A stretch of DNA of 63,795 bases, filler included, from Folioceros fuciformis (taxonomy: Eukaryota): the NCBI GenBank assembly GCA_049999805.1. It is 7 parts of 7 records of this genome, joined end to end, with 100 filler letters (N's around TTAATTAATTAA, not from the genome) between each part and the next. Parts side by side here need not be neighbours in the genome. Positions count along the whole stretch, not along the records: positions 16,002 to 23,665 come from JBNGIO010004445.1; 6 more parts are not named here. One strand, 5' to 3'. How positions within the stretch are numbered: position 1 is the first letter of the stretch; every line of letters begins with the position of its first letter. Positions 1 to 63,795 of the stretch are shown here, in pieces. The notes below the pieces were generated by a model that saw only the letters and a list, made by a program, of their open reading frames with translations, was not told the DNA's origin and searched no databases. The position numbers and the translations under genes were made by a program.

Positions 1-2071
1 GTAACTTGGTAACACAGTCTGACACCATGTTTGTGAACATGGAGCAGTAGTGGATAGGAGAGTGCTGGATTTTGGGGCTTTGGGTATGACAAGAATTGGA
101 ATTTGATAAGCCATGATGATTGAAGAGGGAGAGGTGGTAGGCCAGAGGCCTTAGGCCAAGTTTGAAGTACTCTCGGAAGACCATGTGGCGGATCATGGTA
201 GGAATCAAAACCCATATACATATGCATATTTGTATGAGTAGGCTCAACAAGTAGAGTTCCATGCAGAGGCTATGAAATTCCGCACCACATGAAATTCCTT
301 GGTGTCCCTGTTTATGAGGGCAAGACGACTAAAGACAAGCAGTAGGCGGCAAACGTGATGGATGGTGGGTAGGCAAGTCAAGTTCCGCTGCAGGCAGCGT
401 GGCGTACATACATGCGCATAGTGGGGAAGGGAAGCGTGTGACATGGGGCATTCATAATGGGTATGGAGAAGAAAAAAAAAGAGAAAAAAAATGGAGCATG
501 TGATTGAAGGGGCATTGAGTTGTGGAGGAGTGAGCGAGACAGGGTGGTGCAACATGCGATGGTGAGGTGGAGGAGGGCGATACGGGTTGAACGAGCACGC
601 TGGTGGTGGGGCATTGAAAACTGGTGGTCAATTCAATTCACGTCCAGCCTCTCCTCCCCCAAACAAAAGTTGGAATCCGATTATTCCTCCTTCACATGGG
701 ATGTATACGACCCGTAGAAAACGGAGCAGGCAGCAGGGGCAGAGCCAGGGGGGCTGTGGAGGTGAGGAGGCAGGCAGGCAAGTTCGGTATGAGGTACACT
801 CACCAAGAAGCATGGGCCCCTGAGATTGGGCCTGGGCCAAGCCGGGAAGAGAACCCCGCGTGACCAGCGCTTGGAGTTTCAATGCAAACAAGGCATGCCA
901 CGAAGAAAAGTAGGGGCAGGTACAAGCACAGCTCCTGACTATGTGTGTTTGGCCCCATCCATGCATTGGGTCACCGCTGACTGCCTGCCAAAAGTAGCTA
1001 CCCAACGTTATGTAGCGCCAGGTTGCTGTTTGAATGGGTACACACTATGTAATATACTAAAATTTTGGGCAACCCTGCCCGTACTCCCACAGTACGGGCT
1101 ATGGCAAGGGAGGGCAAGGCCAGAACAGGGCTGTATGACTCTCACATACCATATGCCGTATCCTATGCAGTCTGCATTGCAAATACATGTCTCGTAATTG
1201 GTGAAGTCGGCGTTGCTTGCGTGATGTGGGAAGGAATGTCCCCTGCCTGGTGTGGCCTTCGGCCAGAAGGATGGCGTGACCTCCACTTCCCCCACGCTGG
1301 CCCCCCGGGGACGCACCGGGCCCGTCTCGGGCCGCCTATTCTCAGCAAAGGCTGGCTTCACGTGGATTCATGGGGCATTGCGACGCTTGACTTAAGGAAC
1401 GCGGCCTTGATTTTGTTCTCGGGGCGGGATCTGGATATCGATGCTGATGCCCCCGCCCGCCCGCCCGCCCGCCCCCCAAAATCTGAGAGGCCTGCTGTCA
1501 CCACTGCCTCCTNNNNNNNNNNNNNNNNNNNNNNNNNNNNNNNNNNNNNNNNNNNNNNNNNNNNNNNNNNNNNNNNNNNNNNNNNNNNNNNNNNNNNNNN
1601 NNNNNNNNNNNNCCTTCCCTCATCCCTTGCTTGCAATTGTGTTGCCTTCAATCCAGCCGCCTGCTTCTCCATTCCGATTCCCAACGCCTACGAGATTTTG
1701 CTGCCAACCTCCGCCTTGTCTTGATCCTGTCGAAAGAAAGGCAGGCCTAAGGCTATGTCTCCTCCTCATAACATGCCATACCATACATGCCCTTCGCACA
1801 AGGAGCCTAAAAGTTTTTTAAAAAAATGTCCCTGCCACCTGGCGCTGGGGGTCCATGCACAATGTACATATGTATGACCACATGTAACATCCTGCGGACA
1901 GATGTACAGGAACATACAGTGTGCCGTGCATATAGCATGTGTGTAGTGTGTACCGGCGCGGCACGTAGGGGGGCCCAGCTGCATCAGGCCAGCTTGCACC
2001 AAATGATTATCTTGTCTGCTCGCTTCTCCTCATCGCCTCGCGGGCGGCCTCGTCAGGCCTGTGCACTGCAG

Positions 2072-2147
2072 CTGGCCTGGCCTGGCCTGGCCTGGCCTGG
2101 CCTGGCCTGGCCTGGCCTGGCTGCCTGGCTGCCTGGTTGCCTGGCTG
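2072..2147. repeat. (CCTGG)n pentanucleotide microsatellite, degenerate at 3' end
   Basis: Direct reading; it produces the spurious WPGLA/QARPG repeats in the ORF track. Confidence 0.95.
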
Positions 2148-5100
2148 CAACACCCCTCTCACATAACACTGCATGGCGCGGGTATCATGCTTCCTGATGA
2201 ATCTCACCTGAACATGAGCACCCGGAACACCACAACCCCACCCTTCTTCATGCGGGCCCTTGGGCCCAAACCTGGCCAGACACAGGGAAATTTTCTCATC
2301 GCACAGCACACCCCCACAGCGCCTGACGCCCCCCCCACCCCAAGCGCCCGCGCCCTAAGCATGGTCCATGGCACAGCAAGTAACGGCGCCTTTGGATATC
2401 GCCTTTGGCTGGGCGGGTATCCGGACACCGTTACATTGGTGGGTCACCACGGTCGCGGCTAAAGGCTAGAGGCTAGAGGCTCGGGCTCGGACCCGGGCCC
2501 GGGCCCGGGCCCAGCCCCGCACCCACACCAGCAGCACTAGCACCCGCACATACTGTTGTGTCCGGACCATAATATTCCTGATGGAACGGGAACGGGTGGA
2601 GCGGGACGGTCCCCGGGCCCCGGTTCCGCCCCGGCCCTGGCCCATCGCCCATCATTTCTGCCCTGCAACCTGCCTCTTGTGTCATATACACCAAGCCGGC
2701 TGCCCAGGCCCAAGGCCCGGCGATGGCCATGCTTCTTTTGCCAGCTGATCGTGGGTCGGCGCTGAGCCCATTTCCCTCCAGCTGGCGCTTGGGACTTCGC
2801 GCCTTGTCAGCCGAGACATGTCATGTTTCACTTCCGGGGAACCGGGTCGGGCTGGGTCGGCTCGCCTCTCCTCGCCCAAGGCCCGACTCTCGAGTGAAAC
2901 AAAACCACGGGACGGTCCCAGACTTCGGCGTCGAGGCCTAAGCCACCAAGGAAGCCCACCCTGCACCCCCGCACATGCGCGCTCAGGTGCACTTATAGTA
3001 CAATACCCTCAATTCCCTCTCCCCTCACAGGCTCGGCATCACCTCCATTTTCTTTCATCTCAGCACACTCCGCTGCTGCCTTTTTCCACACCCTCTGTCC
3101 CAGGCCCAGGCCCCGACCCCGGCCCCGGGCCGGCGAGACTCTAACCCTACTTCACTGTGTCACAGACCCAGCTTCTCTTCTCTCCCCCATCGACCCGTGT
3201 GAAAGGGGTCCATGCGGATTTCCAGCAGGGACTCTCCACTCTGAGCATCTCCTCCCCTGACAAGCCACCGACGCCGTGTTTTCACCACTGAAGGCAGCCG
3301 CACACAGCCCGAGCCCGAGCTGGAGTCCGACTGCTGGAGTGCTGCTACGGTGGCCAGGGTGCCAGCACCGAGGAGGATCGTTTCGCCGCTCATCACACAT
3401 GACATGACATGACATGAGACGAGTCACCACACACACTGCCACTACCACTGCCACTGCCTCTCTGCTCTCATCACTGCCACCACCTCGCTTTTTGCTCTCC
3501 AGACAGGGGCCCAGCCCACCTGCCACTGCCGCACCCGCGGCTGCTGCTCCATGATATGTATGGAGCCAAAGCCAAGCTACCCAGTAGCCTGATTCATCAG
3601 CCTCCGCCTCGGAGAACGCAATGCCCTTGTCCTCCACCAAGGGCGACCGCCACCCATAAGATTCCCCCCCCCTCCTGCTTACTCTAATGTCAAACCACAC
3701 ATGTGAACCAAGTGGAACAGGAACCGGACCCGCACCCGGAACTGGCTGGTGGTTTCTAGAAACCATATACATACATACATAGTGTACATACATACATAGT
3801 GTACATCCATAACTACGTCGGTTCCTATACACCGAACATCCCGCCACCGGAACTCTTCCTTGCTAACTTTTACTGTACACTGTACACATTGCTTAATAGC
3901 CTGTGAGCGCCTCTGACCTGCGTGTTATGACTGAGAGATTCACAAAGATTGACTGTCACCTCCAGCCTGCAAAAGATGCAGATAGGTAACCATAACTGAT
4001 CGGTGACAGTCGATTCGATCCCCCTTGGGTACATACACAGGCTTTGACTATGCCTAGCCTGTCCAGTCTCCTCCTCTTCACACATCACACCTTAGTCTAC
4101 AACATATGAAATTTGCACTCAGAGTGTGCGCAGGAACAGCTCACAGCACAGGAGTAGCCTGCTCAATCATTTGGGATCATAGCAAGTACTTCCATTTATG
4201 CCTGCTTCCCGCGACTGTAGCGCAAACAACAGAATTTTCGGCGCCATATGAAGTAGCCCTTTCACACTCCAGCCCATCACCCTCCTGCTTCCACACTGCA
4301 TTCAACTGCCCACCTACCTTACCTCTGTCACGATATTTTTTTCTACGGCCAAATCTTGCCCTCTGATGGCGGGCTGGTCTCAAACTCCCTGGGAGTTATT
4401 GTCACACCGCAACCACCATTCATTGTATATGTATTCGTATTTAAGTCGTCGTCAACCCTGCTGTACAACTCGGACACCGGGCCACACTGCAGTCCGTGTA
4501 CTGACGCCACCACCGTCACTTCTTATTCTATCTTGTAACTTCATGTTAGCTATTCCTCACACAACCAAAGAACCGCAGCTGGCTGCCATTTTCATTTCTC
4601 CCTCGTGCTCTCTCTTCCATTCACCCTGACGTGTGCCCCAAGCATCCAGTCCAGTAAAAACCGTCAGCTGGGCCACTGCAGCTACTTACTTCCACACCGA
4701 CGCCACACACCTATCAGCCGCAACAGGGGTAACTTCAACCACCTCGCCTTGCCTGCACAAGCAAGGCACCTAAAGTGCCCATCTCGAGGTTGCTGCTCAC
4801 AAAGGTGGTGGCACCCCGAGGCACCACTGGCGGCCCACCCCCCTCTGTGCTGCCACTGCCTCTGCCACTACTGTTCGCACACAAAATACACAACACATTC
4901 ATGCAAGGTCCGAAACAGACGCGGCATAATCCGCCCGTCATGCAAAAGAGTCGTCTGCGGACAGTGGCCGTGGCAGTGGTAATGGACAGCAGCAAAGCAG
5001 CCGCAGCTTCACATCCAGCTGACGGACACGCATAATCCGAGGCAGTGCCTGCTTCCGGAGGAACCAGCTTTTGGGATCATGTGACCTCTTCATTGCCCTG

Positions 5101-5189
5101 ACACTATTGCCTCGTCAATCTCTCCCCTCTTGTCAGTTCGTCACTTCTCTGCAAGCTTCTCGGTGAGGCCTGCTGCTCGCCATGGCCCG

Positions 5190-7877
5190 CCTAGCTCGTG
5201 TCCATCATATCTCCGCTTTTACACTCAGCCTCGGCTAGGGTGTCCAAGTTACCCCAGACCATGTGCAACTGGAAGGAGCAGCCCAGATATGAACCACGCA
5301 TGCCGTATGGGTATGTTTGCTTCAATCTGCGACAGAAGGACGCGACTGCAATCCCTGAACGCGCATGAGGCATCGGCGCATGCACTGTTCGCCCTGCACA
5401 ATTTGCATTCCTGTGGATAGAGGCTTCTTGCCACTTGCCGCTACAGAGCTTCCTAGACGCCACAGCATGTCGTGGTTAGACAAAAAATCTCTACGGAAGT
5501 GCCCTTGTATCCACAATTTCTTAAGTCCATTACTATAGATTATCCAACTTTTTGCGGAAGTGCGGACGCACATTCTGGAGGATGGAGCACATGCCCCATA
5601 AATGTGGCAGCCACGCCTTCAAAGCATGCTCCTCAAGCTTAAAAGCGCTCGGCCTGAGATCCTACTTTGGCCTCACCGCAACTTGAGCGGGAGCGGAATG
5701 CTCGCCGAAATGAATGCCCCTGCCTTACTTTCCAGGTACTTTTCCCCCCTCTACCCGGAGCAACAGCTGGCGATGCCTCCGCTCTCGGCGTCTTCTACCA
5801 AACCCAGGGTTAGGTCGAAACCTTGCCGGGCTACCACGCCAATACGCCCATTGGAGATTGTTGACGAATCTTGTTCACCGCTGCGTCACCAACATAGCGT
5901 ACCTTTCAGCCTTCGAATAAAGCTGGGCACAAGCATATTGGGATAATTCCAGATTTAGACAGCTTACATGCCTGTCAAGGTACCAACACAAGTCAGCCAC
6001 CTTGCCAACCACATGGATCCATGTCCCACCTAAGACTGGTAGAAGATATCCTCCACGGATGGAAACAGCACTATCACATACACGCCTCACATACCTGAGA
6101 GGTTTCGTGGCGAGTCATTTGAGAAAGGTAATAGAAGGCGCTGTAGCCTGTTCTCCATATCGGGAAGGCGTCTTTGATGATGAAAAGACTTTGATCGGAC
6201 AAGGTCACTCATCAGTCGCCAATGATACTGCTGACCACCTCCACATATCTGCTATAAACAGCACGCAACTCCGACAGAAAACTCTAAAACAGCTCGTTGC
6301 TTGCAGATAAAAGCCCCCCTGCCTACTGTTTCCACTTGTTCCTCTGCGCCCGACATGCACACTGTTCAGTACAAAGCAGAAGTGCATTGAAGGCCGTTTG
6401 TGGAACAGTGAATGCAAAGCAGAAGCCAGATCCTTGACACGCCACAACCCAGGAGTCCAGAGTCCCCAGACTAATGATGAGTAACCTGCCCCCAAAATCT
6501 GCAAGATCAGCACAGTAACAACCGAAAGAGCAGGCAATAATCGAAGTGGACGTGAGAAAAACTTAACCGCACAGAGAGGTGGAAAAGGCGCACTGCCTGA
6601 ATATGCAGCCACATACTATATGCTTTCCATCTGACGACTGACTGCAGCACTAACGCTCGAAACCTATCGCTTGTATGAAGATGGTGGAAACAAACAATTC
6701 CTTTCCACTGGAGGGACCCCAGCGGTGAGCGGCGTCATGTGAGGTTGAAGCTCGAGCCTAGAGCCGCTTCTCCGCCGTACTGTGTACTGCAGCAGGGCCG
6801 CAGTGGCACTGGCAGAAGAGAGAGAGAGCACGCTCCTCCTTCTCCAGGGCCGCCATGACGTCAAGGTTCGAGTCCATCTCGAGCTGGCCCCATGACATCA
6901 GTACCCGCCTCCCCTGCTCTCATACCCTGCCGGACACTGGGCCCGGGCTAACCGTGCCGACATAGAATACTCCTTTCAAGGTGACAACATGAGCCACGTC
7001 TCAGTCTCCGGACTCGCTTCTGGAGACTGGCCCTTGTTAGCACATTCCTGCTGCCTCCCTCACCACTTGCAGCGGTCAGAAACTGGAGAGCACACAAAAG
7101 AACTGCAGCACGGATGAAAGAAAGCTGCAAAGGGCATCGTTTTGCAGTTTGCATGTGCCGCTATGTGCCTCGCCGAGCCCAAGCCGCGGCTTCCAATAAC
7201 GCTAAGCTGTGCAGCACAGCCAAAGTATTGGATATTTTTGCGAGCAACCCCTCCCAAGTCGTTCGAAGTTCCTCCAGCCCGCCAACAATTCACGCGGTGT
7301 GGTGCCGGAAGCGGTTCTGCCACTCCCATCCATGTTCAACTGCAGGCAGACAGCATTTCGCGGCCAAACAATTCGACTGACTCTTTAGACTGTCAGAGAA
7401 CTCAGTCAAAGCCCTAACCAAGCCTGCATCTTTGAACAACCGACAACAGGCCCCATATTCTGTATAGCGTAATGAGGACTCTGCTGCGACCATGCATCTT
7501 ACACACGATCCCCTGCGAAACCGCCTGTGTGACGAGAGACCTCGTAAACTGCTCCTCGCTGGAGGCATCCAGCTGACAAGCAAATTGGAGTGAGATTCCA
7601 AGGGAAAAGGGAAATCGCAACTTGCAGAGAGCGCGGCAAAGACAGACGCAATGTCAATGAAAGGAGGAAACCGAGACACGCACGAACCTCAGAGATGACC
7701 TCGTCTCTGCGCCTGATTGTTCCTCTGCGGCCATACTCGCCGCAAAAGAGTTGAACGCAGTAGTACCACCAGCGGCCAGCAATTTCAGACAGCTTTGCTA
7801 AACCGAATGCGTTCGATGGTCAGTCCCATCGGAAGAAGGTCAGTACTTTCCTTCCGGAGTCCTCCGTCCCTTGCAAC
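5190..7877 (-). pseudogene. Decayed multi-exon gene of unknown function
   Basis: Exons 7877-7688, 7572-7419 and 7339-~6950 join in frame through GT-AG introns (..RRRDEVISE|LDASSEEQFTRSLV..RCRL|VEHGWEWQNRF..). Further exon-like blocks lie at ~6926-6664, ~6318-6095 and ~5574-5190. The frames are interrupted by scattered stops. Outer limits uncertain. Confidence 0.5.
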
Positions 7878-8170
7878 CTGCAAACATTTTTTGCAGAGCG
7901 TCATCATCCCAACGCTGCATTAGGTTGAGTGTCGTGACATGCCTCGTTACAGCAGCAGCATGTTTCTACTGTGGTTCAATAAGTGAGATACGGCGACTTT
8001 ATTGGAAAAATTAGGAGGAAACCCTAGAAGGCAGGGGACAACACAGCGTGAACGACAATTAACTTAGGGGATTGGTCCATGCAAACATGCCTTTCAAAAT
8101 TATGAATGGTGCTATTACTCCGGGATGTGAAAGAATCTATTCATTAATGAGGAGGATTTAGTAGTCAAGA

Positions 8171-10040
8171 TATTTATTTATTTATTTATCATTAGGCGTA
8201 TGCAGGCATGAGACTATGACGTCGGAACGTGAATCAAAAACATATTGAATGGACACTTTGGGAAAGCGCAAAACAAAGAAGATTAGAGCAAACAAAATAG
8301 CAAATTTAGATAGCTATGTCAATAAGCTTAAGTTAAGTAATCGCAAATCGCCTTGAAGTAAGAGAGAAGTTTTTCCCTGAGTTTGGGAACACTAAGAAGT
8401 TGGCGGATATCGTAGTAAGAGCCTTGAAACATTCGGATCCAAGTGTTGCGAGTGGCCATACACTGGCCAAGGATGTGGTGACGAGTTTCTTCTGAAGACC
8501 TGCATTTCCGACAAAATGGATCCTCTTCAATGTTGAATCTCCTAAAGTAAGCCCCAATAGCCATGTGCCCAGTCCGAAGCTGGGTGATAAATGATGAGAG
8601 CTTACGGTCATGGAGACCAAGGCGTTGTAGCACCGAGGCCGAAGGGCCACCAAGCACCACCCTCTTAAGCGCAGAAGCCTTAGTTGAGGAAACCCACCGT
8701 AAACGCCACTCCTGTAGACTTGCAGCATGAATTTGCTGGCGAGCTCTGGACACTGATAGGATCCGGTCTTTGCGGGAAATGGGAAGAAGAGTGGCAGCCT
8801 TGGCGGTTACATCTACATGCTCATTACCAACAATATTATGATGGCCCGAAATCTAGTGGAGATTAAGGGAAACCTCTAGATGAGCTACCGAGAAGGCATG
8901 GAGAGATGTTCTAGCCTGGAGAGATATGGCTTGGGCTGGGCGAGCCGAAGTGTTCGTTAAAGACATGATAGCTGCTTGATTATCAAGGAAAATTGTAACC
9001 GACGAAATCCTGGGATGGAAGCAAAGAGGGTGGGCAGGCATGAAATTACTTTGACCACAGAGAGGAGTTCTGCCTCATAAACCCCATGGTATGTTTCTAA
9101 ACCAAAAGATAATTGATGGACAATATCCCCTTTGAAGTAGAAAACAGCCGCACCCCCGGCATGACCATTCAGAAGAGAACCATCAGTGTAAATGGCAAGG
9201 GTATCAGGAGTCAAAAGATGTAGGGAATGTGAGGCAACAGCAGAAGTAGGAGATTGTAAAATTACGATGGTTGTGGGTAAAGAAAGATGAGAGGCCCAGG
9301 GAGGCACGAGTCGAGGAATTTAGCCTCCATCAAAAATTTCTTCCAATGGTCCTTCTTGGCAACTTTCACACTCCGAAAGTACTCATTTCTAACAGACCGA
9401 AAAGCTGCAATATCCCTTGGAGTCTTAGTAATGCGCATGACCCGACGTGCAAGAGCAAGCCCCTTGCGAAGAGAGGAGAGGGTAGGAGACCACCAAGGTT
9501 TAGCACGGAGGTGAGGGCATACTACGGGGGTAGATGCGGAGATAGCCTTCTATAGAGATATTGTGACTTGAGCCACAAGATGATNNNNNNNNNNNNNNNN
9601 NNNNNNNNNNNNNNNNNNNNNNNNNNNNNNNNNNNNNNNNNNNNNNNNNNNNNNNNNNNNNNNNNNNNNNNNNNNNNNNNNNNNAGGAAGGAATAGTAAG
9701 GAACAAACCAATAGCTTGGTGGTCAGACCCCGCATCTAGATCGGGGAGAATATCACAGAAATCAACCAAGTTGCGAACATCTGCAGAAGAAAGCGTGAGA
9801 TCCAAAGTGAAAGTGTTATTTGTAGAAGACACGAAGGTGGGGAAATCCGAGGGGGTGAGAAAAAAGAGGGGAGTAGTGTTAATGAAGAGGGCAAACTCAT
9901 CAACCACCGAGGAAATCACTTCATTAGATGCAGTAGATTCCCACAAGGGGTAATGAAGATTGAGATCTTCGAGAGTAAAATAGTGTTGAGAGAGGAAGTG
10001 GGCATGTGGAGTGAGAATGAAGGTATAAAAGATATAAAAG
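8171..10040 (-). mobile_element. Non-LTR retrotransposon (LINE) with APE endonuclease and RNase H, Tad/I-group-like; 5'-truncated, RT deleted
   Basis: APE C-terminus (DLNLHYPLW..PTF..TLDLTL..SDHQAI, ~9970-9710); linker KPWWSP..RNEYF..AKKDHWKKFL; RNase H (IYTDGS..VYEAEL..IFLDNQAAI, ~9200-8800); QLRTGH..CRKC..EETRHHILGQC C-terminus ending 8328; (TAAA)n tail at 8171-8189. Confidence 0.85.
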
Positions 10041-10079
10041 AACATACTCACCATACAATCCTAAAAAAGCTGCTTGGTT

Positions 10080-11117
10080 AACGAATGTCCCATCCACCAC
10101 ATTGGCAACACCCTAGCTCTATGTAGAGCAAGGGATATCTTTGCCAATAAAAAGCAACTAAACAAGAAAGGGGAAGACTAACCTCAATCTTGTGGCTATG
10201 ATAGGCCTTGATCCATTCCTCAATAACCTTAGTGAAACCCTTGTCCATGGCCTCACGAGTCTCTATACCTAAGGGGATGAATGTGTGGCCATCCTACATA
10301 AAGAAGTATTTGTGGACCTTGGCCACTACACAACCCTTTGTTATCCATCTTAAAGGGTTTACAATAATTTGTCCACAACTAGTGTCTCAAATTAAATCAA
10401 TAACTACCACATGTGCAACAAAACCTAATCCCCCATATTAGAAATAAGTTAGCCTAAAGAGAAATGTCATTAAGCAAGGTGTAGGGATGCTCCCTTTAAA
10501 GAAAAAACCCACTTTCCTTAGCAGTGTAGAACATGATGTCCTAGACCATTTTTTGCCCACAAGACATCAAGCCAAGTATGTCATAGAGTCATTAAGAGGG
10601 CCTTCGTAGCTACGAGTTGAAAGAGAGAAGGCTAAAGGATGGACCAAGCCCAAGCAAAAATGCACTGTGGTAGATAATGTTGATGGTGCAATGCTAAATG
10701 CCTAAATGCTAGGTCAAGCCAAACATTGAATTGCAACTCCCTCCCTTGAGTAAGAGAGAAGTCGAGCCTGAGTGGGCTTAGAAATTCATGAGTCTTGACA
10801 GAGAGCCCAACTACACCTACCAAAATGTTTCTTTAGTAGGGGAGCTTGCAGCCCTAGTAGCCTAGCCTTAGTAAGCAAGGAGAAGAGTAGTAGGGTAGCC
10901 CTAACCTTGGAAGATAAAGAGACTCTAGCAAGTGTTAAGGATGGATGTAGGGGAAAACCTCAACGAAAGCCTCCAAGATAAACCAGTCTTGAATTTGTAA
11001 ACTTAAGGAGAAGATAGGGATAGAGAGGGCCCAACTTTCTAGGAAAGCCAATAGCGTAGAAGTCTCTAAAGCCAATAAAACAACCTTCCCCCAAAAGCAG
11101 TGGGAAGGAATGCTTAT
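10080..11117 (-). mobile_element. Highly decayed CRE-type (restriction-like endonuclease) non-LTR retrotransposon remnant
   Basis: Minus-strand peptide DGHTFIPLGIETREAMDKGF (~10295-10235) fits the F-x-P-x-x-x-E-T-x-G RLE motif and resembles the peptide at 38185-38300. Many stops and frameshifts. Confidence 0.5.
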
Positions 11118-11145
11118 CACGTGGCCAAATTATCGGTCACAATGG

Positions 11146-12448
11146 TGTAGGGTTATTAAAGCCCAATGTGCTTAGACTAATGTGTTTAGTCTAAGATTAG
11201 TGTCTAGTTAAGTATCATTTGTTTAGATTAGCTTAAGCTAATCTGGAGGAAGCTTCTTCCGCAGCTTCTTGTGCGCTTCTTGTGAAGCTTCTTAGGGAGC
11301 TCTTCTAGAGGGTATAAATACCCCCTTGAGCTCCCTTGCTATTGAGACTCTATGTGTGAGAGTGTGACCTCTCTTTCTCCTCTCCTCCTTGCCTCCTCCT
11401 CTCATCCCTCCATATGTGAAACTGTCGAGCAAGGATTGCCCAAGCTCTACGGAGGATAAAGCTGAAATGGAGAAGGCTCCATACTCATCAACTGTAGGGA
11501 GTTTGATGTATGCAATGATTGCTACACGTCCTGACATTGCCTTTGCAGTGGGAGTGGTTAGCAGGTTTATGTCAAACCCTGGCAAGAACCATTGGGAGGC
11601 AGTGAAAGGAGTTATGAGGTACTTAAATGGTACGAAAGCTTTGTGCTTATGTTTTGGTAGTGAAGATGCATTTGTTGTGGCATATACGGATACTGATTAT
11701 GCACGAGATATGGACAAAAGGAGGTCCACATCAGGTTATGTCCTCATGTGCACTGGAGGGGCAGTCTCATGGCGATCTCGTTTGCAATCGTGCATAATGC
11801 TATCTACCACAGAGGCCGAGTATGTTGTAGCGACCGATGTGTGCAAGGAAGTCATGTGGCTTGCTCGTTTAGTAAGAGATTTAGGGATCAAGGTTGAGCT
11901 GCTAGTGTTGCATTGTGATAGCCAGAGTGCTATCCAATTGGTGAAGAATCAAGTGTTTCATGCACAGACCAAACATGTGGAAGTGAAGTATCACTTCATT
12001 CGAGAGGTATTGGAAGACAAGAGGGTACAGCTCGTCAAAGTTCACACCAGTCAAAACCCTGCAGATGTTCTTACCAAGGGGCTCTCTACGGAGCAATTCG
12101 CACAAGCTCGGACACTCATGGGCATGAGGTAGACCACTCTTCTATGAAGGTAAATTGGCCTTTAAGTGAGAGATTGTAGGGTTATTAAAGCCCAATGTGC
12201 TTAGACTAATGTGTTTAGTCTAAGATTAGTGTTTAGTTCAGTATCATTTGTTTAGATTAGTTTAAGCTAATCTGTAGGAAGCTTCTTATGCAACTTCCTG
12301 TACGCTTCTTGTGAAGCTTCCTAGGGAGCTCTTTTAGAGGGTATAAATACCCCCTTGAGCTCCCTTGCTATTGAGACTCTGTGTGTGAGAGTGTGACCTC
12401 GCTTTCTCCTCTCCTCTTTCACCAAGCAGCTCCTCTAGCGATCCTTCA
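11146..12448 (+). mobile_element. Internally deleted Ty1/Copia LTR retrotransposon (1.3 kb) with 5-bp TSD
   Basis: TG..CA termini; TSD AATGG at 11141-11145 and 12449-12453; LTR copies 11146-~11388 (truncated) and 12175-12448; PPT AAGTGAGAGAT before 12175; ORF 11389-12132 is the RT C-terminus plus RNase H (RPDIAFAVG, YTDTDYA, STTEAEY, HCDSQSAI, ADVLTK). Confidence 0.95.
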
Positions 12449-14545
12449 AATGGAACAGGAATTTTTGGGGTTACAAGTTGAGCTCCTACCTCACAAAAAC
12501 GGAGTTTTGCTCACGAGTGGCTTTTTTGGGTTTATTTGGACACCTACACTTGTGACAGGGATCCAACCCTACAAACTTATGCCATAGGCTTGTAGGGGTG
12601 GGCAATCCGTAGGTTTGTAGGTGGGTAGGGTTGTTAGTGAGACCCACCATGACTTGATATACCTATGGTATGGTCATGATAGGCCTCTAGGTCTAAGTGT
12701 TGGCAAACCTACAGAACAATCAAGACAGCCTTGGCCAACGGACACGTGCAACGAGTTTGGCCCTATTACTCAAGTGGGTGTTGCAGTTAGCTTACTGTGT
12801 TCAAGACGTTGGTGCAGCTTGGATGTTGAGGTTAGCTTATTGTGTTCAAGATGTTGGTGCAGCTTTGGTGCAGCTCTCCAGAAGGAGGTGTAGGATGCCT
12901 ACTACAATCATAAGTGCCCCCCATCGATCTGAAAACCATTATCGGCAGTACATCTACGAAGGTTACTGACCGAATGTTGCCAATGAAAGTGGTGGAGAGT
13001 TCACCTACTAGTGGGATAAGGGGGGCTTATGAAGAGCATACCTACCATAAAAGTAGGCTACCCTACTAATGGGGTATGGGCTGATCCAGTAACGGACAAG
13101 GACATGGGCGCAAGAGAGCTGATCATTCCCACAAGAACAAAAGGAGACAGGGAATCTTCCGGCCGAGGCAACCCCTCATCTAGGGTCCCTCAGCCCTAAG
13201 CTAGAGAAGCCAAATGGCCCCATGACGAGATCAATGGCCTTGGGAGGCAACATGAATTATTTTTTGAGAAGTGAATGTGGATCTTTTCCAAGATTAGAGC
13301 CAATAGTGACAAGTGTACGTACTACAAGTTCTTTAAGGTACAAACCTCCTTTTATTGGATCACATACTCGACTTTAGATGTGGCCTTAAACTTGCCAAAC
13401 ATGGTGCATGACCTACATGTCGCAAGCTACCATGAGGCAATCCCTACTAATGGAGAAGATGCACTCAAAATTGCTATTGTGGCCAACAATGGCTTGGCTT
13501 TGAAGCAAGTGAACAAGCTATGCACAACATAGTAGCAACTACTTTTGCATGTTCATTTTAATCACAGCTCTTCTCAATTCACATAGTCATGTTGGGGAAG
13601 TAAGCCCCCAAGAGGCTCCAACTCTACCTACTTGTCTTTTACACCAAACCAGTTGAGTGCTATCCACTCATGGCCTTGTTTGAACATGCTCAAGATAGAT
13701 ATACGATCTATGCTAGTTTAAGACCAAAATCCCCAATCAATTCTTGAACCCAACTACACCGAGGACCCCAGATTCGCCGTTTTGGATTTACGCTTTGGAT
13801 ATAGTGACTATTGAACCTGAGATTGCAAAGTTTGGAGCAGATTTGGGAGGTAACATGATTGGGATTGCTACTCACTTCTTGTCTTTTTGGTTTACTATCA
13901 TAGACCCTACATATGGACTGTTTTCTTACACCAAGTACGACAAAAGAAGAGTACTCCCCATGCAATTTGCTTAGTTCATTCATTTGAAGTCCAACAAATA
14001 TGTCTTCAAAGCATACAAGGTTATTGTTTCGCAAGTTTTCCCTCTGCAATATATTTGTTCCATATTTGTGGCTGCTATACATAAGATTTTGCTATTGGTC
14101 CACACCTTTTTGGTGATGGCTTCCAAGAACCAAGGTTGTTGAAAACTATTATCAAGTTTCTGGAGCAAAGCTCTTTCCCCAAGGCTTGAGGGGTCAAGGA
14201 AGACATTTTTGTAATGTTCTCTGCTCTAATGGCTTCCACTCTTCCAAGCCCAAGTTGTGGTATTCCCACCCACGCTAGCTCCATACAAAAAGTTTCTCCC
14301 AATGCGCAAAAACATCATGGTGTTGTGGTCTACATCCTACTAAGGGCTCTACACACTGCAATCACCCTAGTATGGATTCTTTCAAGCATATCGGGTTGGT
14401 GAAGGGCACATACATATATACAACCCTAAACCTATACATAAATATATACATACATACATACATACATATATACCATATATGAGAATGTATGTATGGTATT
14501 TTGTATATTATAATAATAATAGTTATTGTTATATTATATGCAATA

Positions 14546-14838
14546 AATACAAATTTACATGCTAGTAAATGCTTTCCAACTCTGTTCATGAATAAACAGA
14601 TACATAGTGACTCTTTCAGTCCATTGCATTGATGCATGTCACCCTATATGTGTTTTTTTGTGCCTAGCTGTGGCGGCAAATCCCCGGGTGCATATAATAC
14701 AAATTTACATGCTAGTAAATGCTTTCCAACTCTGTTCATGAATAAACAGATACATAGTGACTCTTTCAGTCCATTGCATTGATGCATGTCACCCTATATG
14801 TGTTTTTTTGTGCCTAGCTGTGGAGGCAAATCCCCGGG
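14546..14838. repeat. Tandem duplication, 150-bp period, spanning the flank/LTR junction
   Basis: 14546-14688 is repeated at 14696-14838 with one mismatch and a 7-bp filler TGCATAT. Confidence 0.95.
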
Positions 14839-15901
14839 CACTGATTGCCGACGGGTTCCACCTTTAGTGGCCACACTTATCCCATTGTCGTTGAGACATT
14901 GGGTTTCGTTCCCACGAAGGAGCGATGGGGTTCCTTGCTGCTGTGGATGGAGGGGCGGACTTGATCGACTCGATGATGGATTCGAGGGCTCCCCTCCAGC
15001 TCTGATCAGGCGTAGGACAGGCCTCGCTGTCCGGCGGTCAACTGCACCTCTCTCGGTGCCCAGAAACTCACTCTTGTCACTACAACGACCCTAACCTCTC
15101 AGATCTGCGACTTCCCTCACTCACTTCACTCACTCTTTCACTCCAGCACCAACACCAGCAACTACCAGCAACCAGCAACGACACCACTACCTTCTACACT
15201 TCCCTACTGACTCCTCCTACCCGGCAAGAGTCACTAGACTAACTCCAAACAAAAGGACGAAGGGAACACACTCCCCTCTTGGGTATCTCCTCCCCACAAC
15301 CTTACCAGACGCCATGAGACATGGCCGGCCTACAACACTTGACCAAGCAAGGAACAAGAGTGGACAGGTTGAGAGAAAGACACACCCTTTACAATCAAGA
15401 GCTAGGGGCAAGCCCCTACACCTTGGTCATTACACCTTGTGATCCTACCAGACACTATACAACCGGCAACACGCTGCCCGCGATCCTACCAGACACTGTA
15501 CAGCCGGCAACACGCTGCATGCGATCCTTCCAGACACTGTACAGCCGGCAACACACGGCTTGCGATCCTACCAGACGTTGCACAGCCGGCAACATACTGC
15601 AGGTCCTAAAAACCAAGCAGGGACAGACCACAAGAGCTCATGAAGAGAGGACCTCCAAGAGCTCACAAAGAGATAGACTGACTCCCAAAGTGAATGACTC
15701 CCTCCTCCTACAGGCTCACCTGATCTTATAGGAGCCTCTCTCTCTCTCTCTGACTTCACCTCTCTCTAACTTGAGAAATATTATTTTAATATCCTAGCCG
15801 GCTGTCACCAGCCACTTATTTAGACTTCTAGCACAACCTGCCACCAATGAGATCCTGGCCCTACCACCACAAGGATCTACCACCTCTTAGACTATCCAGA
15901 G
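14819..15901. mobile_element. Large LTR-like repeat, copy 1 (runs off scaffold end)
   Basis: Begins TGTGGAGGCAAA; near-identical to 22135-~23215 with different flanks; internal 41-bp tandem array at 15441-15602. Confidence 0.8.
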
Positions 15902-16001
15902 NNNNNNNNNNNNNNNNNNNNNNNNNNNNNNNNNNNNNNNNNNNNTTAATTAATTAANNNNNNNNNNNNNNNNNNNNNNNNNNNNNNNNNNNNNNNNNNN
16001 N
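15902..16001. other. Artificial scaffold spacer N44-TTAATTAATTAA-N44 (also at 23666-23765, 38085-38184, 46194-46293, 52009-52108, 61302-61401)
   Basis: The same 12-mer, with stops in all six frames, is centred in a 100-nt N run six times. Confidence 0.98.
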
Positions 16002-16867
16002 TCATCTTGGATGTTGAGGACAAGCCAAGGACTCTTTACCTTTACAAGCTTGGAAGACTACGCCCTCTTTGTCCTCCCTCTTTAGGGGCTTTCTTTTGGA
16101 CTCATTCATCCTAAGTGTTCTAGAGCTCACATGTACTCTTGTGTAGGAAAAGGGACTAGCTCTTGGCTTTTCCAATTGCACATGCAACTTTTACAATTGC
16201 TATCTTTTACAATTGCGATGAGGTTTCGCTTGGGCTTGGTCCATCCTTTGGCCCTTTCCCTCTCTACTTGCAATTGCACAGCTACCCTCGATTACTCTAG
16301 GTCCCATTTGGTAGGTTGTTCCAATACAGGGCAATGCATTGCTATACATAATGTTGTTTGCAATGCCATGTTTTAAATGACCATGGAATGTGGGTTTCTT
16401 CTATATAGGGAGCACCTGCATACGAAGTGTTGCTCAAAGTGAGCCCCTTTTATACAAGGGGGGAAGGCGGTAGAGGGTGGTGCAACAGCCAAGGTATATA
16501 AATTAATCTCCCTTGATGGATGAGCACGTTTTCATCTCTAGTGCCCTTGAGACCCACAGAGCAAAGGGTAAGGACTATTCAAGGTTTATAAAGGAGTGTG
16601 TAAAAGTGTACACTAAGGATAAGAGGAGGGTCTCCTCCTATCCTCAGTGTTAGCCTCTTTTCAGCAATACATATCCATTGTTATGCAAAGGGTGTTGGCC
16701 AATGCAATTCTTAGAATAGCGACAAGCATAGATCTATCGACTTTATCGACACTAGTGACAAGTAGGGCTTTGTGCTGTTTGCATCATAACATTATGAGAG
16801 CAGTAAGTAGTTACAGGATTTATATATGAGGGGACTAGTCCCATTTTGCTTTTTGTTTTTAGCCCTC

Positions 16868-17340
16868 GGAGCATGATGGAGTGTCGGAGCATGATGGAGT
16901 GTGGTAGAGTAGGAGAGATAAAGGAGTGTGGTGGTGGTAGGAGCGGTGATGAACTGTGGTGGTATAGAGCATGAGTGGTGTAGACACATGTTGGTATGGA
17001 GCATGAGCGGTTTGATGGAGCATGTTGGTATAGAGCCTAAGTGGTGATGGAGCATGTTGGTATGGAGCATGAGTGGTGTAGACACATGTTGGTATGGAGC
17101 ATGAGCGGTTTCATGGAGCATGTTGGTATGGAGCCTAAGTGGTGATGAAGCATGTTGGTATGGAGCATGAGTGGTGATGGAGAATGAGTGCTGATGGAGC
17201 GTATTGGTATGGAGAATGAGTGCTGNNNNNNNNNNGGAGTGTGTTGGTATGGAGTGTGAGTAGCTTGGTGATAGAGCGTGAACGTGAGACTGAGTGGTGA
17301 TGGAGTATGGGTGTGAGTGGTCTGGTGACGGAGTGTGAGC
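16868..17340. repeat. Degenerate minisatellite of alternating 15-17 bp units (GGAGCATGTTGGTAT / GGAGCATGAGTGGTGAT)
   Basis: Direct reading; more than 20 units, decaying rightwards. Confidence 0.9.
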
Positions 17341-17879
17341 TATTTAGTGTTAGAAGCAGGAGTGGTGGTGGATTGTTGTGTAGGGTGTGGGTGGTGGTGA
17401 GCGATGATGGAGGGTAAGTAGGGTGTGTAAGGCGGTACTAGGGCATAGGTATGTACATCATTTTACTTTGCCATTGTGGAGTGTAAAGGCAATGGTAGGG
17501 CATTGGTGTGTGCGTTGGGTTGGTACAAGTACATGTGGTTGTTATGGAGCAATGTCGGAAGGTGTAGAGTAAGGCCACTAGGTGCGGCGAGTGTGGTGCC
17601 TCCACTATGTTTGGCGCCATCATTAGGAATAGGGTTTGGCACCTATTATTCATTTCTCCAATTACCATGAACATGGAGATTGATCACGGTTGGGTTTAGA
17701 CTTTTCGTAATTTCTATTCTTTTCTTTTCTTTTTTTACTTTTACAGTACTATTATCTTGTGGTTAGGAGTTTTACTTAGCAAGGTAGGAGTGAGCACCTT
17801 TCGGAGTGTGCCAAGGGGCATGGGTCCTACTTGGTCAACAACCACCAAGGACATGCCTAGTCTTGTGTGAGGAAAACTA

Positions 17880-20800
17880 TTAACATCTTAGTGCGGTAGG
17901 GCGTTGGCACCAAATGGGTTTGGGGCACAAGGATTTCAATAGGTCTACATAGTAGGCCCAACTTAGACAAGCTTCTTCTTCTTTGGTGGTCCTTAGGGAT
18001 GCAAGCACAGGTAACCTTTATTCCCTTCTGTGTGTGACGGAGTCTCAAGCATCTAACATTAAGAAAAATGCTAAGGATGCAAGAGGAAAGGAGCACACAA
18101 GTGAAGGCGCAAAAATACTCAACTAACTTAAATAAACACAAAAAGGTCACATATATACATATGGGGTATGTGCCCTAACTAAAGTAGCTTTAAGTATGCT
18201 TAATTAACCCTAAGAGGTTGTTTATCTAACACACCCACTTAACCTCGAACGGGTTAATTATGTTAGAAACACGGCTAAGAAACATGATACAAAAAGCATC
18301 GAATGTGAAAACCCTAAACCATGAGGCAAGCGGCGATCCATGACTCACGAACGTTCTCACCAGCCTCATTCAAAGCTGCACGCGAAAGTTTACACCGGTT
18401 CCGTGTGTTGAATCCGTAGCATCTCCCACATGCGTCGCGTGGAGATGGATTCAATATCTGAGAAGATCGTTCCGATGGCCTTTTTGGTGAGCTGCCTCTT
18501 CTGGCTGGTCCTTTTCTTGATTGTTGTAATACCTTGGTTGCTCCCACCAACTTTCAAAATGGTTAGAAACTGGATCTGTGGGCATACATCTCAGCCCAGG
18601 CTTCAGATGGCGGGAGGAGCAAATGATTCAGATGATGAAGGGAGCTCTATCTCCATGGTCTCAGTGCCCTCAGCGAATTCCAGCAAGAAGTGGCCAACAA
18701 CGAAGGACAAGCAGCTGATTCAAGACCTCTTGGGTTTTGATGACAAGTGTGCGAGACTGGAGAAGGAGTTGGAGGCTACCAAGCTAAGTGCGACTCAACT
18801 CGCCAACACGATCTTAGCCAGACTCAACTCAGGAGGAGGTGATCGCGAGCTAACAGTTGAGGAGTTTGAAGAGGTTCTGGCTGAGCTCTGAAAAGGCGGA
18901 TATGATGTGTGCAAGGATCAAATTGCAATCAGGAAGAAAAAAGAAGGGAAGTGAAGGGTTTGGCGAGGTAGGAAATTTGTTCTCTTTCTCATGACTGTTC
19001 CCACGACTGGATGTAACTGTGAGGCTTGATCCACTAGGACAGATGTAAGGGAACACACTCCCACTAACGATGTGTAGAGCTATAAGCTATTGACATTGTT
19101 GTTAAGCGAACAGGGCTACTGCATCACGATGTAAGGTGGGGAGAAAAATCAATGAGACCTAAACCTTCAACATGTGTCTCATGTTTGTGTCTGGGAAGAG
19201 CTTTCGTCAATATATCCACTGTGTTTGCATCTGTGTGGACATGGGTAGGGCTAACGACACCTCGTGATTTAAAATCCCTAATGTAATGGTGTTGTATTTC
19301 TATGTGTTTGGTTCGAGCATGGAAACGAGGACGCTCAACAAGCTCTAGGGCAGATGCATTGTCACAGAAGAGGATAGTTGGTTTAAGCTGTTTAGCATGA
19401 ACAGAAAGGAGAAAAACTCTTTCCCACTCTACCTTTTTTGTTGATTTTGTCAAGCACTTATATTCTGCTTCTATGCTGGACTCAACTATGCTTGTTTATT
19501 TCTTGCACGACCAGCTTATGGCAGCATATGACAATAAGAAGACATAGGCAGATAGGCTCCTATGGGAATCTGAATATGAGGCCCAGTCGGCGTCTGCGAA
19601 ACCCTGTAAGGTAGGGACTAAACCAGTCCGCTTGTAACACAAGCCAAGGTAAGCAGTACCTCTCAAATATCTGAAAATATGTTTAACCGTTGTCCAATGG
19701 CTGCGTCCAGGGCACTCTAGAAACTGAGAATCAGTGTTGACAGCATATGTGATCTTCGGCCTCGTCCAGATGCTAACAAAAATTAGGCTGCCAACGGCAT
19801 GCCTGTAAGGTACGTCCTTCATGTTTGCCTTGTCAAGTGCTGAAGTCGGGCAATCATTCTTGCTAAGTCGTGTTCCAACAGCAGCAGGATGTGCAGTGGC
19901 CATATGGAATCGCTGTAAAATCAGAAATGTACTTATGTTGATGGATAATGATCATGCCTTGCTCACAAACTCGAAGGACTTGAATTCCTAGCTAGAATTT
20001 TAGTTCTCCAACATCTGTCATTTCGAACTCCTTGCGAAGCATGTCTTGAACTTTTGCTAACAGTGGCTTATCGTTGGAAGCAAAAATGGCGTCATCAACA
20101 TATATGGCCAGCAAGACATAGGCTTTTCCATCATCATAGATGTACACCGAGGGATCTGCGGGACTCTGTTTAAAGCCAAGGGACTTCAGGCAAGTGTCTA
20201 ACTTGGCATTCCAGCGTTCTGCACTTTGCTTAGGTCCATAAATGCACCTAATGAGCTTACAGACCCAGTTTGGATGTGCAGGATCCTCATAGCCTTCTAG
20301 CTATTCCATGTATAGCTCTTCTTCTAGAATGCCATGCAAGAAGGCTTTCTTAACATCCATCTGCTCTAGCTCTAGATCACATTCAGCAGCAAGAGCCAAC
20401 ATGAGGCGAATGGATTGAGAGCGGACTACTGGAGAGAAAGTTTCTTGGAAGTCTAACCCTGGAACTTGTGTATATCCACGGGCACACAAACGTGCCTTGT
20501 ATCTAGCTATCTCCCTGACAGCATTGAGCTTATGTTGGAAGACCCATTTGCAGGTGATGGGTCTGCGACCTGCTGGACAAGGAACAAGCTGCCAGGTACC
20601 ATTCTGAATGAGACTTTTGAATTACTCATCCACCGCGATCTTCCATTTGATTTGTCAAGACCAGTAAACGCTTCGGTAAGTGTGACAGGTTTTGGACGAA
20701 TGGAGGGGACTACAGCTTGGACTAAAGGTAAGCAAACGCCCACTGACCTTCGAAAGTCCATAGACTCATAGGGGGCTTCTTTCCATTCTGATCTAGGGTT

Positions 20801-22134
20801 CCTAATATGTTCTGAATGACGAACTGGTCGTATAGGAACAGGAATAAGATCGGGAGTATCTTCAGAGTCAGGAGAAGAAGCTATGGAACTTTGCTCACTT
20901 GAAGCTTCTAAACCTACATCAGGATTCTGGTTAGGTAACTCAAGATCACCTACAGGCTATTCAGAGATGACTTGTTCTTCTGGATTTGGATCTAAGTCGT
21001 AATCTGAATTTGCATTAGTAGGAAGGAATTGCTGGCTTGCAAGTGCCAAAGGGGATGCTGGAAGAGGAAGGACACCTGGGTCGATAGAACCATCATCACC
21101 ATCTCCATCACCTAGATATTCAACAAAGTCCTCACCATACACCATACAGAAGATCAGTAGGGTGTCCAAGTAAAGTGCCTTTCTCTAAAACTGGTGGATT
21201 TATTATCTCAATGAAAGTAACACTCCTAGCAATTGTAGGCTGCAAAGTCTTAGGATTAATAAGCTTATAAGCTTTGGTTACTTCACTGTAACCGACAAAG
21301 AGTAGGGGAAGAGCCCTATCATCTAACTTTTGCCGTTTCTCTGCAGGCACATATGCAAAGGCTTTGGAGCCAAAGACACAAAGATGTGAAATACTTGGCT
21401 TCCGATCCCAAAAGAATTCATATGGGGTCTTGTTGGGTAGAGCCTTAGTAGTAAGTCGGTTTAAGATATAGGTTGCTGTGACCACAGCTTCTGCCTAGTA
21501 TGGAGAAGAGAGCCCAGACCACAACAGCATAGATCTAGTCATGCCCATCAAGGTTTGGTTCTTTCTCTCCGCTACACCATTCTACTGCTGAGTGTGAGGA
21601 ACAATAAGGTGATGTATTATGCCTCTGTCTTCCAGGAATTGTGTGAATACATTACTGACAAATTCGCCGTCATTGTTAGATCTGAAAACCTTGAGAAGAT
21701 GACCAGTCTGCCTCTGAACCAGAAGCAGCCACTCTTGAAAAAGAGTAAACGTATCACTTTTCTTTTGCATAGGATACGTCCAAGTATATCAACATAAGTC
21801 ATCTATGAAGGTAAGATAATATTCTGCTCCACCCAAGGAAGGGACTTGCAGTCGTCCAAAAATGTCTGAATGTACTAAATCCAGGACTACTGTTGTTTTG
21901 TAAGCAGGTGTGCGAGGAAATGAAGCTTCATGTTGTTTTGTCAAAACGCAAATCTCGCATGTGGGGAGCTCCTTGAAACATGAAGGTAACGGCTCCCTGT
22001 AACAGTCCTGTCTAAAGATGCCAAGAGTTTAGTCTTGTTAGCATGGCCAAGGCGTGCATGCCATAGCCTGGCCATCTGGGTAGTTGTTAGGCTGCCATTA
22101 GTTGTTGAACAGGCTTGCTCTCGACGTGTACAGG
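17880..22134 (-). mobile_element. Decayed Ty1/Copia element (pre-integrase, integrase, RT, RNase H, long 3' region, PPT, 3' LTR)
   Basis: LWHARLGH (~22050); integrase (FRSNNDGEF, TATYILNR, HLCVFGSKA); RT (ARGYTQVPGLDFQETFSPV, QMDVKKAFLHG); RNase H (GFADADWA, FCDNASA, DILTKAL) ending 19124; PPT-like TTAAGTGGGTG at 18242-18232, then TGTTAGA LTR start at 18231. Far end of the LTR not resolved. Confidence 0.92.
18430..19134 (+). pseudogene. Antisense extra ORF in the Copia 3' region: N-terminal TM helix and coiled coil; 153 aa open, ~234 aa if four stops are repaired
   Basis: ORF 18430-18891 has MAFLVSCLFWLVLFLIVVIPWLL and CARLEKELEATKLSATQLANT. The same frame continues through 3 TGA and 1 TAG to TAA at 19132-19134, overlapping the pol stop. 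Confidence 0.6.
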
Positions 22135-23665
22135 TGTGGAGGCAAAACCCCGGGCACTGATTGCCGACGGGTTCCACTTTTAGTGGCCACACTTATCCCA
22201 CTGTCGTTGAGACATTGGGTTTCGTTCCCACAAAGGAGCGATGGGGTTCCTTGCTGCTGTGGATGGAGGGTCGGACTTGATCAACTCGATGATGGATTCG
22301 AGGTCTCCCCTCCAGCTCCGATCAGGCGTAGGACAGGCCTCGCTGTCCGGTGGTCAGCGGCACCTCTCTCGGTGCCCACAAACTCACTCCAGTCACTACA
22401 ACGACTCTAACCTCTCAGATCTGCGACTTCCTTCACTCACTTCACTCACTCTCTCGCTCCAGCACCAACACCAACAACTACCAGCAACCAGCAACGACAC
22501 CACTACCTTCTACACTTCCCTACGGACTCCACCTACCCGGCAAGAGTCACTAGACTAACCTCAAACAAAAGGAAGAAGGGAACACACTCCCCTCTTGGGT
22601 ATCTCCTCCCCACAACCTTACCAGACGCCATGAGACATGGCCGGCCTACAACACTTGACCAAGCAAGGAACAAGAGTGGACAGGTNNNNNNNNNNNNNNN
22701 NNNNNNNNNNNNNNNNNNNNNNNNNNNNNNNNNNNNNNNNNNNNNNNNNNNNNNNNNNNNNNNNNNNNNNNNNNNNNNNNNNNNNTACAACCGGCAATAC
22801 GCTGCCCGCGATCCTACCAGACACTGTACAGCCGGCAACACGCTGCCTGCGATCCTACCAGACACTGTACAGCCGGCAACACACGGCTTGCGATCCTACC
22901 AGATGTTGCACAGCCGGCAACACACTGCAGGTCCTAGACCAAGCAGGGACAGACCACAAGAGCTCATGAAGAAAGGACCTCCAAGAGCTCACAAAGAGAT
23001 AGACTGACTCCCAAAGTGAATGACTCCCTCCTCCTACAGGCTCACCTGATCTTATAGGAGCCTCTCTCTCTCTCTCTCTGACTTCACCTCTCTCTAACTT
23101 GAGAAATATTATTTTAATAGCCTAGCCACTTATTTAGACCTCTAGCACAACCTGCCACCAATGAGCTCCTAGCCCTACCACCACAAGGATCTACCACCTC
23201 TTAGACTATCCAGAGACTTTGGAGGATGTCTGATCTTCAAAGGTTTGCGGACGCCGCCTCTTCGTTGCTGGATGGTCGCCCGCTAAGTCTTCCCCTGCAA
23301 TTGTTCACCCTTGGTGGCTGAGCCAGCCTCTAGGGGAGGAGCATGAGCAATGGGAAAGAGAGAGAAGAGGTGGGAAGGAGTGGGATCAGCAGCCGGAACC
23401 TAGCCTGAAAACGGTAGCTTATTCAGCGGGATTAGCTCCCAGCCGAAATGGTTCCTCGGCCATGGAAGACTGACTCTAGGGTGCTGGGGAAGGCCCTGAA
23501 CTAAGAGGAAAAGAAAGCAGGTGAAACGGAGTTGAAATGGAATTTCTGGAATTAAATCCAGAAAATAGGGAAGAAAATAAAAAAGGGGAAATTAGGAAAA
23601 TAAAAAGAAAAGGAATACGGGGGGTACGTATACGGTATACGTATCAGTACGTATTAAATACGTAT
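22135..23665. mobile_element. Large LTR-like repeat, copy 2, nested in the Copia element
   Basis: Copia coding sequence stops abruptly at 22134; the same TGTGGAGGCAAA terminus and 41-bp array as 14819 follow. Confidence 0.85.
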
Positions 23666-24409
23666 NNNNNNNNNNNNNNNNNNNNNNNNNNNNNNNNNNN
23701 NNNNNNNNNTTAATTAATTAANNNNNNNNNNNNNNNNNNNNNNNNNNNNNNNNNNNNNNNNNNNNCTGCAGCTGCTGCAACGCCAACACCCTCCCTGCAT
23801 CCTCCTGCCCTTGCCCCTGTCCCTGCTCGGATTGCGGCGTCGCCGCAGCCGCTGCCAGCAGCGCCGCCACCTGCTGCTGCGTTTCCTGCGCCATCAATCT
23901 CCCGCCATGCCTTCACGCTCCCCTCTCGCGTCCGACCTTACTTCTTCCAGCCCGACCCGCACAGGCAGGGAAGCCAAGCAAGCATCCACAGTCCAAGAAC
24001 GCTCTGTCTGAGTTTTTATACTTTACGCTTTAAATAAGATAAATCATGCCGTACTTTATTCACTTTAACCCACGGCTTCTCTTCCCTCTGGTACGATAAT
24101 ACAGTCGTGTATGATGACGGCCCGGGGTACTGATTCCATCTAACAGTGTCGGCATCATGACGCCCCTTCTGGACCGAGACCGGGCCAGCTCTCGGCCCTC
24201 ATCTCCTGCACCGCGTTCGAAACGGAAATGGAATTCTCCCGCACCTCTTCCACCTCCGTGGCCTCCGAGGCGCGATTCCTCTCCTTCTTCACGCCCCAGC
24301 CGCCTCCATTGACGCCTGCCTGGGAGCTCCCCTCGCTTGGGGCCTTCCTTGAAGCTTCCGCCTCCCGCCCGGCGGTGGGTGCTGAGATGAGCGGGGAGGA
24401 GGCGGGGCC

Positions 24410-26444
24410 ATGGCGCATCCTGGAGAGCAGGGCTACGACCTCCTGGTCAGGCCTGCTGCCTGGAGCATCCGCTTTACCCTGGCCTGCGCCGTGCTGGCCT
24501 CCTTCAGCTCCTGCATCATCGGATATGGTAACGGGATTTGAATGTTAGAACGATGAATGAATGTGTGGATACAGCTTGTCGGTTAGTAAGTGATGACGGA
24601 CGGGAAGGGATTGGAATGGAATGGAGGAAGAATGGTCTGCTGTCAGGCGGGGGGGTTAGGGTTTCGAACCGGAGTCCTCTGGTTCCCAGTGTCTCAGGTT
24701 TACCACTCATCTCATCCAGAGGAACGTCTCGTGATGCATTGTTGCAGATCTCGGGGTGATGTATGGAGCCGCTGGCTTCATCAGGGAAGATGCAGGGATG
24801 TCCAAGCTCCAGGCGGAGTATCTCTCAGGACTGTGCCTGACGGTGTCGTCTGCCGCGGGAGCAGCAGCCTCTGGATCTCTAGCTGACGGCTTGGGGCGGA
24901 GATGGAGTCTAGCGGTTTCCGCGGCGGTGATCTTCGTCGGGATGGCCGCCATGTTGTTAGCACCGTCTTTTCCGGTTCTTGTGCTGGGGCGGGTGGTGGA
25001 GNNNNNNNNNNNNNNNNNNNNNNNNNNNNNNNNNNNNNNNNNNNNNNNNNNNNNNNNNNNNNNNNNNNNNNNNNNNNNNNNNNNNNNNNNNNNNNNNNNN
25101 NGTGTCGGGGTGGGATTGGGATTGGTGGCAGCTCCTCTGTACATTGCAGAGATCTCGCCCGCCCAGTCCCGGGGGTGGTTGATGTCGTTTCTGGAGGTTT
25201 TGAGCAATGCGGGAGTCCTGCTGGGCTACGTGGCTGCGGTGATGCTGTCTGATCCGAGGTACAGTTTGAACTGGAGGATGGTGCTTGGGGTCGGGGCGGC
25301 TTTGGCGGCCGCGCTTTCCGGGGCCGTGGTGGTGTTGCCGGAGTCTCCTCGGTGGCTGGTGAAGCAGGGGCGGGTGGAGGAGGCGGAGCAGGTGCTGCTT
25401 CGGACGTCCAGAAGCAAGGCCCAGGCAGGGACCAGCTTGGCGGAGATGGTGGCAGCGAGTGGGCGGGCGCCTGTTCGGGTGGAATGGAGCTCCAAGCTTC
25501 CTAGCATCAGTTTGCTGTTGCAGAGGCTCCGGCAGATGCCATCTCCTGATGCGAGGAGGATGCTTCTTGTTGTACTAGGACTGCAGATCTTGCAGCAGTG
25601 GGTGGGCTTGGAGGCTGCTGTCTTCTTCTATCTGCGAGCGTTGTTGAGTGAAGGGGGAATTCTGAGCAGCATGGTGGTGTTCGTATCAACTCTAGGGGTA
25701 GGGTTGTGCAGGATCATCTCCACTGTGGTATCGGGACAATGGCAGGACCGAGTGGGCCGGCGTCCTCTGCTTCTCTTCGGTGGCTGGGGCATGGCCGTGT
25801 GCATGGGAGCGCTGGCTGCTGCTTTCGCTATTCTGGCAGCAGACTCTGGAGCTGCGGAAGTGACCATTCCTGTTGAGCTGCAAGGGAGGAGCGGACCTGG
25901 AGTGGTCGCTGCCCTGGCGCTGGTTGCTGTCTTCGCCTATGTCTCGTTCTTCTCCGTAGGGTTGGGGCCCATTAACTGGACCATCTCGGCGGAAGTCTTC
26001 CCCCTCACGATGCGGGCGCAGGCTATGGGACTGGCTGTGGCTGTTAATAGGCTTGCTGGCGGGTTGGCTAGATCATGCTTCCTTCAGATCTCGAGGTTGG
26101 TCTCGGCGTCTTTGGTTTGCCTCATGTTTGCTTCCGTGTCGGTGGTTGTTCTCGTCTTCGTCTATTGCTGGGTACCCGAAAGTAAAGGGAAGAGTCTGGA
26201 GGAGATCCAAGTATTGCTTCAGCCGAAACAAGGCAAGAAACCTTCTCTCAGGCTGAATTTGGACTTCAAGGGAACGTCAGGCTCAGAGAAGCTGGCTCCT
26301 GCTGCTGCTGAACTGCATGAGTCTGTCTTCTCAAAGCAAAGAGCCTTTCCTGGGATTGCGCAAGGAGCTTTCTTCAAGGATTTCTTCTCCAAGACTAGGT
26401 CCAGCAGGATTAGAGATGCAGACGAGAAGGCGTCACAATCGTGA
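24410..26444 (+). CDS. MFS sugar porter, polyol/monosaccharide transporter (PMT/PLT)-like; 2 exons (24410-24527, 24748-26444; N gap 25002-25101)
   Basis: ACAVLASFSSCIIGY|DLGVM across a GT-AG intron; motifs DGLGRR, APLYIAEISP..RG, PESPRWL, DRVGRRPLLL, FSVGLGPINW..AEVFPL..RA, PESKGKSLEEI. Confidence 0.9.
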
Positions 26445-26914
26445 CATTTCGAGCAAAATGTGGGTTTCTGTAGAGTACGTTTGTTCCTTACCCCGGCTGT
26501 CTGCTTGAGATTTTGCCGGAGCAGGCTGTAACTGTTGTACTTTTAGGTAGGTCTTCTTCAGCTGTTCTGATTCGTGATGAAGGAAACCTTTTCAGTTGGA
26601 GACTGAATTTTTGTAGTGTGAAACCGAGACTCGCTCAGGCAAGGATCAGTTGAGAGAGCTTCTGCCTTACGTACTACTTGCAAGGACTTGTAAAGATACA
26701 GATCCAGGAGTTCAGTCATAAAGCTTTGGCCTCACTCAACAGGAGTGTACAGATGTGGATCACAAGGTGCGCAAGGTGGGGCCGTGTACTCTAGCCCGAA
26801 TGCGCCCAGGTCTTCAGGTCACCTAAGTATGGAATTGCAAGAGCACGTTGGAAGGTGGTGAAGAAGTGTACAGCATGTCCCACTTGGGACAGATATCATG
26901 TAACATGCGAACCA

Positions 26915-27260
26915 CCATCTGAGACTTGTTCCGTTAGTGGAGGAGGAGGTCAGGACTGTAGCCGGTTAATCCCACATTGCCCAGTCGGAAGCCTACCACA
27001 TGAGTGCAATGGCAAATACGTCCTGTCACGTCTGCAGGCATCAAATGCGAAGCAGCAGTAGGGCTATTTCCGAGGATGAGTGCAACGCTTTCAGACGCTT
27101 TGAAGGTGACAAGGACGGCGCAGCACCCGGGAAGCAGCGCCTATGCGGCGTGTGGAACAAAATCTTTGGGTGGTTGCGCCAGTTTCATCCTCATGGCGTG
27201 GGCACTCTCTCCCAAATAATGAGAGTAGGGAGAAGTATGTAAGAGGATTCCCTTGACGCC
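26915..27260 (-). pseudogene. Decayed duplicate of the last two exons and intron of the adjacent epoxide-hydrolase-like gene
   Basis: Aligns by eye to 27880-28205 (CTGGCGCAACCACCCAAAGA; intron GTGCTGCGCCGTCCTTGTCACC; ASDWAMWD* versus ASHWPMWDE). Has stops, and the catalytic His is lost. Confidence 0.8.
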
Positions 27261-27869
27261 GAGGCACTTGAGATGTCACCTGATCTGGTGTCTGGTAGTG
27301 TTGTTGGTCTTCATTGTGTGCATGATCAGGCTTTTGGAGAAAGGGGTGCTCGTGAGTTACTCTTGAACCTCTCTACTCCCAGCGCAATGGCTGAACGATT
27401 TTGGACCCGAATCGCCCCTCTTTCTTGAACACGAACTACGTACGTAACATTCACGTGGATGGAAGTGCAGTTGCGTGGTTCCCTCGGAAAGACGTCCCAT
27501 GTGCATCAAGGGATGGGGAACAACCCTCCACATAAGGCCCACTGAAGTCCGATTCACAGTAGGGATGGGAACACCCTGTGTAGAATGTCCACTATAATGT
27601 TACCACTTGTGTCCATGGCGGAGAATAACAAAGATGCGACAAGGAAACGCAAAAGTGTTGACGCCGCCCGTCGAAGGGGCAGGCACTTGAAACTAGTGCT
27701 CATCTTCTATCAAAGTTGAGCAGAGGTGGAGTTTTGAAAGGATTTCTTCTGCTCCCAAGATCAGAGACACATGTTCACCTTACATCCATGCTTTTGCTTG
27801 AGTTGGAAGTCTGCGACAGTGTGAGCAAAAGCTCGGTGGCATACTTGGGGCAGATAACAAGCGGATAAC

Positions 27870-29406
27870 TTACGAGTGAGACTGCTGCAGGTACTGGAGA
27901 AGGATGACATTGAATGTGTCAGGCTCGTCCCACATTGGCCAGTGGGAAGCCTGTCACACGAGAGAACGGGATAATGTGACCTGTCACGTCTGCAGGTACG
28001 AAAAAAGCAAAAGCATGCTGCAATGGCAAATGTGTCCAGCCATGCCAAACGCAGGTGACAAGGACGGCGTAGCACCTGGGGAAGCAGCACCAATTCCGTA
28101 TTTAGGACAAGGTCTTTGGGAGGCTGAGCCAGTTGCGTCCTAATGTAAGGGTCACCCTCTCCCCAAATGATGAGAGCAGGAAGGGAAATGCAAGAGGATT
28201 TTCCTTCCCAGTACCCAGAGAATCCTGCTCTGTAGAGATTTAGAGCTGCTTCCAAAGCTCCGGGTTTGGAGTACGCCTGCACATGCCTACCACAAACACT
28301 CGTCTCTTTAGCACCCACGTCAGACAACCTCACAAACCCACATGGGGACATCCTGCTACTTGAGCTGTTGCGGAGCAGGGCCAACCTCTGGATGCCCTCG
28401 TCAGACAAAGGACGGCGAGGCCCGGTCTCCAGCGCCTTCCTCAGAATCCTGTAACTGGTGAACCCGGACGTCTTGGAAAGTCATTCAACTGCCTAAGCCT
28501 AAGAAACCTGTCCTCTCAAAACATTTGCCAGCCTGACTTGCAGTTCACCTGAACATTCTTATCAACATCTCTGGAATCACTGGAAGCTGGAAGAAGACTG
28601 CTCACATGGGCGACGAAAAGGCTTCAGACTGAAACACTGGTCTAAGAATCCAGGTGGGGCTGGAAGCGGAAAAAGATCCAACACAACTTACAGATGTACC
28701 AACTCCTCAACATCTGGCGAACGTCTGACCATAGAGCCCGCCCGAACAACCTTGGGTGAGGGGCATTCACAATCACAAGCCTACGCAGCTTGTCTGGATA
28801 TCTCTCACCGAAAGACCAAGCCAAAACGCCTCCCCAGTCATGTCCCACCTGCAGCGCAATAGTGCACATCAAGGCTACCTAAACTGCGACATTGCACTAA
28901 CCGACGAAGACAGGAAGACCTGGCAACTTCACCAAAGTGGCAGGTCTGTCTCCTCCGAAATGGTCAATCAAGTGCCACACATCAGATTCCATAGCTTTCC
29001 CGCTATAGCTTGTCACGCCATTTGGCTTGGACGACAAGTTGAAGCCCCTCAGGTCCGGAGCAATGACACGATAGCCTGCCTGAGCGAGGGGCCCAAATTG
29101 TGTCATCCAAACGTACCAGAAGTTGGGGAATCCATGTAACAACAGGACCTGCAGATCCAGCTAGCTCTTGTGAACGGAAAACGTGTTGAAAGCAGCAGAA
29201 GAGACGGAACGATCACGTTGACAGGAGTTCTCTCGCCCTCCTGTACCAACACTCTTTCCACCGACCAGCTCTCCGGATGGGCTTCCGCATTCCACAAAGT
29301 GAAGCTTTACTGAGGGTGTGGTGAGATATCCGTGAAGCAGTTTACACCCCTCCACCACTTCCTCGCCACAGTACTCAGAGCTGCTGTTGCCACCACCATC
29401 GCTCAT
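27870..29406 (-). CDS. Alpha/beta hydrolase, epoxide hydrolase-like; 7 exons (29406-29266, 29148-28933, 28848-28692, 28597-28549, 28454-28386, 28286-28076, 27950-27870)
   Basis: VLLLHGFPNFWYVW, VIAPDLRGFNLSSKP, VGHDWGG, RSWYIFFQLP, ALNLYRA, IIWGEGD, ASHW. All introns are GT-AG and keep the frame. Alternative ATG at 29421. Confidence 0.92.
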
Positions 29407-30208
29407 GCCAACCGCCCTCATTCCGATTCTGGTTTGAACGCGCAGCGAGCTGAATCTTATCTTCAGGACTTGGATGTAAATCGGTGAACATTCAATGCGG
29501 CCAGAGTGCTCGACTCTAATGGCGCTCAGGCTTGTCGAGAACAGGGACATTACGATGGAAACGACAATGTCGAGAACTGTCGAAAACAGCAGCGATGCCA
29601 CCAAAGTTTCCGCTGCCACCGACAACTACCATGAACGAAGTGAAATCAGACCACCAAGTATGTAGGAAGGAAGGGAACTTTGTGGGTATTGCCGTTGGAT
29701 GTCCAGAAGTGGACAACAAGACATCTCGAAATCTCTCTTCCTTTGGAGAGCCAGCATCTAACCCATGTTTGTATATACTGTAATTCCACAAAACAACAAG
29801 ACGACTGTCCTTCGGCAGTTCCTGCTGCAAAGCTGTTGTTTCTGTCCGCGTAGTAGTACTGTACCTGTAGCCCAGAGAGCAACAGGAGCCGTACGACGAG
29901 ACTACGAAACAAGGGCATGGGGGTCACATGCAGAAGAGATGACAGTCCAGCCGTGTGGAAAACAAACCTGACGGCTGTGTATCGGCCTTACTACTCATGT
30001 ACTTACACACACATCGGGTGACTTGGATCAGGACACAAACGTCTTCCCCAGAAGTCATGCCCCAGAAATAAATGTTACCTCTCAAATAACTGCGCCCTTT
30101 TGGCCGTAGCACACAGCCTAGTCAGAGAGGAAGAATCATCGGGGTCAGCAAAAAAGTGAACTAATTGCTGAAGAAGAAAGTGTTAGCAACAGCAACAGAA
30201 GTGTCCAG

Positions 30209-32035
30209 CTACTTGGTGTAGAGAACATCCTCCCAAGGGTGACGGTACAGAGGCTGCTTCAACCGCTTCTGATCAAATGTGTGACCGATCAGCCCGATGC
30301 TACGGGCCAGGACGAAGAGACCATTCAAGTACCCAATCTCGATGATCTCATCGATCTCATGCTGGGAGAACATGGCACAGCTGGCCAAGAGATCCAGGAA
30401 CAGGGAGCCGATGCAGCCATCCACGTTGAGCACCAAGTTATTAGCCTTGGAGAGAGTGTACGTCTCCACAGTGACAGCATACTCCATGTACTTGACAGAG
30501 GGGAAATGAGCCCTAGCGTACTGCTGCAGCAGCTCCACCCTCTTGTCTCGGTTATCCCTGCTCTTGATCCTATGCCCGATGCCAGGCACACGAATTCCCT
30601 TCTTCTTCATGGTCTCCACAAACTCGTAGGGCGTCACACTCCTGTCACACGCATCCTTGAAGTATCTGGCAGCATCATCGATAGCTCCACCAAACCTGGG
30701 CCCGATGGTCAGCAACCCTGCCACCAAACAGGACACCAGATCCTTGCCCGCCCGAGAAGTCACAATAGAGTTGTGGGCTCCAGAAACACAAGGCCCGTGA
30801 TCCGCACACAGCACGATACACATCTCGATGAACTTGGTGCAGTACCGAGGCAGGCTCCTCTTGAACCACAAGAGCGAGATCACATCCCCCACCCCATAAT
30901 CCTTCTCGATGATGCTGGACATGGGAATCCCCGCATACGTGGGCTCCTCCCCTCTATCATCACAGATCGTAGACACAATATGGGTGGGAGCACGAACCTT
31001 CCCAGCCTTGATAGCCGCATTCAGATCCTCTGGAACAGGAGGGGGAGTTATTTCCGCCGCAGGCACGACCTTTTTCTCCGCCACAAGAGCCTGGTACGTC
31101 TCCTTAATCTTCCCCTCCAGCCCCTCAAACGAAGTGGGCACGATAGCCCCCGCATCAGCCAAGGCCTTGTTCTTGGCCTGGGCACTCTCCAGCTCCGCCC
31201 CGCTTTTAGCCCCAGCGTGCCCGAACTGCACCTCGGACTTGAACAGACTGGCACACGTCCCGCTCACCCACGCCACCACGGGCTTCTGCACCTTGTTCTG
31301 CTTCAAAGCATCCACCAAAGAGTACTCATCCTTACCGCCCAGCTCCCCCAACACCACAATGAGCTTGATCTGAGGGATGTTGTTGAACCTCAACACGTGA
31401 TCCGACAAGGTGGAGCCCGGATACACGTCTCCCCCGATGGCGATGCCCTCGTACAGCCCGTCCGTTACCCTGGCCAGCACATTGTAGAGCTCGTTGGACA
31501 TGCCCCCGGACTTGGACACAAACCCAACACTCCCAGGGCGGTAGAGCTTGCAGTGGATAATATTGTCCAGGGTGCCCGCCGTATCCCCGATCTTGAACGC
31601 CCCCGCCTGGATCCCGCCCACAGTCGCAGGCCCGATGATCACCTTGTTGTTGGCCCGCGCGTAGGCGATGAGCTTCTTGGCGTCCCCCTCAGGCACGCCC
31701 TCCGCGATGATGGCCACCACCCGCACCGTGGGCTGCTTCAACGCCTCCATGGACGACGCATACGCGCTGCGGAAGGAGGCAAAATTGATGAACACATCTG
31801 CCGTGGGGTGCGCCTTGCACGCCGCCGGGACGCTGCTGTGCACCGGGATGGCGATCTCCTCCTGCCCGAAAAACAGCTTCTGGAAACCCTCGGAGCCCGG
31901 GTTGATCACCCCGGCCACCGACGGCGTCTCCCTCCGGCACAGGAAGTCGAAATCCAGCATCCGCTGCACCGGGCTCTGCTTGTAGTTGTAGAAGAGCGCC
32001 TGCGTCGTCCGCGAGAAGAGCTGCCCGCTCCCCAT
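30209..32035 (-). CDS. ACLB: ATP-citrate synthase (lyase) beta chain, 608 aa, intronless
   Basis: MGSGQLFSRTTQALFYNYKQ..., IIGPATVGGI, VQFGHAGAKS, ADHGPCVSGAHN, QPLYRHPWEDVLYTK. The ORF-track extension to 32227 is 5' UTR. Confidence 0.98.
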   Translation of the reverse strand: MGSGQLFSRTTQALFYNYKQSPVQRMLDFDFLCRRETPSVAGVINPGSEGFQKLFFGQEEIAIPVHSSVPAACKAHPTADVFINFASFRSAYASSMEALKQPTVRVVAIIAEGVPEGDAKKLIAYARANNKVIIGPATVGGIQAGAFKIGDTAGTLDNIIHCKLYRPGSVGFVSKSGGMSNELYNVLARVTDGLYEGIAIGGDVYPGSTLSDHVLRFNNIPQIKLIVVLGELGGKDEYSLVDALKQNKVQKPVVAWVSGTCASLFKSEVQFGHAGAKSGAELESAQAKNKALADAGAIVPTSFEGLEGKIKETYQALVAEKKVVPAAEITPPPVPEDLNAAIKAGKVRAPTHIVSTICDDRGEEPTYAGIPMSSIIEKDYGVGDVISLLWFKRSLPRYCTKFIEMCIVLCADHGPCVSGAHNSIVTSRAGKDLVSCLVAGLLTIGPRFGGAIDDAARYFKDACDRSVTPYEFVETMKKKGIRVPGIGHRIKSRDNRDKRVELLQQYARAHFPSVKYMEYAVTVETYTLSKANNLVLNVDGCIGSLFLDLLASCAMFSQHEIDEIIEIGYLNGLFVLARSIGLIGHTFDQKRLKQPLYRHPWEDVLYTK

Positions 32036-32137
32036 GGCCACAATGCTGGGCGCCCACGACGCTCTTCTCTTCTCTGCTCTGCTCGCCTTGCTCCCGGCGC
32101 CTGCGAGCTCGCCCGCGGCACTAAAGCTGCCCAGATC

Positions 32138-32198
32138 AATCGCCCACAAACTCCGTTCAATCGCCCACAAACTCCGCACTATCGCCCACAAAAACTGC
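32138..32198. repeat. 21-bp tandem repeat x3 (ATCGCCCACAAACTCCG..) upstream of ACLB
   Basis: Direct reading; about 100 bp upstream of the start codon. Confidence 0.85.
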
Positions 32199-33277
32199 GT
32201 CGCTCGCCGGTGCAAGAGAGCCTGCACCGCCTTCTGCCGTGCAAGACAGGCGGGCTCTCACTGTCCCCGCTGCTTTCAGCACAGGAGCGCGAATGTCATG
32301 GGCGGGTCGCAGAAAGCCTGCTACCTAGGCCCAGTAATATACCACAACAAGCACGTTTCTCCTAACCGAAACCAACCTACATGCGTAAAGGAAGGGATAG
32401 AGCCCCGTCATCTCCTGCATTCCAAACAAATGTATGTACAGTACAACACATCTCCCTTCCTCCAACCTCTTCTTCCTTCCCAACAAAACAGCCATCACCA
32501 ATCAACACAGGTCGCTACAAGGTACACGCATCTGCCCGAACACGAGAGGTTCCAGACTTCCCAACAACAAAAGGGCACAATCAGCAAATTTCTTGTCCTG
32601 CAGGCCTTCCAGTACCGAGTTTTTGGCATCAGTCCAAAGTGGGCCAGAAGGAAGTCCTGCCATCCGGTAGCCAGATTATGGCATCAGAACAAAGTGGGCC
32701 AGACGGAAATCCAGATCCTTGATCCACTTCAATAAAATTCTCCTATGCTAGACCTAGAAACGTGGGCATACACCATGGTACATGTTTCTCAAAGTATTGA
32801 GTCGTATCACAAGGAAACTTCAGTTATCTCCATCCAGGAGGATGGAGATGGATGTCTCCTTCATTGGAACCTCGAGCCAAGGACCTTTAGACCGGGCCAA
32901 CATTAGAATGGTGTGCTTTCGTCTCACATAATCAATAAAAAATCAATCAAGCAAAAAGTGTAGACTTGGTGTCTACGAACTGACTCCGAGAAGATTGCTC
33001 GTCATCTGCAACGTTCATACAGGTTCATCCGTCCCCGTTCACACTAGCTGCCACTAAACGGGCTCGCTGCACTGCTTGAACATCTTATATGTACAAAAGG
33101 TACAGTCGGTCTAACCGTGACGACAGGCCGTTTATCCGCTGTAGGAGCTTTTGCAATTGTGCACGCGTGAAGGCGGGAGGGCAGGAATCGCCACTTGAAT
33201 ACATCTGCCGATCATCTGCAGGGACGAAATCGCTCTCGAAGGACGTCATCGGTCCTGTTTCTTGCTCTCGTCGTAAG

Positions 33278-36200
33278 ATGGAGGGGGATTCTGGCCAGGA
33301 CCTTTGGAACCTGTTGCCGGAGGAATGCAAATCCTTGATCCTGGAGCGACTTACCACCAAACAGCTGGCTCGGGCAGCACCGGTCATTCTCAACCCTTGT
33401 CTGACTCAAATCTCACACCTTCCGGTTGCAACAGGCTTTCTCCAACCATGTTTCTTTCGTACAGGAGCATCATGCTAGAGCATCTCCGTGGCTGGATAGG
33501 ATTTTGCGATTTGGTTGTGGGGGCGAAGTGTGTGCGTGACTGCAATGTAGCCGCACTTCGAGACGCTTTCTCACTTGAGCCTTTTTGGATCAGATCTCCA
33601 AGGAGTTCGCACATACAGTCAGGAAAATGAGGGATGAGGTTGTTACGCTGGTGTTGCCACCTAACATGAAGGTTTCCACTCTTCAAGGAATGGTATATCT
33701 GTGACAAGTGAGAGGGTTTGATTCTTGTCAGGTTCCTCTTGTCCTGCTGTCGAGCAATGGAAAGGAAGGGACGATCGTTTATGACCCCATGCCGTCTAAT
33801 TCTAGGTTGCCGCTCATAGAAACCTCAGTTTTCTCAGTTTCAAGCGCTATGGTAAGGGCCTCTACAGCGTTCCAGAATTTTGTTTTCCTGGCATCGTGTA
33901 GCTGGTTCGCTCGAAAGGGATGGTAGCTGGTGATGACGATTGTTCGGTTTTCGTGGTGCAGGTGGAAAGATCAACAGTTTTGTTCCTCTTCTGGAGGCTG
34001 CCACTGGCAACTTCCCGTGTACAGACATTGGGGCACCTGTCTTCTGGAGGCGCCGGTCACTGGAAGCGGTAGACTTTCGTGGTTGTGTGCACCTATCCGA
34101 TGCAGATATTGCAGAGCTTTGCTGGCTGCACCCACGGGTACGGTCCTGTATGTGGGTTTCCTTACTGCACATCTGTACTGACACTTCTGCCTGTTTATTC
34201 ACTCTGACAAGTCAGTTGCTTGTGGTCAACAGATAGAAGAAGTGAACTTGGCAGGCTGTCAGTGTTTATCAGATTCTGCACTTGTTACCTTGTCTCGTCA
34301 TCGGCGAGCAAACAATTTGAATGCCCCACCGGCCGAGGATGAATTGGATAACCTAATTGACAGAGTTCCAGTAGAAGTGGATTCGGTGCTTCAGTCAGAT
34401 GTAGCTAGTCTGCAACTCCCAGAACTTGGGTTGGACCATTCGGACCATCCTGGTCAATCTGTAGATGAAGGTGAAGATGTTAGCTTCCTAGCTGAAGCCT
34501 GGCCACTGCCTGGTGCGGGTGTAAAGCCTGAGAACTTGGTGACACGAGATGCTGGTAGTCCAGGAAAGGATGAGAAGCCAGAGGCTGTGGCTTCAGTGAG
34601 CACGGCTGAAGGAGCCTTAAGCGAATCTGCACTTTGCTCTAGCGATACTGGAGTTGTAGCAAGCTATGCTCAGGCCGCCGCAAGGGCATCTCAAGTGAAT
34701 GAGCCACCTTTGTGTTCACCTTATTTTCCTTCAGATGCAGATGATACAGCAGGGGTTCAGGCTGAGATTGAGAAAATAAGAGGTTGGCCTAAGAAAGCCG
34801 CGCAAGCAAGCCAGGTTATTCTTCTGCCTAGCGTAACCTTGGAAAACGTGTGTGCAATTAAAGTGCTGAAGTTTCGCTTTTAATGTTGTCCTGGCTATTC
34901 ATGGAACATTCGCCAGACAGTGAGCAAAGGAAGAGCTCAGGTGGACGACAAGGACCTGACCTGCAGGACAGATGTGTCCAATTTATCAAGATCTACTGTC
35001 GGTGGTTCAAAATTACGATTCGCAAGTCTGATGACGAATAGACCACCTGATCTATCTGGAGGGACTGGATTAAAGGCAGTCTGCTTAGCGAGTCTCCCGA
35101 AAATCACAGACCATGGAGTGCAGGTTGGTTGGTCCCAGGTGGAATCGTTGATGGTTCACTGGGATGGCTCCAGATGGAATAGTTAATTTGCTGCATTCTT
35201 TAACATGTGTGCACGTATATATCTAGCAAATCAATAGTGGTTGTGGGTTTACAGGCCTTGCTGAAAGGTGCTTCGAGGTCATCGTTGGTGACCTTGGACA
35301 TTTCGAGATGTGCCGGCATCACCAACAATGGGTTAAGAGTACCCTCTAATTCTCCCCTCGAGAATTTGACTGCAGTTCAGATGCCCAGCATTACGCGCCT
35401 GCGGTTTCTGTTTTCAGATGATCAGGGTCTCAGGACTTTAAATCTTGCAGGTTGCCCTCAGGTGAGGCATAGCTGGTTGCAGAGACCATGGGCCTGTTTT
35501 GGCATTGGGTATGTCTACAGGGTTGACTCTTCTTGTGTTCCCTCTGCAGCTTGAGGAACTGATGTTGGTGGGGCCACGCCTGCAAACTTTGAACTTAGCG
35601 GGCTGCAAGAGGCTCTCTGCATTGCAGCTGAAATGCCCCAATCTTGAAGCTCTCAACATGTCACTCTGTGGTAGGAGCTGTCAGTGTCTATTGAGCATAT
35701 ATTCAGATCCAATCAGGTTTGCGCCTTGTTCTCCTGCTCTAAATTCGTCATTACATTCTCATGTTCGAATTGTTGCTGGCGTCGAATCCAGAAAACATTC
35801 AGAGGTTTGGAAGATTTGAGTGTAGTGCCCTGCAAAATCTCAATGTGGTGGGATGTCGATTACTTTCAACGGCTGGCATGGCCATGATCCTAGAGTCAAG
35901 CAATGCCCTACAAGAGTTGCGATGCAGTGGTTGTGACCGAATCGATGCCCTTACTATCCCACACCTGTCTCTTGTCCGTCTGGAGGCCTCAGGTTGCTCA
36001 GCTCTGAAGAGGTATCATTCCGTTCGTGGCCCCACTTTCTTTCCACTTGTCACCGATTAGTATATTATCCAGGCTGTGTATCATCCCTGAGGCCTCATGC
36101 TTGTCGGAGACGCACCTGCTATGCTAAACTGTGAATTCTCGCAGACTTGTTTCGCTATCCAGGATTCTAAGGGTGGTGGACACATGCGGTTGTAAGAGCC

Positions 36201-36541
36201 TAAAGGAAATCCGCCTAAGTTCACCTTTCCTGCAGCGCATGCTTTTTACGAACTGTTCCCAGCTGAAAATCCTCGTACGGGTCCCTGAACTCTTCTGTTT
36301 TCCCCGCCATTCTATGGTGGCCCATGACATGCTCTGTCAATCCTCATGAAACGGACCGATGTATGTGCAGGTCTTGCCTCTGGAGGGAATCAGTACCACT
36401 GCACAGAATGGGGACGATAGATTGAACCAAATGGACGACGAGTTCGAAATTTCCATCAATGGAGCGTACAGTTTGCATGAGGTGACCAGGAAGCGAATCG
36501 AAAAACTGTCAAGACAAATGAGGAGTTTGACTGCCACATAG
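33278..36541 (+). CDS. F-box/LRR-repeat protein, about 11 exons
   Basis: F-box LWNLLPEECKSLILERLTTKQLARAAP (exon 1, 33278-33382); Cys-containing LRRs in later exons (LEAVDFRGCVHLSD, NLAGCQCLSD, LDISRCAGITNNGL, LQTLNLAGCKRL, LQELRCSGC); stop at 36541. Internal boundaries approximate. Confidence 0.85.
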
Positions 36542-37010
36542 AATGCACCATCAAATCAAACAGAAATCAGCAACATATGTACTAACTAACTAAATTTCCC
36601 ATCGTTTCCCAGTTAGACCTTCCATCGTTGTGATGGTCGTAGAGCAGCCACCACGAAGTGTGTTGCGGTGTTTATCAGAGGATCCTCCCCAGCCTCGCTT
36701 CCAACGACATAATATGCTATGCAGCTTAATGCTAAGCTCGTTCCACTTCTTCACACACTGTACAGTATCTTGGAGTCAAGGAAGCGAAGGTCCCGTCGGA
36801 TTCTGTTGTTTGTCAGAGGGCCCTTGGTACATTCACCACGCAGACCTTCCCTTCACTTCCCTTAGCGCTGTAGCAGCTGAATGTTAAGCTCTTCAGGACG
36901 AATAACGAAAGGATATTGCTCGACAGGAAGATTAAGCAGCTTTCCGGTATGTCCAGTGTACATTTCTTGACATAGTCGTGACACTAGCCGACACCTGACG
37001 TGTTGACACT

Positions 37011-37215
37011 CAGGGGTTCACCAGTTCTGGTCTGATTGTCAGACTCAAAGAGCCTGAAGGCTTAGCCGTATNNNNNNNNNNCAGGGGTTCACCATTTCTG
37101 GTCTGATTGTCAGACTCAAAGAGCCTGAGGGCTTAGCCGTATAGAGTCAGGGGTTCACCATTTCTGGTCTGATTGTCGGACTCAAAGAGCCTGAAGGCTT
37201 AGCCGTATAGAGTCA
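37011..37215. repeat. 66-bp tandem repeat x3 abutting the pogo-like element
   Basis: CAGGGGTTCACCATTTCTGG... at 37011, 37082 and 37148; one junction is an N gap. Confidence 0.85.
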
Positions 37216-38084
37216 ACCCTCTCCAAATGTGACCTCCCTAAATGTTATACTTTGGGTACTTAGTGGGGAGTAAGGTTAAATATTATTTTTTTATAAATGT
37301 TATATGTTACTTATGTTATGAAAATAGGTACTCCTAACCATTATAGTTTAATTTTATAAATATTATTTTAAATTTTATAATATATATATAATTCTTAAAA
37401 TAGCATGGATAATATAGATATCTAACTTATCCAATCATAATGTAATAAAAGAACTTGGTGTGTCGACATTAAAAAGAAAATAATTAGAAATTGTTGAAAA
37501 CACTCTAGGTTATGGCAAGAGCTTGGTGTATCGAAAGAAAATAATTAGAAATTGTTGAAAACACTCTAGGTTATGGCAAGAGCTTGGTGTATCGAAAAAA
37601 AATAATTAGAAATTGTTGGAAACACTCTAGGTTATGGCAAGAAAGAGCAAGTTGTAATGTGTTGGATATAGACTTGAATCAATTTAGTTTTAAGACACAG
37701 AATGGTGATAGTGATGATGTGCAACAATAAGTCAACCAAGCAACACATGAAGATTTGTTTAATAGAGATTACGTAGAAATAGAAATGCTTCTTTATCAAT
37801 TGAGAGATTTAGGACTTGAAACAATAGGATTGACTTCTACTATGTCTACACAAGAATTTATTGATTATGAGGTGAGAAATGCATGTACTATTTGTTCTAC
37901 TCCAGATGCAGATAATATATGGGCTTCTGTTCTACTCCAGTTGCAGATAATATATGGGCTTCTGTTCTACTCCAGATGCAGATAATATATGGGCTTCTGT
38001 TCTACTCCAGATGCAGATAATATATGGGCTTCTGTTCTACTCCAGATGCAGATAATATATGGGCTTCTGTTCTACTCCAGATGC
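37209..38084 (+). mobile_element. Pogo/Tigger-like DNA transposon remnant with internal 61-bp (x3, 37474-37641) and 35-bp (x5.5, 37893-38084) tandem arrays
   Basis: Abrupt switch to AT-rich DNA; TA plus GAGTCAACCCTCTC resembles a pogo-type TIR; peptide IIRNCWKHS fits the TIxNCW end of the DDE_1 domain; acidic tail MSTQEFIDYE follows. Confidence 0.55.
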
Positions 38085-38184
38085 NNNNNNNNNNNNNNNN
38101 NNNNNNNNNNNNNNNNNNNNNNNNNNNNTTAATTAATTAANNNNNNNNNNNNNNNNNNNNNNNNNNNNNNNNNNNNNNNNNNNN

Positions 38185-38400
38185 TTGCTCTGATAAACCT
38201 TGGCGCACTCCTTGATAAACCTTGAAAAGTCCTTGCCCATAGCTCCATGAGTCTCAAGAGCACGGGGGATGAAAGTATGCCTGTCTTGCAAGGGAGAACA
38301 CTTATGGACTTTTGGCACTTACACAACCCTCTGCTGCACAATCTGGGGTTGATGATGACATGCTCACAAGAGAGGTAATGTCATAAACTCTAGTGATAGT
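38185..38400 (-). mobile_element. CRE-type RLE non-LTR retrotransposon fragment
   Basis: QDRHTFIPRALETHGAMGKDFSRFIKECA; homologous to ~10295-10220. Confidence 0.55.
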
Positions 38401-38459
38401 AAACCCTTTCTCTTTCTAGGACATATATATATTTTAAGTGCTACTAGTAGTCATTACGC

Positions 38460-39218
38460 TTAGGGGTTAGCCCCATTGTCCCAATCATGATCTATCTCAG
38501 GAGTAGATGGATTTTACATGGGGTTAGCTTTAGTGTCCCAATAAGGATAAGTTTTCCATGATATGAAATGCGCCTTAGTGTCCCAATCATGATCTAGGTA
38601 GATGGGTTTCCACGGTGAGCCCAAGTGTCCCAATTATGATCTATCTCCCTAAAAATAATCTATCTCCCATTTAGGGGTAGATGGATTTTACATTGGGTTA
38701 GCTCTAGTGTCTCAATCATGATGTATCTCCTTTTAAGCTTTTAAGGGTAGATGGGTTTTCATGAGATGAGATGCACCTTAGTGTCCCAATCATGATCTAG
38801 GTNNNNNNNNNNNNNNNNNNNNNNNNNNNNNNNNNNNNNNNNNNNNNNNNNNNNNNNNNNNNNNNNNNNNNNNNNNNNNNNNNNNNNNNNNNNNNNNNNN
38901 NNATGGGTCTTCCAAGGGTCAGCCCTTGTGTCCCAATCATGATGTATTTCCTTTTAAGGAAAGACGGGTTTTCCATGAGATGAGATACACCTTAGTGTGC
39001 CAATCATGATCTATCTCCTTTTAGAGGTAGAAGGGTTTGAGAAGGGTCGGCCTTAGGGGTAGATGAGTTTTCCATGGGGTTTGAGAAGGGTCGGCCTTAG
39101 GGGTAGATGAGTTTTCCATGGGGTTAGCCCTAGTGTCCCAATCATAATCTTGCTTCTTTTTTTAGGGGTGGATGGATTTTCCATGGGGTTAGCTCTAGTT
39201 TCTCAATCATGATCTAGG
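38460..39218. repeat. Degenerate tandem satellite, ~50-60 bp unit (TAGTGTCCCAATCATGATCTA..GGTAGATGGGTTTTCCATG)
   Basis: About 10 diverged units visible, with an N gap inside. Confidence 0.85.
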
Positions 39219-39495
39219 GTTTTTCATATTTTTTAATAATAATATGTACGGGGCAAACAAACGGCGAGGGATCGAAAGCTAGCCCGTGCTGTGGAGCCAG
39301 TGGGCCCGCACGTAATGATAAATCACACACAGAAATCCCTCACGAGCCTCGAGAACCGGGTACTGTAATAAACTTCACGTGAGGCCGGCGTGTAANNNNN
39401 NNNNNNNNNNNNNNNNNNNNNNNNNNNNNNNNNNNNNNNNNNNNNNNNNNNNNNNNNNNNNNNNNNNNNNNNNNNNNNNNNNNNNNNNNNNNNNN

Positions 39496-41112
39496 GAATT
39501 CACTAGGCCTTTTCAGCAGCCGGATGTCACGAATTAGCGTCGTCACCCTCACCGAGCACTTGCTACCGTTCTGGTAGAAACCGTCGCGCACGACCAGCAA
39601 ACTGTTCTTCACAACATTCAATTCCGCTGAACCTTTCAGTTGGCGTCGCTTCTCCTGGCACCCATGTCCCGGCTTTCACTGTCCCCCGAACCATGAATGC
39701 AGTCAATTTCCTCTACATGGTGATGCACGATGTAATCGGCGACAGTGATTCAACTTCGATATGGCCCTCTCCCTGCTGCCAGGGCCCTGTGCTATATAGT
39801 CCTCATCCTCCTGTTGCTTTCTGGTAAAGCGCGATTCCAAAGGACACGACGTCTAAAGGTCTGGCCTGTTCAAGTATGCGAGTCATTTCCTCCTGTTTCT
39901 TCCGACATTCCGTGTCTGCCTGCACCAACTCCAGGACGTGCTCCAGCATGTCCTTCGCTTCTGCATACTCAGCCTGGCCCGCCAGGTGAATGACCTCCTC
40001 GCGGTAAGATCTCCGGCGCGCCTGGCACTCAGCTTTCTGATCTGGGAACTCGCTGAAAGGACGCTCCCTCACGTCCGTGTCGTCAACCAATATCCTGAAG
40101 GTTTTGCAGTGTAAAGGGTTTCCAAGTTCTACTCCAGAATCGTCCACCGACAGTTAGGTCCGGCCATCAGAGAACTTGACAGGATCGCCCGTGGTCTTAT
40201 GTGTGACCGGATCGTTGTACAAGCTTCGGGCCGAACCGTCAGCGTCGTCCGCCTTTAGTCCCAGTTTGCTAGTGGTTGCAGTGCTCATGGACTGTGAAAT
40301 TGGAAGCTGACATGCTGCAAACGTTGCGCAAATGTGAGGCGAATGCCAGCAGTGGAAGTCTCACATCTTCGAAGCACTGGTCTACATCTAAGGCTTTTTA
40401 ATCAATGCTTCGAATACTACAAATCACAGAAGCCGCTCTTAGAATCCGCTACTCTTCAACCTCCAATCCCTCAAAACCCGATGCAGCTTTTGCTGCATCT
40501 TTCGGACTTCTGAAAAGTACAGAATTTGTTGCTCTTAAGTGAGACTCACACATTTGCTGTTGCATCTTCTACATATGAGCCTGCAACTCGTGTTGGTTCC
40601 TGTTGCTGTCCTTGCCACCTATGAACAGCGAATTGGCAACAACATCAGCTAGATATCGAACAACAACTTGCAGCGTTGTTTTGACAAAGCAAACATTCCA
40701 GGGTCAGAACTTACAGTGTCCAGTGTGCTGTAAGCGAAGACTTCCAGGGGTCTTTGTCCAGCCGATCTTCGCTATACTTGGTAGCTCTATTCACGTCGTT
40801 CTTCAATGATTCTGCAGCAACAAGGTCCCTTCCTTCAAATCTGTCGTCACTGTAGGCAGTCTTGGACATAAATGACATTACCATGTTGCATACGAAGTAC
40901 ATGCCCAGATTGGCGTGTTTTAGGTCTTGTTACAAAAACTTCGCCTCCACAAGGTCAACAGGCTCCTCCAAATGGGATGAGTTATGCTACCTCCTGTGCC
41001 GAAAGCCAACATTGTTAACATGATAGGTCTTGGCCAGATTAGATAGTGCCAGAATCAATCCACGTCCAGTTCGAGCCACCAATTGCGACAAGAAAACCCC
41101 CGATAGGGCCAT
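39496..41112 (-). pseudogene. Possible unknown gene or pseudogene
   Basis: Coding-like frame from ATG 40288 (MSTATTSK..GRT*LSVDDSGVELGN..YREEVIHLAGQAEYAEAKDMLEHVLE) with an internal stop; possible upstream exons at ~41112-40990 and ~40880-40715. No family recognised. Confidence 0.3.
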
Positions 41113-41396
41113 GACGATGCCGCACAGAACGGCAAGACAAAGCACGCAAAGCTCAAAGAACACGATGTCAGGAAAAAGGACACAGTCGAAGGAACTTCGC
41201 TGAAAGACTCCGTGGGTGACTGAACAGAGAGACCAGAAGGGAAGGGAGCGCAAGTGTGGGGACCGGACGGAAAGATGCGTCGCTCTCAGCCTGCTGCGTC
41301 CGTTACAGAAGACTGGGAAGTTTTCAAATGCTTAGTTTCAAAGTTAAGGAAACATCAGCCAACGATCTGCTGTGTCTGCTACTAGTGACAGCAGCA

Positions 41397-42841
<1,445 letters not shown>

Positions 42842-43569
42842 GCTCCCAATCCGTCCTCCAAACCTGTATGTCTGAGAATAAGAACGAAAACAAAAACAAA
42901 AAATCACACTTAGCAGCATTATTCTCAGAAGGCCCTCTCCTTGTCCAGGCCCCAATACAACTATCCTCCACTCCACTAATTGGAACCATCCTACAGGTAC
43001 CTGAACCCCCAAGAACAGGCACCATTTGCTCTTAGGGGCACAGATTCATGTAGAAAGATACCAGGCATTCCCCACCCGAACGCTTAACAGGTGGCTTGCT
43101 CAACTGAAACATGTGCATAACAAAAACAAAATTGCATCAAAGAACTCAGCTTCGCCTTTTCAGTTTCATTGCTAACGGATCCTGACCGCAGCGGCCCTCC
43201 CGGAAGAAGACCAGGCATACCGTCCAGGGCCCCAGACTAATACGAAAAGCTAACATCCTGGTTCTTTGCACAGCCTACCGGTCGCCCACCACTTCGCTGT
43301 TGGGCAGCAGACGAAAGCAGGCAAAAACAAACCGCAACAAGCAAATGTGAAGGCAAAGGAGAACTTCACCAGCAGCACACTTGCAATCCAGCGAAGGCAG
43401 CTGCCATTACACCCCTCCTGCTCAGTACTATCACCAACCTTCAAGAATCCGACACAGGAAAGCGGGGTCAAATCATTTGCAGGAGAAGGGGCAGAGACAG
43501 TCTCCTACCTGCATCAGACTTAAACTAATGACTGCTGACACGGGTCCTAGGCGAACAGATTTGAGACCA

Positions 43570-43595
43570 AATTTAGGGTTCCAGAACCCTAAATT
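43570..43595. promoter_or_regulatory. Palindromic pair of telo-box-like motifs between divergent BUD32 and CSN6
   Basis: AATTTAGGGTTC-CA-GAACCCTAAATT: perfect 12-bp arms, each containing AACCCTAAA. Confidence 0.5.
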
Positions 43596-43714
43596 AGTTG
43601 TGTAGTTCCTGTCTGTTTGCAAAAGCTTCATAGTTTTAAGTGTCACTTAGGGCAAACAAGGCCTGGTTGTGGGCGTCTCGAGCATGTTTGTGGAGCTGCG
43701 GAAGGCGGAGGAAG

Positions 43715-44626
43715 ATGGCGTCCAGCAGCGGATTGACGTTCAAGCTGCATCCGCTGGTAATTGTGAACATTTCTGACCACCACACTAGGATCAAAGCACA
43801 AACCGCGTCCAGTGGAGGGAAGCCTGCTCGTGTCTACGGCTGCGTGCTGGGGGTGCAGACAGGGCGGACAGTGGAGATTTACAACAGTTTTGAGCTCAAG
43901 TACGATGCTTCTCGGGAGGCTTTGGACCGACAGTTTCTGGAGACGAAGCAAGAGCAGTACAAAAAGGTTTTTCCGAAGTACGATGTGCTAGGGTGGTATT
44001 CTACAGGAGCAGATGTGCAAGATTCGGATATGCAGATTCACAAGGCTTTGATGGACATCAATGAGAGTCCCATTTATGTTCTGCTCAACCCGACAATCAA
44101 CCACGCGCAAAAGGATTTGCCGATCTCGGTGTATGAGAGTGAGCTGCATGTGATCGATGGAGCTACTTCTTTGATATTTGTGAAGTCGAGTTACACCATC
44201 GAGACTGTCGAGGCGGAGCGGATTTCTGTGGATCATGTTGCGCACATCAAGCCTTCCGATGGAAGCTCGGCTGCCACGCAGTTGGCAGCCCACTTGACAG
44301 GCATGCATAGTGCAATAAAGATGCTGCATAGCAGAATCAAGGTCCTGCATCATCTGCTGGTTTCCATTCAGAAAGGGGAAATTCCTTATGAGCATTCACT
44401 ACTGCGCCAGGTGGCTAGCCTTGTACGAAGATTGCCGGCTATCGATTCTCCCAAGTTTCAGGACGATTTCTTGATGGAGTATAACGACACTCTCTTGATG
44501 ACCTATCTAGCAGCCATCACCAAGTGCTCGAGCACTATCAATGAGCTAGTGGACAAATTCAACACGGCGTATGACAAACAAGGCAGGAGTAGTCTCCGTG
44601 GAGGCCTTCGAGCTACTTTTATCTAG
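43715..44626 (+). CDS. CSN6: COP9 signalosome subunit 6, 303 aa, intronless
   Basis: SSGLTFKLHPLVIVNISDHHTR, GVQTGRTVEIYNSFEL, LGWYSTG, TIETVEAERISVDHVAH, EYNDTLLMTYLA. Confidence 0.97.
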   Translation: MASSSGLTFKLHPLVIVNISDHHTRIKAQTASSGGKPARVYGCVLGVQTGRTVEIYNSFELKYDASREALDRQFLETKQEQYKKVFPKYDVLGWYSTGADVQDSDMQIHKALMDINESPIYVLLNPTINHAQKDLPISVYESELHVIDGATSLIFVKSSYTIETVEAERISVDHVAHIKPSDGSSAATQLAAHLTGMHSAIKMLHSRIKVLHHLLVSIQKGEIPYEHSLLRQVASLVRRLPAIDSPKFQDDFLMEYNDTLLMTYLAAITKCSSTINELVDKFNTAYDKQGRSSLRGGLRATFI

Positions 44627-45401
44627 TCTGTGGTGGAGGGGACTGCTTAGAAATGCTGAATTATGCCATTCCCTTCGTGTGGCACCCTCGTATCCACCCA
44701 TGCGACAATTCTGTTGTTTCTGTCCACTGGTAGCCCTGACCAGGCCTGTGATCAAGGATCCCAGCAGCCCTACGTGTGTTGACAATGCAACCTCCCAGTC
44801 GTTTTCCTCTACAGTAGGGAGTTTTTTTGTTACAGGGCAAGCCTGTGCAACGTGTATGAAGCTGAAGCTGGATGGCTTGAGGAGGGTTCTGCTCCAGGGA
44901 AAGGGACTTCACAACGCCCCTCAGAGTGGCGAGGGCACTTCGCTGATCTGCGCAACTTTAGCTAAATAAATTGCGTAGCCTGAGTGGTTGCAGCCAATGA
45001 GTGTCACAAACTGTATTTCATGTTCTCCTCCCGGCTCTTTTGGGATGGTTCCCACTTGGGGTCGGGGATTCTTACCAGTGGCCCGAATATGTCAGGGAGG
45101 TTCGGCAAGTCATCGCTTATTTCAGGCACTGGAAGTTCTTGTAAACTCAAGAGACACTTTTTCTTCTCTTCATTAAGTTTTCACAGTAGGCGCGACGACG
45201 AATACCATGAGAACTGGCCAGATTCGCAACGTCCTCGCATTAGGGATTTGATTGCACCGGCGATAAGATGCAAGTAGACAAAAACATCTTCAATTGAGGC
45301 GACAAGTTCCTTGGTTTACAAAACTGTATTGGACAGACTCAGCGAGTCTGAATCTCGCCCCTCGAATCCCAACAGAAGACACCCAAGAGCGGCACACTCA
45401 T

Positions 45402-46175
45402 TCACCTCGATTTTCGAACGGAGGCAGCTTTCTGGGCGGCCAGGGCAAGCTCCTCAACATACCCGCCCACAGGAGGGGTCAGAGCCGCGGGCACGCGTCT
45501 CAGGGGAAAGGGGGTCAAATCAGGTAGATGGGCTGCTGCTTGCAGATGCAAAGGCAAAGCATCAATGGCAGCTTTCTTCAATTGCAGCCTCGTGGTTTCT
45601 GCTGCAGCCCTTGCCCTCTCCGCTCTCATCAAAAACCGGCTGTACTCCTTGGCCATCCGCTTGCCTTCTTCCTGACTCAATTCCACAGAGGCCGCGGCGT
45701 CATCCAGCTTCACCAGCACATGAACTTCTTGCTCCTCTGCTGTTACCTCAGCCTTGCCCTTCTTCCCCTTGCCCTTCTTCTCTGCCTTAGCCCGGGATTT
45801 ATCATAATCTTTCTGCGCTTCTAAAAACCTCTGCTTGTCCCTGCTCACCAGGCCGAGCTTCTCCAGCTCTAACTCTCTCAGCTTCTCCTTCGCCGTCAGG
45901 TGCCGCACAGGACTTGGCGCACTCAGAACCGACTCCAGAACTCCATCGAATCTCTGGCTAGGGTTAAAGGTTCCCTCCTCAGATCCGCTGGTCTTCTTCC
46001 CCTTGCCTGAACTGGACTTCTCCCTACCTGCCTTCTTCTTGACTGGGATGGCCTTCTTCCCTTTCGCCGTCGCCAAACCCCGAGTACTGGACGCAACTGC
46101 GCCTTTGATCTCCAACAGCGGGCCAGCAAAATTGATCTCTCGTAGAAGTTGTACAAGTCGTCGCGGGTGGGGCAT
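45402..46175 (-). CDS. Mitochondrial ribosomal protein mL40-like, single exon
   Basis: Basic presequence-like N-terminus; AKEYSRFLM, LKKAAIDALP..L..AA..PDLTPFP..R..LTPPVGGY, typical of plant mL40. Starts near the scaffold edge. Confidence 0.8.
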   Translation of the reverse strand: MPHPRRLVQLLREINFAGPLLEIKGAVASSTRGLATAKGKKAIPVKKKAGREKSSSGKGKKTSGSEEGTFNPSQRFDGVLESVLSAPSPVRHLTAKEKLRELELEKLGLVSRDKQRFLEAQKDYDKSRAKAEKKGKGKKGKAEVTAEEQEVHVLVKLDDAAASVELSQEEGKRMAKEYSRFLMRAERARAAAETTRLQLKKAAIDALPLHLQAAAHLPDLTPFPLRRVPAALTPPVGGYVEELALAAQKAASVRKSR

Positions 46176-46293
46176 TCCCGTCCTGAGGGCGTTNNNNNNN
46201 NNNNNNNNNNNNNNNNNNNNNNNNNNNNNNNNNNNNNTTAATTAATTAANNNNNNNNNNNNNNNNNNNNNNNNNNNNNNNNNNNNNNNNNNNN

Positions 46294-46494
46294 CTCTCAT
46301 TTAGTGCCCAATATGGGATAAATGACCCCAACCAAACCCTACAATACTTCTTTTGCCCAACATAGCAAAGTCTAATAAGCTATATATATATATATATATA
46401 TTAATCATAACCTTAATCACTCTTACCACTAATTAGTACAAACTCAATAAGCTGGATTAGCACTAATTAATATCAACATTAATCATGCTTAACA
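46294..46494 (-). mobile_element. Partial Copia LTR (same family as 61486 and 62460), inverted
   Basis: Near-identical to 62690-62877; ends CTTAACA (the LTR 5' TGTTAAG on the minus strand). Confidence 0.9.
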
Positions 46495-46508
46495 GTGACA
46501 TCTCAACA

Positions 46509-48315
46509 GTTCGTAGATGATCCAATCCAATATGTGATACTAGTTCCTTCGTTTGAACCTTCTCGACGGTCTNNNNNNNNNNNNNNNNNNNNNNNNNNNN
46601 NNNNNNNNNNNNNNNNNNNNNNNNNNNNNNNNNNNNNNNNNNNNNNNNNNNNNNNNNNNNNNNNNNNNNNNNCTCCTGATCAGTGGCAGGAGCCCTCCTA
46701 TCGAAGTGTTGATTTTCGTCAGGATCTAGGCTCTCGTAGTTCCGATGTTGCTGGAGTTGCAGTGGACAAGGCTAATGTAATTACCAATCCAAGATATGAG
46801 CCTTCCACCTATCATGAAGCAGTCACTAGATCAGAAGCTAAACACTGGAAAGAAGCTATCCAATCAGAATATGACTCGCTGGTGCAAAACCATACCTGGG
46901 AATTCCGCCCCCCACTTGAGGGGAGGAAGATTGTTACATCCAAGTGGGTGTTTAAATTGAAATACAAAGTAGACGGGAGCATTTCCAGGTACAAAGCTCG
47001 CCTTGTTGCTCGCGGTTTTTCCCAAGTCCCAGGCCTGGACTATCACAATACCTTTTCAACAGTTGTCAAGTCTTAGTCTCTTCAAGTGTTGTTCTCCATG
47101 TCTGCCTTCTATGGGCTGCACATTCATCAGATTGATGTCAAGACCACCTTTCTGCATGGTAGGTTAGAAGAGGAAATATTCATGCAGCAACCAGAGGGAT
47201 TTGAACTTGTAGGAAAAGAAAGTTGGGTTTGTAAGTTACTCAAGACCATCTATGGTCTGAAGCAGAGTCCATGTGCTTGGTATTAGTGTATACATGAGTT
47301 TCTCCTTGGACTTGACTTTCTTAAGAGCACTGCAGATACCAATGTGTACTTCCTGCAAGAGCAAACTTGCTATGTTATTCTGGCTCTGTATGTGGATGAC
47401 TGTATTTTGCTTGCAACCAACCTAGAGGGAATCACCAGAGTTAAGGCCTTGTTGTCAAGTCGGTTTGATATGGTCGACGTTGGGGAGCTGTCTTATTGCC
47501 TTGGCACTCAACTCCAGTGTGACCCTGCAAACGAGACACTGATCATACATCAAGAGAAGTATATCTGCGACATGCTGTTCAAGTACAAGTTGTTAGATGC
47601 CAAGCTTGCACTTACCCCTTTGGAGACAAGGTGTAAACTTACTTGTTCTCAGTCACCTGAAGCAAATGCTGAGAAAGCTGAGATGGAGCTGGTTCCCTAT
47701 CCTCAAGCTGTCGGCTCTCTTATCTTCTGCTCTAACAACATTAGGCTTGATGTAGCTCTCCTAGTTAGTATGGTTTCTGAGCATTTGAGACGACCTGGAA
47801 GAGCGCATTGGACAACGGTTAAAAGGATACTTTGATATCTCAAGGGAACTAGTGGACATGGAATACATTATACAAGACGAGGCTATGATGAGGAAGAGTT
47901 TACTCTTGTTGGATACTGTGATGCAGACTGGGCAGCAGACCCAGACACTAGGAGGTCTGTCTCTGCTTATGCCTTTTTGCTTGCAGGTGGAGCTGCGACC
48001 TAGTCTTCTAAAAAGCAATCAACAGTGTCACTATCTTCCATTGAGGCGGAGTACTCAGCCCTAACTCAAGCAGCAAAAGAGGCTGTATGGCTATGAAGGC
48101 TACTCACAGATTTAGGTCAGCCACAAAACAATCCAACTGTGATATACTGTGACAATCAGTCAGCCTTAGCCCTAGCACAAAATCCAGTCTTCCATGCAAG
48201 AACCAAACATATTAAGGTACACCATCACTTTGTGAGACATGCAGTGGAAACTAAACATGTAAGGCTAGAGTATATTCCTACAGAGTCAAACGCAGCAAAT
48301 CTTCTTACCAAGTCC
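46509..48315 (+). mobile_element. Decayed Ty1/Copia pol fragment (RT and RNase H)
   Basis: KWVFKLK..YKARLVARGFSQ, QIDVKTTFLHG, YGLKQSP, LYVDD, YCDADWA, YCDNQSA, NLLTKSL; several stops. Confidence 0.95.
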
Positions 48316-50874
48316 TTGCTCACACCAACAAGCTCCGACATCTCCGAGCACAGCTAGTTGCTATTGGAACTATCATGGACGAAGTAGACGTCATTGCACA
48401 GCTCCTCACAAGTCTCCCTCCTAGTTATTAGATTTTGTCTCTGCACACAATGTTCCAATCCGGCAGGCTAAAGCTGTTGGTAAGACATCCACCCTCACCT
48501 TAGACGAGGTGATAGGCGCCCTCTTCCAGGAAGAGCAAAGTAAACTAATGTCAGGGCCTGGATATAAGTCCAAACATGATAGAGTACTAACTGCTTTCCG
48601 TGGTAGACCAGGGCAGAGGGGCAAATCAAAGATAGCACCCCACAATCAAAGCTCACAATATGAAGTAGGGTCCTCTAATTCCAATTCAAATAAGCGTATA
48701 GGTACGTGCAATTGGTGTGGAACACCTGGTCATTGAGCTCGGGATTGTCGAAAGAAGAAAGCTGGCGAGCCTCAAAAGCCTCCCAGGTCTATACCAATAG
48801 CAAGCGTTAGATACAAAACTGGTGATCCGAGTAAACCAGTAGTTAAAATCCTAATAGTTTGCTTATCTACGTCTACTATAGATAAGACATCATGGTACCT
48901 TCATTCGGGTGCCACATCCCACATCTGTAGAGAAGAATCCTTATTCACCTCTTTAGTATATTCCGCTACTGTCGATTGGGTATACCTTGGTAATGAATAG
49001 AAAAATACAAGTTTGTAGATCCAAGGACAAGGATGCTGCTCATTCCACTTGAATGATGGAACAACAATGATCCTTACAGACGTGTTGTTTGTTCCACACA
49101 TGGCCAAAAACCTTCTCTCCCTGAGTACTAGTCTTATGCAGCTCAAGACTTTTGAGCTTACCTCTTAGGATGACTGCTGTTGTTTCTTCAGGAAAGTCTC
49201 CCCAGATACTTGTGTTTTTAAGGCAATCCCATAACATGGTTTGTATCATCTTGATATCGTCTACTTGTCTAGTCACAAGCAGAACAAGGCAGCAAGTGTT
49301 GGTAACCTAACGACTAAGCAGCAATCTATCTTATGGCACACACGCTGGGGCATGTCAATAGGACCACAATGACTGCTATGTCTAAATCATCTATGTTCAG
49401 AGAACCCTACCTACTTGCCTATACGAATTGCCCTTGTGTGAAACATGTGCCCTTGCTAAGCAAAAGGAACAACGGTTTCCCTATGCTCCTACCTATAGTA
49501 TAGGACGTCACAACTTCTTGACCTTGTTCACTATGATATTTCTAGCCGTCTTCAAGTTCCATCACTTGGAGGGGTAGAATATTACTTGACCATCACCAAC
49601 GATTATAATCGATACACCTAGACCTTCCCAATGAAACACAAGAGTGAGACCTTTGCATTGTTTCAGGACTATTTACTCTTGATACAACGCCAAACAAGCC
49701 TCCTTCTCAAGGTTCTCCATTCTGATAACGGATCAGAGTTTGTTAACCATTCCTTTACAAGCTATCTGGCAAAATAGGGAATCATTCATGAGCTGATTGT
49801 TCCTTATACACAGCAACAGAATGGCATTGCTGAACGTAAAAACCAAACACTGATGGGCATGACTAGAGTCATGCTGTTATGGTTAGGCTTACCTTCTCCC
49901 TACTGGGCTGAAGTTGTCGTGACTTCTACATACATATTGAACAGACTCCCTACCAACTCCTTGGTTGCTGTCACACCATTTGAACTCGTTTGGAAATGGA
50001 AACCAAGTCTCCTTCACCTCTGGATTTTTGGATCCAAGGCATATGCTTACATTCCAGCAGAAAAATGCAAAAAGTTACACAATCGCTCACGTTGCCTAAT
50101 ATTCATAGGGTACAGTGATCATGTTAAAGCGTATAAACTTTTTGATCCAACATCAAGACAATTAGTCCTGGCAAGAAGTATTACCTTTGTTGAACCTCTT
50201 GAGCCCGTAGACAGAAAGAGACTTGTTCCTAAATCTGTTCCTAGCGATGATGATGGGGCTAACGAGCCTATTAGACTGTTTTCACTATACCCTAGTGATG
50301 TAGATGGTGTTCTTCCTGCACCAAGAGATTCCACTGAGCAACACTCTTATAATACAGATGATCTAGATGCTGCTCCAGGCATTCAACATGAACTAGTATA
50401 CCTGCTAGATGTTGAGGATAAACTCCTCACTCAAAATCTCCCTCCAGCTCTTGTAATAGATGAGCCGCATGAATTAGATCTAGTTGACCTGGATATGGAG
50501 ATGAATACCAACACTGAGGATACAGACTTGTTTGTCCCTACAGGAATACAACAAATCGCCACTGGTGCTCCTCCCTCGATGGATATAGCCCCATCAATGG
50601 ATGATGCAGGCCCACGTAGATCCTCTCGTTACAGGCCTCCACCTTCAGAATGGAAGGAGCCAAAATACCAGTCAGTCGACTTTCAGCATCATGCAGGGGC
50701 ATTTATATCTCCTCCACCTGTTCCAACAAAACTTGTTAGCCTCACTGAAGCCTTCACTGGGCCAGACAAGGAAAAATGGAAGGCCACAATGGATTATGAG
50801 TGTAATAGCCTAATGAAAAATGAAACTTGGAAATTGGTCCTTAGGCCTGCCAACAGAAAACCCATTACTTGTAA
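48316..50874 (+). mobile_element. Decayed Ty1/Copia gag-protease-integrase-RT start
   Basis: QLVAIG..LLTSLPPSY (gag), CNWCGTPGH*ARDC knuckle, WYLHSGATSHIC protease, HSDNGSEF..QQNGIAERKN integrase, SLMKNETWKLV RT start; related to the 19124-22134 element. Confidence 0.93.
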
Positions 50875-52008
50875 TGTTAAGAGTGATTAGTGCTGAGAGT
50901 AATTAGTGATAATCCAGCTTATTGAGTTTGCTTAATTAGTGTGCTAAGAGTGATTAGCATTTAGGGTGTTTTAGGGTTGGGAGCATTTATCCCATATTGG
51001 GCATGAAATAAGAGTGCCACCCTTAGGTCCATAAAAGGAGGAATGAACCAACCTAGTTTGTATGGTCTAACCCCCACCCTCGTTACTTGTATTATGCTGT
51101 TGTTTTGAGAGCTTTTGAGTTCCCCAATTTATTTTGTTTTAGAGCCTTGTTTAAGCGCTCGTAATTTGAGATTCTGCATCTTGGTTTTCTAACCTAGTTC
51201 TAACGCTATCCAAGCATGGCGGGGACTTCATCTCAACGGGTTATGGGCCCACACACGCAAGGGACCGTCACCCTGCAAGTGATTTCCAAGTTTGGAGGCG
51301 ACAACTTCAACTTGTGGAAATTCAAGATGCGAATGCTGTTGGCTGAAAAAGGCCTTTGGGGAATTGTGTCGGGGACTGAAGTGCGTCCCGTTGAACCAGA
51401 GAGACAGCCCAAGTGGGATGAGTATGCAGGCAAGGTATTTGCAAACATTTGTTTCAACCTCGAAGATGCACAATTGATGCATGTCAGCAAGGGAAGCTTG
51501 GTTGAAGTTAGAGGCCTTGTATGAGAACAAAAGCCTTGTCAATCGATTGTTTTTGAGGCGTAGATTCTTTTCCATCCAAATGGCTAAGAGTGATAGTGTG
51601 ATTGAGCATGTGGATAAAGTGAGAAGTCTTTCACAACAATTGGCAGCTATTGGAGCACCTATGACGGACGATGACCTTGTGATGACTCTTCTTGCAAGTC
51701 TTCCAGAGTCTTACAATAATCTGATTGTAGCCTTGGAGTCTAGAGTGGATACTCTTACCNNNNNNNNNNNNNNNNNNNNNNNNNNNNNNNNNNNNNNNNN
51801 NNNNNNNNNNNNNNNNNNNNNNNNNNNNNNNNNNNNNNNNNNNNNNNNNNNNNNNNNNNAGCGCAAGGAGAAGGGGAAGGTCTCGGAAGAATTGGCTTTT
51901 GTGACCAAGAAGAATGAGGATGGATTAGCTAACTTCTCAAAGCAAACTGAAGGTGTTGCTCCCTTTGGAGGAAGAAATCGCAGGTCTAATCTCACTTGCA
52001 ACTATTGT
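50875..52008 (+). mobile_element. 5' part of a nested Copia element: LTR 50875-51238, half-tRNAiMet PBS 51239-51252, gag from ATG 51216
   Basis: TGTTAAG LTR start interrupts the host RT; PBS GGTTATGGGCCCAC; gag KFGGDNFNLWKFKMRMLL, LLASLPESY, CNYC; one frameshift at ~51490. Confidence 0.93.
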
Positions 52009-53621
52009 NNNNNNNNNNNNNNNNNNNNNNNNNNNNNNNNNNNNNNNNNNNNTTAATTAATTAANNNNNNNNNNNNNNNNNNNNNNNNNNNNNNNNNNNN
52101 NNNNNNNNACCTGCCTCGATGTCCATCACTGCTGGAGGAAGCGAAGACTCGTCAAACGAAACACGCCTCATCGCGTCAGCACGAAATTCCACCAGGCACG
52201 AGCATACCGTGAAGAAGTGAATTTTGCGAGCATCACAACCATCTACATACACTATCGAGCACAAGGACCGCGAAATGTTTCCGTTTCCATCCCCATTCCT
52301 CAGCAAGAAACACTATCTATGGAGACCTGCCAAACACGACTCGCTCATGCAATGAGGACCTCACGCTTCAAGAGTTGCTGATTCCAGCCGCAGCAATACC
52401 AATTGGAGGTCGCAGTAGCCGGAAGAGAAGAGCTCCGGACACGAGAGCGCTAATAAGCTGGTGAAATTTTTTAGCAGCGGGCATTCTAGTGGAGTAGTCG
52501 GAGGCGGCGNNNNNNNNNNNNNNNNNNNNNNNNNNNNNNNNNNNNNNNNNNNNNNNNNNNNNNNNNNNNNNNNNNNNNNNNNNNNNNNNNNNNNNNNNNN
52601 NNNNNNNNNAATGGTTGGCTGCGATCGAGGCCAGTCCGAGAGGAGAATACATAACTGCGGTCACGGTTGCCTGCTGCGATGCGCCAACCGGATGCGCATC
52701 TGCATCTGTAGCTCTGGACGTCACGAGACGAGAGTGGATGAAAGTAGGTTGCGAGGTTCTTTGCCGTTACACCCTGCAGCAGCTCGGGAAGTGCTGCGGA
52801 CTGGAGAGCGCACGCGCCGCTGCTCTCAACGCGGCTGCATGAGATATATTTGGAGGATTCCTTGGCCGTGTGCGCGTGTGGGACGACAGTTCGTCAGTGG
52901 GACGAGAAAGGCGGAATGGGGGCATGATGCGGTCGTAGTTGAGCTTACGGACGGGGTAGCAAAGCGGAGCGGAGCGGAGGGGATCGGATCGGAGCGGAGC
53001 GGAACGGGCGGAGTGACGGGACGTAAGGTACGGAATGCGGAGCGGAAACACAGACGCTGGACTGGACCATGGTATCGCCAAGGCAGGGAGGAGAAGGCGC
53101 CGCGACGGCCTCTTGGCCTCTTGAGTGCGTGCCTGACATGAATGAAACCTCGTTAAACATAACATATGGTACCAACGCAACACACGGCAGTAGGCTGTAG
53201 CTATACAACATATATATTACCTAGAGCCATGTGCTTGTGGGTAGGTTGGCGTATTGGACAACACCTCCACACAAAGGACAAAACACCAAGGGTGTTTATT
53301 GTTACGTTCCATAGATTATACGGGATTGTTTTTACGCGACATCTACTTAATGTTGAGGACATGCCTACTCCGTGTAGCAGCCTGTCCCTTCCGTTCCCGT
53401 CGACCTGGACCTGGCGTGCGGAAGATGAAGGTGCGGTGGGATGGAATGGAATGGGCGGAATTTCTATATGTTTGGTGATGTGAGAAAGTGGCGAGCCTAC
53501 GCAACATGTGGGCATGGACTGTCTCATATTACACAGCCTCAGGGTAGGGTAGCCCTTCCTTGAGACGACGACTAGCTGCTGTTTCTCAGTGCCTGATTTG
53601 GTGTGGAGGGGAGGCTGGTTC

Positions 53622-55301
53622 CTACCTGAAGGCATCGACGAGGATCCACTGGAAGGCTCTGGCAGAGGTCAACAGCTTCATGTAGTGCATACCGGAGAAT
53701 CTGGGCGGCAGGCCTGTGAGAGGAGTCATGAGAATTGGCGACTGCAAATCGGTAAAACCACTGCCATCGGCTGCATCCACGATGGTGATGTCTGATTGCA
53801 GCCAAGCTATACTCGTCTCCACGGCCAACTTGTCATCCACGAATCTGAGCTTCTTTCCCCGGGTGAGAAACTTCTGTCTGGCGGCTTCAGGCACCTGCTC
53901 AAGAGCCTTGTTGAAGGTGTCCTCGTTGAACCGGGCAGCCAGCCTCTTGACGTCAGGGACGTCGGTGGCAGTGCCGAAATGGAGACTCACAGCTTCAGAG
54001 CGCTTCATCTTCACCCAGATGTCAAACACGATTTCGTAGCGGTTGAGCGGTTTCAAGTACGTGTGCACCTGGATCCGCTTCCTCTTGGGATCAACTGAGG
54101 GCTTGGAGTACAGGAAGTTGTCGTAATAGTCGTGATGGACTACAGAGATGTTGTCCACACTCAGCCCTGGAACTGAAGCAACTTGCACCTGCCATTCCTT
54201 TGCCCCGTTACCTTGCTGCTTGATAGCTTCCAAGAATGACCCAAACGTTTCCTTCGTCTGTTGGACACACTTGCCGAGAGATGCAAACGCCTCTTCCCAT
54301 TTCAAGGCATCCTCCGGCAAGCTGTGCACCGCAAGGAAGGATGCAATGGCCAGAGCAACCTGAGCCCTGGCTTCCTCGATAGGGATGTCGGCGTCGAGAT
54401 CCCCTCGTTGCTTGTTTGGCACCCCGTGGCTCACTTGCGCATGATTCATCCCTTTGATCACAATCACTGGTTTGACAGCAACAGTGTTGTGCTCTCCTAA
54501 CTCAGCCTCCACATCCAAGATCTGCCCCAGGTGAGCGACCGCAGTTGCAAGAGTGATTTGGCCGTCCAACTCTCCGGTTATGGTGAGCACAGGCTTCGGA
54601 TATTGCGGCAAGCTGTCAGGATTCCCCCAGAAGCAGCTGCCTGTCTGTATGAAACCATCTGCCCGGCGTAATGCCACACTTCTCGATTGCCAGGCTCCCC
54701 AGCTGCCACGTCGTATCAGTCAGCACAACACTCCCCACCTCTTCGAGCTCTTCCACTTAATGCAATCCATCACATAAACCGAACACACCTGTGGCCGCCG
54801 ATGATCACGCTGGGCTCGCCTCCCGCGGCTCCAAACCCTTTGGACTGCACCCTCTTCATCACACCTTCGTAGCTCAGATCCACCAGCTCCGGGGAGGCCA
54901 CATCCGGCATGACCACGTCCAGGAACACGACCCAAAGCCTCAAAACCGAAACACTCTGGATTTCCTTGCCAAGAGGCAAGTATGCGTCCCCAGCCGTCAA
55001 AGCTCCTGGCACAAAGAGTAGCAAGACTTCCCTACCATCTTCCCGGATCGGTTCCAAAATCTGACCACACCAAACACAAAACCAGATCAAACCCCCCTCC
55101 ACACCTCACACTCTCACAGCCAGGCTTCATCACAACACAACAGCTGAGATAATGACAAATGAGAATGCCTACAATAGCACTGTCGGAGACGTCCCGAGGC
55201 TCTGCTGCTCCAGGAAAGGGTGGATCTTCTCGGGCAGGCGATCCTGCCGGAAACTGCAACGGGCTACTAGCTTCACGCTCCGCCTGTTTAGTGAACCCCA
55301 T
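53622..55301 (-). CDS. Alpha/beta hydrolase fold protein (Abhydrolase_5-like) with C-terminal extension; 3 exons (55301-55173, 55060-54789, 54702-53622)
   Basis: LLFVPGA; nucleophile GGH-S-WG formed across intron 2; PVLTITGELDG (Asp); IKGMNHAQ (His); C-terminal GMHYMKLLTSARAFQWI. Exon 1 is less certain. Confidence 0.82.
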
Positions 55302-56073
55302 GCTTCCCCTCGTCCGCAACGACACTGACAAAGATCCACACCATCAAACGCCGCTGATTCCGTTACCACACACCTCCAATGGCAAGCAATAGCACGTGGA
55401 CACGCACAATCTATATCTTCAGCTGCACCAAAATTTTACCGAGGCCGGGCCGCCGGATGAAGACACCCCCGCGACAATGGGCTGCTGATTCAACACCCAA
55501 CCTGCAAGGCTTCCGCCATAGGGCCTGCTCCAAAGTTTGGACAGCCAACACCATGCCTCGTCCTCCACTTACAGCCACGGCCTGGCCTCACGCTCAGAGC
55601 GTGCCCACAGCCTTCCAAATTGGGTAAATCCGCGGGACAGAGACAGAAGCCAGTGGCAGGGAGTATCCCGTTCCGTCCTCAATTACACCGGCCACAACAC
55701 CGAGTGATTTATTGCGATTTCCGCGCCACAGAAAAATATTCCATTCCAGCTGAAGGGTCTGGGAGGTCCTATCGGCACGGGCTTCTCTCAACGACGGACC
55801 TACGCGGCATTCACGATTACATGTCCCGTTCCTTCGATCACAAGCCACTATGACCAAGTTGCAGTAGCGTCCTGCCTACCGAAAATCCTATTGGTGTCCA
55901 CAGGTCCGTCATCGTATGCTATCCTCAAACAAATAATTGGAATCTATGATATCGGGACTTTCTAAAGCCACCCACCCACTCACCCCTATTACAACAATAC
56001 AACCGCCTCAAGCACAGGTTGCAATAGCAACCTCCTTACCCTCCTAAGGACATTGGAGTGCTTCAGGTTACTT

Positions 56074-59000
56074 TCAAGCTAACACTTGGAACTTACCCCT
56101 CAGCTTTTTCTTCTTCCAACCCTGTTGTCACGAAGGGAAAACACTTGATGAGTACCAATACAAGAGATTCTTCATCCCTTCGCTTTAGTATTCAAGCAAA
56201 CCCCCATTCGGTGAAAAAAAAAAAACTTACAAAACCAAGGTAATAAAACAGAGTGAGGAAGAAGAAGATGATGAAGGCTATTTGAAAAATATTGAATCTG
56301 CACAAAACACAAAACGACAGGCAAGGTCATCTGAGTTTGGTCCACTGTCCCAGCGCTTGCACACCTATCCTAAGAGCAGCGAAGTTCAGATAAGAGACTC
56401 GGAGCTAAATTCACAACAGAGCTGCTGATTATTAATGGTTAGCCGACCGCACACACCTGAAGAGGTACTTCAAGCCGCGCAGAGACTCCAATGTATGACC
56501 AAAGATGTCTTGAACAGACGTGGCTTGGGCATACAAGGCGAATCCTTTAGCACAGAATTGGATAACGCTGCAAAGGAAGCGAGAAAGGATTAGCACAGTA
56601 ACACAGTCTTGGAAGCGTGTACTGAGGGTTGGAGACAATGCTGGGGATTCTGATGTGCTCCAGTACACCCAGAAACAAATGAGACCCTCTTACCTGACAG
56701 AAGTTAGAAGAATCAAGCCTACATTGAACAAAAAGGAGTTCATGAGAGTCCCATTCCACCTGCGAAACACCCGTTAAATAAGCACCACGGTAGGAGGACA
56801 ACCATCCGGCGGAAAACAACCACACGTGAACCCCAGCAGTAACCAACAAGCGACAAACACGCTTACTTCATAGGGTGGATAGTGATGAACACAAAGTTCA
56901 GCCCCAGCTGCATCTCCCCCGCGATAACACACAAAACAAGGTATATGCAAAAAAATGCAAAGAACACAGTGCCCAACAGCCCTGCATGCATCAATCAGGA
57001 AGAAGGTTATAAACTGCTGAGGCAAACTGCTGCTTCTAGCATGGCAAATACATCAAGGGTACACAAGACAGGATTTGCACAACAGCGTAGTAAACCACAA
57101 ACCCATGTTGATGTCCAAAACCCTGCACATACACAAGGTTATACTGCAGCATCCCTCCTCCCCTTTCCCATTCCTAGAACCTCGGCTCGTACGCATTATC
57201 TTAACCAAGACTGTGGTAATAGAGGCTCACCCCAAACAGAATCCAATTTGATGAAAACCTCGTTTAAAAATGGTGACAGAGGAGGCTGAATCAGCATGTA
57301 GATGATAATGTGAATAATCCAGGCAACGGACACCACAAACCTGAAATGCAAGCAGACCATCCCATTGTGAGACATGGCCCACGATAGTCAAAAACCACAT
57401 TGATGCCAAACAAATCCTTACAAGCATACTCACCCGATCAGTCCAAGGAAAAGCTTTAACAAATAGCCGAGTACAGTAAGAGCCCATGACGTTTCTGCCT
57501 GGCAGACATGCAAGAACAATGAGTGAGGACCATCCTGACAGCAAAACAGACGAATTAAGACTGGCACCCATACCGTCTCTCCCTGAGGATAAACCTCCTC
57601 CAAAGCAGCTTCATCTTCTTCTAGATAAAGAAGCTCCTGCAAATAAATGAGATCCAACATTTATCTACTTTCATAAGCCCCCCACAAAACGCTCATATCC
57701 ATTGCTTAATCTGTTGCCCGAACAAGTAAATCCAACCTCTTGAAGCTTCTTTACATTCTTCTTCCATTTCCGGCCTTTGCTACCACTCCTTTCCTCCCGC
57801 TGAAGTTGAAAAGCAACTTCTCGAATTTCCTTGGCACGTTTCCCCAAATCAGTGGCTTCCTGTTTCAAAAGGATACCACGGTGAGCTCCGTTTGTGCATG
57901 GAACAAATGGTAGACATTTACAAAAGCACAGGTGAACAGAATCACCTTGATGTATTGAGAGCGAGTTATGATGGCTTTGGGTCGTCGAAGGTAGGCAAAT
58001 ATAAGGCTTAGAGGCAAAACAGCCAAGCCAGCCCCACCGAATATCTGAACGGCTCATATTAGAGGAAAGTCGTCATATACGACAACTTCACGACTCATTT
58101 CTGGCAACCATAAGGATGCTCACCGAGAAGAAGATGGACCCAAGTATAGTAGAAAGGGCGATCACATATTGAGGGAATGTTGTTCTCAATGTCCATGTGG
58201 TCCGGAAGCTTGAACCCGCTGTGTACGCTGCACACTGCAAAATTTGAGTCAGTGCAGAGTTCAGCATACGATACACTACGTTCACTCAAATTTGAAGTTG
58301 CTGTGCTGCCAAACCCCTTGCCAGGATTCAATAGAAGACTCCTGGATAGCTTGATGCATACCAGGTTAACTGGATTGCCAGTTGAGGAACTCGAAGCTTG
58401 AAAACAAGGATTGTCTGCTGTAAGGAGGGTATAATCTGGAGGGAAATTAACGGTTGAAGAGGACAGCTTTTGCACGGTAAAATCCACATATCCTACCACC
58501 CCTGCACAACCAAACATTCAGATCAAACCCAAAGGCTGTACAAAATCAGTGACAGAAACGAGAGACAGGAAAAATCTGCAGTTAGAGAGCACCAGACTCT
58601 TTACTGCAAATCCACCATGAATACACACGCATCAATCATGCGCTCTGTAAAAGACAACCCTACGTGGACGAGACTCCCAAGCCCGAACAGACGACCATAT
58701 CTATCAAGAAGAGCTGCACTTACCATAGAGAATACCAAGCACCAGGGCAGCAATAATAGCTGTGAGCGTACACCATACCACTGCGCTCTTTACCCGCTGT
58801 AAGGCGGTCCTGCTCCACAGAGTAGATATGCGGGAAAATGGTTGTTATCAGCATACACATTGCACAAAGCAAATGCATTGGCCTGAAGAGGTAGGGGCTC
58901 AGAACGGCACTGCCAAACACAAAAATGGCACGCCTTAACCTAGCCAAGAAGACATTTTGCTAGTGCACTGCAATCCACAACCCTGTCGGAAAACACGGTG

Positions 59001-59432
59001 CAGTAAACAGAAAATTCAGAGCAAGGAGCATCCCATCAATGGCCTAACTCGTGCGCACAGTTCAGGAAGGCAAAGAGGAACTAACTTCTCCTGGTCGCCT
59101 TCGTAGTAGAAAATGGAGAACGGAATGACAAAAAATACGAGCACCACATCGATTATGTACACTGCATACCAAAGCTGCTTCATAGGCAACGTAAAATGAC
59201 AAGCTCCCGTGTAAATGGAATTCACACAAGCGTGCCGATTAGCAACGTCAGCTGGAAGCATCAATATGGATATTTCCGCGATGGAGAGGCCCAGCACGAC
59301 CACAAACTTGGGGAAATATGCCTGATTGTGGTCATCCGGATGCTGGTAATTGATGAGGAGATAGATGTTGAAGATCACCACGACAATGCACACGATGATC
59401 ACAATCAGAAGCAATATCACATTATACTCCAT
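56074..59432 (-). CDS. LIMR family / LMBR1-like membrane protein, more than 10 exons
   Basis: [84 protein letters not shown]; last exon [15 protein letters not shown]. Confidence 0.95.
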
Positions 59433-61485
59433 GCCGCCCTACCCCGTGTGCGAGCGGCCTCACACACAACGCGCACAGAGAGGGCCCGAAACCAGAATCT
59501 TTTCCACCGTTCCACCTAGCTGGTGAGCTTTAACATGGGGCCCCCGCCCTGGCTGCCCCTTCAGGCTTCAATGCCCTGTCATCCAGGCTGTGAGCTGCTC
59601 AGTAACCTCCGCTTCGAGCGACAACAGCCAGCCGGCTCCACCTGCTCTACACTAAACTACGGATCCATCAACTGGAGCAGCATTGCGAAGGCAATCCAGC
59701 CCCTAGCTCCTCACATTCCCGTGGTAACAAACCCTAGGCCTCCATCTTCGGCAGGCCACAANNNNNNNNNNNNNNNNNNNNNNNNNNNNNNNNNNNNNNN
59801 NNNNNNNNNNNNNNNNNNNNNNNNNNNNNNNNNNNNNNNNNNNNNNNNNNNNNNNNNNNNNATCCCAGTGTTGCAATGCCGCGTGAAATCCTGATCCAGC
59901 CTGTCAGGTGCCTGCGGGAAATGGCTACTAATTTTCGGAAACCGTGTTTTGCTGCTTTCTTTTAGCTTCCGGTTAATTCATGCGCGAGTCTCTCATTCAG
60001 AAAGCGAGGCTGGGACAGCAAATAACACTCTTCTTTATGTCATACGTACGAAACTTAGATTTAGGTTTAGGTTTCACATTATGTCAGGTTTAGGCTCATG
60101 CTTGCGCCTTGCTCTTGGTTAGGTTTAGGGTTAAACATTTCATATCTCCTAGCTTTACAAGTGACACACACGCAAAGAACACTTCTCATATCAATAGATT
60201 TGAAGTGTACGTTTTTCCATGGAGGAGGAGGAAGATGCATTCCTTGAAGCAAGATCACTAGATCCACTACTACACCTAATGACATGCATTTAATAAACTG
60301 AGAACATAAACAATTGACATGGACTGCTACTTGTCCAAACACAGTTTAGGATCAAAACAAATTGAACCTACTTGCTGTTGTGCTTTCATTCGATCTCAAA
60401 CCAGATCTCCAACTCCTCCTCCTACAAGACCTGCCTCAACTTATGTAGCACGAAGATCACTAAGATCTTTGGTCGAAGTATGCAAAAATCTATCAAAAGC
60501 ACTTGACGATGCTCGATGCCACCTGATAACTCATTCAGCCCAAGCATTTCGACAAAGAAGGCCACTGAACAGGAGACAACTTCCCATGAATGTGTGTCCA
60601 AAGCCAACAGATTCATACACTTGTTGTGTGGCAAACCTTCAAAGTCCTGACGGATGCCAAATTTGCATTTCAAGCCCTGCTGGTGTGCGAGTTGAAACCA
60701 TTTGCAAGAGAAGACATGCATCAGATTCGAGCACAATGAAACAAAGAGATTGTAGCTTTACACCATGTTGTTGCTGCCCTCTAAGAAAGAAGTGCTTAGG
60801 AGCACGTTTTGCATCTTGTTTGAATGCTCAAATCAATAGACTAAAATCCAAAAGACAAACTTCTAGTTGTTATTTAAGAGATAGACTTCCCCCATGGCCA
60901 AACTACTAAAGCTATAATTTTAAATGATTTACTTCAAAATAAAATAACCTATACCATACAATATAATAGGTGAACAAGGAGACTTTAAAACTATGCTATA
61001 AATATATGTATTATATTATATATTATATATTATATATTATATATTATTATTATTATAACTCAACAAGAAATTAAAATTCTTAGGGCAAAAAATTCATGGA
61101 ATAAGTAATTAAAAAAATATATCATTGCAGATATCAACCACATAGTTTAGCATATCATATGGAAGTAGAAAGCAAGATTTGACTAATGCATCACACATGC
61201 TTCATGAACCTAGTGTGGAAACACTTTTTTTTTAATTCTTTGTGAACATGGAATTTTAAAACTATGCATGTAGTTGGGAAACTATGGTGTAAGTGATATT
61301 GNNNNNNNNNNNNNNNNNNNNNNNNNNNNNNNNNNNNNNNNNNNNTTAATTAATTAANNNNNNNNNNNNNNNNNNNNNNNNNNNNNNNNNNNNNNNNNNN
61401 NAGGCCGTATGGTTGAGAAAGCTCATGGAGGAGATTGGTTATGAACAATTGCATCCGACCACTCTTAGGAGCGATAGTCAAGGAG

Positions 61486-62220
61486 TGTTAAGCATGATTA
61501 ATGTTGAGATTAATTAGTGCTAATCCAACTTATTGAGTTTGTACTAATTAGTGGTAAGAGTGCTTAAGGTTATGATTTATATATATATATATATAGCTTA
61601 TTAGACTTTGCTATGTTAGGCAAAAAAAAGTATTGTAGGGTTTGGGGTCATTTATCCCATATTGGGCACGAAATGAGAGTGCCACCCATAGGTCCATAAA
61701 AGAAGGGATGAACCCACTTAGTATATATAGTCTAACTCCCTCTTCACTTGTATTGTATTTTTTTTGTAATTCTTTTTATTTGAGTTTAAGAGCCTTGTTA
61801 TAGTGCTCTTAGTTTACGGACCGTCACTCTACAAGTTATCTCAAAGTTTGGAGGTGACAACTNNNNNNNNNNNNNNNNNNNNNNNNNNNNNNNNNNNNNN
61901 NNNNNNNNNNNNNNNNNNNNNNNNNNNNNNNNNNNNNNNNNNNNNNNNNNNNNNNNNNNNNNTTGTTATAGTGCTCTTAGTTTTGGGTTTGTAATTCTCC
62001 TTTTTATTTGAGTTTAAGAGCCTTGTTATAGTGCTCTTAGTTTTGGGTTTGTAATTCTCCTTTTTATTTGAGTTTAAGAGCCTTGTTATAATGCTCTTAG
62101 TTTTGGGTTTGTAATTCTCCTTTTTATTTGAGTTTAAGCTCTTAGTTTTGGGATTCCGCATCTTGCTTCAACTAACTTGTTTTAACCTCCTTTGAGCATG
62201 GCGGGGGTGACATCTCAACA
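61486..62220 (+). mobile_element. Copia LTR(s) with a 45-bp gag remnant, an N gap and a 60-bp tandem array (61963-62150)
   Basis: TGTTAAGC...ATCTCAACA termini; 61819-61862 matches the gag start at 51263-51307; reverse complement of 62460-62877. Confidence 0.9.
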
Positions 62221-62459
62221 ACACCAACTTGTTCCCTTATGGGCTTGCACCATGTTTTGTGATAATATTTTGTAAAATCCATGGAACCGCAGAGAATGTA
62301 CCTTTTGAGAAGATCCCAATAACCATTTACGGAATTCCCATTTATCCCATTGTCTACCATAATGAGAAATGGGAGTAGGGCCCATTGTCTACNNNNNNNN
62401 NNGGGAGTAGGGCCCATTGTCTACCATAATGAGAAATGGGAGTAGGGCCGAAGGTCCCA

Positions 62460-62877
62460 TGTTGAGATGTCACCCCCGCCATGCTCAAAGGAGGTTAAAA
62501 TAAGTTAGTTGGGTTAAAATAAGTTAGTTGAAGCAAGATGCAGAATCCTAAAACTAAGAGCACTATAACAAGGCTCTTAAACTCAAATAAAAGGAGAATT
62601 ACAAAAACAACACAATACAAGTGAAGAGGGAGTTAGCCTGCATATACTAAGTGGGTTCATCCCTTCTTTTATGGACCTATGGGTGGCATTCTCATTTCGT
62701 GCCCAATATGGGATAAATGACCCCAAACCCTACAATACTTTTTTTGCCTAACATAGCAAAGTCTAATAAGCTATATATATATATTAATCATAACCTTAAT
62801 CACTCTTACCACTAATTAGTACAAACTCAATAAACTGGATTAGCACTAATTAATCTCAACATTAATTATGCTTAACA
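62460..62877 (-). mobile_element. Solo Copia LTR (418 bp)
   Basis: TGTTGAG...CTTAACA termini; inverted copy of the 61486-62220 LTR; internal 19-bp duplication at ~62493-62530. Confidence 0.92.
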
Positions 62878-63354
62878 GTTTTGTGCTAAAACATGAAACA
62901 TTTTAATCATATTTGTGGGCAACTGATAATATTTTGTAAAATCCATGGAACCGCAGAGAATGTACCTTTTGAGAAGATCCCAATAACCATTTACGGAATT
63001 CCCATTTATCCCATTGTCTACCATAATGAGAAATGGGAGTAGGGCCGAAGGTCCCATTTAGTAAGGGCTGACTGTAGAACCCTATGCGCAACAAATTTTC
63101 TTCAAAGGGTGTCCTCTTTTATGTTTCTGTAATTAATAGATTAAAAAGTTAATGATGTACACATTAAAGTAAATCAAAAAATAATCCATACATGTTAGTT
63201 AGTGTAACTTAAGTAATTTTGTACATAGTTGCTTAAAAGTGATCATTCTCTCTAATTATGAGTAGAAAACTTGTATGATGAAGAAAACTTTCAGAAAAAA
63301 AAAAAAAAAAGAAGCTTATCTTTAGTCTTCTACCCACACCTTCTTCCAACAAGG

Positions 63355-63660
63355 AAGCTTTGAGATGATATGCATCACTTTGAGATGATGACTCATCACT
63401 TTGGCAAGATGACTCATTACTTTAACATGATGACTCATCACTTTGAGATGATGGTTCATCACTGACACGATAACTCATTACTTTAACATGATGACTCATT
63501 ACTTTGAAATGATGATAGGGTATTTTCCATTATTGAAAAAGAGATGGAAAGTTCCATTTACTCAAAAGATCGGAGTAACCATTATGGAAATTTCCATTTA
63601 CTCAAAAGATCGGAGTAACCATTATGGAAAGTTCCATTTACTCAAAAGATTACAGTAACA
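63355..63660. repeat. Two adjacent tandem arrays: ~21-22 bp (ATGACTCATCACTTTGAGATG, 63355-63515) and 40 bp x3 (63544-63660)
   Basis: Direct reading. Confidence 0.9.
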
Positions 63661-63795
63661 ACTCAAACAAGGCTAAAAGCCAAAAGGGATACTAGCCGCT
63701 TCTAATATCATTCTCAAAAACTACCTACTGCTCCAAAAAAGTCGTGATGTGGAATAACAAAAGTCTCACCTACCACCGGTGCCGAAGAAGCCGCT

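Follow-up and report, generated by a model that had tools for sequence, protein, structure and literature searches.

The window analysed here, which is the whole stretch of 63,795 nucleotides of Folioceros fuciformis DNA (63.8 kb, filler included), contains an ordinary, dead copy of a Ty1/copia element in a short draft scaffold (16002-23665), and past the pol stop of this copy lie two PPT-like motifs, each followed by a putative LTR start, which are non-random twins of each other and bracket an open frame on the strand opposite to pol. The explanation that we tentatively prefer is that the Copia family bears some 0.82-0.89 kb of extra and probably non-coding DNA beyond pol, that a recombination or duplication at the PPT junction, to which the bracket formed by the two motifs points, possibly left an older LTR start behind, and that the functional LTR, to which the TATA and poly(A) signals belong, would start at 18231. 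The 153-codon frame of the plus strand would then be an incidental open frame in the tail and not an accessory gene. The features under discussion are collected in table 1.

Table 1. Position of the Copia copy, its 3′ features and the neighbouring repeat, counted along the window
Feature	Position	Strand	Remarks
Candidate LTR, or 3′ part of a longer LTR	17970..18231	-	Sense TATATA 18157-18152, AATAAA 18022-18017
Site B, PPT-like motif GGTTAAGTGGGTG then TGTTAGA	18225..18246	-	LTR start according to the earlier note
TTCTAACA	18261..18268	-	Final 7 bases reverse-complementary to TGTTAGA; LTR 3′ end-like; 30 nt ahead of site B
Interval from pol stop to TGTTAGA	18232..19123		892 nt
Orphan ORF, convergent with pol	18430..18891	+	153 aa from ATG, 159 codons stop to stop
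Hydrophobic helix, residues 16-38	18475..18543	+	23 residues
Site A, PPT-like motif CGTTAGTGGGAG then TGTGTT	19052..19070	-	57 nt past pol stop
Ty1/copia pol remnant	19124..22134	-	Integrase, RT, RNase H-like tail order; in-frame stops, frame changes; 5′ side cut off
Super-abundant repeat	22135..23215		Takes the place of the Copia 5′ part; outside the element

An earlier note, made from the sequence alone, had recognized a Copia element, and the Pfam results bear this out on the minus strand. The Copia-type reverse transcriptase domain RVT_2 is found over its curated cutoff in two pieces (E 2.1e-33 at 20301-20621 and E 1.5e-20 at 19992-20300), SH3_retrovirus likewise exceeds the cutoff (E 5e-24), and rve (E 5e-4) and gag_pre-integrs (E 7e-5) remain below theirs. 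The order of the domains is INT, RT, RH, with gag_pre-integrs, rve and SH3_retrovirus at 22192-21132, upstream of RVT_2 at 20621-19992 on the minus strand. Decay is evident from the pieces of the pol ORF, which meet at in-frame stops (19496, 20301, 20957 and 21789) with at least four frame changes; the last of them terminates at the stop 19124-19126, and the pieces of the pol tail share 38-45% identity with two other Copia fragments within the window. Neither gag nor protease was found upstream of integrase by ORF scan or Pfam, and since the element gives way to an unrelated repeat at 22134/22135, this indicates a truncated copy and not a different kind of element. The repeat shares 94-95% identity with 14816-15901, where the previous scaffold ends, and has a summed depth of ~1e5 vs ~10 for single-copy contigs, with 20 loose ends at 22135 in run X1 and 19 in run X2 leading into unlike flanks; all sequence upstream of integrase has been replaced by this high-copy repeat. 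The 63.8-kb window contains no direct repeat of 17240-19057, so that only the 3′ junction motifs are present, and without a second LTR in the window the LTR extent, TSD and PBS are unreadable from this copy. Rfam gave no matches on 12000-24000. The Copia identity and decay, together with the truncation by so abundant a repeat with diverse flanks, favour the preferred explanation.

The spacing of ~890 bp that had been given between the pol stop (19124) and the PPT followed by TGTTAGA at 18231 proves accurate (table 1). None of the frames of this interval matches Pfam, the remainder of the window contains nothing similar to it, and tandem repeats are absent from 17743-19300. At its far end AAGTGGGTG precedes TGTTAGA (18231-18225, minus strand). 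The alternative PPT-like site to which the earlier note had pointed is also present, namely site A, which lies at the usual distance from pol, given that a third Copia in the window has a PPT-like motif and TGTAGGG ~43 nt past its own pol stop. Sites A and B are non-random twins: the pattern AGTGGG(N0-2)TGTGTT, picked after the sites had been seen, is present at just two places of the 63.8 kb, each of them on the minus strand (19052-19065 and 18228-18239), vs 0.02 expected from shuffles. Local alignment of the tails preceding the two sites yielded nothing significant past the PPT motif itself (p 0.07).

Because site A is a twin of site B, an LTR, present or former, may enclose the ORF. An alternative that we consider possible but unlikely is therefore that the 3′ LTR begins at site A (19057/19055), where both the twin motif and the distance from pol (57 nt vs 43 nt in the other Copia) would place it, and that the ORF is incidental within it. 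This LTR could be ~0.8 kb long and end at TTCTAACA (18261), in which case the next 30 nt and TGTTAGA would belong, as tail and LTR, to a related Copia that was the insertion target; or else it could be a single long LTR, with a U3 that would begin at site A, take in the ORF region and reach as far as the TATA (18157) and the poly(A) signal (18022). Such signals usually lie near the 3′ part of an LTR, as they would in the single long form, whereas the shorter form is at odds with the lack, from 19057 to 18262, of any TATAAA, TATATA or AATAAA in sense orientation. The presence of TATATA and AATAAA in sense orientation after site B, and of neither after site A, argues together with the twin motifs for the preferred explanation. 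The LTR-end-like inverse of TGTTAGA, TTCTAACA, would provide the shorter form with a fitting end, but its four occurrences in the window vs 2.2 expected, which include a second copy at 17348-17355 (minus strand), are no rarer than chance and not significant alone; the putative LTR segments flanking 18231-18262 show no mutual similarity.

DNA contigs from public runs bear on the same question. Runs X1 and X2 yield diverged contigs that match 18342-18879 and that lead across 18766-19328 into pol, and since these diverged copies likewise join the segment to pol, the segment belongs to the Copia family. Absence of the segment from other copies, which had been named in advance as evidence against an antisense gene, is consequently not what is found. 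The retention of the tail in several diverged copies speaks to some extent for such a gene and against the preferred explanation, and contigs running from the segment to pol would be equally compatible with an internal tail and with a 3′ LTR. However, all three distinct contigs of run X1 that enter site A from the interval side, among the matches listed and with long pieces favoured, continue into pol, and among the same matches no contig crossing site A has a 5′-LTR or solo-LTR flank. One diverged contig has a match that breaks exactly at 18231 and picks up in pol at 19308. Summed contig depth amounts to 58-85 on 17970..18231 and drops to 9-20 further down; across the interval 18232..19123 it is 26-57, which makes it uneven for a single LTR starting at site A. 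These contigs entering pol, the joint at 18231 and the rise in depth below it all favour an LTR that starts at 18231, as in the preferred explanation. A further contig, identical to the window over 17253-18062, terminates at 18062. The contigs of run X3 were not counted as independent copies, since their differences are skewed (288 C>T and 274 G>A vs 52-69 for other transitions) in a way that looks like chemical conversion and not like divergence. Run X4, guessed to be RNA, has no cover on 17240-21971 and is uninformative on expression.

The open frame of the plus strand had been interpreted as an antisense gene for a membrane protein. The convergent ORF does have the hydrophobic helix and the acidic, Ser-rich stretch that had been described: the helix has a Kyte-Doolittle maximum of 3.04 over 19 residues, attained by only 2 of the 122 ORFs of at least 100 codons in the window, and is flanked by basic residues on either side, and residues 61-92 include 4 D/E and 10 S/T. 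An AlphaFold2 model computed from the single sequence (mean pLDDT 60) predicts helices at residues 10-37, 91-117, 121-134 and 143-152, hence also C-terminal ones, with disorder between; the block pLDDT of the first helix is 79-91. A family-specific accessory gene with these features, transcribed in or near the 3′ LTR, would encode a small single-pass membrane protein for the life cycle of the element or its control, anchored at its N-terminus and continuing through an acidic Ser-rich linker into a helical domain, possibly a coiled coil, at the C-terminus. The hydrophobic segment with its basic flanks and the predicted helix-disorder-helix layout are consistent with this interpretation, which nevertheless appears distinctly unlikely when the frame itself is considered.

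In terms of length, the ORF is mildly unusual. A stop-free run of at least 159 codons arises in 3.5%, and an ATG ORF of at least 153 codons in 1.0%, of 3000 dinucleotide shuffles of the 892-nt gap, values (p 0.01-0.035) which precede correction for the many places where a reader can look; the rarity of such a run counts for a gene and against the preferred explanation, the modest p in the opposite sense. Similarly, the purine-rich first and GC-rich third codon positions would suit a gene, as would a codon score (0.05) inside the range of real pol pieces (0.016-0.144), which, like a z-score of 3.2 under a mononucleotide null and the hydrophobic strength, counts against the preferred explanation. 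Yet the z-score falls to 1.39 (p 0.09) when the null is taken from the longest ORFs of dinucleotide shuffles (-0.007 +/- 0.041), and codon usage was dropped as coding evidence; antisense junk ORFs within the same Copia score 0.03-0.08. A protein language model gives the ORF a recognition score of 1928, which is low considering that 2300 is reached by 91 of 100 known-family proteins. Of the differences listed inside the ORF, the sole well-supported one is a synonymous change of GAT to GAC (18741 T>C), which would suit a gene. As to transcription, the only TATA-like site of the plus strand is at 18152 and is separated from the ORF start by eight ATGs, and neither AATAAA nor ATTAAA is present on this strand from the ORF stop to 19400, all of which weighs against a gene.

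The proposed extension of the frame to 19134 does require, as had been stated, that four internal stops be ignored, but the resulting frame of 234 residues is not borne out as meaningful: the 81 codons after 18891 contain 5 stops including the last, vs ~4.4 expected from base composition, and stops at chance density leave the longer frame no better than chance. The 66 codons ahead of the ATG contain 2 stops in the same frame. Given a decayed copy, codon usage like that of junk ORFs and no homologue, the antisense gene as originally interpreted is not supported; none of the analyses done establishes the 153-codon frame as a gene, and we hold it rather improbable that the orphan ORF is a real one. 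Chance-density stops flanking the ORF, its modest length p, the dinucleotide codon null, the low language-model score and the blank homology searches all favour the preferred explanation, with the ORF as an incidental frame.

How much weight can these searches bear? Neither Pfam nor 5.8 billion clustered proteins nor 1.84 billion representatives yielded a relative of the ORF, and an exhaustive phmmer search of the representatives gave 0 matches; a word-indexed protein search scored none of 37 candidates (lengths 84-268 only), the ESM Atlas returned no usable match, and a scan of viral contigs confirmed 0 of 6 pattern matches. Two candidates were rejected. A metagenome locus (L001), the one of 140 pattern matches to pass, has 21 residues around the seeded word in a contig of 28% GC without Copia similarity, and was attributed to chance; TrcR (0.043), the sole Pfam match over all interval frames and a read-through with X at stops, has no passing stretch. 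A control search with pol found 7 matches of 42-49% identity, none above 49%, so that the Copia family and its host are absent from the libraries, and the blank ORF searches weigh little, also as an argument against an antisense gene. They bear in addition on another alternative, according to which template switching at the PPT would have brought in, as the tail, a piece of a host gene or of a different mobile element in reverse orientation, and the ORF would be a coding relic with no role in the Copia. LTR retrotransposons are documented to capture genes (PMC7264820, in the available text), recombination in reverse transcription could produce a duplicated PPT-junction bracket, and the composition of the frame is coding-like, but such an origin is highly improbable, considering that no similar protein is present in the 1.84 billion representatives or Pfam and that no second copy of the tail sequence occurs elsewhere in the window.

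Among the systems to which the orphan ORF may be compared, Grande, RIRE2 and Retand are Ty3/gypsy elements, whereas SIRE (Sirevirus) is a Copia lineage, the env-like ORF of which has predicted transmembrane and coiled-coil features. The orphan ORF resembles this env-like ORF in lying past pol, but it is on the strand opposite to pol and much shorter, and no sequence similarity between the two was found. Antisense ORFs between pol and the 3′ LTR (aORF-3R) have been described in maize Grande (gene23), rice RIRE2, Silene Retand, Phaseolus PvRetro13 and Botrytis Boty, where they are present in all or most family copies, some with antisense transcripts (Vicient and Casacuberta 2020, PMC7264820, in the available text), and this accepted class in other LTR retrotransposons lends plausibility to an antisense gene. 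The likeness in position and orientation applies if the LTR starts at 18231 and fails if it starts at site A, 19057; the products of aORF-3R are likewise without clear database relatives and of unknown function in that account (PMC7264820). In contrast to these examples, the present ORF is short, belongs to a Copia and lies in a segment that several diverged DNA contigs (X1, X2) link to pol.

Within Ty1/copia, the survey of Neumann et al. (2019, PMC6317226), as far as its main text is concerned, reports extra ORFs of at least 250 codons in 582 elements falling in 45 unrelated groups, and scores four classes of position and orientation, including 3′ reverse; SIRE is the only Copia lineage with a characteristic eORF in the survey, in sense orientation. 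The present case is similar in having an extra frame 3′ of the polyprotein of a Copia, and departs from the definition of an eORF (at least 250 codons, outside tandem repeats) on length alone, with its 159 codons stop to stop; its 153 codons from the ATG, far under the cut of this plant survey, weigh against a gene (PMC6317226, same text). Antisense promoter activity, which expression of the orphan ORF would need, is known in the Copia-type elements AtRE1 of Arabidopsis and Mdoryco1-1 of apple, though these are cases of promoters and not of antisense proteins (cited in PMC7264820, in the available text). No specific case of an antisense ORF in a Copia was found in the literature searched, while the supplementary tables of PMC6317226 may list 3′ reverse ones. 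That we are dealing with a Copia family endowed with a short, relative-free antisense gene for a single-pass membrane protein with a coiled-coil tail, gained with the PPT-junction duplication, is a proposition to which we attach little credence.

As it stands, the finding amounts to the routine annotation of yet another dead Copia, here with a long 3′ tail, in which the twin PPT-junction motifs offer a modest structural clue to how LTR elements acquire extra 3′ sequence. If the frame were conserved and expressed, it would provide a Copia example of the poorly understood antisense extra ORFs and a small protein tractable for functional work. Were the antisense gene real, the class of antisense accessory ORFs would extend from Tat-type Gypsy elements to Copia, with its first membrane-anchored member.

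On the minus strand, the Copia copy carries GGTTAAGTGGGTG followed by TGTTAGA at 18231, 892 nt from the pol stop (19124-19126), in accord with the pol end at 19124 and the ~890-bp gap before a PPT/TGTTAGA LTR start described in the earlier note. The convergent ORF, hydrophobic helix and acidic Ser-rich linker that it placed in this gap were likewise recovered: the ORF lies on the plus strand (table), its residues 16-38 are strongly hydrophobic, with a 19-residue Kyte-Doolittle maximum of 3.04, and Ser/Thr and acidic residues abound at 61-92. That maximum is matched by 2 of the 122 ORFs of at least 100 codons in the window, 20% of which reach 1.6. The single-sequence AlphaFold2 model of the product (mean pLDDT 60, pTM 0.25) shows residues 10-37 as a confident helix, ~52-90 as disordered, and 91-117, 121-134 and 143-152 as further helices. 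The proposed extension to 19134 by repair of stop codons did not hold up, as the repaired frame is at chance level: its 81 added codons contain 5 stops against ~4.4 expected from base composition, and the 66 codons upstream of the ORF in the same frame contain 2.

Coordinates of the features discussed (positions along the window)
Feature	Position	Strand	Description
ORF	18430 to stop 18889-18891	plus	153 aa; 159 codons stop to stop
Copia pol ORF pieces	22192 down to 19124	minus	Pfam: gag_pre-integrs and rve (both below cutoff), SH3_retrovirus, RVT_2 twice
Comparator Copia fragment	11368-12132	plus	pol end, 254-codon open frame
Repeat copies	22135-23215; 14816-15901		94-95% identical to each other
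Linkers N44-TTAATTAATTAA-N44	15902-16001; 23666-23765; 38085-38184; 46194-46293; 52009-52108; 61302-61401		stops in all six frames
Third Copia family	46870-48357; 48425-50887	plus	first part: RT and pol tail, stop near 48357
Sugar transporter gene	24735-26444	plus	Pfam Sugar_tr, E 1.5e-66; GC-rich, single frame broken only by N100 gap
JAB/MPN + MitMem_reg gene	43640-44623	plus	E 1e-22 and 6e-34; GC-rich, single uninterrupted frame

The domains along the pol pieces follow the Ty1/copia order. The final two pieces (19951-19124) gave no Pfam match and share 38-45% identity with the corresponding stretch of two further Copia fragments in the window, and the last ends in what we take to be a typical Copia pol C-terminus. 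Because abutting pieces are separated by in-frame stops (19496, 20301, 20957 and 21789) and the frame shifts at least four times, this copy is dead. It is also truncated; an ORF and Pfam survey of the copy found neither gag nor protease upstream. At 22135 it meets the sharp left edge of a repeat that also forms the end of the previous scaffold and whose summed depth over the contigs of public DNA runs is around 1e5, versus ~10 for single-copy contigs; 20 and 19 loose contig ends with disagreeing flanks fall at this edge in two of these runs, X1 and X2. Since the repeat replaces the sequence from 22135, the 5' part of the element, any 5' LTR included, is missing here. Within the repeat are 41-nt tandem units along with a CT microsatellite; it is present also in a run guessed to be RNA, and had no match in Rfam.

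The window consists of short scaffolds chained by linkers, chromosomal continuity being absent; the scaffold with the Copia copy and ORF measures 7.66 kb (16002-23665). Adjacency across linkers is artificial, and plain N100 and N10 gaps occur within scaffolds. In the third Copia family, ~70 nt past the stop of the first part, there follow a gag-like zinc-knuckle ORF, a protease-like motif, integrase (SH3_retrovirus) and RT again, as if the arrangement were permuted or tandem, or the assembly had collapsed here. The two host genes are noteworthy as intron-free eukaryotic genes within a TE-rich draft.

Is the segment peculiar to this copy? Of the sampled words of 18232-19134, 80-83% are present in two DNA runs of one sample. 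Among contigs aligned to 17240-22680 at no less than 80% likeness, diverged ones from X1 and X2 span the ORF (18342-18879; 90 differences and one gap in 537 nt), and at least three distinct contigs with 85-91% identity run from its 3' part into pol (18766-19157, 18772-19192 and 18860-19328), crossing a second PPT-like motif that is followed by TGTGTT (site A, 19070-19052). Hence the segment is a feature of the family, adjoining pol in several copies, and the absence from other copies that the earlier note had named against its own reading is not what we find. Among the differences listed, the only well-supported one within the ORF in X1/X2 is the synonymous 18741 T>C. A further run of the same sample, X3, has 288 C>T and 274 G>A across 17240-22680 versus 52-69 for other transitions, a skew consistent with bisulfite-type conversion, by which its contigs would mimic diverged copies; X3 was left out as a source of independent copies.

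The rival LTR start at site A is well founded, and the ORF may thus lie inside an LTR. Site A is 57 nt past the pol stop, comparable with the canonical short spacer of the Copia fragment used as in-window comparator for pol-to-LTR distance, which has a PPT-like motif and TGTAGGG near 12161-12180, ~43 nt past its stop, and TATAAATA near 12343. The pattern AGTGGG(N0-2)TGTGTT, defined post hoc, has just two occurrences across the window, at site A and at the 18231 junction (site B), both on the minus strand, against 0.02 expected; TTCTAACA, the inverse of TGTTAGA and alone no rarer than chance, has its end 30 nt ahead of site B, at 18261. However, a start at 18231 is favoured by summed contig depth, which climbs to 58-85 at 17968-18331 after 26-57 in the interval, by one diverged contig whose match ends exactly at 18231 and resumes in pol at 19308 (the alignment being silent on the contig sequence between), and by TATATA (18157) and AATAAA (18022) in sense orientation past site B, signals of these kinds being absent from 19057 to 18262. 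The ~0.82-kb segment is therefore bracketed by two copies of a PPT/LTR-start junction. This layout fits three readings. Probably it is an internal tail gained by PPT recombination, which left a vestigial junction. The alternatives, an LTR of 0.8 kb with the tail and LTR of a related Copia behind it, or one long LTR with the segment in U3, are together rather unlikely; under either the ORF would be incidental, and we regard such a placement within an LTR as doubtful. About 1 kb past TGTTAGA, a tandem array (16941-17225; 32-, 66- and 98-nt units with 76-93% matches) adjoins an N10 gap and could be part of the flank or of a long LTR.

When the 892-nt gap was shuffled 3000 times with dinucleotides preserved, 3.5% of the shuffles contained, in some frame, a stop-free run of 159 codons or longer, and 1.0% an ATG ORF of at least 153 codons. 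Under a codon-usage log-likelihood with 1597 Copia codons of the window as training set, the ORF scores 0.05 per codon and real pol pieces 0.016-0.144 (leave-one-out); the z-score of the ORF is 3.2 against an independent-base null, and 1.39 (p 0.09) when the longest ORFs from dinucleotide shuffles serve as the null. Given the latter value and the scores of 0.03-0.08 for clearly spurious antisense ORFs inside Copia (20457-20768, 21465-21794 and 11295-11696), composition fails to separate the ORF from junk. The sole plus-strand TATA-like hexamer nearby (18152) is followed by 8 ATGs before the ORF start, and no AATAAA/ATTAAA occurs on that strand from the ORF stop up to 19400, signals that we grade as weak evidence. 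The ESM Atlas recognition value is 1928, versus 2300 reached by 91 of 100 known-family proteins, a measure which by the tool's own caveat gives no verdict on gene reality.

Pfam matched neither the ORF, the other interval frames, nor the 301-codon read-through with X at stops. No relative emerged when 5.8 billion clusters were searched by indexed words (none of 37 candidates scored), from exhaustive phmmer against 1.84 billion representatives (0 hits), or from a scan of viral contigs, and ESM Atlas offered no usable neighbour. One metagenome match was rejected, as it spans 21 residues surrounding the seeded word, and its contig has 28% GC and no Copia. These blanks say little about family copies, since a control pol piece of 151 aa from the same copy retrieves only 7 proteins at 42-49% identity, and organism and Copia family are therefore absent from the library. 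That the ORF is a captured coding fragment seems very improbable.

Extra ORFs that lie antisense between pol and the 3' LTR form an accepted, unexplained class that includes Grande, RIRE2, Retand, PvRetro13 and Boty, with products lacking clear database relatives, one of them nuclear, and with antisense transcripts demonstrated for some (PMC7264820). Neumann et al. (PMC6317226), in a survey across plants, scored four position/orientation classes and report 45 unrelated groups of extra ORFs of at least 250 codons, from 582 Ty1/copia elements, SIRE alone having a characteristic one, in sense orientation; our ORF falls below this length, while being free of tandem repeats as that survey demands. 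Literature text searches returned no specific antisense ORF in a Copia; the survey's per-element tables may list some.

None of the tests supports the gene reading. A real antisense accessory gene appears unlikely, considering the chance-level repaired frame, the decayed state of the copy and the possible placement inside an LTR. The anatomy described in the earlier note is real and its segment belongs to the Copia family, in which the ORF may, with a likelihood that we put slightly short of even, be an incidental frame in a non-coding internal tail.
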